64,000 nucleotides of DNA from Candidatus Omnitrophota bacterium (GCA_028712375.1 JAQTQG010000001.1:46126-110125); one strand, 5' to 3'; numbered from the stretch's first letter, positions 1-64,000 are shown. The notes: generated from the sequence alone by a model not told the origin. A program made the numbers and translations.

Positions 1-255
1 GTTTTTTAATATTCCGATTCGCACCATTTTAATTAGGGGCAATTCTGATTGTTCAGCGGGCAGGCCGGCTGAAATGGGAATAGGGGGAGGAATAGTCTGG
101 GACTCTACGCCTTCCGGAGAGTGGGATGAAGGGTTGCTTAAGGCTAAGTTTTTGACGGATCTTTTTAGTAAGTTTTTTTGCCCAGCTGAACCGGAAAAAT
201 GATAAGATGCTCTTTTTTAAATCAATTTTAACTGTGGATTTCATATTTAATTAGA

Positions 256-283
256 TTGACAAGCAGGAATAAAGGAGTATAAT
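256..283 (+). promoter_or_regulatory. putative sigma70-type promoter (TTGACA, 16-nt spacer, TATAAT) upstream of the helicase leader
   Basis: TTGACA at 256-261 and TATAAT at 278-283 read directly from the sequence; a ~285-nt untranslated region follows before the helicase start. Confidence 0.4.
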
Positions 284-309
284 AATTAAAAGATTAGAGA
301 ATTTTGTTT

Positions 310-350
310 GCCGCCAAGGATCCTCGAGCTAACCTTTGCGGCTTTTTTTA
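310..350 (+). terminator. terminator-like GC hairpin plus T-tract inside the helicase 5' leader; possible attenuator or cold-shock leader structure
   Basis: gccgccaagg (310-319) pairs with cctttgcggc (333-342) with one mismatch, followed by tttttttatt. Confidence 0.4.
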
Positions 351-567
351 TTGGCATACCTATTGATTTTTTGAAGTTTATTAGGTTTTAGCCTGCTGCC
401 GGGCAAAGAGAGGTGTAAGATTAAAAAAATAAAAACTTCACTTAAAGGAAGAAAATGCAAGTTTTTACATTGTAAGCATGTTTTAAGTATCTATAATCAT
501 GAGCTTTATTGTCATGTACATCTTGGCCTTTTGGCGCACGATGATAAATCTAAGGCGATGAAATAAT

Positions 568-1866
568 ATGAATAGTAAACCGCAAATTACAGATAATAAT
601 GTTCAGCCAGTAGCGAATTTTTATGGTTTGGGCATTGCTCCGAAAATATTGGATATTTTAGAGAAAATGAAGTTTAAAGTTCCTACTCCCATTCAGTTGA
701 AGGCGATCCCTTTGGCGTTGGAAGGAAAAGATATTATCGGTATTGCTCAGACCGGAACCGGCAAGACTCATTCTTTTGCTATACCGATGATTCAACGTTT
801 AGTGCAGAAAAAGGGACTTGGGTTAGTGCTTGCCCCGACCAGAGAATTGGCGATTCAAATTGATGAAGCTTTTCAGGAGCTTGCGCGCGCTTTTGGCATG
901 CGGACCGCTTGTTTGATTGGCGGGGCGCCGATGCCGCCGCAGGTAGCGGCTTTACGCCGTGATCCGCATGTAGTAATTGCTACGCCGGGAAGGTTAATTG
1001 ACCATATGTCGCAATGGAATTTTCTACCGGATAGCGTAATTATGCTGGTGCTTGATGAAGCTGACCGTATGCTGGATATGGGGTTTGCTCCGCAGATTGA
1101 TAAAATCTTGCGGTTTTTGCCCAGAGAAAGGCAAACAATGCTTTTTTCAGCTACGATGCCTAAAGAAATTATGAATATTGCTTCTAAGCATATGAAGCTG
1201 CCTTTAAGTGTGGAGATTGCTCCACCGGGAACAACCGCTGAACGAGTGACCCAGGAATTATTCATTGTTAAAAAAGAATCTAAAACGCAGTTGCTTAAAA
1301 AGCTGCTGGCACAATACCATGGTTCTGTATTGTTGTTTTCACGCACTAAACATAACGCTAAGAAAATCGTCAGGTCAATTAGGGATATGGGGCATTCGGC
1401 TTCTGAGATACATTCTAACCGTTCTCTTGCTCAGCGCCGGGATGCTTTAGAAGGGTTTAAGTCCGGTAAATATAGAGTGTTGGTGGCTACTGATATTGCT
1501 TCCCGCGGGATTGATGTTACCGGGATTGAACTGGTACTTAATTATGATTTGCCGGAGGATGCGGAAAATTACGTACATCGTATCGGGCGGACCGCCCGCG
1601 CAGGGCATAAGGGGCATGCGGTTTCTTTTGCTACTCCGGATCAGGGGCATGATGTGCGGGATATCGAAAAACTGATTAAGGCTACGCTTCCTGTTTCCAG
1701 GCATGCGGAGCTTACTTTGGATAAATTTGGCGAACCTGGCCAGCAGCAATCCGGCCGGCCGCCGTCGCACCGCCCATCCCATCATGGACAGTCAAAATAT
1801 GGCCAATCAAGACCAGGCCAGGCGAAGAAACCTTTTAAATATCCTAAGCCTAAGTTTTACCGTTAG
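568..1866 (+). CDS. DEAD-box ATP-dependent RNA helicase with a Gly/Pro/Gln/His-rich basic C-terminal tail
   Basis: motif I AQTGTGKT, PTRELA, DEAD box (VLDEADRML), SAT, motif VI HRIGRTAR; 432 aa; low-complexity tail GEPGQQQSGRPPSHRPSHHGQSKYGQSRPGQAKK. Confidence 0.9.
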   Translation: MNSKPQITDNNVQPVANFYGLGIAPKILDILEKMKFKVPTPIQLKAIPLALEGKDIIGIAQTGTGKTHSFAIPMIQRLVQKKGLGLVLAPTRELAIQIDEAFQELARAFGMRTACLIGGAPMPPQVAALRRDPHVVIATPGRLIDHMSQWNFLPDSVIMLVLDEADRMLDMGFAPQIDKILRFLPRERQTMLFSATMPKEIMNIASKHMKLPLSVEIAPPGTTAERVTQELFIVKKESKTQLLKKLLAQYHGSVLLFSRTKHNAKKIVRSIRDMGHSASEIHSNRSLAQRRDALEGFKSGKYRVLVATDIASRGIDVTGIELVLNYDLPEDAENYVHRIGRTARAGHKGHAVSFATPDQGHDVRDIEKLIKATLPVSRHAELTLDKFGEPGQQQSGRPPSHRPSHHGQSKYGQSRPGQAKKPFKYPKPKFYR

Positions 1867-1984
1867 ATTAATTTACTAAGTTAGTTTTGGAATGAGTGTT
1901 TCCCGGCAAGAGAAAGGGGGATGCTCATTTTTCTTTTTTCCTTGCTAACTAAACTCCTTTTAATTATAATAAGTTATTGAAGTT

Positions 1985-3334
1985 TTGAAAAAAGGAGTAG
2001 TTTTGGCTGTTAAACAGCGCATAATTATTAGTTTTGTTATTTTTTGCCTATTCTTTTCTAATCTCCATTTTGTTTTTTGCCAGGATGCTAAATCAAGTTC
2101 CCCCGCGCTTAGCCTTACCGAAGTGGTTCTGACCGCTTTTAAAAATAATAAAGATATTCAAATACAGGAAAAAGAAATTTCAATTGCTCAGGCCGGTATT
2201 CTTGAGGCAAGGAGCGTTTTTCTTCCGCAGGTTAATTTAAATGCAGCTTATACCCATAATGATAAAGTTTTATCTGAAAATATCTTTACCGGATATACTA
2301 ATGATAATTTAGCTAATCTTACTGTAGCGGAATCTGTCTATAGCGGCGGGGCTAATATTGCCAGCTTTAATCAGTCAAAGCTTTCTTTGGATGTCCAGCG
2401 GGAGACTCTGCGCGCTAAAAAACTGGATGTTGAGTTTGATGCCAAAAGGCTTTATTACGGGCTATTATTGGCAATAGAGTCGCTGCGCATTGCCCGCGAT
2501 GCTTTGGATCAGGCGATTGCGCATTATGAAGTTGTTAAACAGATGTATGAATCCGGTAGCGCTTCACGTTTTGATATGTTGCAATCCGGGGTGCAGGTTT
2601 CACTGCTTGAGCCCGATGTGGTTAAAGCTAAGAATGATATTGAGTCTTTGAAAGTTGACCTGAATAAACTTTTAAGCCGCAATACGGATTTTCCGGTGGA
2701 TGTAGATAATGAAAAGCTCGCCTGCACATTTCTGGAGATTAAAGAGGATGAATTCCTAAAAACGGCTTATCTCGGGCGCCCGGAGATGAAGTTAAAAGAT
2801 TTAGGTGTGGATATCGATAAATGGGGTATACAAATGGCCAAGTCCGGATACCGTCCGAATATTGATTTACTGGCCGGGTATTCCTGGCGTTCAAATAATC
2901 CGGGTAATATGCTTAATGATAAACAGTCGAATTGGAATGCCGGTATTTCGGTTAACGTTCCGATCTTTGAAGGGTTTTCTACAAAAGCCAAGGTGGATGC
3001 CGCGCGGGCACGCTATGCCCAGTCTAAACTCAGTAAAGAGAATCTTTATGATCAGATAGCCGTGGAAGTGCGTAAAGGCTGCTTGGGGCTTAAGCAGGCG
3101 CAGGCGATTATTAAATCCCAGCAGGACAATGTAGCGCAGGCCCGGGAGGCTTTGAGGATTGCCCAGGTCAGTTATGCCAATGGAGTAGCGATAAACCTGG
3201 ATGTTTTAGACGCACAGACTTCGCTGGCGCAGATACAGAAAAACCTGGTTTCCGGCATCTATGATTATTTAATGGCGCTTGCTTATCTTGAGCGGAGTAT
3301 GGGCAAGCCTTTTATTAAGGAGAGCCAAGTATGA
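1985..3334 (+). CDS. TolC-family outer membrane efflux protein
   Basis: 449 aa with an N-terminal signal-like hydrophobic segment and TolC-like coiled-coil/beta repeats; stop overlaps the start of the downstream HlyD gene. Confidence 0.7.
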   Translation: MKKGVVLAVKQRIIISFVIFCLFFSNLHFVFCQDAKSSSPALSLTEVVLTAFKNNKDIQIQEKEISIAQAGILEARSVFLPQVNLNAAYTHNDKVLSENIFTGYTNDNLANLTVAESVYSGGANIASFNQSKLSLDVQRETLRAKKLDVEFDAKRLYYGLLLAIESLRIARDALDQAIAHYEVVKQMYESGSASRFDMLQSGVQVSLLEPDVVKAKNDIESLKVDLNKLLSRNTDFPVDVDNEKLACTFLEIKEDEFLKTAYLGRPEMKLKDLGVDIDKWGIQMAKSGYRPNIDLLAGYSWRSNNPGNMLNDKQSNWNAGISVNVPIFEGFSTKAKVDAARARYAQSKLSKENLYDQIAVEVRKGCLGLKQAQAIIKSQQDNVAQAREALRIAQVSYANGVAINLDVLDAQTSLAQIQKNLVSGIYDYLMALAYLERSMGKPFIKESQV

Positions 3335-4161
3335 AGAATAAAATTAAATTTATTATTTTAATTGCCGTAATTATAATTTTAGGCGTAAGCTGTTTAGTTT
3401 ATTTCTTGGATGAAAGAGACCATAATAAACGTATTAAAGTTTCCGGGAATATTGAAGGAGATGATGTGCGTATTTCCTTTCGGGTTGACGGACAGATAGT
3501 TGAACTGCTTACTGACGAAGGTAAACAGGTTAAGCAGGGGCAAATAGTGGCGCGTTTAAATACGGATGAGTTGACTAAAGAAAGGGATAACGCTGCCGCT
3601 TCGCTGAAAGCTGCGGAGTTTGATTATGAGTTGGCCAAGATTGATTATCAAAGATCAGAGAATTTGCTGAAAGAAGGCGCGGTTTCTGTGCAGCAAAGAG
3701 ACCAGGATAAAACAACCTTTGATGCCAGTAGCGCTAAGGTCGAGCAATTGAGGGCTTCGTTGGCTTTGGCACAGACGCGCCTGGGTTTTGCGGAATTGGC
3801 CAGCCCTTTAGACGGGTTTGTTTTGGTGAAGAGCGGTTTAGCCGGCGAAGTGGTTAAGTCCGGTGCGCCGGTTTTTACGGCGATTGATTTAAATAATATC
3901 TGGGTTACCGCTTATATCAATGAAAAAGACCTGGGAAGGGTAAAGCTTGATCAAAAAGCGGAGGTGGTTACCGATACATTTCCCGGAAAGAAATATAATG
4001 GAAGGGTTTCTTTCGTTTCAAACCAGGCAGAATTCACGCCTAAGTTCATTCAAACCCAGGAAGAAAGAGTCAAGCTGGTTTACCGGATTAAGGTGCAAGT
4101 AGATAACTCCAGCCTGGAATTGAAACCGGGCATGCCGGCGGACGCCTATATTATCGAATAA
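3331..4161 (+). CDS. HlyD-family periplasmic adaptor (membrane fusion protein), YbhG-like
   Basis: 276 aa, single N-terminal TM segment, coiled-coil region, C-terminal beta domain; 4-nt overlap with the upstream gene. Confidence 0.7.
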   Translation: MKNKIKFIILIAVIIILGVSCLVYFLDERDHNKRIKVSGNIEGDDVRISFRVDGQIVELLTDEGKQVKQGQIVARLNTDELTKERDNAAASLKAAEFDYELAKIDYQRSENLLKEGAVSVQQRDQDKTTFDASSAKVEQLRASLALAQTRLGFAELASPLDGFVLVKSGLAGEVVKSGAPVFTAIDLNNIWVTAYINEKDLGRVKLDQKAEVVTDTFPGKKYNGRVSFVSNQAEFTPKFIQTQEERVKLVYRIKVQVDNSSLELKPGMPADAYIIE

Positions 4162-4164
4162 ATC

Positions 4165-4905
4165 ATGCCTGTTATTAAATCTGAGGGGTTAACTAAAAGC
4201 TTTGGTTCACTTGTGGCCGTGGATAATCTTAATTTGGCGGTGCAAGAGGGGGAAATTTTTGGTTTAGTCGGCCCGGATGGAGCAGGAAAAACCACGACTA
4301 TGCGTTTATTGACCAGTATTCTTGATCCTACGCAAGGCCAAGCCTGGGTATATAACAAGCATACCGTAAAAGAAGCGGAAAGTTTGAAAGAATGTATCGC
4401 TTATATGTCTCAGCGTTTTGGGCTTTATGAAGAATTAACTGTAATTGAAAATATAAATTTTTATGCCGATGTTTATGGGGTCTCCAGAGGTAAACGCCAG
4501 GAATCCGTTGACCGCCTGCTGGGGTTTTCCGGGTTATTGCCTTTTAAGCAGCGTTTAGCGGGAAAGCTTTCCGGAGGCATGAAACAAAAGCTCGGGTTGG
4601 CTTGCGCTTTAATTCACACCCCTAAAGTTTTATTTCTCGATGAGCCCACTAATGGCGTAGACCCGGTTTCCAGAAGGGATTTCTGGAAGATACTTTATGA
4701 TCTTTTAAAAGAAAAAGTAACAATTTTTTGCTCGACATCTTATCTTGATGAAGCCGAACGCTGTCATCGGGTAGGTTTAATGCACAAAGGAAGGCTTTTG
4801 CGTTGCGACACCCCCGATAATATTAAAAAAGAACGTAATGTTAAAACATTGGAAGAAGCGTTCATACAAATAATTAAAGAATATGAAGGAACTCCAGCAG
4901 GATAA
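4165..4905 (+). CDS. ABC transporter ATP-binding protein (NBD 1 of a split YbhF-like tandem ATPase)
   Basis: Walker A GPDGAGKTT, canonical signature LSGGMKQK, Walker B LFLDEPT. Confidence 0.85.
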   Translation: MPVIKSEGLTKSFGSLVAVDNLNLAVQEGEIFGLVGPDGAGKTTTMRLLTSILDPTQGQAWVYNKHTVKEAESLKECIAYMSQRFGLYEELTVIENINFYADVYGVSRGKRQESVDRLLGFSGLLPFKQRLAGKLSGGMKQKLGLACALIHTPKVLFLDEPTNGVDPVSRRDFWKILYDLLKEKVTIFCSTSYLDEAERCHRVGLMHKGRLLRCDTPDNIKKERNVKTLEEAFIQIIKEYEGTPAG

Positions 4906-5848
4906 TATTGCGGTAAGCGTGCAGGATCTTGAAAAAAGATTCGGCAGCTTTGTGGCCGTGAATAAGATTAATTTTAAAGTTCAAAAAGGGGAGATTTTTG
5001 GTTTTTTAGGCCCTAATGGCGCAGGAAAATCCACTACTATCAGAATGCTTTGCGGAATTATCGGGCCTACTTCCGGAAGCGGGCAGGTCGGCGGATACGA
5101 TATCATTAATGAGCAGTACAAAATTAAAGAGCATATTGGGTATATGTCACAGAAGTTTTCTCTCTATAATGACCTGACCGTAGAAGAGAATATTAATTTT
5201 TACAGCGGCATATATAAGATTCCGAAAGCCGTAAAAAAACAACGCCGGGATGAGGTGATTGCCGCGGCAGGCCTAGAGGGGATGCAGGGGGCTCTTACTT
5301 CCACATTAGCTGCCGGTTGGAAGCAGCGTTTGGCTTTAGGGTGTGCGCTTTTGCATAAGCCAAGGATTATATTTCTGGATGAACCTACTTCCGGGGTTGA
5401 CCCGATTACCCGGGCTAATTTTTGGGGGATTATTAAGGATTTGGCTAAGCAGGGGGTAACCGTTTTTATTACTACGCATTATATGGATGAAGCAGAAAAT
5501 TGTAACCGTATGGTGCTGATTTATCACGGGACAATTATTGCCATGGGTACTCCGCAAGAAATGAAAAGCAGCTGCATGAAAAATGAAGTGTTGGAGATTA
5601 CTCTGCCTTACGCACAAGGCTGGCTTGAGAAGTTAAGCCGGCTGGAAGGGGTTAAAGAAGCGGCGCTTTTTGGGTCAAATATCCATGCGGTTGTTTATAA
5701 CAGCTCTTTGGCGATACCGGTAATTCAAAAATTCCTGCAGAATGAAAATGCCGGCGGGTTCAGTATTAATAAAATTATTCCTTCGCTTGAAGACGTATTT
5801 GTTTCTTCTATAGAAGAATATGATAAAACAGAGCTTAAAAAGAATTAA
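4883..5848 (+). CDS. ABC transporter ATP-binding protein (NBD 2) with a degenerate signature motif
   Basis: Walker A GPNGAGKST and Walker B IFLDEPT are present; LAAGWKQR stands where LSGGQ is expected; 23-nt overlap with NBD 1. Confidence 0.8.
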   Translation: MKELQQDNIAVSVQDLEKRFGSFVAVNKINFKVQKGEIFGFLGPNGAGKSTTIRMLCGIIGPTSGSGQVGGYDIINEQYKIKEHIGYMSQKFSLYNDLTVEENINFYSGIYKIPKAVKKQRRDEVIAAAGLEGMQGALTSTLAAGWKQRLALGCALLHKPRIIFLDEPTSGVDPITRANFWGIIKDLAKQGVTVFITTHYMDEAENCNRMVLIYHGTIIAMGTPQEMKSSCMKNEVLEITLPYAQGWLEKLSRLEGVKEAALFGSNIHAVVYNSSLAIPVIQKFLQNENAGGFSINKIIPSLEDVFVSSIEEYDKTELKKN

Positions 5849-6962
5849 AGCCGTCGCGCACAAGGAATTTGTGCAAATTAAGCGTGATGCCCGTAGTTTA
5901 GGGTTGGCGCTGGCAATCCCTGTATTTATGCTTTTAATTTTCGGCTACGGGCTTTCTTTAGATATTGACCAAGTGCCCACGGTTGTTTGGAATCAGGACC
6001 CTTCTTCAGAAGTAACGCGTGAATTCCTGCTTAATTTTAAAAACTCCAAGTATTTTAAAATTACCGGTTATACCGATAATTACCGGGATATTCAGAAAAA
6101 AATAGACGATGGGCAGATTATGATGGCTTTGATTATCCCTAAAGACTTTTCGCATTATATTCAGTCCGGGAAAGTTGCGCCTTTACAGTTAATCGTGGAT
6201 GGTTCTGATGCCAATACCGCTACTATTGCTATGGGGTATGTGCGATCAGTAGTTTCGGAATATAATGTGGAGCTTTTGAGTAATCTCTTTGCCAAGCATG
6301 GTTTAAACCCGGCTAAATCTTTAAATGTTCATCCCCGGATTTGGTTTAATATGGGTTTAACCAGTACCTGGTTTATTGTCCCGGGAGTAATCGCGATGAT
6401 TATTATGATTATCTCGGCATTGTTGATTTCAATTACCATTGCCCGCGAGTGGGAGAGGGGGACGATGGAGCAATTAATCTCTACTCCGGTAAAAGGCTAT
6501 GAGCTTATTATCGGTAAATTCCTGCCTTATTTTGCCATAGCTTTTTTTGACCTTGGGGTAGGGGTGGTGATGGCCCAATATTTATTCGGTGTGCCTTTTC
6601 GCGGCAGCTATGTTTTGTTGATAATTTTAAGCTCTTTATTTATTACCGGGGCTTTGTCTCAAGGGATATTGATTTCAGTCTCATCTAAGACGCAGCTTAT
6701 GGCTAGCCAGATGGCTAGCATTAGTACACTTATTCCGACCATGTTATTGAGCGGTTTTATTTATCCAATTTTTAATATGCCGAAATTTATACAGTTGTTT
6801 ACCTATTTTATTCCGGCGCGTTATTATATTACAGTATTAAGAGACCTGTTCCTTAAAGGTAACGGTATTGCTACAATTTGGGATGAGGCGTTTCTTCTTT
6901 TTCTTTTTGCCGGTATTATGTTTACTTTTGCGGTAAGCAGGTTTAAGAAGAAGGTGGCGTAA
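5820..6962 (+). CDS. ABC-2 family permease (YbhS/YbhR-like)
   Basis: 380 aa; N-terminal KEFVQIKRDARSL motif, then a large extracytoplasmic domain and 5-6 C-terminal TM helices typical of ABC-2 permeases. Confidence 0.75.
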   Translation: MIKQSLKRIKAVAHKEFVQIKRDARSLGLALAIPVFMLLIFGYGLSLDIDQVPTVVWNQDPSSEVTREFLLNFKNSKYFKITGYTDNYRDIQKKIDDGQIMMALIIPKDFSHYIQSGKVAPLQLIVDGSDANTATIAMGYVRSVVSEYNVELLSNLFAKHGLNPAKSLNVHPRIWFNMGLTSTWFIVPGVIAMIIMIISALLISITIAREWERGTMEQLISTPVKGYELIIGKFLPYFAIAFFDLGVGVVMAQYLFGVPFRGSYVLLIILSSLFITGALSQGILISVSSKTQLMASQMASISTLIPTMLLSGFIYPIFNMPKFIQLFTYFIPARYYITVLRDLFLKGNGIATIWDEAFLLFLFAGIMFTFAVSRFKKKVA

Positions 6963-6965
6963 AAA

Positions 6966-7067
6966 GTAGTTCAATCCCGCTGTGTGGGATTTCACACTAG
7001 ATAAAAGCTTAAGTCGCTCAATCCCGCTGCGCGGGATTTCACGCTAGACCAAAGCTTAAGGAGTTCA
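6966..7067 (+). repeat. two 47-bp tandem direct repeats (about 85% identical) plus a partial third copy that runs into the RBS and start codon of the downstream permease
   Basis: unit A 6966-7012 gtagttcaatcccgctgtgtgggatttcacactagataaaagcttaa; unit B 7013-7059 gtcgctcaatcccgctgcgcgggatttcacgctagaccaaagcttaa; each unit contains a conserved stem aatccc/gggatt. Confidence 0.8.
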
Positions 7068-8195
7068 ATGTTTGAACGGGTAAAGGCAATTTTTATTAAA
7101 GAATTTAAACAGATTTTCCGTGACCCCCGGATGAAGATGATAATTTTTATCTCTCCGCTTATCCAGATAATTTTATTCGGTTATGCGGCGAATAAAGATA
7201 TTACTTACATTCCTACGGCTATTTATGACCAGGATAATACTGCGCAAAGCCGGCAGTTGCTGCGTAGTTTTACTTATTCTAAGTATTTTATTCCCGAGCA
7301 GTATATTTATAATGATAAAGAGCAAAATTTTGTTTTGGATAAAGGCAGGGTAGGTGTGGTTATCCGTATTGACCGTGGATTTGGCCGCAACCTAGTGGCG
7401 AATAAAGATGCCAATGTGCAGCTTGCTTTTGATGGCACGGATTCCAATACCGCGATGATTGTGCTGGGTTATGCCAATACCATTATCGCTGATTATCAGC
7501 AGGAGTTGCTTAAACAAAAAGCCCAAGCAGCGGGTTTTATCAACATTGTTCCCAGTGTTGAGCTTAGGGACCGTGCCTGGTTTAACGGGAATCTGGTTAC
7601 CAGAAATTATTATTTGCCCGGGGTAATTGCCACGATTGTAACGATGATGTCTCTTTTATTAACGGCAATGGCCATCGTTAAGGAAAAGGAGATCGGCACA
7701 ATGGAGCAGCTAACGGTTAGCCCGTTAAGGCCGCTAGAACTTATTATCGGCAAGCTGATGCCTTTTGCTTTGATCGCGCTGGTGCAGATTCTTTTGATTA
7801 CGGTTTTAGGTGTATTTTGGTTCCAATTACCGTTACGGGGTAATGTTTTCTTTTTGCTGTTTTCTACCTGCATATATTTATTTACTACTTTAGGGATCGG
7901 TTTATTTATTTCCACAATATCCGCAACTCAACAGGAAGCAAATATGTCGGTTTTCCTTTATTATCTGCCCACGGTTTTACTTTCCGGGTTTGCTTATCCG
8001 ATATCCAATATGCCCCAGGTTATTCAATGGTTCACTATTTTTAATCCAATGCGGTATTTTATGGTTGTGATTAGAAGTATCTTTTTAAAAGGTGTCGGTA
8101 TAGAGGTTCTTTGGCCGCAACTCTTGCCGCTTTTGTTTGGCGGGATTGTGGTTATTATTTTAAGTTCTTTGCGTTTTCGCAAAGGGTTAACCTGA
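7068..8195 (+). CDS. ABC-2 family permease, paralog of the upstream permease
   Basis: 375 aa; same N-terminal KEFKQIFRDPR motif and C-terminal TM bundle as the upstream permease. Confidence 0.75.
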   Translation: MFERVKAIFIKEFKQIFRDPRMKMIIFISPLIQIILFGYAANKDITYIPTAIYDQDNTAQSRQLLRSFTYSKYFIPEQYIYNDKEQNFVLDKGRVGVVIRIDRGFGRNLVANKDANVQLAFDGTDSNTAMIVLGYANTIIADYQQELLKQKAQAAGFINIVPSVELRDRAWFNGNLVTRNYYLPGVIATIVTMMSLLLTAMAIVKEKEIGTMEQLTVSPLRPLELIIGKLMPFALIALVQILLITVLGVFWFQLPLRGNVFFLLFSTCIYLFTTLGIGLFISTISATQQEANMSVFLYYLPTVLLSGFAYPISNMPQVIQWFTIFNPMRYFMVVIRSIFLKGVGIEVLWPQLLPLLFGGIVVIILSSLRFRKGLT

Positions 8196-8204
8196 TTTCT
8201 TAAG

Positions 8205-9425
8205 ATGAATATTCAAAAGAAAGCCGCGTTTAAACTTATTTTTCTTTTTGGCCTGGTCAGCCTTTTTGGCGATATGGTTTATGAAGCTGGCCGCAGTGTT
8301 AACGGCCCGTATTTAAAAACCTTGGGGGCTAATGCCGCGATTGTCGGGTTGGTCTCCGGATTAGCGGAATTTTTAGGCTATGCCGTACGTTTATTCTCCG
8401 GGTATTTTGCCGATAAAACAAAAGCCTATTGGTTATTTACCTTTTTAGGATATGGCATGTTGATAAGCGTACCGTTGCTTGCGTTGACTGGTATTTGGCA
8501 GGTAGCAGTTGTTTTTATTGTTATGGAAAGATTAGGCAAGGCGATCCGCAGCCCGGCTAAAGATACGATTCTGTCGCAAGCGACAAAGCAGGTAGGTACG
8601 GGGTTTGGTTTTGCTATCGCCGAGGTGCTTGACCAGATTGGAGCAATTACCGGGCCTTTAATTTTTACCTTGCTTTTTATGATTATCGGTAAGGGAGACA
8701 GGTCTTTGGCTGATTATCAGCATGGTTATGCATTGCTTTGGATACCGCTGATATTAGTTTTGTTTTGTATTTTCTTTGCCTATCGCGCTGTTCCTAATCC
8801 GGCAGTCCTGGAGAATTTGTCTGTTAAACATCCTGAATCGGATAAATTGGGCAGGGTTTTCTGGATTTACACCGTATTTACTTTTGTTACTACTTTGGGT
8901 TTTGCTAATTTTGCTTTAGTGGGTTTTCACCTGAAAGCCAGACATGTGCTTACCGATGCGCAAATTCCTTTGTTTTATGCTTTAGCGATGGGAGTGGATG
9001 CTGTAGCGGCAATGGCTATTGGTAAAACTTACGATATTTTTAAAGCCAAGCGAAATAATGAAAAGGCAGGTTTGATTACCTTAATTGCTATTCCCGTGCT
9101 TTCATTATTAATCCCCGGATTAGTTTTTTCTACGCAATTCTCATTGGTTCTGGCGGGAGTAATTATCTGGGGGCTGGTAATGGGTTTTCATGAAACAATT
9201 ATGAAATCGGCGATTGCCGATATCACATCTTTGAAGAAGAGAGGGACAGGCTATGGCATATTTAATGCCGCTTATGGCCTGGCGATATTTATCGGCAGCG
9301 CCCTTACCGGATTGCTTTATGAGTATTCTGTATTTTCCGTGATTTGCATCAGTATTGTGATGGAAATCACGGCAATCTTAATTTTCATTATCCTTAAAAA
9401 AGAAGCCTTGACTGTAAAATATTAG
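8205..9425 (+). CDS. MFS-type transporter
   Basis: 406 aa with about 12 predicted TM helices and a Gly-rich helix pattern. Confidence 0.55.
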   Translation: MNIQKKAAFKLIFLFGLVSLFGDMVYEAGRSVNGPYLKTLGANAAIVGLVSGLAEFLGYAVRLFSGYFADKTKAYWLFTFLGYGMLISVPLLALTGIWQVAVVFIVMERLGKAIRSPAKDTILSQATKQVGTGFGFAIAEVLDQIGAITGPLIFTLLFMIIGKGDRSLADYQHGYALLWIPLILVLFCIFFAYRAVPNPAVLENLSVKHPESDKLGRVFWIYTVFTFVTTLGFANFALVGFHLKARHVLTDAQIPLFYALAMGVDAVAAMAIGKTYDIFKAKRNNEKAGLITLIAIPVLSLLIPGLVFSTQFSLVLAGVIIWGLVMGFHETIMKSAIADITSLKKRGTGYGIFNAAYGLAIFIGSALTGLLYEYSVFSVICISIVMEITAILIFIILKKEALTVKY

Positions 9426-9470
9426 TATGCTACTATTTTTAAATTAATAGCACACTATCCAGGGAGTTTT

Positions 9471-9881
9471 ATGACATTAATTCGTTTTGGAGTTTCTATT
9501 GAAAAAGACCTCCTGAAAAAATTTGATTCTTTCATTAAAGATAAAGCATATACTAACCGTTCCGAAGCGTTTCGTGATTTAATCCGCCAGGAATTAATCC
9601 AAAAACAGTGGCAAGGCGGGCAGGAAGTGGCGGGGGCGATTACGCTAATTTATGACCATCATAAGCGGGAGCTGGTGAATAAGTTGATGGATATCCAGCA
9701 TGAATTTACAGATATGATTATTTCTTCGCAGCATGTCCATCTGGACCATAATAATTGCCTGGAGATTATCGCGGTTAAAGGCTCACCCAGGCAAGCGCAG
9801 AGGTTAGCGGATAGTTTGAAGTCAGTGAAGGGGGTTAAACACGGAACGTTGAATATGTCGACTACCGGTAAAGGTATTTAG
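9471..9881 (+). CDS. nikR: nickel-responsive transcriptional regulator NikR
   Basis: ribbon-helix-helix N-terminus (NRSEAFRDLIR); C-terminal metal site HVHLDHNNCLEIIAVKG aligns with E. coli NikR HVHINHDDCLEIAVLKG. Confidence 0.9.
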   Translation: MTLIRFGVSIEKDLLKKFDSFIKDKAYTNRSEAFRDLIRQELIQKQWQGGQEVAGAITLIYDHHKRELVNKLMDIQHEFTDMIISSQHVHLDHNNCLEIIAVKGSPRQAQRLADSLKSVKGVKHGTLNMSTTGKGI

Positions 9882-9937
9882 AAATATTATTTTTTATTTA
9901 TCAGTAACACGTATTTTATATTAATAACACTAGGAGG

Positions 9938-10873
9938 GTGGAAATGTTAAATCGGGTTTTAGTTCTGTGGTTGTTTAGTTTTGCGGTATTTTCGGTAAAC
10001 ACAGATGTTGGCGCATCAGAAGTTCCCGGGTCCGGAGTTGTTCAGGAAGAGTGGAACCCGTCTTCTGCCGGGCCGATTACCACCTGGACTGCGCCTCTTT
10101 GCGGTAAAGGGAGGTTCGTGATTCAACCGTTTGTTTTATATAATCGCTCCAGGGGTGAATTTGACTCAGATGGAAAATATCACGGGTTAGATAAAGGCAA
10201 TAAAAAATATCAATTTCAAGAACAGATATTTACGCAGTATGGCATCACGGATCAGCTTGAGATTGATTTTCAGGTAGTTTATCAGCAGAATTATGTTAAG
10301 ACGGATGGCTTAAGCGCCCATCAAAGCGGGTTTGGCGATAGTTACCTGTTTTTACGTTATTGCGGTTTTGAAGAAAAAGAATGGCTGCCGCATTTAACCG
10401 GTCTGTTACAGCTGAGAATACCTACCGGAAAATACCAGCATTTGGACCCGGATAAACTGGGAGCGGATTCTATGGGTAATGGTTCCTGGGATCCCGGATT
10501 TGGTTTTACTTTGACCAAGAAGCTGAAGCCATTTATTTTTCATGCAGATGCTGTTTTTAGTTTTCCGCAAAAAGTTATGATCGATGGAGTAAAAACAAGA
10601 TATGCCAGCTATTTGAATTATGATCTGGGAGTAGAGTATTTTTTGCCCAAAGGTTTTAATTTAATGCTTGAAGCCAACGGATACCTGCAAGGGGATGCTT
10701 GGCAGGATGGCCAAAGAACCGTATCAACGTCGGTGAGTTATTTAACATTATCTCCGGGTGTAGGCTGGTCTTGCGATAAGGTGCAATTATTATTGGCTTA
10801 CCAGAGAGTAGTAGCAGGGACTAATACTGACGCTAATGATTCAATAGTGTTCACCGGAGTTTATACTTTTTAA
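9938..10873 (+). CDS. secreted outer-membrane beta-barrel protein, putative channel
   Basis: signal peptide ending VGA|SE; alternating amphipathic beta pattern rich in aromatics; C-terminal ...GVYTF ends in Phe, the OMP signature; encoded between nikR and cbiM. Confidence 0.5.
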   Translation: MEMLNRVLVLWLFSFAVFSVNTDVGASEVPGSGVVQEEWNPSSAGPITTWTAPLCGKGRFVIQPFVLYNRSRGEFDSDGKYHGLDKGNKKYQFQEQIFTQYGITDQLEIDFQVVYQQNYVKTDGLSAHQSGFGDSYLFLRYCGFEEKEWLPHLTGLLQLRIPTGKYQHLDPDKLGADSMGNGSWDPGFGFTLTKKLKPFIFHADAVFSFPQKVMIDGVKTRYASYLNYDLGVEYFLPKGFNLMLEANGYLQGDAWQDGQRTVSTSVSYLTLSPGVGWSCDKVQLLLAYQRVVAGTNTDANDSIVFTGVYTF

Positions 10874-10919
10874 AATACATCCGGAGTTAATTGACACTCA
10901 ACGTTTAAAAGGAGAGAAA

Positions 10920-11597
10920 ATGCATATACCTGACGGATATCTGGGGCCGGCCACCTGTGGATTGTTTTACGCAATCATGCTGTCGATATGGACGATTGCA
11001 GCAAAAATTGTCAAAAAAACTTTAAGCGTAAGGCAAGTGCCGGTATTAGCTGTTGGGGCGGCATTTAGCTTTGTAATTATGATGCTTAATGTTCCTATAC
11101 CGGCAGGAACAACCGGCCATGCTGTAGGAGCTGTTTTGGTGGCGATTCTGCTTGGCCCCTGGGCGGCATGTATTGCTATAACGGTGGCTCTGGTTATTCA
11201 GGCATTATTGTTCGGTGATGGAGGAATTACGGCGCTTGGAGCCAATTGTTTTAATATGGCATTTGTGATGCCGTTTACCGGTTATTATATTTATAAAGCA
11301 ATAAGCTATAAATCTGCTGTGGAGTCCAAAAGGAGAGTAATGGCTGCGGGAGTTGCCGGATATGCCGCTTTGAATATTGCTGCCGGGTTAACCGGGTTCG
11401 AATTTGGTTTACAGCCTTTGCTGCATCATGCTGCCAATGGCCAGGCGTTGTATTGTCCTTATGGATTAAATGTTGCGGTGCCGGTAATGTTAGGTGAACA
11501 TCTTTTGATCTTTGGCTGGGTAGAAGCAATTGTTACGGCGTTGGTAGTAAAATATTTACAAAAAAAATCTCCAGAGTTGTTAACCGGGAGGGGTTAA
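10920..11597 (+). CDS. cbiM: ECF transporter substrate-specific component CbiM/NikM (Ni/Co)
   Basis: begins MHIPDGYL, the hallmark CbiM/NikM N-terminus; 225 aa polytopic membrane protein. Confidence 0.85.
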   Translation: MHIPDGYLGPATCGLFYAIMLSIWTIAAKIVKKTLSVRQVPVLAVGAAFSFVIMMLNVPIPAGTTGHAVGAVLVAILLGPWAACIAITVALVIQALLFGDGGITALGANCFNMAFVMPFTGYYIYKAISYKSAVESKRRVMAAGVAGYAALNIAAGLTGFEFGLQPLLHHAANGQALYCPYGLNVAVPVMLGEHLLIFGWVEAIVTALVVKYLQKKSPELLTGRG

Positions 11598-11601
11598 AAT
11601 T

Positions 11602-11934
11602 ATGAAAATTACTGCTAAATTCTGGATTGGTTTAGGGGTGCTGGCTGTTTTATCCCCCTTGGGTTTGTTGCTGCCCGAACATTTTAAAGCTGGCAGCGCT
11701 TGGGGGGAATGGGGTGCTAATGAAGTGCAAGAACTGGTTGGTTATATTCCCGGGGGGCTAGAGAAACTTTCGAACCTATGGACTGCGCCAATTCCTGATT
11801 ATGCGTTTAAAGGCTGGGAAGAAAAACCATTGGCAGAGTTGAGCCTGGCTTATGTTTTTTCCGCGGTTATCGGAATCCTTATTTGTGCCGGGGTGGTATT
11901 TATATTAGGCAGATTTTTAAGCAGGAAAGATTAA
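11602..11934 (+). CDS. CbiN/NikN-like small membrane component
   Basis: 110 aa with two TM helices flanking an extracytoplasmic loop (GSAWGEWGANE); starts 5 nt after the cbiM stop. Confidence 0.5.
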   Translation: MKITAKFWIGLGVLAVLSPLGLLLPEHFKAGSAWGEWGANEVQELVGYIPGGLEKLSNLWTAPIPDYAFKGWEEKPLAELSLAYVFSAVIGILICAGVVFILGRFLSRKD

Positions 11935-11938
11935 GTAA

Positions 11939-12919
11939 TTGCGCTCAAGAAGAGAAGTGATTATTTTAACTGGTGGTGCAGGTTTTATCGGTAGTTGTTT
12001 TCTCGCCAAGCTTAACAGCCAGGGCATAGATGATATTATCGTCGTGGACAATCTCGATGATTCAAGAAAATGGCGTAATCTTCTAGGTAAGCGTTTTTGT
12101 GATTATATTCCAAAAGATAAATTTATGCAGTTGCTGGAAAATAACCGCCTGCCCATACCTAAACATATTATTCATCTGGGAGCTTGCAGCTCAACTTTAG
12201 TCACGGATTATGACTATTTGATGAGTAATAATTATGAATATTCTAAAAAACTGGCTGTTTGGGCATTTAAGTATAATGTCCATTTTATTTATGCTTCTAG
12301 CGCTGCTACTTATGGAGATGGCGCGTTAGGGTATGATGATCGCGATGAAAATACTTTACTTTTAAAACCGCTTAATATTTACGGTGAATCAAAACATTTA
12401 TTTGACCTTTGGATACTTAAGAATAGTTATGCCTGCCGGGCTGTGGGATTAAAATTCTTTAATGTTTTTGGCCCCAATGAATACCATAAGGCCAAAATGA
12501 TGAGTGTGGTTTGCCGGTGTTTTGACGAGCTTAAAAGCGGCTTACCGATGAAACTCTTTAAATCATATGTGGCGCAATATCATCATGGCGAACAAAAAAG
12601 AGATTTTGTTTATGTAAAAGATGCTGTGGAAGTAATCTATTATTTTTATATAAATCCCCAAATTTCCGGGATTTATAATCTGGGTACCGGCGTTGCTCGA
12701 AGCTGGAATGATTTGGCGAAAGCGATGTTTGCGGCCCTTAATATTCCGCCGAGAATAAAATATATTGAGATGCCGGAGGGGATGAGGGATAAATACCAGT
12801 ATTTTACTCAGGCAGATACAGCTAAACTGCGTTCTTGCGGATGCCAGCATAAATTTAGCACGCTCGAAGAAGCGGTGAAAGATTACGCAATTTATCTTGA
12901 TTTAAAAACATATATTTAA
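11939..12919 (+). CDS. hldD: ADP-L-glycero-D-manno-heptose 6-epimerase
   Basis: IILTGGAGFIGS ... GACSST ... YASSAATYG ... FFNVFGPNE ... KRDFVYV; collinear with E. coli HldD/RfaD. Confidence 0.85.
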   Translation: MRSRREVIILTGGAGFIGSCFLAKLNSQGIDDIIVVDNLDDSRKWRNLLGKRFCDYIPKDKFMQLLENNRLPIPKHIIHLGACSSTLVTDYDYLMSNNYEYSKKLAVWAFKYNVHFIYASSAATYGDGALGYDDRDENTLLLKPLNIYGESKHLFDLWILKNSYACRAVGLKFFNVFGPNEYHKAKMMSVVCRCFDELKSGLPMKLFKSYVAQYHHGEQKRDFVYVKDAVEVIYYFYINPQISGIYNLGTGVARSWNDLAKAMFAALNIPPRIKYIEMPEGMRDKYQYFTQADTAKLRSCGCQHKFSTLEEAVKDYAIYLDLKTYI

Positions 12920-13028
12920 TAGCCCGCTATTGTTTATATGTTTTATTTCGCAGGTTGAATTTATTTTAAGTAAAAAAAATAATTTGTGCTATAATTTATA
13001 AAATTACTTAAAATAAATTAAAATCCCA

Positions 13029-14117
13029 GTGTTCAAAACTCCACTTTACGAAGTTCATCTTAAGCTTGGCGCAAAAATGGCTCCTTTTGGCGGATGGATG
13101 ATGCCTATCCAATATCGGGGGATTTTGGCTGAACACGCGCATACCCGTCAGCAGGTTTCCGTGTTTGATATCTGCCATATGGGTGAATTTTTGCTTCAGG
13201 CGGACCCATCTTCCAGCGGTTTTGACCGTTTAGTGACCCAGAATATCACTGCGATGCCTTTTGGCACCTGCCGTTATGGTTTTATTCTTAATGAACAGGC
13301 GGGGGTATTAGATGACCTTATTGTTTACCGGATTAATGAAACCAGCTGGATGATTGTAGTGAACGCCGCTACGATTGCCGCAGACTTTGCGCATTTTAAA
13401 GCGCATATTTCCGCAAACTGTTCTTTGGAGAATGTTTCCGATAAGATGGCTAAACTGGATGTACAGGGGCCGCAGTCTTTTGAAGTTCTTAAGAATATCT
13501 TTGGCCAAGAAATTGCGAGCCTTAAATATTATACTTTTGCGGAACTTAAGATTTTTGATCAACAAAGCTGCATTGTCAGCCGGACTGGTTATACCGGAGA
13601 GTTGGGTTATGAGATTTATATCGCTAATGAGTATGTTGGCAGGCTTTGGGAGCTTTTGCTTAAAGATGAGCGGGTTCTGCCGGCGGGCCTGGGTGCCCGG
13701 GATACTTTACGCTTAGAAATGAGTTATCCTCTTTATGGGCAGGATTTGGATCTAAATCATACGCCGGTAGATGCGGGTTTGGCGAAGTTTGTGGATTTCT
13801 CTAAAGATTTTATCGGGCGCGAAGCTTTAGCTAAAGAGCAAAAAACTGGGCCCAAAGAACATTTAATTTATTTTCAGGCAGATTCCCGGCGCGCCCCCCG
13901 TCACGGTTTTAATATATTGGATAAAGGCCGTCATGCGGGCATAGTAACCAGTGGTTCTTTTTCGCCTAGCCTGGGGGTGGGGATTGGAATGGGGTATGTT
14001 GCCGATAATTATGATATTGGCGCGCAACTTGTAGTTAAGCAGGATTCCGTGGAAATCCCGGTTGAAGTTGTGCGCAGGCCATTTTTGCATAAAACGTCAT
14101 TAATGAATCAAAATTAA
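13029..14117 (+). CDS. gcvT: glycine cleavage system T protein (aminomethyltransferase)
   Basis: TPLYEVH, GWMMPIQY and MGE motifs; 362 aa; GTG start; upstream region has an extended -10 element tgcTATAAT around 12983-12991. Confidence 0.9.
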   Translation: MFKTPLYEVHLKLGAKMAPFGGWMMPIQYRGILAEHAHTRQQVSVFDICHMGEFLLQADPSSSGFDRLVTQNITAMPFGTCRYGFILNEQAGVLDDLIVYRINETSWMIVVNAATIAADFAHFKAHISANCSLENVSDKMAKLDVQGPQSFEVLKNIFGQEIASLKYYTFAELKIFDQQSCIVSRTGYTGELGYEIYIANEYVGRLWELLLKDERVLPAGLGARDTLRLEMSYPLYGQDLDLNHTPVDAGLAKFVDFSKDFIGREALAKEQKTGPKEHLIYFQADSRRAPRHGFNILDKGRHAGIVTSGSFSPSLGVGIGMGYVADNYDIGAQLVVKQDSVEIPVEVVRRPFLHKTSLMNQN

Positions 14118-14135
14118 TAAACATAAGGGGGATTA

Positions 14136-14525
14136 ATGAATATACCAAATAATATTTTTTACACCAAAGATCATGAATGGGCCAGGATTGAAGGTAAGCT
14201 GGCTTATGTCGGGATTAGCGATTATGCCGCGCATTCTTTGGGTGATATTACTTTTGTGGAGTTGCCTAAAATAGGCCAGATGCTTAAGCAGTCGGCTTTT
14301 TGCGCTACCGTAGAATCAGTTAAAGCTGCTTCAGATGTGTATGCGCCTTTATCCGGTAAAGTTGTAGGAGTAAATGCGCAATTGGCGGCTAATCCGGAAT
14401 TAATTAATCAGTCGCCTTATGAGAAAGGGTATTTTTTCTCCATGGAATTTTCTGATGAGGCTGAAAAAAATAACCTTATGGACGCTTCTGCTTACCAAAA
14501 ATATGTAGAAGGAATTGCTAAATGA
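14136..14525 (+). CDS. gcvH: glycine cleavage system H protein
   Basis: 129 aa; lipoyl-lysine motif VESVKAASD. Confidence 0.9.
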   Translation: MNIPNNIFYTKDHEWARIEGKLAYVGISDYAAHSLGDITFVELPKIGQMLKQSAFCATVESVKAASDVYAPLSGKVVGVNAQLAANPELINQSPYEKGYFFSMEFSDEAEKNNLMDASAYQKYVEGIAK

Positions 14526-15853
14526 GTTATATTCCGCATACGCAGGAAGATATTAGCCAGATGCTTGCGGCTATCGGGGCTAAAAGTATTGATGATCTTT
14601 TTAAAGATATTCCTGTTGCTCTGCGGCCAAAATCTTTTAATCTTCCGGCGGAAAAATCAGAATTTGAAGTAACCCAGATTTTACGCAAGGCAGCGGCAAA
14701 GAATGCAACCGGCCTGGTTAATTTTGTGGGGGCAGGTTTCTATGATCATATTATACCGGCGGCAGTTGATGCCTTAACCTCGCGTTCGGAATTCTATACG
14801 GCATATACTCCTTATCAACCGGAATGTTCGCAAGGCTGGCTGCAGGCAATCTATGAATATCAAAGTATTATTTGCCGGTTAACCGGCCTAGATGTTTCCA
14901 ATGCTTCTTTATATGATGGAGGTACGGCGCTTTTTGAGGCGATGATGATGGCGCTAAGGCACACCGGCCGCAATAAAATTATATTAGATAGCGGAATTAA
15001 TTTGATTTACCGGATGATGCTTTATACTTATACTTCCAATCTTTCTATTGAGTTTGTGGAAATTCCGGTAGAACATGGGCAGAGCTGCCGTGAGGAATTG
15101 TTTAAATGCCTGGATGATAAGACTGCCGCGGTAATCTTTCAGAACCCTAATTTCTTTGGGGCAGTTGATGATCATAGCGATATTGTTGAAAAGGTGCATA
15201 AATTTGGCGCCTTGGCTATTGCTTCGGTATATCCGGTATCTTTGGGGATGCTAAAAACTCCGGGAGAGATGGGGTTTGATATTGCTACTGGAGAAGGGCA
15301 GAGTTTAGGTATCCCGCTTTCTTTTGGCGGGCCTTATCTTGGGTTTATGGCGGTAAAAAACCAGTTTGTGCGGCAGATGCCGGGTAGGATTGTGGGGGCT
15401 ACTGTTGATAGCGATGGTAAAAGGGGTTTTGTTTTGACTTTGCAGACACGCGAACAGCATATCCGCAGGGAAAAAGCAACCTCCAACATTTGTTCTAACG
15501 AAGCACTTTGTGCTTTGCGTGCGGCTGTATTTGTTTCTCTTTTAGGAAAAGAAGGTTTTCAAGAATTAGCTCAGCGTAATTATCAAAAGGCAGAGTTTAC
15601 TAAAGAGGCGCTATCGCGGATTAGCGGGGTAGAGGTAAAGCGTTCTTCGCCTACTTTTAATGAGTTTACCATTCTTCTGCCGCGCAATGCTGATGAAGTA
15701 GTGCGCCGGATGATTGAAGAAGGGTTTGCCTGCGGTTTTCCGTTAGGAAGGTTTTACAAGGGGATGGATAATTATTTACTGGTTGCAGTGACGGAAAAAA
15801 GAACCCGGGAAGAGATTGGCAGTTTTGTGGATAGTTTAGGAGCAGTATTATGA
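14522..15853 (+). CDS. gcvPA: glycine dehydrogenase (decarboxylating) subunit 1
   Basis: 443 aa; N-terminal half of the P-protein; 4-nt overlap with gcvH. Confidence 0.9.
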   Translation: MSYIPHTQEDISQMLAAIGAKSIDDLFKDIPVALRPKSFNLPAEKSEFEVTQILRKAAAKNATGLVNFVGAGFYDHIIPAAVDALTSRSEFYTAYTPYQPECSQGWLQAIYEYQSIICRLTGLDVSNASLYDGGTALFEAMMMALRHTGRNKIILDSGINLIYRMMLYTYTSNLSIEFVEIPVEHGQSCREELFKCLDDKTAAVIFQNPNFFGAVDDHSDIVEKVHKFGALAIASVYPVSLGMLKTPGEMGFDIATGEGQSLGIPLSFGGPYLGFMAVKNQFVRQMPGRIVGATVDSDGKRGFVLTLQTREQHIRREKATSNICSNEALCALRAAVFVSLLGKEGFQELAQRNYQKAEFTKEALSRISGVEVKRSSPTFNEFTILLPRNADEVVRRMIEEGFACGFPLGRFYKGMDNYLLVAVTEKRTREEIGSFVDSLGAVL

Positions 15854-15959
15854 ACCTATTCAATTACAAGTTTAGGGGTTATCTTGTGCTTCGACGAGCT
15901 CAGCATGGTTGGAAACATGGTGAGTTAAATCGAACCAAGCGACTGGAAGGAGCCGAGGG

Positions 15960-17405
15960 ATGAAATTAATCTTCGAGCTTGATAAACCCGGCCGCCGGGG
16001 ATTTTCTTATGGCGCAAACGATGTTTCCGCAACTAACCCTCTGCCTAAGAAATACTGCCGTTTAAATCAAGCGCAACTGCCTTGCCTTAGCGAGCTGGAT
16101 GTAGTGCGCCACTTTACTAATCTTTCGCGCCTTAATTTTTCCGTAGATACAAATTTTTATCCGTTAGGCTCCTGCACTATGAAGTATAATCCGAAATTTA
16201 CGGAAGCCATTGCTGCTTTGGAAGGGTTTACGCAATTACACCCTTTATTGCCGCAGCTTTCCAGCAAATTAGCGCAAGGCTCACTGGAAGTATTATATGA
16301 ATTTGAGCAATTGCTTAAGGAAATTACCGGGATGAGCGCTTTTACGTTGCAGCCGTTGGCCGGAGCGCACGGCGAGTTAACCGGAGTGATGCTGATTGCC
16401 GCGTATCATAAAAACCGGGGATCCCGGCGTAAATATGTGGTTGTGCCGGATTCATCGCATGGCACTAATCCTTCAAGTGCCGCGATTGCCGGTTATCAAG
16501 TAAAGGTTATTCCCACGGGTGCCGATGGTTATATGGATTTAGAGCAGTATAAAAAACAATTGGATAATGAAGTGGCAGCGGTAATGTTGACTTGCCCGGA
16601 TACTTTAGGATTGTTTAACCCGCGGATCAAAGAAATCGCGGATTTGGCGCATAACGTCGGCGCTTTAATGTATTATGATGGAGCCAACCTTAACGCTATG
16701 CTTGGTAAGGCGCGCCCCGGAGATCTTGGTTTTGATCTAATGCATATTAACTTGCACAAGACCTTTGGTACTCCTCATGGGGGAGGAGGCCCGGGAGCCG
16801 GCCCGGTGGGAGTTAATGAAAAGTTAGTTGAGTTTTTGCCTATTTCGCGGGTTATCCGTAAAGAAGATGCAGTATTTGCCTTAGAATATAATTATCCTAA
16901 ATCTATCGGTTATGTTGCGCCTTTTTACGGCAATTTTGGAGTGATCCTTAAAGCCTATGCTTATATTCTGGCTTTAGGCAAAGATGGCTTGACCAGAGTC
17001 GCGGAGGTTGCTGTGCTTAATGCTAATTATTGCCAGTCCAGGCTTAAAGAGTATTATGATTTAGCTTTTGATAAAACTTGTATGCATGAATGTGTTTTTT
17101 CCGCTTCCCGTCAAGTAAAACATGGCGTGCATGCTTTAGATATTGCTAAATATCTGATCGATCAGGGGTATCATCCTCCAACCATATATTTCCCCCTGAT
17201 TGTTCAAGAGGCGCTCATGATTGAACCTACAGAAACAGAATCAAAAGAATCTTTGGATGCCTTTATTGAAATAATGATTAAGATCGCCGGCTTAGCCGAA
17301 GAAAATCCCGCGTTGGTTACCCGGGCGCCGCTGAATATGCCGGTAAAGCGCCTGGATGAGGTAAGGGCAGCGCGCCAGCCGGATCTTTGCTGGAAGAAAT
17401 CCTAA
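15960..17405 (+). CDS. gcvPB: glycine dehydrogenase (decarboxylating) subunit 2
   Basis: 481 aa; PLP-lysine motif NLHKTF. Confidence 0.9.
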   Translation: MKLIFELDKPGRRGFSYGANDVSATNPLPKKYCRLNQAQLPCLSELDVVRHFTNLSRLNFSVDTNFYPLGSCTMKYNPKFTEAIAALEGFTQLHPLLPQLSSKLAQGSLEVLYEFEQLLKEITGMSAFTLQPLAGAHGELTGVMLIAAYHKNRGSRRKYVVVPDSSHGTNPSSAAIAGYQVKVIPTGADGYMDLEQYKKQLDNEVAAVMLTCPDTLGLFNPRIKEIADLAHNVGALMYYDGANLNAMLGKARPGDLGFDLMHINLHKTFGTPHGGGGPGAGPVGVNEKLVEFLPISRVIRKEDAVFALEYNYPKSIGYVAPFYGNFGVILKAYAYILALGKDGLTRVAEVAVLNANYCQSRLKEYYDLAFDKTCMHECVFSASRQVKHGVHALDIAKYLIDQGYHPPTIYFPLIVQEALMIEPTETESKESLDAFIEIMIKIAGLAEENPALVTRAPLNMPVKRLDEVRAARQPDLCWKKS

Positions 17406-17413
17406 AAAATTAA

Positions 17414-18160
17414 ATGAAAACTTTTCGCCTTATCCGATCAGGTGCTTTGAGTGCTGTTAGTAATATGGCGCTTGATGAAGAAATATTTAAACGTTATCAG
17501 GATGATGGAATCGGACTGCTACGTCTTTATCGTTGGAGAAGTCCGTCTTTTACTTATGGGTTTTCACAAGACCCCGCAACCCAGATGGATTTGTCCGCTT
17601 GCGCAGTTGATGGTGTGGAGGTGTCCAAAAGAATAACCGGCGGCGGGATTTTATTCCACGATGACGAAATAACATATAGTTTTGTCTGTAGTAAGTCTGA
17701 TGTATGTGAGCCGCAGAATGTTTTTGTGGATTACCGGAATATCTGTAAGTTTCTTATCCGGTTTTATGAATCTTTGGGCCTGGCGCCTGCTTTTGCCCTG
17801 GAGTGCGCGGGCTTTCAAAATAAATGCGCACCGCATGAGTTGTGCGGCGCCTCACATGAAAAATATGATATTGTGATAGGTACAAAGAAAATCGGCGGGA
17901 ATGCTCAAAAAAGAAACCGGCAGGCGATATTTCAACACGGTTCTATTCCTTGCAGGATAAATTGGAATTTTATGCGTAAATATATTAAGCCTCTACCGGA
18001 AGGTTTTTGTTCAGATCTGACCACTTTATCGGAAGAATTAAAGATTGTTCCTGAAAAAAATATTTTAGAGCAGAAACTTATCGATGCTTTTAGTGCCGTT
18101 TTTAATGTAAGGTTTGTTGAAATAGACCAATTCATATATGAAACCAGTATGGTTAAATAA
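17414..18160 (+). CDS. lipoate-protein ligase / octanoyltransferase (LplA/LipM family)
   Basis: BPL_LplA_LipB-type catalytic domain (RWRSPSFTYG, ITGGG, KKIGGNAQK); lies between gcvPB and lipA. Confidence 0.7.
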   Translation: MKTFRLIRSGALSAVSNMALDEEIFKRYQDDGIGLLRLYRWRSPSFTYGFSQDPATQMDLSACAVDGVEVSKRITGGGILFHDDEITYSFVCSKSDVCEPQNVFVDYRNICKFLIRFYESLGLAPAFALECAGFQNKCAPHELCGASHEKYDIVIGTKKIGGNAQKRNRQAIFQHGSIPCRINWNFMRKYIKPLPEGFCSDLTTLSEELKIVPEKNILEQKLIDAFSAVFNVRFVEIDQFIYETSMVK

Positions 18161-18974
18161 AAAGATTAGCCTTAAGGATTGTGCACAGATAAAACAGATT
18201 TTGCGCACCTACCATTTAAACACTGTTTGTGAGCAGGCAATGTGTCCGAATATCGGTGAATGTTTCGCGCAAAAAGTAGCGACATTTTTAATTTTGGGAA
18301 AGATTTGTACGCGTAATTGCAGTTTTTGTAATATCCAAAAAGCCAGGCCTTTACCGCCGGATTTAGATGAGCCGGAAAGATTGGCGCAGATGGTTAAGCA
18401 GCTTGGTTTAAAGCATATTGTAGTTACCAGTGTCACCAGGGATGATCTGTCCGACGGTGGGGCTGGGATATTCGCGGACACGGCCAGGCGGATTCACCAA
18501 CAGTCTCCGCAGGCAACCGTGGAATTATTAATTCCGGATTTCGGGTTTTCTTTAGCTTCTTTAAAAACCGTTGTTGCTTCTGGGCCGCAGATTATTGCGC
18601 ATAATTTGGAAACAGTGCCATCGCTTTATAAGGTAACGCGCCAGGGGGCAGACTATCAAGGTTCGTTGGGGTTGTTGCGTGTTCTAAAAAAAATTGCCCC
18701 CGGGATTAAAACAAAATCCGGATTAATGCTGGGGTTAGGAGAAGAGCCGGGAGAGGTTTTAAACGTGATGGATGATTTGCGTTCTGCAGGGTGTGATTTA
18801 TTGAGTATTGGCCAGTATTTGGCGCCAAGTCAAAAGCATTACCCAGTTAAGGAATATGTTAGCCCCGATGTTTTTGATGACTATAAAGAAAAAGCGCGCA
18901 GACTAGGATTCTTGCATATTGAAAGCGGTCCCTATGTACGTAGTTCATATTTAGCCGGTGATTATCTATCTTAA
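18138..18974 (+). CDS. lipA: lipoyl synthase
   Basis: radical SAM cluster CTRNCSFC plus the N-terminal auxiliary cysteines CPNIGEC; 278 aa. Confidence 0.9.
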   Translation: MKPVWLNKKISLKDCAQIKQILRTYHLNTVCEQAMCPNIGECFAQKVATFLILGKICTRNCSFCNIQKARPLPPDLDEPERLAQMVKQLGLKHIVVTSVTRDDLSDGGAGIFADTARRIHQQSPQATVELLIPDFGFSLASLKTVVASGPQIIAHNLETVPSLYKVTRQGADYQGSLGLLRVLKKIAPGIKTKSGLMLGLGEEPGEVLNVMDDLRSAGCDLLSIGQYLAPSQKHYPVKEYVSPDVFDDYKEKARRLGFLHIESGPYVRSSYLAGDYLS

Positions 18975-18992
18975 AGACTGGAGAATTATTAT

Positions 18993-19712
18993 ATGGCAAA
19001 AGTTAATTTAGATGTCAGATTATTGGAGGTGAGTCAGAATGCGATTACGCTTATTTACGTGGCTTGCCGGCAGTGTTATTCGGAAAAATTTGCCGGCGAC
19101 GTTTTTTTAGATGCCAGCGTAGATATAAAAAAACAGGAAGAGTTCGTTAAAAATATTGTTGCTTCCGGGCATATGAGCCCGCTGGAACATGTTAAATTCA
19201 GCTTTGCTATTGCGGGGGTTTCCCGGGCACTGACACATCAATTGGTAAGGCACCGCCTGGCTTCTTATTCTCAACAAAGCCAGCGCTATGTTAAAGAAAA
19301 AGATTTTGATTACATTATCCCGCCGGTAATTGAACGCAATTCTGCGGCAAAAGCGGAATTTGAAAATTTGATGGCTATTATTCAGCAGGGTTATACTAAG
19401 TTGCTTGGGCTCTTGGGCCAGGATAATTTGAGCGGAGAGATGGCTAATCAGGATGCGCGTTTTGTCCTGCCGCAGGCAGCGGAAACTAAAATTGTAGTAA
19501 CCATGAATTGCCGGGAGTTGTTGCATTTTTTTCAGCACCGTTGTTGTTCGCGTGCGCAGTGGGAGATACGTAAGTTAGCGGATAGCATGCTGGATATTTG
19601 CCGCCAGGAGTTACCGGCAGTTTTTTCCGCCGGCGGAGCAAAATGCGAAGCTTTGGGTTATTGCCCTGAAGGAGAAAAGTTTTGTTGTGGTAAATATCCC
19701 CTGAAACCCTAA
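18993..19712 (+). CDS. thyX: FAD-dependent thymidylate synthase ThyX with a Cys-rich C-terminal tail
   Basis: ThyX signature RHRLASYSQQSQRY; ends ...KCEALGYCPEGEKFCCGKYPLKP. Confidence 0.85.
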   Translation: MAKVNLDVRLLEVSQNAITLIYVACRQCYSEKFAGDVFLDASVDIKKQEEFVKNIVASGHMSPLEHVKFSFAIAGVSRALTHQLVRHRLASYSQQSQRYVKEKDFDYIIPPVIERNSAAKAEFENLMAIIQQGYTKLLGLLGQDNLSGEMANQDARFVLPQAAETKIVVTMNCRELLHFFQHRCCSRAQWEIRKLADSMLDICRQELPAVFSAGGAKCEALGYCPEGEKFCCGKYPLKP

Positions 19713-19727
19713 AACTTATTCTTAAAA

Positions 19728-20534
19728 ATGAGAAGTAATAATTTTGTTGAGCGTTCCATCGCGGGGATGTTATTTTTTTTGAAGGATACGATTTTCTCCG
19801 AGGAGTGCGCTTTACGCAAAGGTTTCCTGCAATCATTAGATCCCCGGGTTAAAATAGCAAGTTTTTTCTTATTTATTCTACAGGCATTATTAAGCGGCAG
19901 TATCCGGCCGCTGTTGTTTCTTTATGCGTTTAGTTTGTGTTTAGTATTAATTTCCAGGATAAACCTGGGGCTGTTTCTCAGGCGCACCTGGATATTTATT
20001 CCGTTATTTTCTTTATTTATCGCTTTGCCGGCGGTATTTGGGCCCGGAGAGGCGTTGTTCTCTTGGCATATTCTAGGGATAGGGTTTGTAGCTACCCGTC
20101 AAGGATTAGGCGCGGCTGCGATTTTTGTTGCACGCGTAATTACCTGTGTATCCTTTGTGGTGCTTTTAAGTCTGACTACTAAGCACTTTGAACTACTTAA
20201 GGTTTTAAGAATTTTTAAGATTCCGCAGATTTTTATTACCATTTTAGGGATGTGTTACCGGTATATCTATCTTTTTATCGGAATAATACAGAATGCATAT
20301 TTAGCGATTAAAAGCCGTATAGGTGTCGGGGTAAAATACCGGCAAGGCCAGGATATCGTGGGCTGGCATATTGTTTCTTTGTGGGAGCGTTCCGTTGGGT
20401 TGAATGAAGAGGTGTATAAAGCAATGCTTTCGCGCGGCTATCAAGGCGAACCGGTGGTTTGGAATGATTTTAAAACCAGAGGCCGCGATTATTTTTGGCT
20501 GACTACGGTGGTGGCAATTATATGGATAATATAG
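19728..20534 (+). CDS. cbiQ: ECF transporter transmembrane (T) component CbiQ/NikQ
   Basis: 268 aa polytopic membrane protein with a C-terminal AMLSRGY motif typical of CbiQ/EcfT. Confidence 0.75.
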   Translation: MRSNNFVERSIAGMLFFLKDTIFSEECALRKGFLQSLDPRVKIASFFLFILQALLSGSIRPLLFLYAFSLCLVLISRINLGLFLRRTWIFIPLFSLFIALPAVFGPGEALFSWHILGIGFVATRQGLGAAAIFVARVITCVSFVVLLSLTTKHFELLKVLRIFKIPQIFITILGMCYRYIYLFIGIIQNAYLAIKSRIGVGVKYRQGQDIVGWHIVSLWERSVGLNEEVYKAMLSRGYQGEPVVWNDFKTRGRDYFWLTTVVAIIWII

Positions 20535-21343
20535 TTTTTGAATTAAAGGATGTTTATTTTTCATACCTGGGAAAATTTCCTGCTTTGTGCGGGTTGGATA
20601 TTAAAATTAACCGGGGCCAGAAGATAAGTATCATCGGAGCCAATGGTTCCGGTAAATCCACATTTTTGCAGATGCTTGACGGCCTAATTTTTGCGGATAA
20701 GGGCAGCGTCAGTTTTTACGGTCAGCAGTTAAATGAAAAGAAATTTAATGATTGTAAGTTTTCGCAGGATTTTCGAAGCAAAGTTGGATTTATTTTCCAG
20801 AATTCTGATGTGCAGTTATTTTGCCCGACGGTTAAAGAGGATATTGTTTTTGGCCCGCTGCAATTGGGGGTGGAAAAAGACCAAATTAAAAAACGCCTGG
20901 AAAAACTTTGCGCCGCTTTAAAGATTGAAGAGTTGCTTGAGCGGCCTGTGTACCAACTAAGTATCGGGGAAAAACGTAAAGTAGCGATCGCTTCTACTTT
21001 GATTATCGACCCTCAGATACTTATTTTGGATGAGCCGACTGCCGGCCTGGATCCTTTAACTACCAGAAATATTGTTGATTTGTTGATTGAAGAAAATAAC
21101 GCGGGTAAAACAATTATTACTGCCACGCATGATTTGCATATCGTGGATGAGGTTTCGGATATCGTATATGTTTTCGGCCAACAAAGATCGGTTGTTAAAT
21201 CCGGGACAGCGGCGGATATTTTAAATGATTTGGCACTGCTTCAAGAAAATAACCTGGTGCACATTCATAGCCATCGGCATAAAGGCCGGGTACACATTCA
21301 TCCGCATTTGCATTCCGGGCATTATGTTGACGATCACCAATAA
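20522..21343 (+). CDS. cbiO: ECF transporter ATPase (CbiO/NikO) with a His-rich C-terminal tail
   Basis: Walker A GANGSGKST, signature LSIGEKRK, Walker B LILDEPT; tail HIHSHRHKGRVHIHPHLHSGHYVDDHQ; an alternative upstream start at 20495 is possible. Confidence 0.8.
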   Translation: MDNIVFELKDVYFSYLGKFPALCGLDIKINRGQKISIIGANGSGKSTFLQMLDGLIFADKGSVSFYGQQLNEKKFNDCKFSQDFRSKVGFIFQNSDVQLFCPTVKEDIVFGPLQLGVEKDQIKKRLEKLCAALKIEELLERPVYQLSIGEKRKVAIASTLIIDPQILILDEPTAGLDPLTTRNIVDLLIEENNAGKTIITATHDLHIVDEVSDIVYVFGQQRSVVKSGTAADILNDLALLQENNLVHIHSHRHKGRVHIHPHLHSGHYVDDHQ

Positions 21344-21359
21344 AAATAAAGGGTAAGCC

Positions 21360-21683
21360 ATGTTAAAAGAAAAAGTGTTTTGTAAGCAGCTTAAGGGCAG
21401 GCAAAGATTTTTACGTTTGATAGGTGATTCTAAAAAGCTAAAAGGTTTGCGCAGCGGTTATGTGATTTTAAAGCCCAAAGAATCTGTCGGTGAACATAAT
21501 ACCGGTTCTTGCGAAGAAGTTATTTCTGTAATCAACGGTTCAGGATTGGTTGCTTACGGTAAAAAATCCAGCATCAAAATTAAAAAAGGATTATTCATTT
21601 ATATCCCGCCTGCAATGCCGCATAATGTTATTAATACCGGGAAAGTTCCCTTGAAATATATCTATACTGCCGCCCGAGTTTAA
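21360..21683 (+). CDS. small cupin-fold protein, possibly metal-binding
   Basis: 107 aa; cupin motif 2-like segment PAMPHNVIN and a beta-rich composition; function unknown. Confidence 0.45.
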   Translation: MLKEKVFCKQLKGRQRFLRLIGDSKKLKGLRSGYVILKPKESVGEHNTGSCEEVISVINGSGLVAYGKKSSIKIKKGLFIYIPPAMPHNVINTGKVPLKYIYTAARV

Positions 21684-21757
21684 AAAAATAGTGAATCTTT
21701 AGTACTTAAGTTTAGGCATAAATGAGGATTTTCCAAGTTTTGGTTTGACTTTTCCGC

Positions 21758-21786
21758 TTGACAATAGTTACCTAAGATGTTAGAAT
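21758..21786 (+). promoter_or_regulatory. putative sigma70 promoter for the major pilin gene
   Basis: TTGACA (21758-21763), 17-nt spacer, TAGAAT (21781-21786); about 150 nt upstream of the pilin ATG. Confidence 0.45.
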
Positions 21787-21935
21787 TATTATGGATATAT
21801 AAGGTGTTCTTTTGGTGTGAGCTTGAAAGTTGGCTTCTTATTAGAATAAGTCATAATTATTGGATACCGAAAATAAGAGTTAGCTTTAAGTAAGCGCAAA
21901 AAGACAATCTAACCTTAGGAAGGGGGTTATTATTA

Positions 21936-22352
21936 ATGAATAGAAAAGGTTTTACCCTCGTTGAAATCATGATCGTTGTAGCCATTATTGCTCTTCTGGC
22001 TGCTATTGCTATACCGAACTTGTTAAGCGCCAAGAGAACGGCTAATACCGCAGCGGCTAAAGCCAATATTCGTGCGTTATCTACCGCAGCAGAAGTTTAT
22101 GCTACCGGCCATAACGGCGCCTATCCGGCAGATGCTACCGCAATTGCTCCGTATATAGCACCAGCTACAGTTTTGTGTGCTAGTACCGCGGCTGCTCCTG
22201 TACAAGGTTATGTGTATGATTGTACTGGTTTATCCGCTACCGGTTACACTTTGACTGCTACTCCTGCAAGTGCGACAGCCGGGGATACAACTTTCTCTGT
22301 AACTACCGGAGGGGTAATTACAGAAACAGCTTACGTAGCGCCAACACCGTAA
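21936..22352 (+). CDS. type IV pilin (major pilin candidate)
   Basis: class III signal MNRKG|FTLVEIMIVVAIIALLAAIAIP with Gly-1 and Glu+5; 138 aa; Thr/Ala/Ser-rich C-terminal third; followed by a strong terminator. Confidence 0.85.
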   Translation: MNRKGFTLVEIMIVVAIIALLAAIAIPNLLSAKRTANTAAAKANIRALSTAAEVYATGHNGAYPADATAIAPYIAPATVLCASTAAAPVQGYVYDCTGLSATGYTLTATPASATAGDTTFSVTTGGVITETAYVAPTP

Positions 22353-22376
22353 TAAGTAAGCCTGTTAAAAATAAAT

Positions 22377-22410
22377 GGGGAAGAGGAGAAATTCTCTTCC
22401 CCATTTTTTG
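22377..22410 (+). terminator. rho-independent terminator after the pilin gene
   Basis: ggggaagagg...ctcttcccc stem followed by attttttg. Confidence 0.7.
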
Positions 22411-22610
22411 TGTTTCTGCGCAAGCCTCCGATATTTTACCGGCTGCCTTTCATCTCAAATACGCAGCGTATTTAGCCCTATTTTATCCCCCGGCTATCAT
22501 AAGAATAACTATTTAGACAGATCCTAATCAGTTGATATTCATAGGCTTACTTTATTGGTTTATTAACAAAAAATGATTGCCAATCTTAAACTTTATGTTA
22601 AGATAAAATA

Positions 22611-23054
22611 ATGAAAAATAGAAGATCCGGGTTTACTTTAATTGAAATAATGATTGTTGTTTTTATTATTTCGCTTCTATTATCATTGGTGGCTCTGGAG
22701 GCTATTAAATTAAGAAGAATGGCTAATGAGATGAATGCTCAGGCCAATCTCAAAGCTATCGCGACGAGTTTTGAGGTGTACGCTGCCAGCCATACCGGCG
22801 TATATGCGCAAGCCTCTGAAGACAATATGCAGTTTTTAGTTGACGCTAAATTTGCTACGCAGGATTTCATTGCTTTGGGCCAGATTGGTAATTTTCGCTA
22901 TATGCTTGGTTCTATCGAGCCTGCCGGTTATGATATCCGGGCAATGGCAGTGAATCCGGTGCTTGCCGAACATAATTATCAGATTGTGACGGGAGCCAAG
23001 ATATTGCGTAGCGATACTTCAGTATCCAGCGATACTGATTTCAGGAGTTTTTAA
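22611..23054 (+). CDS. type IV pilin paralog
   Basis: MKNRRSG|FTLIEIMIVV prepilin leader; shares the internal motif AxANLKAI...EVYA..H.G.Y with the first pilin. Confidence 0.7.
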   Translation: MKNRRSGFTLIEIMIVVFIISLLLSLVALEAIKLRRMANEMNAQANLKAIATSFEVYAASHTGVYAQASEDNMQFLVDAKFATQDFIALGQIGNFRYMLGSIEPAGYDIRAMAVNPVLAEHNYQIVTGAKILRSDTSVSSDTDFRSF

Positions 23055-23056
23055 AT

Positions 23057-23470
23057 ATGTTTAATAACCGGGCTAAAAGTTTTGTCACAATTATGGTGGT
23101 GGTAGCCTTAAGCGCATTGTTGTTGCGTATGGCTGTGCATCGGATAATTATCTATAAGATTCAGCAAAACCAGCTGTTGGCTCAAGTGAATCTTAAACTT
23201 TTTTCTACAGCTATGGAGAATTATGCGCAAAATAATAAGAATGTTTATCCGGCCAGCGTGGATTTATTGATTAAGCATGACCCGCCTTACCTGGAGAGGG
23301 ATTATTTGGCGGCAACTTCTGTGCGCGGATATGAATATGATTGCCAGCGCTTGGACCCTGCGGGTTACAACTGTACCGCTTCGCCGGTAAACTGTCAGCT
23401 TACCGGGAAAACGGTATATACGGTATCTACCGGTGGTTTAATTTTAGCAGAAAATTGTGATCAGAAATAA
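23057..23470 (+). CDS. atypical pilin-like protein lacking the Gly-1/Glu+5 consensus; Cys-rich C-terminal domain
   Basis: N-terminus MFNNRAKSFVTIMVVVAL; C-terminal GYEYDCQRLDPAGYNCTASPVNC...TVYTVSTGGLI is paralogous to the first pilin (GYVYDCTGLSATGYTLTATPAS...TFSVTTGGVI). Confidence 0.5.
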   Translation: MFNNRAKSFVTIMVVVALSALLLRMAVHRIIIYKIQQNQLLAQVNLKLFSTAMENYAQNNKNVYPASVDLLIKHDPPYLERDYLAATSVRGYEYDCQRLDPAGYNCTASPVNCQLTGKTVYTVSTGGLILAENCDQK

Positions 23471-23486
23471 TCGGGATTATTAATTA

Positions 23487-24581
23487 ATGAAGAATATTTT
23501 TAATAAAATGAAGGTATCCGGAACAAAGGAAAGATTCAGCTTTGGGCTGGATATCGGCACGCAATCCATTAAATGCGTAAAGTTGAAGATTAATGGCAGC
23601 AATATCGAGTTGGTATCTTTTGGCCTGCAGGAAAGCCAATTGGATCCCACGGAGATTTTAAAAAAAATCAGGCATGATCAGGGGGCGGATTTAGTAAACA
23701 TTTCTTTTTGCGGCGCTTCGACGGTTATTCGTTATGTAAATTTTCTACGTATGAATAAGGTCGAATTAAAGGGCGCGCTTAAATTCGAAGCCCAGAAACA
23801 TATTCCTTTTTCGGTGGAGGAGGTTAATCTGGACGCGGAAATTCTTAAAGATGACCTGCCGGAAAACAAAATGCTGGTTTTGATTGCCGCTATCAAGAAA
23901 GAGCTGGTTTTGCAAAGGATCAAGATTTTAGAGAACGCCGGTTTAAGGGCTAATCTTATTGACATTGATTCGCTGGCTTTAGTTAATGCTTTTAGTTTTA
24001 ATTACCCTAAAATAGAGTTGCCGGATAGTGGCAGCGCTGTTTCCGGCAGCCAAAACCAAAAAACAGACGGGGTTGGCCTGGCTCCCGGCAGCCAGAATCA
24101 TAAGTCAGTTTGCCTTTTAAACATCGGTTCAGCGATTACTAATGTAAATATTTTGGATAATGGATTGGTGCGCTTAAGCCGGGATATTCATTCAGGAGGG
24201 GCAAGCTTTACTAAAAAAATAATGGATGTTTTTGATGTGGATTTTAAAACCGCGGAAGATTTAAAAATTAATCCCACCGCGGATAAAACGGATAAGGCCC
24301 GGGTTTGTATAGAAAACGTGCTCACAAGCTTAGCATCAGAGATACGCACCTCATTTGATTATTACGAAAGCCAGAATACTTCCAGTGTAGTTAAAATATT
24401 TTTAAGCGGCGGATCCAGCAAGATAAGCGGATTAAAAGAAATGTTGAGTGCCTGTTTAGGGTTACCGGTGGAAACTTGGGATCCTTTTAAGCAAATCATA
24501 ATCCCGGAAACCATAGATAAGCAGAAGTTGGATAAGCTTCACGGGGAGCTTAATGTTGCGGTCGGGCTGGCGCTAAGATAA
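23487..24581 (+). CDS. pilM: type IV pilus assembly protein PilM (actin-like ATPase fold)
   Basis: FGLDIGTQSIKCVKL N-terminal actin-fold motif; 364 aa; contains a Gly/Ser-rich low-complexity insert. Confidence 0.8.
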   Translation: MKNIFNKMKVSGTKERFSFGLDIGTQSIKCVKLKINGSNIELVSFGLQESQLDPTEILKKIRHDQGADLVNISFCGASTVIRYVNFLRMNKVELKGALKFEAQKHIPFSVEEVNLDAEILKDDLPENKMLVLIAAIKKELVLQRIKILENAGLRANLIDIDSLALVNAFSFNYPKIELPDSGSAVSGSQNQKTDGVGLAPGSQNHKSVCLLNIGSAITNVNILDNGLVRLSRDIHSGGASFTKKIMDVFDVDFKTAEDLKINPTADKTDKARVCIENVLTSLASEIRTSFDYYESQNTSSVVKIFLSGGSSKISGLKEMLSACLGLPVETWDPFKQIIIPETIDKQKLDKLHGELNVAVGLALR

Positions 24582-24583
24582 AT

Positions 24584-25189
24584 ATGATCGAGATAAATTT
24601 ATTACCGGAAGAATTAAAAGTCAGAGTTAAGGGGCGTTCTTCGGATCAAACGGCTGCGAATACTTCGTTGGCGTTGATGCGAGACCGGGTATTTATTTAT
24701 GCTATTCCGGTTATGCTGGCGGTGTTTATCTTAGCGCATTTTTATTATGCCGTTCTTTTGATATCTAAAAACGGGCAGTTGGTTTCTTTAAACCGGAAAT
24801 GGCTGGATTTAGCAGCGCAAAAAAAACAGCTGGATGAATTCAATCGGGAGTTCTCTTCGGTTTCCCAGGATGCCGGTCTTATGCAGCAGTTAAACCGCCA
24901 AAGAGTTCTTTGGGCGCAGAAATTGAATATTTTAAGTCTTTCTCTGCCCGGCGGAGTTTGGTTTAATGATATTGTATTTAATGCCGGCAGCCTTACCATT
25001 AAGGGGTCGGTTGTTTCATTGAAAAAGGAAGAAGTTGGTTTAATTAATGAATTATTAAATAGGCTGAAGACGGATCCCGGGTTTTCTAAAGATTTTTCAA
25101 ATTTTGAATTAAGCAGCGTACAAAAAAGAAGCTTTGGCGGTTATGATATTGCAGATTTTGTGCTGGTTGGAGTAATGAGGTCTAAATGA
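24584..25189 (+). CDS. pilN: type IV pilus assembly protein PilN
   Basis: starts MIEINLLPEE (PilN hallmark INLLP); single TM helix followed by a coiled coil. Confidence 0.7.
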   Translation: MIEINLLPEELKVRVKGRSSDQTAANTSLALMRDRVFIYAIPVMLAVFILAHFYYAVLLISKNGQLVSLNRKWLDLAAQKKQLDEFNREFSSVSQDAGLMQQLNRQRVLWAQKLNILSLSLPGGVWFNDIVFNAGSLTIKGSVVSLKKEEVGLINELLNRLKTDPGFSKDFSNFELSSVQKRSFGGYDIADFVLVGVMRSK

Positions 25190-25752
25190 ATCTGATGAAT
25201 ATGCAATTGGATAAACAAAAGAAAATATTAATTGCGGTATTCTTTGCTTTAATAGTTTATGTGGACAGCAGCTTTATTTTGAAAGCGCAGAGAGGGGCTT
25301 TAAAGAGTTTGGATCCCAAAATTACCAGGCTAAAAACAGATCTGGCGAATTTAGACCGCGGCCTGGAAAATATGCGTTTATCGAAAAGTAAACCGGAGTT
25401 GATGGCGCAGAAGAAAACTTCTAAGTCTTTGGGCCTTCTTCCTGAGAGCCGTCTTGCGGAGCTTCTGCAGGAAATTTCTACTACGGCGAATAAATTTAAT
25501 ATTACGATTGTTCAGATGCGTCCTGACCGCCAGGCCCAAAAAGAAAAAACACTTGTTGGCCAGGATAGGCTTGTGCCTATGTTGATTAATTTGGATTTGG
25601 TTGCCGATTATCATGATTTAGGAAGATTTATCCAGGCTCTGGAAGATTCGTTAGTTTTTATGAGTGTGCAGGAGCTGGAGATTTCAACGCAGCTGCCGGA
25701 TTATATGAAGCAAAAGATTACCCTGGTTTTAAAAACTTATGTTACTAAATAA
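25186..25752 (+). CDS. pilO: type IV pilus assembly protein PilO
   Basis: 188 aa, N-terminal TM helix, coiled coil; DLGRFIQALED resembles the conserved PilO C-terminal motif. Confidence 0.6.
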   Translation: MNLMNMQLDKQKKILIAVFFALIVYVDSSFILKAQRGALKSLDPKITRLKTDLANLDRGLENMRLSKSKPELMAQKKTSKSLGLLPESRLAELLQEISTTANKFNITIVQMRPDRQAQKEKTLVGQDRLVPMLINLDLVADYHDLGRFIQALEDSLVFMSVQELEISTQLPDYMKQKITLVLKTYVTK

Positions 25753-26104
25753 AAAACTTCTAATTTTAATATTTTGTTTAGGGATAAACCTGCCTTTGGT
25801 TTTTGGGCAGGAAGGATTTGTTTATAATGCAAAAGGTAAACGCAACCCCTTTATTCCATTGGTAACTCCCGAGGGAAGGCTGCTGAAATTAGATAAACGG
25901 GAAAATACTGCGCCGCAGGGATTAGCTATCGAAGGGATTATTTTTGATAAATTCGGGCGTTCTTTTGCTATCGTAAATGCGGAAGTGGTGGGGATCGGGG
26001 ATATGGTGGGAGATTTTCAGGTTTTAAAAATCCTTGAGAATAAGGTAATTTTTATCAGAAGCGGAGAACTTTTAGAAGTGGAGTTGAATAAGGAGGAGTC
26101 ATAA
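25739..26104 (+). CDS. PilP-like pilus assembly lipoprotein
   Basis: 121 aa, signal peptide, small beta domain; positioned between pilO and pilQ. Confidence 0.5.
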   Translation: MLLNKKLLILIFCLGINLPLVFGQEGFVYNAKGKRNPFIPLVTPEGRLLKLDKRENTAPQGLAIEGIIFDKFGRSFAIVNAEVVGIGDMVGDFQVLKILENKVIFIRSGELLEVELNKEES

Positions 26105-27802
26105 GTGAAAAAAATATTATTAATATTAGTTTTTTCTTTTACTTTTTTCATTTTTGCATTTGCCGCTGGCCAACCCTCCGGCGCGACTGGTGAAGTTAAG
26201 GAAGAAGTTCAGCCGGTGCAGTCCGGGATTTCTTTGGAAGCTAAAGAACCGGCAGCTGCGCAAGCACCCGTCCTAACCTCTTCCGGAAATGTAACTTTTG
26301 ATTTTAAAGATGCAGATATTAACAATGTGCTTAAAATCATCTCTTATAAATCAGGAATAAATATCGTAACTACTCCGGATGTAATCGGTAATATTTCTGT
26401 GCGCCTTAGCGATGTCCCCTGGGAGATAGCGATGGATGTTATTTTAAAGACCTACGGTTTCGGTTACCAGCGGCAGGGTAATGTTATTTTGGTTACTAAA
26501 ATGGAAAATGTAGCCAAAATCGCCGCCGAAGAACCACTGCAGGTAGAAATCATTACTTTAAAATATTTAGATGCCCAGGATGCTCAAAAAATTATTATTC
26601 CTCTGCTTTCTCCGCGCGGCAAGATTTCGGTTTTATATACCCGTGGGCAAAAAGGCTGGCAGTTTGGGACTTTTAAAATCGGCAGGGAATCTGCCGCTAA
26701 CCTGGCCCTGGTAAAAGAAGCTGCTGGCGCAATCAAGGCCGAGACGGTTTCTTATGAAAAGAATATTAGCGGGGAAACAATAATGAAAAAAGCGGAGTTT
26801 GACCCGGCGATAAAGTCCAAAATGCTGATCATTACTGATACGGCCAGTACTTTGGATAAAATCCGTAATGTAATTTTGCCCAAGCTTGATGTTAAACCTA
26901 AACAAGTGTTGGTAGAAACAAAGTTTATGGAAGTTAATACCACTAAATTGAAAGACCTGGGTCTTGATTGGGGTTTAGGCAGTACGACTAACGCAGAGTC
27001 AATAGCGATTGCCACACAAACTAATGGCGGACAGGCTATCGGAGGGCATGTTTTGGGTACGGCTTCCGGGGCTCTTTTGACTTCTTCTAACCCCTACACT
27101 TCCGGCGGAGAATTTGTATTCCAGAAATTAACCGGCACTAAATTTGAAGCAATTATCCATGCTTTAGAAAATGATACTGATACTAACACGCTTTCTGCTC
27201 CCAGTATACTCACCCTTGATAATCAAGAGGCATCGATGTTGGTGGGTTATCATACTCCGATACTTCAGTCTACGGTTACTGCCGGTACTAACGGAACTGA
27301 TGCTACAGTTACCCAGACACTGGATTATTATCAAGAGATAGGTATCCGGTTGAATGTTGTTCCTCAGATAAGCGAAGAGGGTTATGTGAATATGATTATT
27401 CATCCCAGTATCACTTCTTCCAGCGATAGCGTTCCGGCTACTTCTACTGCCGGCGGAGAGGTTACGGAAACAGATTATCCGATTATTGATGTGCGTGAAG
27501 CGCAGACCCAGGTCCTTTTAAAAGACGGGGAAACTATTGTGATTGGCGGCTTGCTAAAAGACGTTAAAACTAAAACAAAGGTCGGAATTCCCTATTTGGT
27601 TAATCTGCCCTGGATAGGAAAATTTTTCGGCCGGGATAGAGATAATGTTGAGAAGGTTGATCTGTTAATTTTTATCACCGCTAGGATTATTAAAGAGGAA
27701 GAATATACTCCTGAAGAGCTGGCCCGGTTGGAAAAAAGATTCGGGCGTATGGCAGTTGTTGAAGTTAAGAAAGAGTCTTTGAATATAAAGAAAAAGAAGT
27801 AA
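26105..27802 (+). CDS. pilQ: type IV pilus secretin PilQ
   Basis: signal peptide, secretin N-domains, C-terminal secretin motif VLLKDGETIVIGGL...GIPYLVNLPWIGKFF. Confidence 0.85.
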   Translation: MKKILLILVFSFTFFIFAFAAGQPSGATGEVKEEVQPVQSGISLEAKEPAAAQAPVLTSSGNVTFDFKDADINNVLKIISYKSGINIVTTPDVIGNISVRLSDVPWEIAMDVILKTYGFGYQRQGNVILVTKMENVAKIAAEEPLQVEIITLKYLDAQDAQKIIIPLLSPRGKISVLYTRGQKGWQFGTFKIGRESAANLALVKEAAGAIKAETVSYEKNISGETIMKKAEFDPAIKSKMLIITDTASTLDKIRNVILPKLDVKPKQVLVETKFMEVNTTKLKDLGLDWGLGSTTNAESIAIATQTNGGQAIGGHVLGTASGALLTSSNPYTSGGEFVFQKLTGTKFEAIIHALENDTDTNTLSAPSILTLDNQEASMLVGYHTPILQSTVTAGTNGTDATVTQTLDYYQEIGIRLNVVPQISEEGYVNMIIHPSITSSSDSVPATSTAGGEVTETDYPIIDVREAQTQVLLKDGETIVIGGLLKDVKTKTKVGIPYLVNLPWIGKFFGRDRDNVEKVDLLIFITARIIKEEEYTPEELARLEKRFGRMAVVEVKKESLNIKKKK

Positions 27803-27842
27803 TTAAATCTGGGGACAGAATTAGGGAACGTTTATAGTTATA

Positions 27843-28148
27843 ATGTACAGAGTAAGTTTTAATTTTTCTAAACAAGGGCTGATGCGTTATATTTCGCATT
27901 TAGACCTGATGCGCCTATTTATGCGCGCTATGCGCCGGGCAGAACTGCCTCTAAAAATGACCGAGGGGTTTAGCCCACATCCTAAATTAAGCTTTAAAAG
28001 AGCTTTAAAGCTGGGGGTAGAAAGTCAACAGGAAGAAGCTTCTATTGTTTTAAAGTTTCCGGTTACTCCTGAAGATTTTAAAGATAGGCTGCAGAAACAA
28101 TTACCAGAAGGGATAGAAATAAAAGATGTCCAAGGAAATTTTAATTAA
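27843..28148 (+). CDS. DUF2344-like 'radical SAM-linked' protein, apparently short
   Basis: FSKQGLMRYISHLDLMRLFMRAMRRAELPL recalls the conserved core of the DUF2344/TIGR03936 family commonly encoded next to rng; only 101 aa. Confidence 0.4.
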   Translation: MYRVSFNFSKQGLMRYISHLDLMRLFMRAMRRAELPLKMTEGFSPHPKLSFKRALKLGVESQQEEASIVLKFPVTPEDFKDRLQKQLPEGIEIKDVQGNFN

Positions 28149-29568
28149 TTCTGAACCACAGGAAAAGCGTGTGGCAATCGTCCAGGATGGATTATTGCTG
28201 GAGTTTCATATTGAGCGCCCGCAGGACCACACGATTGTCGGTAATATTTATAAGGGCAGGATTGAAGCGGTAATGCCTTCCATCGGCGCGGCGTTTGTGG
28301 ATATCGGTTTGCCCAAGAACGGGTTTTTGTATCTGTCGGAGATTGAATCTGCCTATGAATCAATTGAGGCGCCGGCCCAGACTCCGATTAAAGAAGTAAA
28401 GAAGGGGCAGGAGGTTTTAGTGCAGGTGGTCAAAGAATCTTTTGGTACTAAAGGCCCGCGCCTTTCTACGCAGATTGGTTTAGCCGGAAGGTATCTAGTA
28501 ATTATGCCTTTGGAGAAACAAGGTGGGATTTCCCGGCGTATTGAAAATGAAACGGAAAGAAGGCGCCTGCGGGATATTTTTAAAAAGCTTAAATTGCCGG
28601 ATCCGGTAGGTTTTATTGTGCGTACTGCCGCTAGCGGACGCAGTGAGCAGGAATTGGTCCGTGATGCGCAGTTTCTTTATAAGTTGTGGAAACGCCTGGA
28701 GAAAACCGCTCAGGAGAAAAAAGCTCCGGCTTTAGTTTATGAAGAATATGATTTAGCTTTACGGGCAATCCGGGATTCTTTTACGGAGGATGTTACTAAA
28801 CTGATTGTTGATTCTAAGCCGGAATTCTACCGCATTCAACATTTTATGCGTACGTTTTTAAGCTATTTATGCAAAAAAGTTGAACTTTACCGGGGAGATG
28901 ATCTTTTTGGGGCCAAAGATGTGGAGAAGCAGATTAATCATATCTTTGAGAGCCATGTTTACATGAAATCCAAGGCTTATTTGATAATTGAACCCACTGA
29001 AGGCCTGGTGGTGATTGATGTAAATAGCGGGGGTTTTAAGAAAAAAGTTAACCAGGAAGAGATGGCTTTTAAAGTTAACGCGGAAGCTGCCGTGGAGATT
29101 GCCCGGCAGCTGGTTTTGCGGGATTTAGGCGGTATTATCGTGATTGATTTTATCGATATGGAACGTGAAGGCCATCGCCGGGAATTGTTGAATATCCTGA
29201 AAAATGCTTTAAGCGGCGACCGGGCCAAATATGACATCCTGGGTATTTCTAAATTCGGAATAGTGGAGATGACTCGTGAACGTATCCATAAGACGGTGCA
29301 GATGCTTTCTTTTCATCCTTGCCCCTATTGCAAGGGCAAAGGTAAGCTGCGTTCACCGCAAACTTTGGGAATTTTCGCTTTAAAAGAACTTAAACGCTAT
29401 CTTAAGGGCAAAACCTTAAAACAGGCTTCGTTAACTTTGGCTCCGCCTGTGATCGATGAAATCTTAAAAGATAAGGAGGCCCTGCGCGCGATTGAGCATA
29501 AATACCGGATTAAGATTAACCTCATTTCTAACCCTACCGCGCACTTAGAAGACATTAAATTCAGCTAA
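28126..29568 (+). CDS. rng: ribonuclease G/E family endoribonuclease
   Basis: N-terminal S1 domain (VGNIYKGRIEAVMPSIGAAFVDIG), RNase E/G catalytic core, 480 aa. Confidence 0.85.
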   Translation: MSKEILINSEPQEKRVAIVQDGLLLEFHIERPQDHTIVGNIYKGRIEAVMPSIGAAFVDIGLPKNGFLYLSEIESAYESIEAPAQTPIKEVKKGQEVLVQVVKESFGTKGPRLSTQIGLAGRYLVIMPLEKQGGISRRIENETERRRLRDIFKKLKLPDPVGFIVRTAASGRSEQELVRDAQFLYKLWKRLEKTAQEKKAPALVYEEYDLALRAIRDSFTEDVTKLIVDSKPEFYRIQHFMRTFLSYLCKKVELYRGDDLFGAKDVEKQINHIFESHVYMKSKAYLIIEPTEGLVVIDVNSGGFKKKVNQEEMAFKVNAEAAVEIARQLVLRDLGGIIVIDFIDMEREGHRRELLNILKNALSGDRAKYDILGISKFGIVEMTRERIHKTVQMLSFHPCPYCKGKGKLRSPQTLGIFALKELKRYLKGKTLKQASLTLAPPVIDEILKDKEALRAIEHKYRIKINLISNPTAHLEDIKFS

Positions 29569-29627
29569 ACAAGGTAATTCTTTGGAAAAGAGAGGGGAGT
29601 TTCCTTTTTCGAATCTCTAATTATCGC

Positions 29628-29656
29628 TTGACCCGTGAATTATGCGGGTATATAAT
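29628..29656 (+). promoter_or_regulatory. consensus sigma70 promoter for rplU-obg
   Basis: TTGACC (29628-29633), exact 17-nt spacer, TATAAT (29651-29656). Confidence 0.6.
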
Positions 29657-29705
29657 TATCAGTTTAAGAACGGGTTGTTTAATTTACCTTTAAGGAGGTT
29701 GTCAA

Positions 29706-30023
29706 ATGTATGCCATAATTGAAGTTGGGTCAAAACAGTACAGTGTAACCAAGGATGATATTATTGAAGTAAATAAGCAGGTGGTGGTTAAGGGCGATAA
29801 TATCAGTATTGAGAAGGTTTTGTTAGTTTCAGATGGTAAAAAAGTAGAAGTCGGCCAGCCTTATATTAAAGGGGCTAAAGTAGAGGCCGCGGTTTTAAAG
29901 CAAACTTTTGGTGAAAAAACCACTGCTTATAAACACCGCAGACGTAAAAATTCGCATTGGGAAAAAGGCCATCGCGCCCAACTTACTGAGTTAAAGATTA
30001 AATCCATTGTTTTAGGTTCATAA
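29706..30023 (+). CDS. rplU: 50S ribosomal protein L21
   Basis: MYAIIEVGSKQY...; 105 aa canonical L21. Confidence 0.9.
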   Translation: MYAIIEVGSKQYSVTKDDIIEVNKQVVVKGDNISIEKVLLVSDGKKVEVGQPYIKGAKVEAAVLKQTFGEKTTAYKHRRRKNSHWEKGHRAQLTELKIKSIVLGS

Positions 30024-30027
30024 AAAA

Positions 30028-30981
30028 GTGTTTATCGACGGGGCTAAAATTAATGTGCGGGCCGGCTCTGGCGGTAAAGGCTGTCAAAGCCTCCATCGGG
30101 ATAAGTACCAACGTCAGGGTATTCCGGATGGCGGAGATGGCGGTAAGGGGGCGGATATTATTATCCGCGCCGATCGTAACCTGCTTACCCTTTTAGATTT
30201 CCAGTATCATCGTCATTTTTTTGGTGCTGGTGGCGGGCATGGTTCGAGCAATCATAAAAGAGGCAGAGGCGCTGAAGATGTGATTGTGCGTGTGCCTTTA
30301 GGCACCACGGTAAAAGACGTTTCTTCAGGCTCTATTTTACGCGATCTGGATGCTGATGGCGAACAGGTAATTGTGGCGCGGGGCGGTAAAGGCGGTATAG
30401 GTAATTGGCACCGTAAAGAGGCTACGGCGGGCCAGCCGGGCGAAGAAAAAACAATTGTATTGGATTTAAAGTTATTGGCGGATGTCGGGGTGGTGGGATT
30501 TCCCAATGCCGGTAAATCAACTTTAATTTCTGCGATTTCTAACGCGCATCCTAAGATTGCTGCGTATCCTTTTACGACTACCGGGCCGATTTTAGGGGTG
30601 GCTACGGGTACACACCGGAAATTTGTGATTGCGGATATTCCCGGTTTAATTCCCGGTGCTTCCGAAGGTAGAGGGTTAGGGATTCAATTTTTAAAGCATG
30701 TCGAACGTACCAAGGTTTTAATCCATCTGGTGGATATGGCGGGTTTTGAGGGCAGGGATCCGGTTGATGATTATAGGAACATAAATTTAGAATTAAAGAA
30801 TTATAGTAAGTCATTGTTTAGAAAACCGCAGATAGTTTGTGCTAATAAAATGGATCTGGATGGCGCAAAAGAAAATCTGAAACGGTTTAAAAAATCGGTT
30901 AAAAAAATAATTTATCCGATTTCAGCGTTGAATAAACAGGGTTTAGAGGAGTTAGTCGATGCGGTCGCAAAAAAAATATAA
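30028..30981 (+). CDS. obg: GTPase Obg (no long C-terminal extension)
   Basis: Obg fold Gly-rich N-domain GSGGKGCQS...GGDGGKGADI; G1 GFPNAGKST, DIPGLI, NKMD. Confidence 0.9.
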   Translation: MFIDGAKINVRAGSGGKGCQSLHRDKYQRQGIPDGGDGGKGADIIIRADRNLLTLLDFQYHRHFFGAGGGHGSSNHKRGRGAEDVIVRVPLGTTVKDVSSGSILRDLDADGEQVIVARGGKGGIGNWHRKEATAGQPGEEKTIVLDLKLLADVGVVGFPNAGKSTLISAISNAHPKIAAYPFTTTGPILGVATGTHRKFVIADIPGLIPGASEGRGLGIQFLKHVERTKVLIHLVDMAGFEGRDPVDDYRNINLELKNYSKSLFRKPQIVCANKMDLDGAKENLKRFKKSVKKIIYPISALNKQGLEELVDAVAKKI

Positions 30982-31726
30982 AAGAGTGGTAGTTAAAGTC
31001 GGCGCAAGCTTGTTTGCTACGGATAAGAGCAAGTTGGATACGGCTCTGGTTAACTCAATTGCCAGGCAGATTTCAGATTTAATTAAGCAGGGTAAAGAGG
31101 TAGTCGTGGTTTCCTCCGGTGCGATTGCTTTAGGTATGTCAATCCTGAAATTAACCAGCCGCCCGAAAGAGTTAAAATATTTACAGGCGGCCGCGGCGAT
31201 TGGCCAGCATGAATTAATGCATGTTTATAAGCTTGCGCTTAAGAAGTATAGCTTAAACTGCGCGCAATTACTTTTAACCTGGGATGATTTTTTGGGAGCC
31301 CGTTATATTAACGCTAAACATACTTTGGGCACATTGTTGAAATTAAACTGTGTGCCGATTATCAACGAAAATGATACAGTGGCTACGGAGGAGATTAAAT
31401 TCGGCGATAATGACCGTTTGTCTGCTTTAGTTTCCATTTTGGTGGACGCGGACCTTTTGATCATTCTTTCTGATGTGGAAGGATTATGGGATAAAAACAA
31501 AAAAATTATTCCCCGGGTTAATAAAATAACCGCCGAAATTAAGTCCCTGGCTTGCCCGACGGATAAAAAGATTTGTGTTGGCGGGATGGTTACAAAATTA
31601 GAGGCAGCGCGCATTGCGGTGGAAGGCGGGGTTCCTTGCGTTATCGCCAGTGGGCACCAGGATAGAATTATCAGCCAGTTAACTAATGACCCTTTTTCTC
31701 AAGGCACGATTTTTTTAACTAAATGA
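30959..31726 (+). CDS. proB: glutamate 5-kinase (short form without PUA domain)
   Basis: VVVKVGASLF...VVVSSGAIALG; 255 aa. Confidence 0.85.
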   Translation: MRSQKKYKRVVVKVGASLFATDKSKLDTALVNSIARQISDLIKQGKEVVVVSSGAIALGMSILKLTSRPKELKYLQAAAAIGQHELMHVYKLALKKYSLNCAQLLLTWDDFLGARYINAKHTLGTLLKLNCVPIINENDTVATEEIKFGDNDRLSALVSILVDADLLIILSDVEGLWDKNKKIIPRVNKITAEIKSLACPTDKKICVGGMVTKLEAARIAVEGGVPCVIASGHQDRIISQLTNDPFSQGTIFLTK

Positions 31727-32979
31727 AAAAGAATTTAAAAAAGGAAACAGAAAATATCGCCAAACAGGCTAAAGCGGCCTCCCGCAGCCTTGCTGTTTTA
31801 TCTTCATCGGCTAAAAATGCGGCACTTAAGGATATGGCGGCCGCTTTGCTTGAAAAACAGGCAGCCATTTTAAAGGCTAACCAAAAAGATATCGCCAGGT
31901 TATCTTCTAAAAACAAAGCTTTTATCGACCGGCTTACTTTGAACGGGGCAAGAGTTAAACAGATGGCGGAGTCTTTGTTGGAGATTTCCAGTTTTAAAGA
32001 CCCGGTGGGTGAGCTCATCCGTGCCTGGGATGCGCCAACTGGATTGAAGATTCAGAAGGTGCGTTCTCCTATCGGAGTAATCGCGATTATTTATGAATCC
32101 CGGCCTAATGTTACGGCGGATTGTATCGGGCTTTGTTTTAAATCCGGCAATAGTGTAATTCTACGCGGCGGCAGCGAAGCGATAAATTCTAATCTGGAAA
32201 TTTATAATATACTTAATGGCGTAATACAAAAACATGGTTTAGCTAAAGGTACGATTAATTTGATTACAACTATTGACCGGCAGGCCGTAGATCATTTGTT
32301 GAAATTAAATAATTATATCGACCTGGTTATTCCCCGGGGCGGAGAAGAGTTGATTAATAAGGTGGTGAAAGTTTCGCGCATACCGGTGATTAAGCACTAT
32401 AAGGGAATTTGCCATGTTTATGTGGATGAAGATGCGGATTTGAATATGGCAGAAAACATTTGTTTGAATGCTAAGCTGCAACGCCCCGGAGTTTGTAATG
32501 CCATGGAAAGCATGCTGGTGCACCGCGATGTTGCCGCCAGATTCCTGCCGGGAATGCTTAAAAAATTTAAGGATGCCGGGGTAGAGATCCGCGGATGCGC
32601 ATTTACTAAAAGAATTGCCAATTGGGTTAAGTTGGCTACGCAAAAAGATTACCGCACGGAATACCTGGATTTGATTTTGTCTGTAAAAGTCGTAGATAGC
32701 CTGGATGCGGCAATCGCGCATATTAATGAATATGGTTCGCATCACTCTGACAGTATTGTGACGGACGACAATAATGCTGCAGCAAAGTTTTTACAGCAGG
32801 TAGATTCAGCCTGTGTTTACCTGAATGCCTCTACCCGTTTTACCGACGGAAATCAGTTTGGAATGGGGGGAGAGATTGGTATTTCAACCGACAAATTACA
32901 TGCCCGCGGGCCGATGGGCCTGGAGGAGTTGACTACCTATAAATATGTCGTTTATGGCTGCGGCCAGGTTAGAACATGA
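31723..32979 (+). CDS. proA: gamma-glutamyl phosphate reductase
   Basis: 418 aa; aldehyde dehydrogenase fold with a catalytic Cys context; 4-nt overlap with proB. Confidence 0.9.
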   Translation: MKKNLKKETENIAKQAKAASRSLAVLSSSAKNAALKDMAAALLEKQAAILKANQKDIARLSSKNKAFIDRLTLNGARVKQMAESLLEISSFKDPVGELIRAWDAPTGLKIQKVRSPIGVIAIIYESRPNVTADCIGLCFKSGNSVILRGGSEAINSNLEIYNILNGVIQKHGLAKGTINLITTIDRQAVDHLLKLNNYIDLVIPRGGEELINKVVKVSRIPVIKHYKGICHVYVDEDADLNMAENICLNAKLQRPGVCNAMESMLVHRDVAARFLPGMLKKFKDAGVEIRGCAFTKRIANWVKLATQKDYRTEYLDLILSVKVVDSLDAAIAHINEYGSHHSDSIVTDDNNAAAKFLQQVDSACVYLNASTRFTDGNQFGMGGEIGISTDKLHARGPMGLEELTTYKYVVYGCGQVRT

Positions 32980-33542
32980 AAATTGGCATCTTGGGTGGAA
33001 CATTTAACCCGGTGCATATTGGGCATTTAATTTTAGCGGAAGAGGTAAGGGAAAAACTGGGATTGGACAAAATTATTTTTGTGCCTACCGCTTTGCCTCC
33101 GCATAAAGATAATTCTGATATTGCCCCGGCTAAAGACCGCTTAAAAATGCTTAAATTGGCGGTAGCTTCCAATAAGTTTTTTTCAGTCTCGGATATCGAG
33201 ATTAAGCGCCAGGGGCGTTCTTATACAATTGATACTCTTAAAGAACTTAAAGCCAAATACAGCCGGGATGAACTGTACTTTATTATTGGTTCAGACCTGC
33301 TTAAGTATTTAAATGAGTGGAAAGATTTAAGCCAGATATTAACCATGGTTAAATTTGTTGCGGCAACCCGCCCAGGTTATTCGCTGGAGGAGATTCCGCC
33401 TTATATCCATACTTTACCGATTAGGGCAGTAGATGTTTCAGGTTTTGAAGTGCGCCAATGTGTTAGCCAGCATAAATCTTTTGGTTATTTAGTGACAGAT
33501 AAGGTTTTTGATTACATAAAGAAAAGAAGGCTTTATAAATGA
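32976..33542 (+). CDS. nadD: nicotinate-nucleotide adenylyltransferase
   Basis: GGTFNPVHIGHL (H/TxGH motif); 188 aa. Confidence 0.85.
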   Translation: MKIGILGGTFNPVHIGHLILAEEVREKLGLDKIIFVPTALPPHKDNSDIAPAKDRLKMLKLAVASNKFFSVSDIEIKRQGRSYTIDTLKELKAKYSRDELYFIIGSDLLKYLNEWKDLSQILTMVKFVAATRPGYSLEEIPPYIHTLPIRAVDVSGFEVRQCVSQHKSFGYLVTDKVFDYIKKRRLYK

Positions 33543-33590
33543 ACCCCGCACCTTCCTTGTATTTAATTACAAGAAAGAGCAGGGTTCGAA

Positions 33591-34268
33591 TTGATTAATA
33601 GAATAGAAGGTGCGAGGGTGAAAATCAAAATTGCTCCATCAATATTGTCGGCAGATTTTAGTAAGCTGGGGCTGGAACTTAAAAAAATTAAACAGGCAGG
33701 GGCGGATCTGGTGCATGTGGATGTAATGGACGGGCATTTTGTTCCGAATATTACTATCGGCCCGGTAGTGGTAAAATACATGCGCCAGGCAACTACGCTT
33801 GTTTTGGATGTGCATTTGATGATTGAGCATCCTGCTAAATATGTGCAGGCTTTTGTGGATGCCGGCAGCGATATGGTTACTGTGCATATTGAGACAGTGA
33901 GCATAAAAGAATTGCGGGTAATTGCTAAAAGCCTGAAAAAGAATAAAGTTAAACTGGGAATTTCTTTAAATCCGGCCACGGCGCTAGATAAAATTAAGCC
34001 AGTTTTAGGATTAGTGGATTTTGTGTTGATAATGTCAGTAAATCCCGGTTTTGGCGGGCAGGCTTTTATTCCGCAGGTAGTAAATAAAATAAAACAGCTG
34101 CGCGCGATTTTTGCGAAGGATATCGCTGTTGACGGCGGGATTAATCAGCAAAACGCGCAGCTGGTAAAAGATGCCGGGGCGAACATATTAGTAGCAGGTT
34201 CTTATATTTTCGGAGCAAAGGATGTTAAACAAGCAATTAATAGCTTAAGACAGGAGAGACATCGATGA
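33591..34268 (+). CDS. rpe: ribulose-phosphate 3-epimerase; the true start is probably the GTG near 33618
   Basis: KIAPSILSADF...HVDVMDGHFVPN...VNPGFGGQ. Confidence 0.9.
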   Translation: MINRIEGARVKIKIAPSILSADFSKLGLELKKIKQAGADLVHVDVMDGHFVPNITIGPVVVKYMRQATTLVLDVHLMIEHPAKYVQAFVDAGSDMVTVHIETVSIKELRVIAKSLKKNKVKLGISLNPATALDKIKPVLGLVDFVLIMSVNPGFGGQAFIPQVVNKIKQLRAIFAKDIAVDGGINQQNAQLVKDAGANILVAGSYIFGAKDVKQAINSLRQERHR

Positions 34269-35659
34269 GCAATGCAACTTCACAAATTAAATTTGGTACC
34301 GATGGTTGGAGGGCAATTATTGCGGATACTTATACTTTGGAAAATGTTAAAATTCTTGCTCAGGCAGTTGCGGATTTTTTAGGCAGCGGAAAAAAAGTAG
34401 TGGTAGGGTTTGATACCCGTTTTATGTCCGCTAAATTCGCGCAAAGCGCGGCAATTGTTTTAAAAAGCAACGGGATAGAAGTGATTCTTTCTGATCAGCC
34501 GATTCCTACTCCGGCATTGAGTTTTGCGGTTAAATCGCGTAAATTCGACTTAGGAGTGATGATTACTGCTTCGCATAATCCGGCAGAATATAATGGTTTT
34601 AAAATCAAGAACGCTGCCGGCGGAGGAGCTAGCCAGGAGTTAACCCGGGAAGTTGAGGGTTTATTGACGAAAACCCCGGTGAAAGATTCAGTCTCCGCGG
34701 AATCAATCCAGGTAGTCGATCTTACCAAAGATTATATAAAGTTTATCCGTAACTATATTGATTTAAAAAAGATTAAAAATAAAAAATTTAAAGTTTTAGT
34801 AGATTCAATGTATGGCTCCGGAGATAGCTTTATCGCCCAGGTACTCAAGGGAACTAGTATTAAATTAGAATTTATGCGTAATACCATTAATCCTTCTTTT
34901 GGCGGCGGCAGGCCTGAGCCGGTAGAGGAAAATTTGGCAGAATTAAAAAAACGCGTAAAAGAAGAGAAGTTTGACCTCGGTATTGCTTTGGATGGTGACG
35001 CCGACAGGATTGCCGCGGTTGCCCCCGGTGGTGTTTTTATCCACCCGCAGAAAATCTTAGGTTTATTGGCATTACATTTAAACCAGGATCGGCATTGGAG
35101 CGGCGGGCTGGTTAAGACTATTTGCGGCTCAACGATGATGGATAACATCGCAAATTTCTTAGGGATTAAGCTTTATGAGACCCCTGTAGGTTTTAAATAT
35201 ATTTCTAATCTTATGGAAACTCAGGATATTGTTGCCGGCGGTGAAGAGGCCGGAGGGATGGGGGTTAAGGGGTATATTCCTGAGCGCGATGGGACGATGG
35301 CAGGTTTACTGCTTATTGAGATGATGGTTTACCGTAATAAAAACATCCTGAAGATTTTGAATGAAACCGAAAAACAATTCGGCAGGTATTATTATGTGCG
35401 CCAGGATTTTCATTTGGATAGGCGGGTCGAACCGAAAAAAGAAAATCTCCCCGGAGAATTATTGGGTAAAAAAGTTATAGATATTAAAGATTATGACGGT
35501 GTGAAACTTATTTGTGAGGACCAGAGCTGGCTGATGTTCCGCGGTTCAGGCACCGAGCCGATTATGCGTACTTATGCTGAGGCAAAAAGCCTCACTCAAG
35601 CCAAGAAACTTCTGGTTCTGGCTCAAGAGATAATCTTAAAGGATGGCGTACAGGTTTAG
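34265..35659 (+). CDS. phosphoglucomutase/phosphomannomutase family enzyme
   Basis: active-site TASHNPAEYNGFK, Mg loop DGDADR, 464 aa; could supply mannose-1-P or glucose-1-P for the downstream nucleotide-sugar genes. Confidence 0.85.
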   Translation: MSNATSQIKFGTDGWRAIIADTYTLENVKILAQAVADFLGSGKKVVVGFDTRFMSAKFAQSAAIVLKSNGIEVILSDQPIPTPALSFAVKSRKFDLGVMITASHNPAEYNGFKIKNAAGGGASQELTREVEGLLTKTPVKDSVSAESIQVVDLTKDYIKFIRNYIDLKKIKNKKFKVLVDSMYGSGDSFIAQVLKGTSIKLEFMRNTINPSFGGGRPEPVEENLAELKKRVKEEKFDLGIALDGDADRIAAVAPGGVFIHPQKILGLLALHLNQDRHWSGGLVKTICGSTMMDNIANFLGIKLYETPVGFKYISNLMETQDIVAGGEEAGGMGVKGYIPERDGTMAGLLLIEMMVYRNKNILKILNETEKQFGRYYYVRQDFHLDRRVEPKKENLPGELLGKKVIDIKDYDGVKLICEDQSWLMFRGSGTEPIMRTYAEAKSLTQAKKLLVLAQEIILKDGVQV

Positions 35660-36239
35660 CAGGTTTATATTATCTGTCTTTTTAAATCTTTTCTTTGAGT
35701 TCAAGGTGGAAGGAAGAGAAAATCTGCCCAAGCAAGGTGGATTTATTCTGGCCTGTAACCATATAAGTTATTTGGACCCGGTGGTTTTGGGGGTTGGCTG
35801 CCTGCGCAGCGTGCATTTTATGGCGCGGGACACGTTGTTTAATAACCGGTTTTTGGCTTTTTGGATGAAAGCGGTTGGAGTGATACCGGTTAAAAGAGAT
35901 AAGGCTGATTTTTCGGCATTAAAGAAGTCGCTGAATATTGCCAGGAGCGGGGAAGGATTGGCGATTTTTCCGGAAGGAACCCGGCGCTTGCCGGATAAGG
36001 CTTTTATGAATCCTGAGCCGGGTGTCGGATTTTTAGCGGATAAAGCCGGCGTGCCGGTAATCCCGGCTTTTATTAAAGGTACCTATGAAGCGCTGCCAAA
36101 AGGGGTTAATAGAAAAATAAATTTTGGCAGAGAGATTCGTTTGCGCTTCGGAAAAGAAATTCACATAGAAAGGGGGAAGCCTTATCAGGAAACTTCGGAT
36201 CTGATAATGGCTAATATTAAACAGTTGTCAAATAATTAA
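35643..36239 (+). CDS. plsC: 1-acyl-sn-glycerol-3-phosphate acyltransferase
   Basis: HX4D motif NHISYLDP and FPEGTR motif. Confidence 0.75.
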   Translation: MAYRFSRFILSVFLNLFFEFKVEGRENLPKQGGFILACNHISYLDPVVLGVGCLRSVHFMARDTLFNNRFLAFWMKAVGVIPVKRDKADFSALKKSLNIARSGEGLAIFPEGTRRLPDKAFMNPEPGVGFLADKAGVPVIPAFIKGTYEALPKGVNRKINFGREIRLRFGKEIHIERGKPYQETSDLIMANIKQLSNN

Positions 36240-36317
36240 AAAATGAACGTTAATAAAATGGGTTTTTAAGGATATCCTACTATTAAAATTCGAAAATAAG
36301 AAAGGAAGTAATTACCA

Positions 36318-37859
36318 ATGTCAGATACTAGAGCGGAACTAGAACAGTTGTATAATCAAAGCATTAAAGTTTTAAAAGAAGGACAAGTAGTCAGCGGTAA
36401 AATTGTTGAAATTAAAAGCAAGGAAGTCTTAGTGGATGTAGGATTCAAATCCGAAGGGATTGTCCCGATTACGGAATTTAGCTCCGGGGATTTAGTGATT
36501 GGCCGGGAGATGGAGTTTTTGCTGGAGACTATGGAAAATGATGCTGGTGTCATGACTCTATCGCGTGAAAAAGCCATGCGTATGGCCGGTTGGGATAAAA
36601 TTGTTAAATTATCCAATGATGGGACATTAGTAGAGGGTAAGCCGGTCAAGAAGGTTAAAGGCGGATTCCTGGTAGATATTATGGGAATTGAAGGATTTTT
36701 ACCCAGCTCACTTTCTTCTTTCCGTAATATTGCTGATAAGGATATTTTGTATAAGGTATTTAAGTTCAAGATTGTTAAAGTAAATAATTTACGGCGCAGT
36801 ATTATTGTCAGCCGCCGCGAGGCAGTGCAGGCGGATCGGGATGTCGCTAAGGGTAAGATTTGGGGAGAATTGAAAATTGGCGGTATCTATCCCGGGTTGG
36901 TTAAAGCGATTACTGATTTCGGGGCTTTTATTGACCTGGGCGGAGTAGATGGGCTGTTGCATATTACGGATATGTCCTGGTCCAAGATCAGCCATCCTTC
37001 GGAAATTGTAGCCATCGGAGATAAAATCGAAGTAATGATTTTAAATCTTGATCAGGCTTCCGGTAAAGTTTCTTTAGGGCTTAAACAGAGATTATCTGAC
37101 CCCTGGAAGGACATTGAAGGAAAATTCACGGTGGGCGCCAAGGTAAAAGGTAAGGTAGTCAATATCCTGCCTTATGGAGTTTTTGTGGAATTGGAAAAAG
37201 GCATTGAAGGATTAATCCATGTTTCTGAGATCTCCTGGACAAAACGCGTGAATAATCCGGGTGAGATGTTTGCTGTCGGGGATATGGTGGAAACTCAAAT
37301 CTTAAGCGTAGAAAAAGAGTCCCGCCGGATTTCGCTTAGCTTAAAGCAGTTGGAGCAGAATCCTTGGCTGGAAGCGGATAGTAAATATCCGGTAGGTTCA
37401 AGCGTTTCCGGTAAAGTCCGCGGCTTCACGGAGTATGGTGCTTTTGTGGAATTAGATTCTAATCTGGAGGGAATGATCCATGTTTCCGATATCTCCTGGA
37501 CCAAAAGAATCGGCCATCCACAGGATGTCTTAAAGAAAGGGCAAAAGATCGACGTTGCTATATTGTCGGTAGATTCTGCAAACCGCAGGATCGCTTTAGG
37601 GTTAAAGCAGTTACAGGAAAATCCTTGGGCAAAGATCGCTGAACGTTATCCTCTGGATACGCAGTTAGAAGTAGAGGTATCCAGCCTTACTGAATTCGGG
37701 GTATTTGCCAAGATCGATGATGAATTGGAAGGTTTGATTTACTCCAGTGAAATCGAAAAAGAAACAGTGGCGAATTTAAAGCCCGGTGATAAGATAAATG
37801 TAAAAGTGATTAAAGTGGATGTGGAGCAGGCCAAAATCGGCCTGACTGCAAGGCTTTAA
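36318..37859 (+). CDS. rpsA: 30S ribosomal protein S1
   Basis: 513 aa with repeated S1 domains (…GxV.G.V..I..FGAFV…). Confidence 0.85.
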   Translation: MSDTRAELEQLYNQSIKVLKEGQVVSGKIVEIKSKEVLVDVGFKSEGIVPITEFSSGDLVIGREMEFLLETMENDAGVMTLSREKAMRMAGWDKIVKLSNDGTLVEGKPVKKVKGGFLVDIMGIEGFLPSSLSSFRNIADKDILYKVFKFKIVKVNNLRRSIIVSRREAVQADRDVAKGKIWGELKIGGIYPGLVKAITDFGAFIDLGGVDGLLHITDMSWSKISHPSEIVAIGDKIEVMILNLDQASGKVSLGLKQRLSDPWKDIEGKFTVGAKVKGKVVNILPYGVFVELEKGIEGLIHVSEISWTKRVNNPGEMFAVGDMVETQILSVEKESRRISLSLKQLEQNPWLEADSKYPVGSSVSGKVRGFTEYGAFVELDSNLEGMIHVSDISWTKRIGHPQDVLKKGQKIDVAILSVDSANRRIALGLKQLQENPWAKIAERYPLDTQLEVEVSSLTEFGVFAKIDDELEGLIYSSEIEKETVANLKPGDKINVKVIKVDVEQAKIGLTARL

Positions 37860-37865
37860 ACAGTT

Positions 37866-37945
37866 GTGTCATTGCCAGGCGCGAAGCGACGAAGCAATCT
37901 CGTAAAATCTGGATCTTTGGGTGCTCCGTGGCCTTGCAATGACAC
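37866..37945 (+). ncRNA. structured element: a 14-bp inverted repeat enclosing about 52 nt, between rpsA and tyrS (terminator, leader or processing site)
   Basis: gtgtcattgccagg (37866-37879) pairs with ccttgcaatgacac (37932-37945), 13 of 14 bp. Confidence 0.35.
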
Positions 37946-37954
37946 GTATTAATT

Positions 37955-39124
37955 ATGAAAAATATTGATGAACAATTAGAAATTATTAAGCGCGGAACCG
38001 TCGGAATAATCTCTGAAGAAGAGCTGCGTAAAAAACTTCAGGCGAGCATCCAAAATAAACGCCCCCTGAAAATTAAAGCAGGTTTTGACCCGACTGCTCC
38101 GGATTTACATTTGGGGCATACGGTGCTTTTGCGCAAACTGCGCCAATTCCAGGATCTTGGGCATGAAGTTTACTTTTTAATCGGGGATTTTACCGGCCAG
38201 ATTGGCGATCCTTCCGGGCGCTCTGAGATTAGAAAACAACTTTCTAAACAGGAAGTAGCCAGGAATGCCCAAACATATAAAAAGCAGGTCGCTAAGATCT
38301 TGAATATGCGCAAACTAAAAATAGCTTTTAATAGCAAATGGTTTGAGAAGATGTCCGGGGTAGAGATGTTGCGGCTTACTACTCTGGTTTCTGTTTCGCA
38401 AATGCTGGCGCGGGAAGATTTTAAGAAGCGCTATACGCAGGGGGAGAATATTTCTATCCTGGAATTTATCTATCCTTTAATGCAGGGGTATGATTCGGTA
38501 ATGCTTGAGGCGGATATTGAGTTGGGCGGGACGGATCAGATCTTTAATTTGCTGGTGGGCCGGGAATTTCAGAAAGATTTTAACCAGCCTCAGCAGGTAG
38601 TTTTAACTATGCCATTGTTAGAAGGTACTGATGGTATACAAAAAATGAGCAAATCCTTCGCAAACTACATTGGGATAGACGAACCGGCCAAAGAAATGTT
38701 CGGGAAGGTTATGTCAATTTCCGATGAATTGATGCTTAAGTATTATGAATTGCTTACGGATGAAGATTTAGCCAATGTAAGAGCCATGCATCCTAAGGAG
38801 GCAAAGGTTAATTTAGCTAAAATTATTATCAGCCAATATCATTCTAAACAAGCAGCGGAAATAGAGGCAGAAGAATTTAGCCGGGTTTTTTCCCAAAAAG
38901 AGATTCCGCAGGATATGCCGGAATTTAAAACTACCGGCCAAAAATCTATATTGATGGTCCTTACCGAAAGCAAATTAGCCGCCAGCGGTAATGAAGCCCG
39001 TCGGCTGATTAAGCAAGGTGCAGTTAGTTTTAATGGCATAAAAGTCGAGAAAGATGATTTTGTCCCGCAGGAAACGGGTATTCTGAAAGCCGGTTCCCGG
39101 CGTTTTCTTAAAATTATTATATAG
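37955..39124 (+). CDS. tyrS: tyrosine--tRNA ligase
   Basis: HLGH motif (PDLHLGH), KMSKS, C-terminal S4-like domain; 389 aa. Confidence 0.9.
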
Positions 39125-39145
39125 CCAGCTTGCCGGTTTAGTATT

Positions 39146-39186
39146 AAAAAAGGATACTTTCTTTTAAGGAGGTATCCTTTTTTATT
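39146..39186. terminator. rho-independent terminator flanked by A and T tracts, possibly bidirectional
   Basis: aaaaaaggatac...gtatcctttttt. Confidence 0.65.
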
Positions 39187-39237
39187 CTGGTAAAAACACC
39201 TTTATTAAACAGTTATTTAGGGATATAATTATAAATT

Positions 39238-39513
39238 ATGATTTGGTCAATTATCGGCATAGCTGCAGCTACTCTCACCATGTTTTCTTTTATTCCGCAA
39301 ATAGCCAGATCCTTAAGGACAAAATCTGTCAGGGATGTCAGCCCGGTTATGTTATTTCAGTTTTTCTGCGGAGTTATGCTTTGGTTGGTTTATGGAATTG
39401 CCCGGCGTGACCCGATAATAATAATGGCAAACGCAGTTACTTTAATAACTCTCTCAGTATTAATATTCCTATATTTTAAGTACGGTTGCCCGCAAAGCCA
39501 CCAGGGAGATTAA
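39238..39513 (+). CDS. SemiSWEET-like PQ-loop sugar transporter (3-TM unit)
   Basis: 91 aa; FIPQI PQ-loop motif in TM1; overall pattern resembles bacterial SemiSWEETs (…SFLPQ…R…K…D/S…W..YG…); immediately upstream of rmlA. Confidence 0.55.
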   Translation: MIWSIIGIAAATLTMFSFIPQIARSLRTKSVRDVSPVMLFQFFCGVMLWLVYGIARRDPIIIMANAVTLITLSVLIFLYFKYGCPQSHQGD

Positions 39514-39517
39514 TTAA

Positions 39518-40384
39518 ATGAAAGGGATTGTCCTAGCAGGAGGCAAGGCCACCAGGCTTTATCCAATCACTAAGGCTGTCTGCAAGCAGATGTTGCCGAT
39601 CTATGACAAGCCGTTGATTTATTATTCTCTCTCCGTATTGATGCTTGCCGGGATTAAAGATATCCTGATAATTTCCACTCCTAAAGATTTGCCGAGGTTT
39701 AAGGAGTTGTTGGGGGATGGCGCTAATCTGGGAGTAAAATTTTCTTACGCTTGTCAGCCTGAGCCGGAAGGCATTGCGCAGAGTTTTATTATCGCCGAGG
39801 ATTTTATAGGCAAAGATAGTGTTTGCCTGATTCTAGGCGATAATATATTTTATGGTTATAATTTAAGCGGGTTATTGCAGGATGCAGCAAAACTAAAAAG
39901 CGGGGCAGTTGTTTTTGGCTGTACCGTCAGGGATCCTGAGCGTTATGGCGTATTTGATTTTGATAAAAGCGGAAAAGTAATTTCAATTACTGAGAAGCCC
40001 GGGAAGGCAAAAACCAACTGGGTAGTTTCCGGGCTTTACTTTTACGATAATCAGGTTATTAAGATCGCCAAAAAAGTTAAACCATCATCCCGCGGGGAAC
40101 TGGAGATCACCAGCGTGAATAATGAATATATTAAGAAAAATAAGTTAAAAGTGCAATTCTTAGGGCGGGGCTATGCCTGGCTGGATACGGGAACCTATGA
40201 ATCATTAATTGAGGCCTCGGCATTTATTAAAACTATCGAAGAAAGGCAATGTTCAAAAATAGGTTGTATTGAAGAGGTTGCTTACCGGATGAAGTATATC
40301 AATAAGGCGCAGCTTGCCAAGCTGGCCGAAGAGATTAATACCGGTTATGGAGACTATTTAAAAGGGCTGGTTAATGATAGATAA
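39518..40384 (+). CDS. rfbA: glucose-1-phosphate thymidylyltransferase
   Basis: MKGIVLAGGKATRLYPIT...MLPIYDKP. Confidence 0.9.
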   Translation: MKGIVLAGGKATRLYPITKAVCKQMLPIYDKPLIYYSLSVLMLAGIKDILIISTPKDLPRFKELLGDGANLGVKFSYACQPEPEGIAQSFIIAEDFIGKDSVCLILGDNIFYGYNLSGLLQDAAKLKSGAVVFGCTVRDPERYGVFDFDKSGKVISITEKPGKAKTNWVVSGLYFYDNQVIKIAKKVKPSSRGELEITSVNNEYIKKNKLKVQFLGRGYAWLDTGTYESLIEASAFIKTIEERQCSKIGCIEEVAYRMKYINKAQLAKLAEEINTGYGDYLKGLVNDR

Positions 40385-41198
40385 GAACGTTTTAGTTTTA
40401 GGTAAAGGTTTTATCGGCCAAAGGCTGCAAGAGGGCTTGAATTGCGCAATAACTGAAGTATTCATAAAAACTTACCAGGATGCCGACAGATTAATTAAGC
40501 GCTATCGGCCTAAAGTAATTATTAATTGTATCAGCGTAACCGGTAGAAGAAATGTTGATGATTGTGAACAGGAAAAAGACGCGGTTCTTTCAGCTAACAG
40601 CTTTGTCCCGGTAATTTTAGCAGAAGTATGCCTGCGCAATAAAATCAAACTTGTGCATATAAGCAGCGGATGTATCTTTAATTATGATTATAAAAAAGAC
40701 AGGCCGGTTGATGAAAACAGCCGGAATTATTTTTTTAAATTGTTTTATAGCCGCAGTAAAATTTATGCCGACAGGGCTTTAGAGGTTTTAGCCCGCGATT
40801 ATGATATTCTCATTGCCCGGATCAGGATCCCGCTACTTAATGCCCGGCACCCTAAAAATATATTAGATAAGTTAATTAAGTACAAAAAAGTTATTGATTT
40901 GCCGAATTCGGTAACTTATATTCCCGATTTTGTCCGGGCAATCAAGCATTTGATAAAAATTAATGCATGCGGTATTTATAATATTGTGAATAAGGGGGCC
41001 TTGCGTTACCCGGCGCTTATGGATATGTACCATAGGTACAAACCGTCTTTTAAGTATACTGTGATTGATCCTGGCAGCCTGGGCTTAGTCCGGACGAACT
41101 TATTGATGTCTACGGCTAAATTAGAGAAGTCCGGATTTAAGGTTAGGAACATCAATACAGTTTTAGAGGAATGCCTAAAAGAATACCTAAAATCCTAA
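40374..41198 (+). CDS. RmlD-like NAD(P)-dependent dTDP-sugar 4-ketoreductase
   Basis: GKGFIG Rossmann motif, YSRSK (YxxxK); 274 aa RmlD_sub_bind-like; no rmlC in the window. Confidence 0.55.
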   Translation: MIDKNVLVLGKGFIGQRLQEGLNCAITEVFIKTYQDADRLIKRYRPKVIINCISVTGRRNVDDCEQEKDAVLSANSFVPVILAEVCLRNKIKLVHISSGCIFNYDYKKDRPVDENSRNYFFKLFYSRSKIYADRALEVLARDYDILIARIRIPLLNARHPKNILDKLIKYKKVIDLPNSVTYIPDFVRAIKHLIKINACGIYNIVNKGALRYPALMDMYHRYKPSFKYTVIDPGSLGLVRTNLLMSTAKLEKSGFKVRNINTVLEECLKEYLKS

Positions 41199-42178
41199 TT
41201 ACCGGCGGCGCCGGTTTCATGGGCAGCGCTTTTGTGAAGTTGTTAATTAAGGGGAGCTTTTCTGTTCAAGGGGAGCTTCCCTTTGTTGTTGTGGATAGAT
41301 TAACTTATGCCGGAGATCTTAAGCGTTTGGAAAGCGTGCGGAGAAAGTTTAAATTCTATAAGGTCGATATTTGCAATAAGAGACAAATCGATTCGGTATT
41401 TAAAAAAGAGAAGCCGGAGATTGTGGTGCATTTTGCCGCTGAATCGCATGTTGACCGCAGTATTAATGATGCCCAGGTGTTTATTAAGACTAATGTTAAA
41501 GGGACGCAAATTTTGATTGATGCCTGCCGTAGATATGGAGTAAAGAAATTTGTTTATATTTCTACGGATGAGGTTTATGGGAAGCTTGTCCATGGTAAGT
41601 TCAAGGAAAACGCTTGTTTTAAACCGAATAATCCTTATGCGGTTTCCAAGGCGACGGCAGATCTTTTGGTGCAAGCATATGTTAAGGCCTATAAGTTTCC
41701 GGCGATAATCATCAGGCCGTCGAATAATTATGGCCCTTGGCAATACCCGGAGAAATTTATTTCTTTGGGGATTTTGAGAGTATTGGAGGGCGGGAAAATC
41801 CCATTGTACGGGGACGGAAAAAATATACGCCAATGGCTTTATGTTGATGATTGCATGCGCGGTATTGCCGCCATTATGCGTAAAGGCAGGGTTGGAGAAG
41901 TTTATAATTTAGGGGGGATTGGTGAAAGCAGGAATATCGATACAGCTAAGCTATTACTAAAAGTTCTTGGTGTAAGCCCGGAGCAAATTGAGTTTGTGCA
42001 GGATCGTTTAGGCCATGACATAAGATACAGCCTTGATTCATCAAAAGTTTATCGGGAGCTTGGTTGGAAGGCGCAAGTCGGGTTTATACAGGGGCTTAAG
42101 CTTACGGTAGATTGGGCGTTGCAGCATCAAAGATGGCTTAAGAGCAAGCTGCCGGATATTAACAAGCTATATAAATAG
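41171..42178 (+). CDS. rfbB: dTDP-glucose 4,6-dehydratase
   Basis: ILITGGAGFMGS, catalytic YAVSKATAD, 335 aa. Confidence 0.9.
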   Translation: MPKRIPKILITGGAGFMGSAFVKLLIKGSFSVQGELPFVVVDRLTYAGDLKRLESVRRKFKFYKVDICNKRQIDSVFKKEKPEIVVHFAAESHVDRSINDAQVFIKTNVKGTQILIDACRRYGVKKFVYISTDEVYGKLVHGKFKENACFKPNNPYAVSKATADLLVQAYVKAYKFPAIIIRPSNNYGPWQYPEKFISLGILRVLEGGKIPLYGDGKNIRQWLYVDDCMRGIAAIMRKGRVGEVYNLGGIGESRNIDTAKLLLKVLGVSPEQIEFVQDRLGHDIRYSLDSSKVYRELGWKAQVGFIQGLKLTVDWALQHQRWLKSKLPDINKLYK

Positions 42179-42244
42179 CCGCTTACCTAATTTCTGATAT
42201 CCTATTATATTATTTCATAATTACCTGCATGGAGCGCTTGGGTA

Positions 42245-42991
42245 ATGGTTAAACTAAAAGATACTGTGCGTAAACGTTTTATTGCTGTGGAGAGTAACTC
42301 TCTGGTTATTGAAACTATCCAGACTGAATCATTAAGCCATCGGGAGCGCTTGCGTATACTTAAACTTAAGGGCACCTGGCGGGCTAATGATTATAATGAG
42401 CTTTGTTTTGAAGCCGCTGCGCATAAAGGCCCACCTAAAACCTATACTTTTAAAGGAAACTGGAAGCTGAATAAGAACCAGCAAATTGAATACACATCTG
42501 ATGATGGGTTGGATACGTTAGTTTTTAATGGTTATTGGCAGATGCCTTCAGCTAAGCGTTTGGTTTATTTCTTGGAAGGAAGTTCGACCTCGCGCTTTGA
42601 ATTTAAGGCGCAGCTTGAATCGCCGACACTTTTTCCTAAAGAAGGCCAGATTCGTTACCGCCTGGGGATTGGTATTCGAAAAAGCCGCTTAACCGGGCCG
42701 GCTCCCATAGTTATTCTTTATGGTGAATGGAAGTTCGGGCGTAATTTGGAGCTGAATTTCCGGATGGATTATGGCCAGGACAGGGTTAAGGTTTTAGATT
42801 TCGGCGCAACAGTTACTTTTGGCCGCAATCAGGTAATTTTTGCGCTTAGAAATCAACTAAACCAGCCTTTGGGGATTACGATTACTATGACGCATAAATT
42901 TTTGAAAACTCTTGATGCGCAAGCTTTTATGAGATTAAGTTCCCGCCGGAATCAACAAGGCGTTGAGGGTGGAATTACTGTCCCCTTTTAA
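42245..42991 (+). CDS. hypothetical beta-rich protein, no signal peptide, C-terminal ...ITVPF
   Basis: 248-aa ORF with overlapping genes either side; no recognisable motifs. Confidence 0.3.
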   Translation: MVKLKDTVRKRFIAVESNSLVIETIQTESLSHRERLRILKLKGTWRANDYNELCFEAAAHKGPPKTYTFKGNWKLNKNQQIEYTSDDGLDTLVFNGYWQMPSAKRLVYFLEGSSTSRFEFKAQLESPTLFPKEGQIRYRLGIGIRKSRLTGPAPIVILYGEWKFGRNLELNFRMDYGQDRVKVLDFGATVTFGRNQVIFALRNQLNQPLGITITMTHKFLKTLDAQAFMRLSSRRNQQGVEGGITVPF

Positions 42992-43095
42992 TCAAAATCC
43001 CTTTTGTTTTTACCTCCTTTAATGCTATAATATTAATCTGTATTGTCTACGGTCAACAAGCAAATGTTCCTTTAGAAACCTAAGAAATAGGAGGG

Positions 43096-43926
43096 ATGAT
43101 GGATAGTCATCTGCATGTTCAGGAAGATGGGGTTGATCTAAAGAAATATATCAGTATTTTGGTTAAAAGAAAAAAACTTATACTGGGCATTTTCCTTATT
43201 ACGATAGCTATTTCCGCCGTAGCCAGCTTTTTTATCCCTAAGGTTTATGAAATTACCTCTACAATCCAATTGGGGAACATAAACGGGCCTTTGATTAGTA
43301 AAGAAGAGTCAAAAGAGATAATTCTAAATCAAAACGCAATCTCGGATCTAATTAATAAATTAAATCTTAAGCTAGGAGTTGAGGGGCTTAAAAGAAGTAT
43401 TAATATCAGCAGTATAAATGGTACTAATTTATTAACGGTAAAAATAATCTATTCTGATCTGGCCGAAGCTTTTAAGATACATGATGTGCTTTTAGACCCG
43501 CTTATCGCGCAGGGTAAAAAAATCTATCAAGAGCGGATATTTCTTGTTAATGAAAGGCTGAAGGAATTAGATGCGGAAATAAGCAACTCCGAGCAAGATA
43601 TTAGCCGGACTCAGGCTTTAATTGCCGGGCTCCCTAATGCCAGTAATATTTCTCAATCCGATGTTTCCTTAAGAATAATCCTGCTGCAAAATACCCTGCC
43701 TAATTATGAAAATAATCTTACTTCTCTTAGAGACCAAAGAAATAACCTGAAATATTTATTAAGCAACGCCAGGGATTTTATGGTTTTTGATAAGCCCATT
43801 AAACCTGAAAATGCTATGGGGCCCGATAAAAAGCAGAAAATTATTACTGCCGGCGTGTTGAGCCTGGTATTTGGTATATTACTAGCTTTTTTCCTGGAAT
43901 ATTGGCAAAAAGATAAACAAAAATGA
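43096..43926 (+). CDS. Wzz/GumC-like polysaccharide chain-length determinant (PCP family)
   Basis: N-terminal TM helix after KKYISILVKRKKLILGIFLI, a long coiled-coil periplasmic region, a C-terminal TM helix; extended -10 tgcTATAAT upstream. Confidence 0.55.
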   Translation: MMDSHLHVQEDGVDLKKYISILVKRKKLILGIFLITIAISAVASFFIPKVYEITSTIQLGNINGPLISKEESKEIILNQNAISDLINKLNLKLGVEGLKRSINISSINGTNLLTVKIIYSDLAEAFKIHDVLLDPLIAQGKKIYQERIFLVNERLKELDAEISNSEQDISRTQALIAGLPNASNISQSDVSLRIILLQNTLPNYENNLTSLRDQRNNLKYLLSNARDFMVFDKPIKPENAMGPDKKQKIITAGVLSLVFGILLAFFLEYWQKDKQK

Positions 43927-44609
43927 AAAATTCCTGTTTAGCAATAATTCCGGCCCGCGGCGGTTCGAAGGGGCTGAAAAATAAGAATATAAAGAACTTA
44001 AATGGCAAGCCGTTAATTTATTACTCGATAAAGGAAGCGCAAAAAGCAAAGTGCATAAGCAAAATTATTGTTTCTACTGATTCCGAGAAGGTAAAACGAA
44101 TTGCTTTAAAATTCGGAGCGGAAGTGCCTTTCTTACGCCCGAAGAATCTATCTTCGGATAGAACTCCGATGTATCCGGTAAATAAACACGCCCTTGAATT
44201 ATTAGAAAAAAGGGGAGAAAGATTTAATATTGTGATAGTTTTGCAGCCGACATCCCCCCTAAGAAAAGCAGCGGATATCCAAAAGGCTGTCGCCAAGCTT
44301 AATAAAACAAAAGCGGATTCTGTGGTGAGCGTTTGTTTAGCTGAACACTCCCCATATTGGATGCGCGTAATAAAAAAGGGGAAAGTTTATCCTTTTGTTA
44401 AATCGCGCCAGTATTTACGCAGGCAGGATTTGCCAAAAGTGTACAGGCTGAACGGGGCTGTTTATGTAACCAGGGCAGAGGTATTGTTTAAACAGGGGGT
44501 GATTTTAGGAAAGAATACGCTGCCATTAGTTATGCCCCAGGATTCTTCTGTGGACATTGATACAGGATTGGATTTTAAGTTAGCGGAATTAATTTTGAAA
44601 AATAAATGA
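43923..44609 (+). CDS. CMP-nonulosonic acid synthetase (acylneuraminate cytidylyltransferase family, NeuA/PseF/LegF-like)
   Basis: AIIPARGGSKGLKNKNIKNLNGKPLIYYSI is the canonical CMP-NeuAc synthetase N-terminus. Confidence 0.85.
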   Translation: MKNSCLAIIPARGGSKGLKNKNIKNLNGKPLIYYSIKEAQKAKCISKIIVSTDSEKVKRIALKFGAEVPFLRPKNLSSDRTPMYPVNKHALELLEKRGERFNIVIVLQPTSPLRKAADIQKAVAKLNKTKADSVVSVCLAEHSPYWMRVIKKGKVYPFVKSRQYLRRQDLPKVYRLNGAVYVTRAEVLFKQGVILGKNTLPLVMPQDSSVDIDTGLDFKLAELILKNK

Positions 44610-45655
44610 ATAAAATACAGATAGGAACAAGGTGGGTAGGTAATGATCTGCCAGTATTTGTTATCGCTGAAGCCGGGGTAAACCATAACGGAGATATCAA
44701 ATTAGCAGAAAAACTTATCCGGGAAAGCAAGAAATGCGGGGCAGATTGTGTTAAATTCCAGTCTTTTAAAGCTGACCGGGTTGTTTCTTTAGATGCTCCG
44801 AAAGCGCAATATCAGCTGCAGACGACAGATCCAAGGGAAACTCAATATGAGATGTTGCGTAAATTAGAGTTAAAAGAAAATGATTATTCGAAGCTTATTT
44901 CAGTTTGCCGCGATGAAAATGTATTATTTCTTTCTACCCCTTATAATTCTGAGGATGTTGATTTTCTTTACGCTTTAGATGTTCCTGCTTATAAAATAGC
45001 ATCCGGCCAGTTAATTGAACTGCCTTTTTTAGAATATGTTGCTAAAAAAGGAAAACCGGTTATTATTTCAACTGGTATGGGGACATTGGATGAGGTGAAG
45101 ACTGCAGTAGAGACTATTCGCAATACGGGGAATAACCAAATAGTTATTTTGCAGTGCACTACGCATTATCCCTCTTGTATTGAAGATGCCAACCTCAGGG
45201 CTATGTCCACGATGAGAGAAGCATGCCGCGCTTTAGTTGGCTATTCGGATCATACATCCGGAGATTTATCTGCTATTGCAGCAGTTGCTTTGGGAGCTTG
45301 TATAATAGAAAAACATTTTACATTAGATAAGGATCTCGAAGGGCCTGATCAATCGTGTTCTGCTAATCCTGAAGAATTCATGCGATTGGTTAAAAATATT
45401 CGTTTTGTAGAGCAGTCCTTGGGGTCAAGCCAGAAATATCCTACAAAGCTAGAAAGTGTAAATGCCAGAATGATGCGAAGAAGTATCTTTGCTAAACAGG
45501 CTATTCCGGCGGGGGCTATTTTATCTTTGGAGAATATTTCGTTTAAGAGGCCGGCAATAGGGATTTTAGGGACTCAGAGTGGTTGCGTATTTGGAAAACG
45601 AGCTAAACATAACATATCAGAAAACACGCTTATAACTATGGATTTAATTGAATGA
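44606..45655 (+). CDS. nonulosonic acid synthase (NeuB/PseI/LegI family)
   Basis: VFVIAEAGVNHNGDIKLAEKLI...; 349 aa with a C-terminal SAF-like domain. Confidence 0.85.
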   Translation: MNKIQIGTRWVGNDLPVFVIAEAGVNHNGDIKLAEKLIRESKKCGADCVKFQSFKADRVVSLDAPKAQYQLQTTDPRETQYEMLRKLELKENDYSKLISVCRDENVLFLSTPYNSEDVDFLYALDVPAYKIASGQLIELPFLEYVAKKGKPVIISTGMGTLDEVKTAVETIRNTGNNQIVILQCTTHYPSCIEDANLRAMSTMREACRALVGYSDHTSGDLSAIAAVALGACIIEKHFTLDKDLEGPDQSCSANPEEFMRLVKNIRFVEQSLGSSQKYPTKLESVNARMMRRSIFAKQAIPAGAILSLENISFKRPAIGILGTQSGCVFGKRAKHNISENTLITMDLIE

Positions 45656-46260
45656 AAAAAGCTGCGATATTTGGTGCGGGAGGGCACGCCAGGGTAGTTG
45701 CTGCTGCTTTAAAAGCGAATGGAATTCCGATATTTGGCTTTTTTGATGATAATTTTTCTGCGGAGGAGAAAATTCAGGGGGCGCCAGTTTTAGGTAAGTT
45801 TAACGATATCCTTTCTTTTAAAAAAGATATCGCTGACGTTTATTTAGGAATTGGTGATAACTTGAGAAGGCGTTGTTCATATGTTTTTTTGGAAGAGAAC
45901 AGATTTAGTATGCCTCGCCTAGTGCATCCAAAAGCTTACGTTGAAGATAATGCTAGTATTAAAGATGGAACAATCATTTGTATTGGAGCTGCAGTCTGTG
46001 CAGAAGTAAAAATAGGGCAAGGTGTAGTTATTAATACTGGTAGTTCTGTAGACCATGAGTCTTCTCTGGCTGATTTTGTTCATCTGGCTCCTGGAGCAGT
46101 TATTGCCGGAAGAGTGAGTGTTGGCTCTAATTCTTTTGTGGGAATTAATGTTTCGGTTAAAGATAAAGTGAAAATAGGCAGCAACGTTATTATTGGGGCA
46201 GGAGCAATTGTTCTTAAGGATGTTCCCGATAATACAACGGTCGTTGGAATATGGAAATAG
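45652..46260 (+). CDS. hexapeptide-repeat sugar N-acetyltransferase (NeuD/PglD family)
   Basis: AAIFGAGGHARVV N-terminal Rossmann-like motif and a left-handed beta-helix repeat region. Confidence 0.75.
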   Translation: MKKAAIFGAGGHARVVAAALKANGIPIFGFFDDNFSAEEKIQGAPVLGKFNDILSFKKDIADVYLGIGDNLRRRCSYVFLEENRFSMPRLVHPKAYVEDNASIKDGTIICIGAAVCAEVKIGQGVVINTGSSVDHESSLADFVHLAPGAVIAGRVSVGSNSFVGINVSVKDKVKIGSNVIIGAGAIVLKDVPDNTTVVGIWK

Positions 46261-47129
46261 ATAAAAGCAAGGTTTTCGTTTCGACTAGGGCATTTTGCAA
46301 TAATAACCTGGCAGGCGTTTTAGAATTGTGTCAAAAACAGGGTATTAGCAATCTTGAATTGGGGTCTAATTTAAGATTCGTAAATAAAAATATTTCGGAT
46401 TTGATGTATTTCAAGAATTGCTTTAAAGGCAAATTATTAATTCATAATTATTTTCCGTCTCCCCAAAAGGCATTTGTAATCAATTTGGCTTCTAGCGATA
46501 AAGGTATCTTAAAAAAAAGTAAACAGCATTGTCTAAGAGCGATAAAATTGTGTGCCAAGTTGAAAGTTCCTTTTTACAGCGTGCACTCCGGATTTTGTTT
46601 TGAAGCTGCTCCCAATAATCTTGGTAAAAAGTTAACAAGATTGCCGCGTATTTCTTTGGCAGAAGCGGAAGATATATTTGTTAATAGCCTGAGGGAATTA
46701 TCGCATTTGTCCGCATCATACGGGGTGGAAATTTTAATCGAAAATAATGTAGTGACTTTAGGCAATACTATTAATTCTAAAAATCTTCTTATGTTGGGAG
46801 TGAGCTCTGAGGATTTGCTGCGTATTTTAAAAAAAGCAGGTGCGGATAATATCTCTATCCTGCTTGATATTGCGCATCTTAAGGTATCTGCTAACAGCCT
46901 GGGATTTTCTCCCGTATCTTTTATAAAAGATATTAAGCGGCATGTCCGGGCGTTGCACCTTAGTGATAATGATGGAAAAAATGATCAACACCTTAGTTTT
47001 TCGGATAAATCCTGGTTTGTTCCTTTTTTAGGTAATTTTAAAGGTAAGTACTTGATTATTGAATGTGATAATTTACAGATAAAAGATATATTCAAATGCC
47101 GTGATGTTATTTGCGGCGCGCTACAATAA
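46251..47129 (+). CDS. sugar-phosphate isomerase/epimerase (xylose-isomerase-like TIM barrel)
   Basis: 292 aa with AP-endonuclease-2/TIM-barrel-like composition; weak assignment. Confidence 0.45.
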   Translation: MEIDKSKVFVSTRAFCNNNLAGVLELCQKQGISNLELGSNLRFVNKNISDLMYFKNCFKGKLLIHNYFPSPQKAFVINLASSDKGILKKSKQHCLRAIKLCAKLKVPFYSVHSGFCFEAAPNNLGKKLTRLPRISLAEAEDIFVNSLRELSHLSASYGVEILIENNVVTLGNTINSKNLLMLGVSSEDLLRILKKAGADNISILLDIAHLKVSANSLGFSPVSFIKDIKRHVRALHLSDNDGKNDQHLSFSDKSWFVPFLGNFKGKYLIIECDNLQIKDIFKCRDVICGALQ

Positions 47130-47148
47130 AATTAAACTTAGGGCTAAA

Positions 47149-48597
47149 ATGGCGATAGATATACGTAAGCTAAAGACAGACAGCGAATCAAGTATAAAAG
47201 AGGCTATGAGGGTTATTGATAAAAATGGCCTTGGACTTGTTTTAGTTACTGATAAACGCAAGAAATTCTGTGGTTTAGCAACGGATGGCGACGTGAGAAG
47301 AGCGGTGTTGGCTGGGTGTGGATGGAAAACTAGAATTAAAGATGTTATGCAAAAAAATCCCGTGGTGGTAAGAGCGGGTACGGATAAAGAAGAGATATTG
47401 AAGTTAATGAGTTCGAAGATCAGGCATATTCCGATTCTTGATGAAAATAACAAAATAATTAATCTTGCTTCATATGCGCATTTTTTCCATATCCCGGTTA
47501 CCGAACCTGAAATAGAGGGCAAAGAGTTGGAGTATGTCACGGATTGCATCGCTACAGGCTGGGTCTCTTCCGGTGGTAAATATGTTAAATTATTTGAAGA
47601 TAATTTTAGTGAATTTTGCCAAACTAAGTATAGTATTGCTGTTTCTAATGGAACGGCTGCTCTGCACTTGGCTTTAGCGGTTTTGGGCGTTGGAAAAGGG
47701 GATGAAGTTATTGTGCCAACTTTAAGTTTTATTGCTACGGCAAATGCGGTTAGTTATACCGGAGCAAAGCCGGTATTTGTAGATGTTCAAAAAGACACTT
47801 GGAATATAGATCCGGAAAAAATTAAAGATGCGATAACCTCTCGAACTAAAGCAATTATCCCTGTGCATCTTTATGGACATCCAGCGGATATGGATCCGAT
47901 TCTTTCTCTTGCGAAAAAGCATAAGCTTTATGTTATTGAGGATGCGGCGGAAGCTCATGGAGCTGAATACAAAGGCAAAAAGGTCGGTTCTTTCCCGGAT
48001 GTGGGTTGTTTCAGTTTTTTTGGCAATAAAATTATTACTACCGGTGAAGGAGGAATGATCACCACGAATAATCCGGATATCGCGCAAAAAGCAATAATAT
48101 TGCGTGATCACGGAATGTCTAGAGAAAAGAAATATTGGCATCCGTATATCGGATTTAATTACCGCCTTACGAATATTCAGGCGGCCATCGGAGTAGCGCA
48201 ACTAGAGAAAATAGCAAGCTTGATAAAAAGAAAAAGAGAGAATGCGCGCTTGTATTCTTGTCTTCTTAAAGGCGTAAAAGGTATCGTTCTGCCTGTAGAG
48301 AAAAAATGGGCAAAGAGTGTTTATTGGATGTATTCCATACTTGTTGAAGATAGTTATGGTATTTCAAGGGATCTTTTAATGCGCAAACTGTCTGAGCGCG
48401 GTATTGATACTAGGCCGGTATTTTATCCTATTCATATTATGCCTCCTTATGCGGATAATAAGAAATTTCCGATTGCAGAAGAGATATCTAGAAAAGGTAT
48501 AAGTCTCCCTTCAGCAGTGTCATTAAAAGAAGATGAAATTAGGAGAATCGCGGCTGCGATTAAAGAAATCGGAAGGGGCAGGGGGAAGCGATGTTAA
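47149..48597 (+). CDS. CBS-domain pair fused to a DegT/DnrJ/EryC1-family sugar aminotransferase
   Basis: N-terminal ~120 aa CBS pair (…VLVTDKRKKFCGLATDGDVRRAV…IPILDENNKIINL…), then the aminotransferase with PLP-Lys context FSFFGNKIITTGEGG; an alternative start at 47101 is possible. Confidence 0.8.
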   Translation: MAIDIRKLKTDSESSIKEAMRVIDKNGLGLVLVTDKRKKFCGLATDGDVRRAVLAGCGWKTRIKDVMQKNPVVVRAGTDKEEILKLMSSKIRHIPILDENNKIINLASYAHFFHIPVTEPEIEGKELEYVTDCIATGWVSSGGKYVKLFEDNFSEFCQTKYSIAVSNGTAALHLALAVLGVGKGDEVIVPTLSFIATANAVSYTGAKPVFVDVQKDTWNIDPEKIKDAITSRTKAIIPVHLYGHPADMDPILSLAKKHKLYVIEDAAEAHGAEYKGKKVGSFPDVGCFSFFGNKIITTGEGGMITTNNPDIAQKAIILRDHGMSREKKYWHPYIGFNYRLTNIQAAIGVAQLEKIASLIKRKRENARLYSCLLKGVKGIVLPVEKKWAKSVYWMYSILVEDSYGISRDLLMRKLSERGIDTRPVFYPIHIMPPYADNKKFPIAEEISRKGISLPSAVSLKEDEIRRIAAAIKEIGRGRGKRC

Positions 48598-50093
48598 AGG
48601 GGGCGTTAAAAATATTGGGTGGTAATATTATTTCGTACCCGTTTAATCTTGCTAAAGTATTTATTATCGCTAAGGTCTTGGATCCGGGAACATATGGGGT
48701 ATTTAGTTTGTTTACCGTTATTCTTTCTTATAGTCTTTGGTGCGAATTCGGTATACTTAGCGGCATGGATAAAATAATTCCTTATTTAAGAGGTAAATCT
48801 GATTATACGGAATTAAATAACATAAGAAACGCGGCGTTTACATGGTTTATTTTTGTGTATTTATTTTTAATAATAGTTTTATTTTTTGTAACTTTTATCC
48901 CAGGTTTTTCATTTTCCAAAGAAATTAATGTTGGTTTACGATTATTATCTGTTGTCATTTTTTTATCTGTGGTGCAGAATTTTTTCTTGACTATTGCGAG
49001 AGCGGAGAAACGATTCGGTACCATCGGCATGACAAATGCAGTATTTGCAGTTTCATCGGTTTTATTATTGCTCTTGTTTTTTAAAGCTCCCTTGGATCGG
49101 CTGCATGCTACTTTAATATCATTTATTCTGGCGTACGCAATTTCACTTTTGTTCTGTATGCTGCGTTCAGAATTTAACTTTAAAATGAATTTAAGTGTAA
49201 GCAAGTTAAAGAAAATTATTCATATGGGTTTTCCTATAGTAGTTATCGGCATTAGCTTTACGATATTTACTAGTATTGACCGTTGGGTAATTGTGAAGTA
49301 TTTAGGCAAATCTCAGCTGGGTTATTATGCTTTTGGTATGTCTATTGCCAATTTCTTGTTCGGGCTAATGGCTGTATTTGCTTATGTCTCATTTCCATTG
49401 GTGCGGGAAAGATTTGCTAAAGAGAGTGATTTAACTAAATTTAATCCATATATGCATAACACAATGTTGTTAATGAGTTATATAATTGCTTTTTCCAGCA
49501 GTATTTTAATAGCAACCCTTCCCTTTGTTTATAAAAACATTTTTTATAAATATGCGTCAGGCTTGGAATCAGCTTATTTTTTAATAATCGGTATTTTTTT
49601 TATTTCTATGGCAACAATTCCCGGAAATTTCATAGTAGCAATAAATAAGCAAAAAGTTATTATATTCGCTCAGGCTATCGGAATTGCTGTTTTATTAATC
49701 GCAGATTACCTTGTGGTAAAGCTTACAGGTAGTATAACCGGAGTCTCTGCCGTGACAGCAGGGACTTTTTTCATTTACAGCGTTTTTGTTATTTCTTGTT
49801 CATTCAAGTATGTGGGGGATACTTACGCTAAATCATTTAAATTGATATTGAAGTTACTTTTACCTTTTGCTTTAGGTTTATTGATTGTGTTTTTGTTAAG
49901 GGTAGTATTTAATTCTTTAAGTGCTCCGGAATTATTTGTAACTCTGTTTAAAGTTGTTACTTTGGTTTTTTTCTACCCGTTATTATTTTATTTACAAAAT
50001 AAAGACATGGGAATTTTCAGAAAAACTAAGATTCTGCTAGGCAATAATGTTCAACCAGTTACGGAAAATTATACGCCGTCTGGTTTATTCTAA
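48591..50093 (+). CDS. Wzx-like polysaccharide flippase (MOP superfamily)
   Basis: 500 aa, about 12-14 TM helices, N-terminal segment typical of polysaccharide-biosynthesis flippases. Confidence 0.7.
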   Translation: MLKGALKILGGNIISYPFNLAKVFIIAKVLDPGTYGVFSLFTVILSYSLWCEFGILSGMDKIIPYLRGKSDYTELNNIRNAAFTWFIFVYLFLIIVLFFVTFIPGFSFSKEINVGLRLLSVVIFLSVVQNFFLTIARAEKRFGTIGMTNAVFAVSSVLLLLLFFKAPLDRLHATLISFILAYAISLLFCMLRSEFNFKMNLSVSKLKKIIHMGFPIVVIGISFTIFTSIDRWVIVKYLGKSQLGYYAFGMSIANFLFGLMAVFAYVSFPLVRERFAKESDLTKFNPYMHNTMLLMSYIIAFSSSILIATLPFVYKNIFYKYASGLESAYFLIIGIFFISMATIPGNFIVAINKQKVIIFAQAIGIAVLLIADYLVVKLTGSITGVSAVTAGTFFIYSVFVISCSFKYVGDTYAKSFKLILKLLLPFALGLLIVFLLRVVFNSLSAPELFVTLFKVVTLVFFYPLLFYLQNKDMGIFRKTKILLGNNVQPVTENYTPSGLF

Positions 50094-50236
50094 CGGTATG
50101 TATCTTTAAACAGATTGATTGTGCCGCAATGCTATAAAGTGACTGTGAAGTAGCTTATGCGGTAAATTCAGCCAAATTTAGTTTATAAGCCGGTTTTAAC
50201 CAATTGTAGAAATTATTAAGCTAAAGGGGTTAATAA

Positions 50237-51406
50237 GTGCAAAATAGAGAGTCAGTGCTTAGTAAAGCCAAGCATGAACAGCAATCTATGGATTCCATCA
50301 AGTTTTTAACGAAAAATAAACTTGATGATTATTTTCTTGCAGAGGTTATTGACCAGCTTAAGCATGATAAGGATGATAAGCGCTATGCCCAGGAAGTGGG
50401 TATACTCAATGAGATTATATGTAATTTAGAGGATAATGTGGAATTTTCCGGAGATAAAAGCAGGTTTGTAGTTTTACCAAACGAATATAATTTTTTATCC
50501 CAGAATAATAAGTTTCTTTGGGCTGAATATCTTATTTTTAGATATAAATTCAGAATTTATCCTAAGTTTGGGCGGTTGCCTGATTTTCCAATACACTTGT
50601 TAATTGAGCCGGTATCTTATTGTAACATTAAATGCTCTATGTGTTTCCAGACGGATGCTGATTTTACAAAACCCCCGTATATGGGTAACATGGATATTGG
50701 GTTATTCAGAAGCATTATAGATGAGGCTGTAGAAAATAAGTGCAGAGCTCTAACTTTGGCTTCTCGCGGTGAACCAACACTGCACCCGAATTTTGCTGAA
50801 GTTATAAACTATGCTAGGGGTAAATTTTTTGATTTTAAATTGAATACAAACGCTGTCAGTTTAGATGAGAAAAAATGTCATCAAATATTGCAAGGCGAGG
50901 TTACTGAGCTTGTTTTTTCAGTGAATGCAGTCAACAAGAATGAATATCAACAAGTTTGTAAGATTGATAAATTCGAGCAAGTAGTTAATAATATAAAACA
51001 GTTTCATAGAATTAGAAATAAGGATTACCCTGAATCGAAATGTAAGACACGGGTGAATGGGGTAGAGTATGGCCCGGATTTTAGTGAAGAGCAATTTTTA
51101 AACTTTTGGGATAAGATTGTTGATAATGTTGTGTGTTTAAAAGTTTTTAAGCGTTGGGATACTTATAACAATATTCTTTCTTCTGTTAGCTCTCCCTGTG
51201 CTTTATTGTGGCAACGAATTTATGTTTGGTTTGATGGTACTGCTAGCCCCTGTGACCGTGATTATAAAAGTTTATTGAAAATAGGCAACATCCGGGAATC
51301 TTCCGTTAAGAGCATCTGGAATGGTGAAAAAATGAACCTATTACGTAAGAAGCATAAAGAAGGCTTCCGCAGTTGTTTTTTTCCCTGCGATCGTTGCGAG
51401 GACTAA
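50237..51406 (+). CDS. radical SAM enzyme with ~120-aa N-terminal extension and Cys-rich C-terminus (possible SPASM/twitch)
   Basis: CNIKCSMC (CxxxCxxC) at about aa 129-136; C-terminal cysteines C..PCDRD...SCFFPCDRCED. Confidence 0.7.
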   Translation: MQNRESVLSKAKHEQQSMDSIKFLTKNKLDDYFLAEVIDQLKHDKDDKRYAQEVGILNEIICNLEDNVEFSGDKSRFVVLPNEYNFLSQNNKFLWAEYLIFRYKFRIYPKFGRLPDFPIHLLIEPVSYCNIKCSMCFQTDADFTKPPYMGNMDIGLFRSIIDEAVENKCRALTLASRGEPTLHPNFAEVINYARGKFFDFKLNTNAVSLDEKKCHQILQGEVTELVFSVNAVNKNEYQQVCKIDKFEQVVNNIKQFHRIRNKDYPESKCKTRVNGVEYGPDFSEEQFLNFWDKIVDNVVCLKVFKRWDTYNNILSSVSSPCALLWQRIYVWFDGTASPCDRDYKSLLKIGNIRESSVKSIWNGEKMNLLRKKHKEGFRSCFFPCDRCED

Positions 51407-51408
51407 TT

Positions 51409-52413
51409 ATGCGGGAATATAAAATTGGATTTATAGGTTATAAAGGACAGGCTGGCCGCTTAATCAAGATATTTGAAAATATTAAACGGTGTAAGATTTC
51501 TTGTTTTTATCATCCTGAAAAACATATTGATGTTAAGCAGATTGCTGTTTGTAACCATCCGGACTTGTTTGCAACCAGGAAGTTATCTGACCTGTATTCA
51601 TGCGCCGGTATTGTAATATGTGCTCCGAATTATATGCATTTTTCTTATCTTAAAGAACTCATTAAGGATTACAGGGGGTACATCTTTTGTGAAAAGCCTC
51701 CTGTGTCTAATTTTCGGGAGTTAGCATCTTTACGGAAGTTTTCAACTGCAGATAAAAAGAGAGTTTATTTTAATTTTAATCAGCGTTTTGGTTTTCTTGC
51801 GGAGCTGCTTAAGGTGTTTCCTAAAAGATATAATCTTGGAGAACCAATCAGGGCAGCTATTGTTAGCGGTCATGGGCTTGGTTTTCAGGAATCCTATAAA
51901 TCATCATGGCGGGCTAAAAAAGAGCTCCATGAGGGTGGGGTGTTAGAGACTTTAGGGATTCATTTTATTGATTTATTGAGTTTTACCTTTGGTGCATCGA
52001 AAAACATTTTTTGTTTCGCAGAAAATCTCTCTCCTTATGGTGATGCAATTGATACTTGTCATTTTTCTTGTATTTTTGGCAGTAAATTATATTTTAATCT
52101 AACCTGTAGCTATTGTATGCCTTTTACACATAGTATAAAGATAGATTATACTAATGGGTCAATTGATATTGATGATAAGGAAATTAAAGTTTTTACACCT
52201 AGGGAGGTGTTTGACAAAAACGGAAGATTTGTCCGCCCTCCGTTGCGTTATAGGAAGCTTATAGATTATAATAAGTTATATTCTGAATCTTTAGAAGTTT
52301 CGTGCCAGTATTTTATGGATTGCCTTTGTAAAAGACGTGAGATTAATTTGGAGTATTTTAAGCAAAGTATTCTTTCCAATGAAATTTATCTGAAGGCTTT
52401 GGAAAATGTATAA
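51409..52413 (+). CDS. Gfo/Idh/MocA-family NAD(P)-dependent oxidoreductase
   Basis: N-terminal Rossmann IGFIGYKGQAGR...ICAPNYMHF...EKP; starts 3 nt after the radical SAM stop. Confidence 0.7.
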   Translation: MREYKIGFIGYKGQAGRLIKIFENIKRCKISCFYHPEKHIDVKQIAVCNHPDLFATRKLSDLYSCAGIVICAPNYMHFSYLKELIKDYRGYIFCEKPPVSNFRELASLRKFSTADKKRVYFNFNQRFGFLAELLKVFPKRYNLGEPIRAAIVSGHGLGFQESYKSSWRAKKELHEGGVLETLGIHFIDLLSFTFGASKNIFCFAENLSPYGDAIDTCHFSCIFGSKLYFNLTCSYCMPFTHSIKIDYTNGSIDIDDKEIKVFTPREVFDKNGRFVRPPLRYRKLIDYNKLYSESLEVSCQYFMDCLCKRREINLEYFKQSILSNEIYLKALENV

Positions 52414-52449
52414 AATCCGGTTTTAGAATTAAAAAAAGGAGAATAGTAA

Positions 52450-53505
52450 ATGCATAAAAAAGCACTGATTACAGGTATCACCGGCCAGGACGGGTCTTAC
52501 CTTGCGCAATTTTTACTTAACAAAGGTTATAAAGTATATGGTACTTACCGCCGGCTTTCTTCTCCTAATTTTTGGAGGCTGCAGTATCTTAATATATTTG
52601 ATAAGGTGGAATTGATACCGGCTGAGCTTTCCGACAGCGCTTCGTTGTTCGAAGCAATCAGGATTTCAAGCCCGGATGAGATATATAATCTTGCTGCGCA
52701 AAGTTTTGTCGGCGCATCTTTTGAACAGCCGATCAACACGACAGATGTTTCCGGAGTGGCGACTACCAGGATCCTGGAGATAATCCGCCAGATAAATCCC
52801 AAGATAAAATTTTATCAGGCTTCTACCAGCGAGCTGTACGGCGGAATCTATGACCATAAACAAAACGAAGAAGTCCCTTTTCATCCCCGCAGCCCTTATG
52901 CGGCTGCCAAGTTATACAGCTACTGGACAACCAGGATATACCGGGATGCTTATGGGTTGTTCGCTGCTAACGGGATTCTTTTTAACCATGAGTCTCCGCT
53001 CAGGGGGTTGGAATTCGTAACCCGTAAGATTACTAATGCGGTTGCCAAGATCCACCTCGGGTTTAGTAAAAATATAACCCTGGGCAATATTAATGCGCAA
53101 AGAGACTGGGGCTTTGCCCTGGATTATGTAGAGTCAATGTGGATGATTTTACAGCAAGATAAGCCGCAGGATTTTGTAATTGCCACCGGGCAGATGCATT
53201 CGATAGAAGAATTGCTGGATATTGCTTTTAAATTGGTTAACCTGGATTATAAAAAGCATATCGTAATAGACAAGAAATTTTTTAGGCCGCTGGAAGTTCA
53301 TAAACTCTGCGGTGATTCTTCGAAAGCCAAAAAGGTCCTGGGCTGGGTTCCTAAAGTTGCATTTAAGCAATTAGTAGAAATTATGGTTAAAGAGGATATT
53401 AAGCGTTGGGAAGGATGGCAAAAAGGAGAGCGGTTTCCCTGGGATGCAATAAATTACCCGGATGAAAGAAAAACATTATCCCGCTATATTAGTATAGATG
53501 ATTGA
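52450..53505 (+). CDS. gmd: GDP-mannose 4,6-dehydratase
   Basis: ALITGITGQDGSYLA, catalytic ASTSELYG (Thr and Glu) and YAAAKLY (Tyr, Lys); 351 aa. Confidence 0.9.
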   Translation: MHKKALITGITGQDGSYLAQFLLNKGYKVYGTYRRLSSPNFWRLQYLNIFDKVELIPAELSDSASLFEAIRISSPDEIYNLAAQSFVGASFEQPINTTDVSGVATTRILEIIRQINPKIKFYQASTSELYGGIYDHKQNEEVPFHPRSPYAAAKLYSYWTTRIYRDAYGLFAANGILFNHESPLRGLEFVTRKITNAVAKIHLGFSKNITLGNINAQRDWGFALDYVESMWMILQQDKPQDFVIATGQMHSIEELLDIAFKLVNLDYKKHIVIDKKFFRPLEVHKLCGDSSKAKKVLGWVPKVAFKQLVEIMVKEDIKRWEGWQKGERFPWDAINYPDERKTLSRYISIDD

Positions 53506-53902
53506 AAAAATTATTCATGATAATAAACTGATAGCAATAATCCTGCGTAAAGATTTTCATAAAGAAGGGATTTCTTTTCTTACGGATAATGATGCGCAGT
53601 TGCAGTTGGGGTATTTAAGCCATCCGGCAGGCCACGAGGTAAAACCGCACACTCATAAACCGGTGATCAGGAATACTTTGGGAACCCACGAAGTGCTCTT
53701 TATCAAAAACGGAGTAATCGAAATTGATTTTTATTTAGCTGATAAAACTTATCTGGAAAGCAGGAAGTTGTTGGCGGGTGATGTAATTTTATTGGCAGAG
53801 GGCGGGCATGGGATAAAAGTTTTAGAGGCAGCTACGATTGTTGAAGTAAAGAATGGGCCTTATATTGAGGATAAAGAAAGATTTCAGAGGAAGAAGGATT
53901 AA
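53498..53902 (+). CDS. small cupin, FdtA/WxcM-like candidate NDP-4-keto-6-deoxyhexose 3,4-ketoisomerase
   Basis: 134 aa; His pair HEVKPHTH; cupin beta-sandwich pattern; lies between a dehydratase and an aminotransferase, as fdtA does. Confidence 0.5.
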   Translation: MIEKIIHDNKLIAIILRKDFHKEGISFLTDNDAQLQLGYLSHPAGHEVKPHTHKPVIRNTLGTHEVLFIKNGVIEIDFYLADKTYLESRKLLAGDVILLAEGGHGIKVLEAATIVEVKNGPYIEDKERFQRKKD

Positions 53903-53906
53903 TTAT

Positions 53907-55025
53907 ATGATACCGGTAAATCAACCATTATTAAACGGTCGCGAAAAAGAATTATTAGCTGAATGTATTAATTCCGGGTGGATATCTTCTGATGGCCCTT
54001 TTGTCGGTAAATTTGAGCAGTTGTTTTCTGCATATATTGGAGTAGATCATGGAGTCGCGGTTTGTAATGGTACGGTAGCATTAGAGACTGCTTTATTTGC
54101 GGCGGGAATTAACAAGGGGGATGAAGTGATCCTGCCGGCGTTTACCATTATTTCTTGCGTTTTGGCGGTTTTGCGTTTGGGGGCTGTGCCAGTTTTAGTG
54201 GACGTAGAACCGGATACCTGGAATATGGATGTGGCGCAGATAGAGTCAAAGATTACTTCCAAAACTAAAGGGATTATGCCCGTGCATATTTACGGGCATC
54301 CGGTGGACATGGATCCGCTTATGCAGATAGCCAAAAAATATAAATTGATTGTTATCGAGGATGCGGCAGAAGCCCATGGGGCAGAGTATAAGCATCAGAA
54401 GTGCGGCAGTATCGGCCATATCGCTGCCTTTTCTTTTTACGCGAATAAAATTATTACTACCGGTGAGGGAGGGATGGTGCTCACTAAAAATAAAGAGATG
54501 GCAGAGCGGGCAAGGAGTTATCGTAATCTTTGTTTTCGCCCCGAAAAAAGATTCTACCACACCGAATTGGGCAATAATTACCGCATGACAAATCTGCAGG
54601 CGGCAGTCGGAGTAGCGCAAATTGAGCGTATTGAGGAGTTTGTGGGAATTAAAAGAAATTTAGGGGAGTATTATAAAGAAAAATTTTCATTAATTAACGG
54701 CATAAAGACGCAGGTTGAGAAACCTTGGGCAAAGACGGTTTATTGGATGTATTGTATAGAGCTTGCTGATTCTTTAGGCGTAAATGCTGATGACTTAATG
54801 GTTGCTCTTAAGCAAAAGGGTATCGAAGCCCGGCCTTTCTTTTTGGGAATGCATCAGCAGCCGGTTTTGCAGCAACTGGGCTTATTTGCCGGAGAAAAGT
54901 ATCCGGTAACAGAAAGAATTTCCCGGCAGGGGCTATATTTACCATCCGGGCTTGCTCTTAAAGAGGCTCAAATAGATGAAGTAGTTTCGGCAGTCAAAGT
55001 TTTTGTGCTCAAGCAGCGCGGATAA
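53907..55025 (+). CDS. DegT/DnrJ/EryC1-family NDP-sugar aminotransferase
   Basis: FSFYANKIITTGEGG PLP-lysine context; about 65% identical over long stretches to the CBS-fused aminotransferase at 47149-48597. Confidence 0.85.
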   Translation: MIPVNQPLLNGREKELLAECINSGWISSDGPFVGKFEQLFSAYIGVDHGVAVCNGTVALETALFAAGINKGDEVILPAFTIISCVLAVLRLGAVPVLVDVEPDTWNMDVAQIESKITSKTKGIMPVHIYGHPVDMDPLMQIAKKYKLIVIEDAAEAHGAEYKHQKCGSIGHIAAFSFYANKIITTGEGGMVLTKNKEMAERARSYRNLCFRPEKRFYHTELGNNYRMTNLQAAVGVAQIERIEEFVGIKRNLGEYYKEKFSLINGIKTQVEKPWAKTVYWMYCIELADSLGVNADDLMVALKQKGIEARPFFLGMHQQPVLQQLGLFAGEKYPVTERISRQGLYLPSGLALKEAQIDEVVSAVKVFVLKQRG

Positions 55026-55849
55026 TGGGAAATACTAAAGGGTGGTGGGATAATTTTTGGGTAAAAAGAACTTCTCCCTCAACGGTCGGTAGCGGCGATT
55101 ACCCTTATAGCGATTTAATGGGGAAGGTAGCTTGCGAGTATTGGCATGATAAGTTTAAGCAGCTTGCCCCCGGCAAGAGGATGCTTGAATGCGGATGTGG
55201 TAGTGCCAGAGTTTCTGCGTATATGGCGCAACATGGTTATCAGTGTACGTTACTTGATTATTCCGGGGCAGCCTTAGCGCAGGCCAAAGCAAATTTCACC
55301 CGCATGTCTTTGGATGCCGGGTTTATTATTGGAAATTTAAACCAACTCTGCTTTAAAAATGGGCAGTTTGATATAGTCTTTAGCGGAGGGGTATTGGAAT
55401 TCTTTGAAAATGCGCAACAGCCAATTAATGAAATGGTAAGTGTTCTAAAGCCAGGCGGTATTTTCGCCGCTCATTTAGTGCCTAGAAAATTTAGTATTCA
55501 AACGATCGCTGATATTGAAAGAACTATTGCCTGTTCGATTGCGAATTTATGCCGGTGCAGATTTAAGAATGTTTTTAAAGTAGTAAGGAATATTCCTGAT
55601 GATTATGAGGTAAGCGGTTTACCTTTAGAGAAATATATTGAGATGTGTAAAAAAGCAGGGTTAAGTTCAGTCACAGGTTTTGTTACAACGCCTTTTCCGG
55701 TTCTGGCTTTACCAGGGGCGTTTCAGAAAGCATATGTTAGTTTAATGCGGAAGCTGATGCCGTTTTGGCGCAGATTCAACGAATCTAATAATTTCTTTAG
55801 TAAGCATTTAGGAATAACCTATACGATTTACGGGATAAAAGATAATTAG
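55025..55849 (+). CDS. class I SAM-dependent methyltransferase
   Basis: motif I MLECGCGSA; 274 aa. Confidence 0.7.
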   Translation: MGNTKGWWDNFWVKRTSPSTVGSGDYPYSDLMGKVACEYWHDKFKQLAPGKRMLECGCGSARVSAYMAQHGYQCTLLDYSGAALAQAKANFTRMSLDAGFIIGNLNQLCFKNGQFDIVFSGGVLEFFENAQQPINEMVSVLKPGGIFAAHLVPRKFSIQTIADIERTIACSIANLCRCRFKNVFKVVRNIPDDYEVSGLPLEKYIEMCKKAGLSSVTGFVTTPFPVLALPGAFQKAYVSLMRKLMPFWRRFNESNNFFSKHLGITYTIYGIKDN

Positions 55850-55858
55850 GGGATATAT

Positions 55859-56980
55859 ATGAAAATTGGAATAGATGCCAGGTGCCTGGAATGGAATATC
55901 GGAGGAGTTACCAGGTATTTGATTAATATGCTTAAACTTTGGCCGCAGATATCAAAACAGCACAAATATGTGCTGTTTTTCCAGAATCATATTCCGCAGG
56001 AAGAGTTTTTAAACAATAGTTTATTTGAGTGCATATTGATTAAGGGGCCGAAAATTTTAAAAACCCGCAGGATCGTCGGAGAGCAATTACTAATGCCTTT
56101 TGCCATTAAGCAGGCTAAGCTCGACTTGTTTTTTGCTCCGTGGTATTCTGCGCCTTTATTATCACCGTGCTCCAAGACAGTGATTGGCTGCTGGGATGTT
56201 TCCTGTAATTCTCATGGTGCGCATTACAGTATTTTGGAGAGGATATCTTTTGGTTTTTTTTCTCCCCGTTCATGCCAAAAAGCACAAGGGATAATTACCT
56301 GCTCCCAATATGATTCCCGGCAAATCCAGAAATATTTTAGAATTCCTGCTGAGCGCATATGCGTGGTGCAGTTTGCCGCCGATGATAAATTTAAGCCGGT
56401 AGACAGCCCGGATCAGCTGGATACTTTCCGCGCAAAATACGGTTTACCTAAAAAATATATTCTTTCTATGGGGATAATTATAAAACGCAGGAGCGTAGAT
56501 GTGGTGATTGATGCTTTTAAGGAAATCTACCGCGATTATCCTGATCTGGGACTAGTGGTAATCGGGCGTAATGCCACAGTTCCCTTTGTAGATATTCAAG
56601 GGAAAATGCAGGATTTAATTGAGCAGAAAAGAGGATTCTATTTTCTGCGCGCTCCCGAAGAAGATGTGGCCAATTTTTACCGCGGGGCATGGTATTATAT
56701 TTGCACCACAACTACTGATGGTGAATCGCTTATGCTCAAAGAAGCAATGAAATGCGGCACCCCGGTAATTACCTCTACCTTGCTAAAAGAGACAGCAGGG
56801 GGCAATGCCGTTATCCTGGATGATCCTACTGACTGTAAGCAAACCGTGGCGGCTTTTAGAAAGGTCGCTTTAGATCAGAATTTGAGGGATCGTTATTCTG
56901 CCGAAGGAATTAAATGGATGCAGCCTTTATCTTGGGAAAAAGTTGCCCGTGAGAGCCTGCAATTTTTAGAAAGCCGTTAA
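55859..56980 (+). CDS. GT-B glycosyltransferase (GT4-like)
   Basis: C-terminal EX7E motif ESLMLKEAMKCGTPVI; 373 aa. Confidence 0.75.
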   Translation: MKIGIDARCLEWNIGGVTRYLINMLKLWPQISKQHKYVLFFQNHIPQEEFLNNSLFECILIKGPKILKTRRIVGEQLLMPFAIKQAKLDLFFAPWYSAPLLSPCSKTVIGCWDVSCNSHGAHYSILERISFGFFSPRSCQKAQGIITCSQYDSRQIQKYFRIPAERICVVQFAADDKFKPVDSPDQLDTFRAKYGLPKKYILSMGIIIKRRSVDVVIDAFKEIYRDYPDLGLVVIGRNATVPFVDIQGKMQDLIEQKRGFYFLRAPEEDVANFYRGAWYYICTTTTDGESLMLKEAMKCGTPVITSTLLKETAGGNAVILDDPTDCKQTVAAFRKVALDQNLRDRYSAEGIKWMQPLSWEKVARESLQFLESR

Positions 56981-56993
56981 GGAGTGTTCATAA

Positions 56994-58202
56994 ATGGAAA
57001 CGATTAAACGTAGCACATGTCGACTTTGTGGGGGAACTCAGTTACGCCCGGTATTTTCAATCGGGGATCAGTATATCAATGATTTTGTCCCTTTGGAAAG
57101 AGTGGGAAAAGGTTTAAAAGCTCCCTTGGATATGGTTGTGTGCGGGAAATGTTCTTTGCTGCAGCTTTTACATACTGCCCCGCAGGAGCTTTTGTATTCC
57201 CGTTACTATTGGTACCGCTCCGGAGTTACCGATACCATGCGCGGCGCCTTGCGCAATATTACTGAAGAGATAGAGTCAATGGTTGATTTAAAGGCTGGGG
57301 ATGTTGTCCTGGATATCGGCGCTAATGACGGGACTATGCTCAAGAGTTTTACAGCAAAAGGAATTCATCGTGTTGGCTGCGAGCCGGCTAATAATCTTGT
57401 TGAGTCTTTAAAAGAGAATGCTGATTATGTGATGAATGATTTCTGGAGCTATGAACGGTATATGGAATTGGCCAAAGGATGGAAGATTGGAAAAGCTAAA
57501 GTAATTACTGCTATTGGCATGTTCTATGATTTGGAAGACCCCAATAAATTTATTAGGGACGCTCAACAGGCATTAACTGAAGACGGTATTTTTGTTGCTC
57601 AGCTGATGTGTCTTACTCCGATGCTTAATAAAAATGATTTGGGGAATATTTGCCATGAGCATCTGGAATATTATTCTCTTGATTCTTTGAAATATCTTTT
57701 CGAAAAAAACGGATTGGAAATGTTTAAGATTGAAGAAAATGATGTAAATGGCGGAAGTTACCGTATATTTGCCCGGCAATATAAAGGCACAGGTATTGCG
57801 TATAATGAAAAGGTTACTCTGGAAGATATTTTAGCGTTTGCCAGCCGTATTCAAAAAAACCGTGAAAAATGCGTGGAATTTATCAAGGCAGAGGTTAAAA
57901 AAGGAAAGACCGTTTATGTCTATGGAGCTTCCACTAAGGGTAATGTTATCCTACAGTATTATGGCCTGGATAACAGTATTATTACTGCGGCTGCTGAGCG
58001 CAGCCCGCAGAAGTGGGGTAAATATACGATCGGCACCTGGATCCCTATTGTATCTGAAGAAGAAGCCAGGCGCGCCCAGCCGGATTATTTTTTGGTTTTG
58101 CCTTGGGCATTCTTTAACGAATTTTATGAGAGGGAAAAGCAATGGCGGCAGCGGGGAGGGAAATTTATTGTGCCATTGCCTGAATTTCGGGTAGTTGCAT
58201 GA
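56994..58202 (+). CDS. NDP-sugar C-methyltransferase (Zn-ribbon + SAM MT + C-methyltransferase C-terminal domain; TylCIII/NovU-like architecture)
   Basis: N-terminal CRLCGG...CGKC zinc ribbon; MT motif VLDIGANDG; 402 aa. Confidence 0.6.
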   Translation: METIKRSTCRLCGGTQLRPVFSIGDQYINDFVPLERVGKGLKAPLDMVVCGKCSLLQLLHTAPQELLYSRYYWYRSGVTDTMRGALRNITEEIESMVDLKAGDVVLDIGANDGTMLKSFTAKGIHRVGCEPANNLVESLKENADYVMNDFWSYERYMELAKGWKIGKAKVITAIGMFYDLEDPNKFIRDAQQALTEDGIFVAQLMCLTPMLNKNDLGNICHEHLEYYSLDSLKYLFEKNGLEMFKIEENDVNGGSYRIFARQYKGTGIAYNEKVTLEDILAFASRIQKNREKCVEFIKAEVKKGKTVYVYGASTKGNVILQYYGLDNSIITAAAERSPQKWGKYTIGTWIPIVSEEEARRAQPDYFLVLPWAFFNEFYEREKQWRQRGGKFIVPLPEFRVVA

Positions 58203-58642
58203 AGTTGATTCCTGCCCATGCATATTCAAGGATGATTAAAGCGCTGCCTATATTGTGTGTTGATGTAGTGATTCGGAATAATAAAGGTGAATATTTATTG
58301 ATCCGGCGGGCAAATGAGCCTTTAAAAAATCGATGGTGGGTGGTTGGCGGCAGAGTATTAAAAGGCGAAACATTAGAAAAAGCAGCGATAAGAAAAGTTA
58401 AACAAGAAACCGGGCTTGTGGTTAAATCTGCCCAGCCGATCGGTTTTTATGAGGATGTTTTTGAAAAAAATCATTGTTGTAAGTCGCCCTTGCATTCTGT
58501 GAGCGTGGTTTTTTCAGTAAAAATCGGCCAGGATTGGAAAATAAGATTAGATAAGCAGAGTTGGAATTTTAAATTTTCATTAAGCTTGCCCAAAAGGCTC
58601 GTTATAAAACCGTTTATTAAAAAGTTAAATAGTCAACATTAA
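58199..58642 (+). CDS. NUDIX hydrolase, GDP-mannose mannosyl hydrolase (Gmm/NudD)-like
   Basis: Nudix-box-like GGRVLKGETLEKAAIRKVKQETGL; 147 aa; sits between GDP-sugar genes. Confidence 0.55.
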   Translation: MKLIPAHAYSRMIKALPILCVDVVIRNNKGEYLLIRRANEPLKNRWWVVGGRVLKGETLEKAAIRKVKQETGLVVKSAQPIGFYEDVFEKNHCCKSPLHSVSVVFSVKIGQDWKIRLDKQSWNFKFSLSLPKRLVIKPFIKKLNSQH

Positions 58643-58667
58643 TAAAACTGGAAGAGGTAAAATAAAA

Positions 58668-59657
58668 ATGAAAAAAGCTTTAATTTTCGGGGTTACCGGA
58701 CAGGATGGAAGTTATCTGGCGGAAGTTTTATTGGATAAAGGGTATGAGGTGCATGGGATGGCCAGGCGTTCGGCAACAGGTAATACTAAGAATATTGAAC
58801 ACCTGCTGCAGGATGTAAAAATATTTAATAAGAAGTTTTTTCTTTGCCGGGGAGATTTAGCGGATGCGACATCTCTTTATCGTATAATTAATTCAGTCCG
58901 GCCGCAGGAAATATATAATGAGGCGGACCAGGACCATGTCAGCTGGAGTTTTGATATGGTGGGGTATTCGGCGGATATTACCGGCTCGGCTGTCGGCCGT
59001 ATCCTGGAAATTATCAAACAGATTGATCCTTCCATACGTTATTTTCAACCCTGTACTTCTAATATGTTCGGCAAGGCTGAGGTTACTCCTCAAACAGAGT
59101 TAACTCCTTTTAACCCGCAGAGTACTTATGCCTGCGCTAAGATTTTTGCTTATCATCTGACCCGTTATTATCGTGAAGCTTTTGGTATTTTTGCATCCAC
59201 GGGGATATTTTATAATCATGAATCCCCCCGCAGGACGCAGGAATATGTTACGCGTAAAATTACTAAAGCAGTAGCGCGGATTGCCTGCGGAAAACAGGAT
59301 AAATTGGTCCTGGGAGATTTAAGCGCGCGCGTTGACTGGGGTTATTCAAAAGAATATATGGAAACTGCCTGGAAGATTTTACAGTTGGATAAGCCCGATG
59401 ATTTCGTCATTGCTACCGGAGAACTGCATTCGGTTAAGGAGTTTGTGGATGAAGCTTTTTCCGTGGTTAATCTTGACCCGGAAAAATATGTTTCTACTGA
59501 TAAAAGTTTGCTGCGCCCGACTAAAACCAGCGCGCTCATCGGTGATATTGCCAAAGCAAAGAAGGTTTTTGGGTTTGCGCCGAAAATCAAGTTTAAAGAA
59601 TTAGTAAAATTAATGGTAGAAGCGGATCTTCAGAAAGAAAAAAGCAGCCAAAAATAG
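58668..59657 (+). CDS. Gmd-family SDR paralog with an altered active site (catalytic Glu lost); candidate GDP-4-keto-6-deoxyhexose reductase (Rmd-like)
   Basis: ALIFGVTGQDGSYLA; has CTSNMFG where Gmd has STSELYG; retains YACAKIF (YxxxK). Confidence 0.65.
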   Translation: MKKALIFGVTGQDGSYLAEVLLDKGYEVHGMARRSATGNTKNIEHLLQDVKIFNKKFFLCRGDLADATSLYRIINSVRPQEIYNEADQDHVSWSFDMVGYSADITGSAVGRILEIIKQIDPSIRYFQPCTSNMFGKAEVTPQTELTPFNPQSTYACAKIFAYHLTRYYREAFGIFASTGIFYNHESPRRTQEYVTRKITKAVARIACGKQDKLVLGDLSARVDWGYSKEYMETAWKILQLDKPDDFVIATGELHSVKEFVDEAFSVVNLDPEKYVSTDKSLLRPTKTSALIGDIAKAKKVFGFAPKIKFKELVKLMVEADLQKEKSSQK

Positions 59658-59658
59658 A

Positions 59659-61227
59659 ATGGATAAGCAGCAATTTGAATTTTCAGTCAAAATTTTTAAC
59701 CAACTGGGAGAATCCCGGCTGAAGTCAGGCAGGACTTTGCGGGAAGAGCTATGCTTGGGGCAGGAAATATCCTTTTGGGATATTTTAGCTCCTTACTTAG
59801 TGCTTTACCGTTTTCCTCTGTTATTTCTTAAAAATAATCAAAACTTTACGGTAAAAGAATGGTGGAAGTATTATCTGCGGCCTTTTAGGGGGCGGGTTGC
59901 GCAATTTATGGATTCGGCGATTTTTTATTTCTGCAGGAATGTTAAAGATTGTTTACGTTGGCCGGCAGGCAGGCAACCAGTATTGTTCCTGGCTTTTACT
60001 CAAACATTTTATCGTGATGTTTTGCATCCGGTAACGGAATTCTTTATTAAGAAAGACAGCAGACAGGTTGTGGTGCTTGAGCATAACAGAAGTCTTCCGG
60101 ACAATTTTAGCCCGGATAGCAAAATAGAATTTCAATCACTTTGCGGGCATTGGGGAATTGAAGCCAATAATTTAGGTAAAAATTTGTTAGAGCGGCTCAA
60201 GGCTCTGCAAAAATCCCTATTGAATAAAAATCAGCTAATGGTATTAACGCAAAGTGTTTCCGGGGATTTTAGCAAGTTTGCTTTACGCCAAGAGTTTTAT
60301 TGGATTTTTTGGCGTGAACTAAGGCGTTTAATTCCTATGTACGCTGTGGCTAAGCATATTTTGGAAGAACATAAGCCTGCTTTGATTGTTTCTGCGGATG
60401 ATGCTGACCAGCGTCATAGAATTTTTTCTTTGCTTGCCCGGAAAAAAGGAATTCCGGCTTTACTTGTACAGCAGGGCCTTTGTCATAAAGATTATCCGGA
60501 GTGGTTATTTTTTTCTCATACTATGGTCGCTGCTATGGGGCAGGCTTCGGCAGATGATATGATTTCGCAAGGTGTTCCTCCTGAAAAAATTATGGTTACC
60601 GGCAATCCTGGATTCGACCAGTTTAGCTTTATTGAGCCTGAGGCTGTTGCGTTTTTGCGTAAACGGCTAGGGGTGTTGGATAATGAAAAGATGGTATTGT
60701 TTGCCTGCCAGCCATATTATGTTGGAGTTTTTAATACCCCCCAGATACGCAGCCAAATGATTGAGGCGATTGCTCAGGCAGCGGGTTCTTTAAAGAACAT
60801 TAAACTTGTGGTTAAGCCGCATCCGGCTGATAATGTGCGTCAGCTTAAAAAGTTATTGGATAAATCGCCGCAGGCAGTTATGGTAGACCGTAAGATGGAT
60901 ATTTCGCCTTTGATTAAAGCCTGTGACGTTCTAGTCACTTTTTTTTCAACTGCAGCTTTACAGGCGCTTTATGCCGGTAAGCCGGTTATCAATGTAGAAT
61001 TCCCGGATAGTTCCGGCAATAATATTTATTCTGAAAGCGGAGCAACCCGGGTAGCTCGTTCGACTGGTGAAATTATTAAGTGTCTCCAGGATTTAATTCA
61101 ATACAGGGTTGAGGATCCTGGATACGAAACTAACCGTCAGCTTTTTTTACGTAAAATGCTGCATTTTCCCGATGGGTTAGCTAGCGAGCGTGTTTTAAAG
61201 GTTGTTGCAGAAATGTTATCATCTTAA
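59659..61227 (+). CDS. hypothetical polysaccharide-biosynthesis protein (possible GT-B-like; VKPHP motif reminiscent of glycerophosphotransferase/capsule-synthesis enzymes)
   Basis: 522-aa ORF, no TM segments, alpha/beta composition; weak assignment. Confidence 0.3.
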   Translation: MDKQQFEFSVKIFNQLGESRLKSGRTLREELCLGQEISFWDILAPYLVLYRFPLLFLKNNQNFTVKEWWKYYLRPFRGRVAQFMDSAIFYFCRNVKDCLRWPAGRQPVLFLAFTQTFYRDVLHPVTEFFIKKDSRQVVVLEHNRSLPDNFSPDSKIEFQSLCGHWGIEANNLGKNLLERLKALQKSLLNKNQLMVLTQSVSGDFSKFALRQEFYWIFWRELRRLIPMYAVAKHILEEHKPALIVSADDADQRHRIFSLLARKKGIPALLVQQGLCHKDYPEWLFFSHTMVAAMGQASADDMISQGVPPEKIMVTGNPGFDQFSFIEPEAVAFLRKRLGVLDNEKMVLFACQPYYVGVFNTPQIRSQMIEAIAQAAGSLKNIKLVVKPHPADNVRQLKKLLDKSPQAVMVDRKMDISPLIKACDVLVTFFSTAALQALYAGKPVINVEFPDSSGNNIYSESGATRVARSTGEIIKCLQDLIQYRVEDPGYETNRQLFLRKMLHFPDGLASERVLKVVAEMLSS

Positions 61228-61231
61228 AAGA

Positions 61232-62677
61232 ATGAAATTAAGCTTAGCAGGAAAAAATTTTATTTTGCCCGGTAAAATGCAATTATTTCTAAGTTGTATA
61301 GCAGCAGGGGCTGCTGCTTATCTTGCTTTTTTTTGCAATCTGCAGCTCTTGCAGGTAATTACGATAGCTTCAGGCTTATTTTTGGCAGGTTTAGCTTTTA
61401 AATCCGATAAGACCTGGATCCCTATCTTGTTTATTTTATTGCCCATGAGAGGTTTTCAGTTGGGCAGTGTTTGGGGGGCAGGGGCAATCAGGGCAGGGGA
61501 TATCTTTATTGCGTATATATTCTTATTGTGGTTATTTAAATATGCCCATAAAGATAAGCCGGGTAATTTTATCAGGTCTAAGCTGGATTTATTTATAGTA
61601 TTATTCCTTGTTTTTTATATGCTTTCCTTATTTTGGTCCAGCAAGATCGACTTAGGTTTAATTCGAGTTATGAAATTTATCCGTAATTTTTGTTTTTTCC
61701 TATTAATCCGGGAGTTGTTTATTAAAGATTTCCGTGATAACTATAAAAAATTAGTCATTTGTTCTATGGTGATGGGGTTAGCGGTGGGGTTAGTGTACCT
61801 TTTTTCGATCTTTAAAGATGTAACCCCGTTACAGTTTAATTCACTTTATGAGAAAGAAGTATTGACTTCTATTGACCTGGGATTTTGGAGAAAACGCATT
61901 ACCGGAGGAGGGATTTTTCTTAACGGAGCCAGTAACTTTTTGATGTTATCAGGAGTATTTATTTTTGGCTCGCTTGTCTTAGCGCAGAATAAATTTAAGC
62001 GTTGGCTAAAAATAGTTCTAATTATATTTATGTTTTCGGTAGCATCTATAGGAACATTGTCCCGTTCGGCAATGGTGAGTGTGGCTTTAATACTGGTTAT
62101 TTTGTTAGTCGGTAATTATAAAATTAATTTGAAGCAAAATAAAAGATTTTTTATTAGTATTGTTTTGTTTTTTGCGATTGTGATTTTTTCTTTAGGTGTA
62201 CATAAGCTTGTTTTGAAGAGATTTGTTAATCCGTTTCAGGACGGTTCTTGGGCTCAAAGGGTAGATTTAGCTAAGGTGGCGCTTAAGGGTTTCTGGCATA
62301 GCCCGGTTATCGGAATAGGCCCGGGGAGTAATTTTACCTGGCAGTCACTTTATGCTGAGCAGGTTGCTTCACGGGTTCCGGATAATTTGTATTTGAATAT
62401 TCTAAGTGAAGTGGGGGCGGTGGGTTTTCTTTTGTTCTTAGTGATAATATTTTTATGGTTGGAATGTCTTATAAAATGCATGCAAGATAGGGACGCGGAT
62501 ATTTATCTGCGCAATATTTGTCTTGCGATTTTTGCTTTTGGTTTAAGTTATCTTTTGGCAGCATTAATCAGCCAGGAATTCGAATCTTTTGAAGCCTGGA
62601 TTATGCTAGGAATTACATCTGCCATATGTAGTATCCGGGCAAGAAGTAAAGAACTGTCTGTGCAAGGGGCTAGCTAA
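61232..62677 (+). CDS. Wzy_C-family membrane protein (O-antigen polymerase, ligase or O-oligosaccharyltransferase family)
   Basis: 10+ TM helices; large periplasmic loop containing RVPDNLYLNILSEVGAVGF, resembling the O-antigen ligase motif with Asp in place of His; an alternative start at 61202 is possible. Confidence 0.5.
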   Translation: MKLSLAGKNFILPGKMQLFLSCIAAGAAAYLAFFCNLQLLQVITIASGLFLAGLAFKSDKTWIPILFILLPMRGFQLGSVWGAGAIRAGDIFIAYIFLLWLFKYAHKDKPGNFIRSKLDLFIVLFLVFYMLSLFWSSKIDLGLIRVMKFIRNFCFFLLIRELFIKDFRDNYKKLVICSMVMGLAVGLVYLFSIFKDVTPLQFNSLYEKEVLTSIDLGFWRKRITGGGIFLNGASNFLMLSGVFIFGSLVLAQNKFKRWLKIVLIIFMFSVASIGTLSRSAMVSVALILVILLVGNYKINLKQNKRFFISIVLFFAIVIFSLGVHKLVLKRFVNPFQDGSWAQRVDLAKVALKGFWHSPVIGIGPGSNFTWQSLYAEQVASRVPDNLYLNILSEVGAVGFLLFLVIIFLWLECLIKCMQDRDADIYLRNICLAIFAFGLSYLLAALISQEFESFEAWIMLGITSAICSIRARSKELSVQGAS

Positions 62678-62692
62678 CTTTAGTTGTTATCT

Positions 62693-64000
62693 ATGAAAAG
62701 TAAACATATCTATATCCTGCTTTTGATCATCCTTGGTTTGGGGGCTTTATTAAGATTCTACCAGTTAGGTGCAAAGAGCCTGTGGACGGATGAATTGGCT
62801 ACTATGGTAAATACTGCTAACATTGTTGATTTTAAGACCTTTCTTGAACATACCGTTAATGATGACCTGCCGAAATTTTATTCTTTGCTTTTAAAATTTT
62901 GGATAACTTTGGGTAATTCAGAGTTTTTTATGCGCGCACTTTCTGTTATATTCGGGATTTTATCAATATGGGTAGTTTATGTTTTAAGCCGGTTATTTTT
63001 CGATGCGAAAGCGTCTCTTTCTGCGGCCTTCTTGACTGCCATTTCACCGTTTCTTTTACTTTATGACCGTGAAATCCGTGTTTATTCCTTGTTCACTCTG
63101 CTTTCTTTGTTGGCTACCTATTTATTTGTTAAATCTATAAGGGATAATAAAAAATATCTCTGGCTACTTTTTACAGCCGTCAGCATATTGAATGTTTATA
63201 CCCACTATTATGCTTTTTTAACTTTGGGAGTACAGTGGTTGTTTCTGATCATCCGTAAGCGCAGTTATCGGCAGTTGGTTAAACCTTGGCTTATTGCAAA
63301 CTGTACCATATTTTTATTTTTTATGGTGAGGATGATGGCATTTATTAAGGATATCGCGTATTTTGCCCCTTGGGCAATACCTAGGGAGAGATTCCCGTTT
63401 ATTTTTACCAAAGAAATTGTTGAAATTTTTTATATCTTTTTTTCATTCACTGTTGGCCAAACGATAATGCCCTGGAATTTTTATGCTGTGCCTATCTTAT
63501 TGGTTACTATAGCTTGTTTTGTTTTAGGTATAAGAAAAAATAGTTCCTTAGCCCGGGAATCGCTTTATCTGTTGTTGTTAATATTTGTTCCGGTACTGAT
63601 TGGGGTGGTTTTTAGGATTTCTTTACCGAGATATTTTATGTTTATTGCTCCGCTTGTTTATATTTTTATTGCTAAAGGAATTTGGGTGCTTCCTAAAAAA
63701 GTCATGGTCATAGCCGGATTAGTGATTATCCTCGGGTGGGGTTATGGCTTAAAAAATTATTATACCGATAAAGAATTTCATTTTTTAGGCAGCGTAGATC
63801 CCTGGAGAGAAGTAGGGGGTTATTTAAAGGAGAATGTGCGGGAGAAAGATGCCTTGTATTGTTTGGGGTTAGGCGTAGTTCCTTTGCGCCATTATTATAA
63901 TAGTTCGATACCGGGTTTTGAGGGTCCGGGGTTAATTAAGAAATTAGAGAGTTTGGATAAAGCCGGTACTAAAAGGATTTGGTTAATTTTTACATATCAG
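62693..64000 (+). CDS. GT-C glycosyltransferase (GT39/GT83, ArnT/PMT-like), 3' end beyond the window
   Basis: ATG at 62693 with the ORF open to the window end; N-terminus MKSKHIYILLLIILGLGALLRFYQLGAKSLWTDE is typical of the ArnT/PMT family; multiple TM helices. Confidence 0.6.
   Translation, partial: MKSKHIYILLLIILGLGALLRFYQLGAKSLWTDELATMVNTANIVDFKTFLEHTVNDDLPKFYSLLLKFWITLGNSEFFMRALSVIFGILSIWVVYVLSRLFFDAKASLSAAFLTAISPFLLLYDREIRVYSLFTLLSLLATYLFVKSIRDNKKYLWLLFTAVSILNVYTHYYAFLTLGVQWLFLIIRKRSYRQLVKPWLIANCTIFLFFMVRMMAFIKDIAYFAPWAIPRERFPFIFTKEIVEIFYIFFSFTVGQTIMPWNFYAVPILLVTIACFVLGIRKNSSLARESLYLLLLIFVPVLIGVVFRISLPRYFMFIAPLVYIFIAKGIWVLPKKVMVIAGLVIILGWGYGLKNYYTDKEFHFLGSVDPWREVGGYLKENVREKDALYCLGLGVVPLRHYYNSSIPGFEGPGLIKKLESLDKAGTKRIWLIFTYQ

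What the first reader, a model, noticed from the sequence alone, without database searches (positions are those of the whole stretch)
50237..52413. Radical SAM enzyme with a long N-terminal extension and Cys-rich C-terminus, paired with a Gfo/Idh/MocA oxidoreductase inside the glycan locus
CNIKCSMC lies at about residue 129 after a ~120-aa non-rSAM N-terminal domain. The C-terminus carries extra cysteines (C..PCDRD...SCFFPCDRCED), consistent with an auxiliary Fe-S (SPASM or twitch) domain. The gene immediately precedes a Rossmann-fold Gfo/Idh/MocA oxidoreductase, with a 2-nt gap. Radical SAM enzymes in sugar pathways perform dehydrogenation, epimerisation, C-methylation or deamination (BtrN, DesII and GenK types). 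Such a pair in a Wzx/Wzy locus is uncommon and its substrate is unknown.
Basis: partly seen in the sequence, partly recalled or inferred. Interest (0 to 1): 0.65.

Follow-up and report, generated by a model that had tools for sequence, protein, structure and literature searches.

The report
BtrN-like radical SAM/oxidoreductase sugar-tailoring pair
A radical SAM enzyme with a single extra iron-sulfur cluster and its neighbouring NAD(P)-type oxidoreductase form a conserved, uncharacterised two-gene unit that sits mostly beside sialic-acid-like sugar genes in many uncultured bacteria and archaea, and probably remodels one position of a surface sugar.

Summary
ORF 50237-51406 encodes a radical SAM protein with the cluster motif at C129/C133/C136, a conserved N-terminal helical domain of about 100 aa, and a Cys-bearing C-terminus. 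A Gfo/Idh/MocA gene follows 2 nt downstream.

Three points need correcting.
1. The C-terminal domain is a BtrN-type "twitch" domain. It has four invariant Cys, implying one auxiliary cluster, and lacks the 7-Cys SPASM motif. BtrN is the best solved match by both sequence and fold.
2. The pair is not uncommon. Of 98 evaluable non-identical family members, 83 have the Gfo gene directly adjacent. The two proteins co-vary (r = 0.81). Carriers include Omnitrophota, CPR bacteria, SAR11, Prochlorococcus and Thaumarchaeota.
3. The recurrent neighbours are NeuB-type synthases and CMP-transferases (ulosonic/nonulosonic acid pathways), rather than NDP-4-keto-hexose genes.

Where Gfo is missing, an SDR or a DegT aminotransferase usually takes its place. 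This fits a keto-sugar intermediate. The best reading is a BtrN-like radical oxidation of a sugar carbinol, with the ketone then handled by the oxidoreductase. The substrate and the net chemistry remain inferred. The N-terminal domain has no detectable relatives outside this family. No paper in the searched library links radical SAM enzymes to these sugars.

The parts
50237..51406 (+). Radical SAM / twitch-domain enzyme gene (389 aa from GTG; the conserved protein begins at about M18, ATG 50288)
   Evidence: ORF. Pfam Radical_SAM and SPASM hits. Identical NCBI protein and more than 1200 homologs. AF2 model with pLDDT 88.9.
50223..50229 (+). Shine-Dalgarno-like AAAGGGG, 7 nt upstream of the GTG start
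   Evidence: Read directly from the sequence. Its function is inferred.
50288..50590 (+). Family-specific N-terminal four-helix domain (residues 18-118; invariant E83, W95, Y98, R102; motif NEYNFL..W..YLIFRYKF)
   Evidence: Alignment. Helices 31-44, 51-70, 81-89 and 92-111 in the AF2 models. A profile search of 1.84 billion representatives found only 85 hits: fragments and radical SAM proteins of family-like length, plus two odd architectures (P0162, P0130). No PDB fold match (best E 1.2). No Pfam or NCBIfam hit.
50621..50644 (+). CX3CX2C motif (C129, C133, C136) for the SAM-binding [4Fe-4S] cluster
   Evidence: Invariant in 36 of 36 homologs. Lies within the Pfam Radical_SAM match 124-259.
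51197..51397 (+). Twitch-type auxiliary-cluster domain (residues 321-387; invariant C321, G334, C339, C384, C387; pattern CX12GX4C ... CX2C, then end of protein)
   Evidence: Pfam SPASM hit. Invariant columns. All four Cys and the Gly align column for column with the BtrN twitch domain. The same four Cys occur in cousins that lack the N-domain.
51398..51402 (+). GAGGA Shine-Dalgarno-like site for the oxidoreductase, inside the 3' end of the rSAM gene
   Evidence: Read from the sequence. Translational coupling is inferred.
51409..52413 (+). Gfo/Idh/MocA NAD(P)-dependent oxidoreductase, the conserved partner of the rSAM enzyme
   Evidence: Pfam GFO_IDH_MocA and the C3/C domains. Invariant G10, H77, E95-K96 (EKP motif) and H185 in 27 partners. 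Adjacent in 83 of 98 evaluable loci. Co-varies with the rSAM protein, r = 0.81.
43923..48597 (+). Context: nonulosonic-acid cassette. It comprises a PseF-like CMP-transferase (43923-44609), a NeuB synthase (44606-45655), a NeuD-family N-acetyltransferase (45652-46260), an AP_endonuc_2 TIM-barrel protein (46251-47129) and a CBS-fused LegC-family aminotransferase (47101-48597).
   Evidence: Pfam. NCBIfam: NeuB 415.4 against 399.65; NeuD family 210.8 against 160.8; PseF 193 against 205.7; LegC family 400 against 420. The same gene types recur next to the pair in other genomes.
59659..61227 (+). Context: GT-B glycosyltransferase of the surface-carbohydrate / Capsule_synth / polysialyltransferase-like type. 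A distantly related domain is fused to the rSAM enzyme in one homolog.
   Evidence: Pfam. NCBIfam partial matches to surf_polysacc and BFO_1060. The N-terminal 450 aa of fusion protein P0162 (= L014 ORF) match this ORF at 1e-6.

Best explanation
The two genes encode a sugar-tailoring module of a surface-glycan pathway, most likely one that makes a nonulosonic or other ulosonic acid.

The first enzyme is a BtrN-like twitch radical SAM protein.
- Its CX3CX2C cluster cleaves SAM to give a 5'-deoxyadenosyl radical.
- That radical abstracts the hydrogen from a carbinol carbon (H-C-OH) of the sugar.
- The fully Cys-ligated auxiliary [4Fe-4S] cluster accepts the second electron.
- The product is a keto-sugar.

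The translationally coupled Gfo/Idh/MocA enzyme then uses NAD(P)H to reduce that ketone stereospecifically. The net result is inversion or redox tailoring of an otherwise unactivated centre.

In a minority of genomes an SDR or a PLP aminotransferase replaces Gfo. The aminotransferase would give an amino sugar, as in the BtrN-BtrS logic.

The family-specific N-terminal helical domain is proposed to help bind the substrate, which may be nucleotide-linked.

Shown: domain architecture, cluster ligands, nearest relatives, conservation of the pair, and its neighbourhoods. Inferred: Fe-S content, SAM cleavage, the substrate, the order of the two enzymes, and the net reaction.
For: Architecture:
- The radical SAM core and the SPASM-family C-terminus both score above Pfam cutoffs.
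- Only seven Cys are invariant: C129, C133 and C136, plus C321, C339, C384 and C387.

Nearest relatives:
- In a profile search of the PDB, BtrN is the top hit (E 3.5e-15). Both the core and the twitch domain align, and all four auxiliary-cluster Cys are in register.
- Foldseek of the AF2 model (pLDDT 88.9) also ranks BtrN first (E 1.1e-12, TM 0.74 over BtrN).
- According to a review, BtrN's auxiliary cluster is ligated by four Cys and is the proposed electron acceptor in a two-electron alcohol oxidation. MoaA is redox-neutral and has an open Fe site (PMC9012708).

The pairing:
- Gfo is adjacent on the same strand in 83 of 98 evaluable non-identical members: 77 downstream and 6 upstream.
- Pairwise identities of the two proteins correlate at r = 0.81 over 73 pairs. 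None of 2000 Mantel permutations reached this value.
- In two genomes the pair stands alone among housekeeping genes, so it behaves as a self-contained unit.
- The Gfo partners keep the catalytic EKP lysine and the catalytic histidine.

Substitutions for Gfo:
- Where Gfo is absent, the adjacent gene is an SDR in 5 loci or a DegT aminotransferase in 2 loci. Both enzyme types make or consume keto-sugars.

Pathway context:
- NeuB occurs in 21 and CTP_transf_3 in 22 of the 29 loci that have at least 5 kb on both sides.
- The window itself carries a NeuB / NeuD / CMP-transferase / LegC-type cassette 0.1-6 kb upstream.
- One homolog is fused to a GT-B glycosyltransferase-like domain.

Precedent:
- ElaA, a Gfo/Idh/MocA enzyme, is modelled from crystal structures to oxidise C8 of CMP-legionaminic acid, and the SDR ElaC to reduce it to the 8-epimer (PMC13656337).
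Against: - No biochemical data exist for any member.
- An NAD-dependent Gfo enzyme could in principle oxidise an alcohol itself. It is therefore unclear why a radical oxidant would be needed for a simple epimerisation.
- The order of the two enzymes is not established.
- Identity to BtrN is only about 18%, and BtrN lacks the N-terminal domain.
- NeuB and the CMP-transferase are absent within 10 kb in roughly a quarter of well-flanked loci. The link to ulosonic acids is therefore strong but not universal.
- The SDR and DegT substitutions are few (7 loci). They are also compatible with Gfo or SDR acting first.
Confidence: 0.45

Rival explanations
1. Radical deoxygenation or deamination. The rSAM enzyme abstracts H from a carbinol carbon and eliminates the neighbouring OH or NH2 group, as described for AprD4 and DesII. 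This gives a deoxy-keto sugar. The Gfo enzyme then reduces the ketone, as AprD3 does. The net result is removal of a hydroxyl or amino group from the (ulosonic) sugar.
For: - An obligatory reductase partner is exactly what a dehydratase-type reaction needs. That would explain the near-invariant pairing better than a plain dehydrogenation does.
- DesII appears among the sequence and fold matches (8.5e-8; ranks 7-14).
- DesII also carries a long N-terminal extension before its cluster motif: the NCBIfam DesII model aligns from its position 110.
- The Gfo partners have 'YHP', with no acidic residue, at the end of strand beta-2. From general knowledge of Rossmann folds, this is weakly suggestive of NADPH use, and hence of a reductase role.
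- The AprD4/AprD3 analogy rests on my own knowledge. The papers found only name these enzymes.
Against: - The DesII similarity is confined to the radical SAM core. The whole-protein score is 40 bits against a cutoff of 450.
- The four-Cys auxiliary cluster aligned with BtrN is the hallmark of enzymes that carry out net two-electron oxidations.
- No AprD4 sequence was available for comparison.
Confidence: 0.25
2. Gfo acts first. The Gfo/Idh/MocA enzyme oxidises a hydroxyl of the (CMP-)sugar, as ElaA does. The rSAM enzyme then works on the keto-intermediate, for example by epimerising or rearranging an adjacent carbon, or by forming a C-C bond.
For: - ElaA, a Gfo-type enzyme, is the proposed oxidase on CMP-legionaminic acid (PMC13656337).
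- The best single-sequence PDB hit of the window's Gfo is YjhC (6.5e-8). From my own knowledge, YjhC is a sialic-acid oxidoreductase. WbpB is also among the hits.
- In 6 loci the Gfo gene lies upstream of the rSAM gene.
- SDRs are frequent in the same loci: 13 of 29.
Against: - In 77 of 83 pairs the rSAM gene comes first and the genes overlap or abut.
- The two loci where a DegT aminotransferase replaces Gfo are hard to explain if Gfo supplies the ketone.
- No known twitch rSAM enzyme is documented here as requiring a keto substrate.
Confidence: 0.15
3. The rSAM protein is a peptide (RiPP) or cofactor maturase of the SPASM family. On this view it only happens to sit in a glycan locus.
For: - The best NCBIfam partial hits are maturases: tungsten-cofactor rSAM maturase at 4.6e-26, and a putative metalloenzyme maturase at 2.2e-21. 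Both cover only the radical SAM core.
- Most characterised SPASM proteins modify peptides.
Against: - All those hits lie far below their family cutoffs (for example 92 bits against 380) and cover only residues 117-263.
- The N-terminal domain is all-helical and has no fold match. It shows no sign of a PqqD/RRE-type peptide-recognition domain, which from my knowledge is a winged helix.
- The intergenic region 50094-50236 holds no plausible precursor ORF.
- The family's neighbourhoods are consistently glycan genes.
- The 7-Cys SPASM motif is absent.
Confidence: 0.03

Closest known systems
BtrN (2-deoxy-scyllo-inosamine dehydrogenase, butirosin pathway; PDB 4M7T/4M7S)
   Same: - A radical SAM core followed by a twitch domain.
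- The four auxiliary-cluster Cys and the conserved Gly align in register.
- It is the best solved match by sequence (E 3.5e-15) and by fold (E 1.1e-12, TM 0.74 over BtrN).
- It acts on a secondary alcohol of a carbohydrate-like ring.
   Different: - Identity is only 16-18%.
- BtrN (about 250 aa) has no N-terminal helical domain.
- No aminoglycoside genes lie nearby, and the context is NeuB/CMP-transferase glycan loci.
- This family is obligately paired with a Gfo/Idh/MocA enzyme, which is not a feature of BtrN (own knowledge).
ElaA/ElaC (and EpaA/EpaB, AciE): NAD(P)-dependent oxidise-then-reduce C8 epimerisation of CMP-nonulosonic acids in Acinetobacter
   Same: - A Gfo/Idh/MocA oxidoreductase (ElaA) works on a CMP-nonulosonic acid via a keto-intermediate that a second enzyme processes (PMC13656337; PMC12053666).
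- The locus type is the same: NeuB-type synthase plus CMP-transferase.
   Different: - Those systems contain no radical SAM enzyme.
- Their partner is an SDR or an aldo-keto reductase.
DesII (TDP-4-amino-4,6-dideoxy-D-glucose deaminase) and AprD4/AprD3 (radical diol dehydratase plus reductase)
   Same: - Radical SAM chemistry at a sugar carbinol carbon yields a ketone.
- DesII also has a long N-terminal extension and appears among the sequence and fold hits.
- AprD4/AprD3 is a radical SAM plus NAD(P)H-reductase pair (own knowledge).
   Different: - The DesII match covers only the core: 40 bits against a 450-bit cutoff.
- DesII shows no match to the twitch region here.
- AprD4 and AprD3 were not compared, because no sequences were held.
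Twitch rSAM cousins without the N-domain, found in legionaminic/pseudaminic-like loci (e.g. Halochromatium roseum DSM 18859, Pseudoalteromonas sp. MSK9-3, Sporofaciens musculi)
   Same: - 28-35% identity over the core and twitch domains.
- The same seven Cys.
- They sit directly beside NeuB, DegT, CMP-transferase and dehydratase genes.
   Different: - They lack the N-terminal helical domain and have no adjacent Gfo gene.
- They are also uncharacterised.

Membership tests
Radical SAM superfamily (PF04055) | CX3CX2C motif that ligates the SAM-binding [4Fe-4S] cluster | tested here: met
   C129, C133 and C136 are invariant in 36 of 36 sequences.
Radical SAM superfamily (PF04055) | Profile match above the curated cutoff | tested here: met
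   51.1 bits against a cutoff of 29.5, E 2.3e-13, residues 124-259.
Radical SAM superfamily (PF04055) | Reductive cleavage of SAM to 5'-deoxyadenosine | not testable with these tools
   Requires anaerobic biochemistry.
SPASM domain proper (two auxiliary clusters) | Pfam PF13186 match above cutoff | tested here: met
   46.8 bits against 21.5, residues 321-387. The Pfam model also covers twitch domains.
SPASM domain proper (two auxiliary clusters) | Seven-Cys motif CX9-15GX4C ... CX2CX5CX3C ... C (own knowledge of the motif) | tested here: not met
   Only C321, C339, C384 and C387 are invariant. The protein ends 2 residues after the CX2C. Cousins with longer tails add no further Cys.
Twitch-domain radical SAM enzymes (BtrN type) | Truncated SPASM domain with ligands for a single auxiliary cluster (definition in PMC9012708) | tested here: met
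   The pattern is CX12GX4C ... CX2C. All four Cys and the Gly align with the BtrN twitch domain.
Twitch-domain radical SAM enzymes (BtrN type) | Fold similarity to a solved twitch enzyme | tested here: met
   BtrN 4M7T is the top Foldseek hit: E 1.1e-12, TM 0.74 normalised to BtrN.
Twitch-domain radical SAM enzymes (BtrN type) | Physical presence of a second [4Fe-4S] cluster | not testable with these tools
   Requires Fe/S quantification and Mossbauer or EPR spectroscopy.
BtrN orthologs (DOIA dehydrogenase) | Close sequence relationship and an aminoglycoside (2-deoxystreptamine) gene context | tested here: not met
   Identity is 16-18%. An extra N-domain is present. The neighbours are NeuB, CMP-transferase, Wzx and Wzy.
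DesII (TIGR04426) | Score above the equivalog cutoff | tested here: not met
   40.1 bits against a cutoff of 450; core only.
Spiro-SPASM protein (TIGR04321) | Score above the subfamily cutoff | tested here: not met
   67.6 bits against 250. The match does span the core and the C-terminal domain: residues 117-388 against model positions 229-503.
RiPP-maturing SPASM enzymes | N-terminal peptide-recognition (RRE/PqqD-like) domain and an adjacent precursor peptide | tested here: not met
   The N-domain is a four-helix unit with no PDB fold match and no Pfam hit. No candidate peptide ORF lies in 50094-50236.
B12-dependent radical SAM methyltransferases (GenK type) | N-terminal B12-binding domain (PF02310) | tested here: not met
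   No B12-binding hit. Separate B12-rSAM genes do flank the pair in some other genomes.
Gfo/Idh/MocA oxidoreductases (the partner, 51409-52413) | N-terminal Rossmann domain and C-terminal alpha/beta domain above Pfam cutoffs | tested here: met
   PF01408 scores 31 against 24. PF22725 scores 49.7 against 27. PF02894 scores 28.2 against 22.9.
Gfo/Idh/MocA oxidoreductases (the partner, 51409-52413) | Catalytic EKP lysine and conserved histidine | tested here: met
   E95, K96 and H185 are invariant in 27 partners and in 18 partners.
ElaA/ElaC-type CMP-nonulosonic acid epimerase system | Gfo-type oxidase plus SDR reductase acting on a CMP-nonulosonic acid | not tested
Only the family type (Gfo) and the locus type are shared. 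No SDR is adjacent in the window.

The most novel reading that the evidence does not exclude
The rSAM-Gfo pair may catalyse a radical modification of a CMP-activated or free ulosonic/nonulosonic acid that has not been described. Candidates are inversion or removal of a hydroxyl at an unactivated position, or a change to the carbon skeleton. The product would be an unknown sialic-acid-like sugar on the surfaces of very abundant uncultured microbes (SAR11, Prochlorococcus, marine Thaumarchaeota, CPR bacteria, Omnitrophota). The family-specific N-terminal domain would be a new substrate-binding module.
Probability: 0.3. Interest if true: 0.75.

Novelty: new variant of a known kind. Interest (0 to 1): 0.55.

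Why it matters
Twitch radical SAM enzymes that act on carbohydrates are known from only a handful of antibiotic pathways. This family would extend that chemistry to cell-surface glycans.

It is also very widespread. It occurs as a mobile two-gene unit in lineages that dominate the ocean and groundwater, usually beside sialic-acid-like sugar genes. Identifying its product would define a new tailoring step, and probably a new sugar, in nonulosonic/ulosonic acid biology. Such sugars shape phage recognition, grazing and host interactions.

The work also gives enzymologists a well-defined target:
- a compact enzyme;
- a clear partner;
- candidate substrates;
- cultured organisms that carry cousin enzymes.

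Tried and rejected
- Peptide or cofactor maturase reading: rejected. The maturase hits cover only the core and lie far below their cutoffs. No RRE-like fold was found. No precursor ORF was found. The context is glycan genes.
- DesII, viperin, MoaA, NirJ and PqqE membership: all far below their NCBIfam cutoffs.
- Full SPASM domain with two auxiliary clusters: rejected on the Cys count.
- N-terminal domain identity. A profile search of 1.84 billion representative proteins returned only 85 hits: fragments and radical SAM proteins of family-like length, plus two odd architectures, a GT-B fusion and a probable chimera. Foldseek against the PDB found nothing.
- Phage carriage: no relative above 26% identity in the viral contigs.
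- Literature: four searches combining radical SAM with nonulosonic, legionaminic or pseudaminic acid, O-antigen, capsule or twitch found no paper linking them. The library holds open-access papers only.
- Rfam and tRNA scans of the window found nothing.
- A profile search with the Gfo partners gave only generic sugar and inositol oxidoreductases, which does not discriminate between substrates.
Full report
**Observation**

The ORF 50237..51406 (+) encodes 389 aa from a GTG start. The identical protein is deposited as 'radical SAM protein [Candidatus Omnitrophica bacterium]'. Pfam places Radical_SAM at residues 124-259 (E 2.3e-13) and SPASM at residues 321-387 (E 3.7e-12), both above their gathering scores. 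The motif CNIKCSMC supplies C129, C133 and C136.

The stop codon is at 51404-51406, and the next gene starts at ATG 51409. A GAGGA lies 6 nt upstream of that ATG, inside the rSAM gene. The 2-nt gap is therefore real, and translational coupling is plausible. The downstream protein matches the Gfo/Idh/MocA N- and C-terminal domains.

The GTG start has an AAAGGGG 7 nt upstream. Residues 1-17 are unconserved and modelled with low confidence. The conserved protein therefore begins at about M18.

**Anatomy**

In an alignment of 36 homologs (43-61% identity to the window protein) only seven Cys are invariant. Three form the CX3CX2C motif. The other four are C321, C339, C384 and C387, arranged CX12GX4C ... 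CX2C, and the protein ends two residues later.

This is the cysteine complement of a twitch domain, with one auxiliary cluster. It is not the seven-Cys SPASM motif. The definitions are taken from PMC9012708.

A profile of the family searched against all PDB sequences finds BtrN first (E 3.5e-15). Both the core and the C-terminal domain align, and all four Cys and the Gly are in register. The AlphaFold2 model (pLDDT 88.9, pTM 0.88) also finds BtrN first with Foldseek (E 1.1e-12, TM 0.74 over BtrN). SuiB, DesII, SkfB, BlsE and anSME follow. No NCBIfam model reaches its cutoff. The best hits cover only the core, apart from the spiro-SPASM model, which spans the core and the C-terminal domain at 67.6 bits against a cutoff of 250.

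**The N-terminal domain**

Residues 18-118 form four helices. E83, W95, Y98 and R102 are invariant within the motif NEYNFL..W..YLIFRYKF.

A profile of this domain was searched against 1.84 billion representative proteins. It found only 85 hits, mostly fragments or radical SAM proteins of family-like length. Two exceptions stand out.
- P0162 is an 829-aa protein (identical to the L014 ORF). It has a 450-aa GT-B-like domain in front of the N-domain, the core and the twitch domain. That extra domain weakly matches the window's own glycosyltransferase at 59659-61227.
- P0130 switches into an aldo-keto reductase C-terminus part-way through the rSAM core. It is probably a chimera.

The isolated domain has no significant fold match in the PDB (best E 1.2). 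I saw no sign that it is a peptide-recognition element.

**The pair is conserved**

I read neighbourhoods from three sources:
- contigs that encode listed homologs;
- a scan of one genome per species;
- a metagenome scan.

I labelled the ORFs with phmmer, using Pfam-annotated neighbours as queries.

Among 102 non-identical members that carry the N-domain, 98 could be evaluated. In 83 of them a Gfo/Idh/MocA gene is directly adjacent on the same strand: 77 downstream and 6 upstream.

Pairwise identities of the rSAM proteins and of their Gfo partners correlate at r = 0.81 over 73 pairs. None of 2000 Mantel permutations reached that value. The partners keep the catalytic EKP lysine and the conserved histidine.

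Carriers include Omnitrophota, Paceibacterota and other CPR bacteria, Elusimicrobia, Dehalococcoidales, Cyanobacteria including Prochlorococcus and Synechococcus single cells, SAR11, Flavobacteriales, Thaumarchaeota, Iainarchaeota and Methanosarcinales. All are MAGs or single-cell genomes. No close relative was found in viral contigs.

In a cyanobacterial MAG (L012) and an Omnitrophota MAG (L017) the pair sits alone among housekeeping genes. It therefore behaves as a self-contained unit.

It is, however, absent from the cultured organisms retrieved here.

**What it travels with**

In the 29 loci with at least 5 kb on both sides, the counts are as follows.

| Neighbour type | Loci (of 29) |
|---|---|
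| CTP_transf_3 (CMP-sugar synthetase type) | 22 |
| NeuB-family synthase | 21 |
| Capsule_synth-type GT | 13 |
| DegT aminotransferase | 13 |
| SDR | 13 |

Thaumarchaeal-type loci add a short NeuB, SIS_2, a KdsC-like phosphatase and two SDRs. CPR-type loci add B12-radical SAM genes and DUF4910.

The window has its own cassette immediately upstream:
- a PseF-like CMP-transferase;
- NeuB (415.4 bits against the 399.65 cutoff of TIGR03569);
- a NeuD-family acetyltransferase;
- an AP_endonuc_2 protein;
- a CBS-fused LegC-family aminotransferase;
- Wzx.

Downstream lie two Gmd paralogs, a cupin, a second LegC-like aminotransferase, methyltransferases, a NUDIX protein, glycosyltransferases and Wzy.

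The statistical association is thus with ulosonic/nonulosonic acid synthesis. It is not specifically with the GDP- or dTDP-4-keto-6-deoxyhexose genes.

More distant cousins (28-35% identity) lack the N-domain and an adjacent Gfo gene. They keep the same seven Cys and lie directly beside NeuB, DegT, CMP-transferase and dehydratase genes. Some are in cultured Halochromatium, Pseudoalteromonas and Sporofaciens.

**Mechanism**

What is shown is a BtrN-like architecture with a fully Cys-ligated auxiliary site, plus an obligatory NAD(P)-type oxidoreductase partner.

BtrN oxidises a ring secondary alcohol to a ketone. Its four-Cys auxiliary cluster is the proposed electron acceptor. MoaA, by contrast, is redox-neutral and has an open Fe site (PMC9012708).

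Where Gfo is missing, the adjacent gene is one of two types:
- an SDR (L015, L198 and L220 downstream; L179 and L244 upstream);
- a DegT aminotransferase (L024 downstream; L246 upstream).

Both enzyme classes handle keto-sugars. The DegT case parallels BtrN followed by an aminotransferase.

I therefore favour the following sequence:
1. radical H-abstraction at a carbinol carbon;
2. electron transfer to the auxiliary cluster;
3. release of a keto-sugar;
4. stereospecific reduction by the Gfo enzyme.

There is a precedent for keto-intermediate tailoring of CMP-nonulosonic acids by a Gfo-type enzyme. It is ElaA with ElaC (PMC13656337); EpaA/EpaB is related (PMC12053666).

The main rival is an elimination of the AprD4/DesII type followed by ketoreduction, giving net deoxygenation or deamination. 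It would explain more naturally why a reductase is always present. A second rival has the Gfo enzyme acting first. Sequence data alone cannot separate these.

**Comparison and novelty**

The enzyme works like BtrN but is not a BtrN ortholog. Identity is 16-18%, there is an extra domain, and the context and partner differ. It fails the DesII, GenK-type, full-SPASM and RiPP-maturase tests (see the membership table).

No paper in the searched open-access library connects radical SAM enzymes with nonulosonic acid pathways.

I rate it a new variant of a known kind: a twitch radical SAM carbohydrate oxidoreductase with a novel N-terminal domain, fixed in a two-gene module with a Gfo/Idh/MocA enzyme.

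**Limits**

- No member has been characterised.
- Model coordinates could not be inspected, so the position of the N-domain's invariant residues relative to the active site is unknown.
- ORF labelling in other loci relied on phmmer with a limited query set. Absences of NeuB or the CMP-transferase may therefore be under-called.
- Metagenomic loci are often short.

Noticed in passing
window 47101-48597: A LegC-family DegT aminotransferase carries an N-terminal tandem CBS domain (498 aa; CBS at about residues 25-125). CBS domains are usual on KpsF/KdsD isomerases and nucleotidyltransferases, not on sugar aminotransferases. A similar CBS-type hit recurs in a SAR11 locus (L023).
   Followed up: partly
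window 46251-47129; L008 7494-8333; L023 3659-4549: An AP_endonuc_2 (xylose-isomerase-like TIM barrel) gene recurs inside NeuB/CMP-transferase cassettes that also carry the rSAM-Gfo pair. It has no NCBIfam assignment, and its role in nonulosonic acid synthesis is unexplained.
   Followed up: partly
L006 6273-8288 and 12084-13523; L089 12176-13564; L014 7594-9150; L015 4279-5895: B12-binding radical SAM genes flank the rSAM-Gfo pair in several CPR, gammaproteobacterial and SAR11 loci. These glycan loci therefore encode two or three radical SAM enzymes, which suggests C-methylation of sugars.
   Followed up: no
L089 9255-9983; L090 5147-5944; L014 11181-12086: A small protein (242-265 aa) whose only Pfam hit is SPASM, with no radical SAM core, is encoded immediately upstream of the pair or nearby.
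   Followed up: no
L014 4074-6563 (= P0162, 829 aa): A natural fusion: a roughly 450-aa GT-B glycosyltransferase-like domain joined to the N-domain, the radical SAM core and the twitch domain. The GT-like part is a stand-alone protein in L086 (15266-16618) and weakly matches the window ORF 59659-61227.
   Followed up: partly
P0130 (275 aa, metagenomic): The N-domain and the start of the radical SAM core (through the CX3CX2C motif) run into the C-terminal half of an aldo-keto reductase. This is probably an assembly or gene-call chimera. It is noted because EpaA is a CMP-transferase/aldo-keto reductase fusion.
   Followed up: partly
L032, L033, L036, L038, L040, L062, L070, L081, L085, L086: A cousin family of twitch radical SAM proteins lacks the N-domain and has no Gfo neighbour. 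It sits directly next to NeuB, DegT, CMP-transferase and dehydratase genes, including in cultured Halochromatium roseum, Pseudoalteromonas sp. MSK9-3 and Sporofaciens musculi. A further clade in Aminicenantes shows fewer sugar-gene neighbours with the queries used.
   Followed up: partly
window 52450-53505 and 58668-59657; 58199-58642; 56994-58202: Two GDP-mannose 4,6-dehydratase paralogs both score just under the gmd equivalog cutoff (413 and 393 bits against 415). The same locus also holds a NUDIX hydrolase and a sugar C-methyltransferase (Methyltransf_13/14). This points to a branched, C-methylated 6-deoxyhexose in the same glycan.
   Followed up: no
window 46000-54000: GC content drops to 0.34-0.39 across the Wzx / rSAM / Gfo / Gmd segment, against 0.40-0.44 over most of the window (it falls again to 0.37 in the last 2 kb, around the Wzy gene). 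This is consistent with horizontally acquired serotype-specific genes.
   Followed up: no
L012 9848-11911; L017 9122-11137: In one cyanobacterial MAG and one Omnitrophota MAG the rSAM-Gfo pair is flanked by housekeeping genes (VKOR/DsbA, an FAD oxidoreductase, a ketopantoate-reductase-like gene, a Na+/H+ exchanger, MiaB-like, MiaA, HflX). No glycan genes lie within 5-10 kb.
   Followed up: partly
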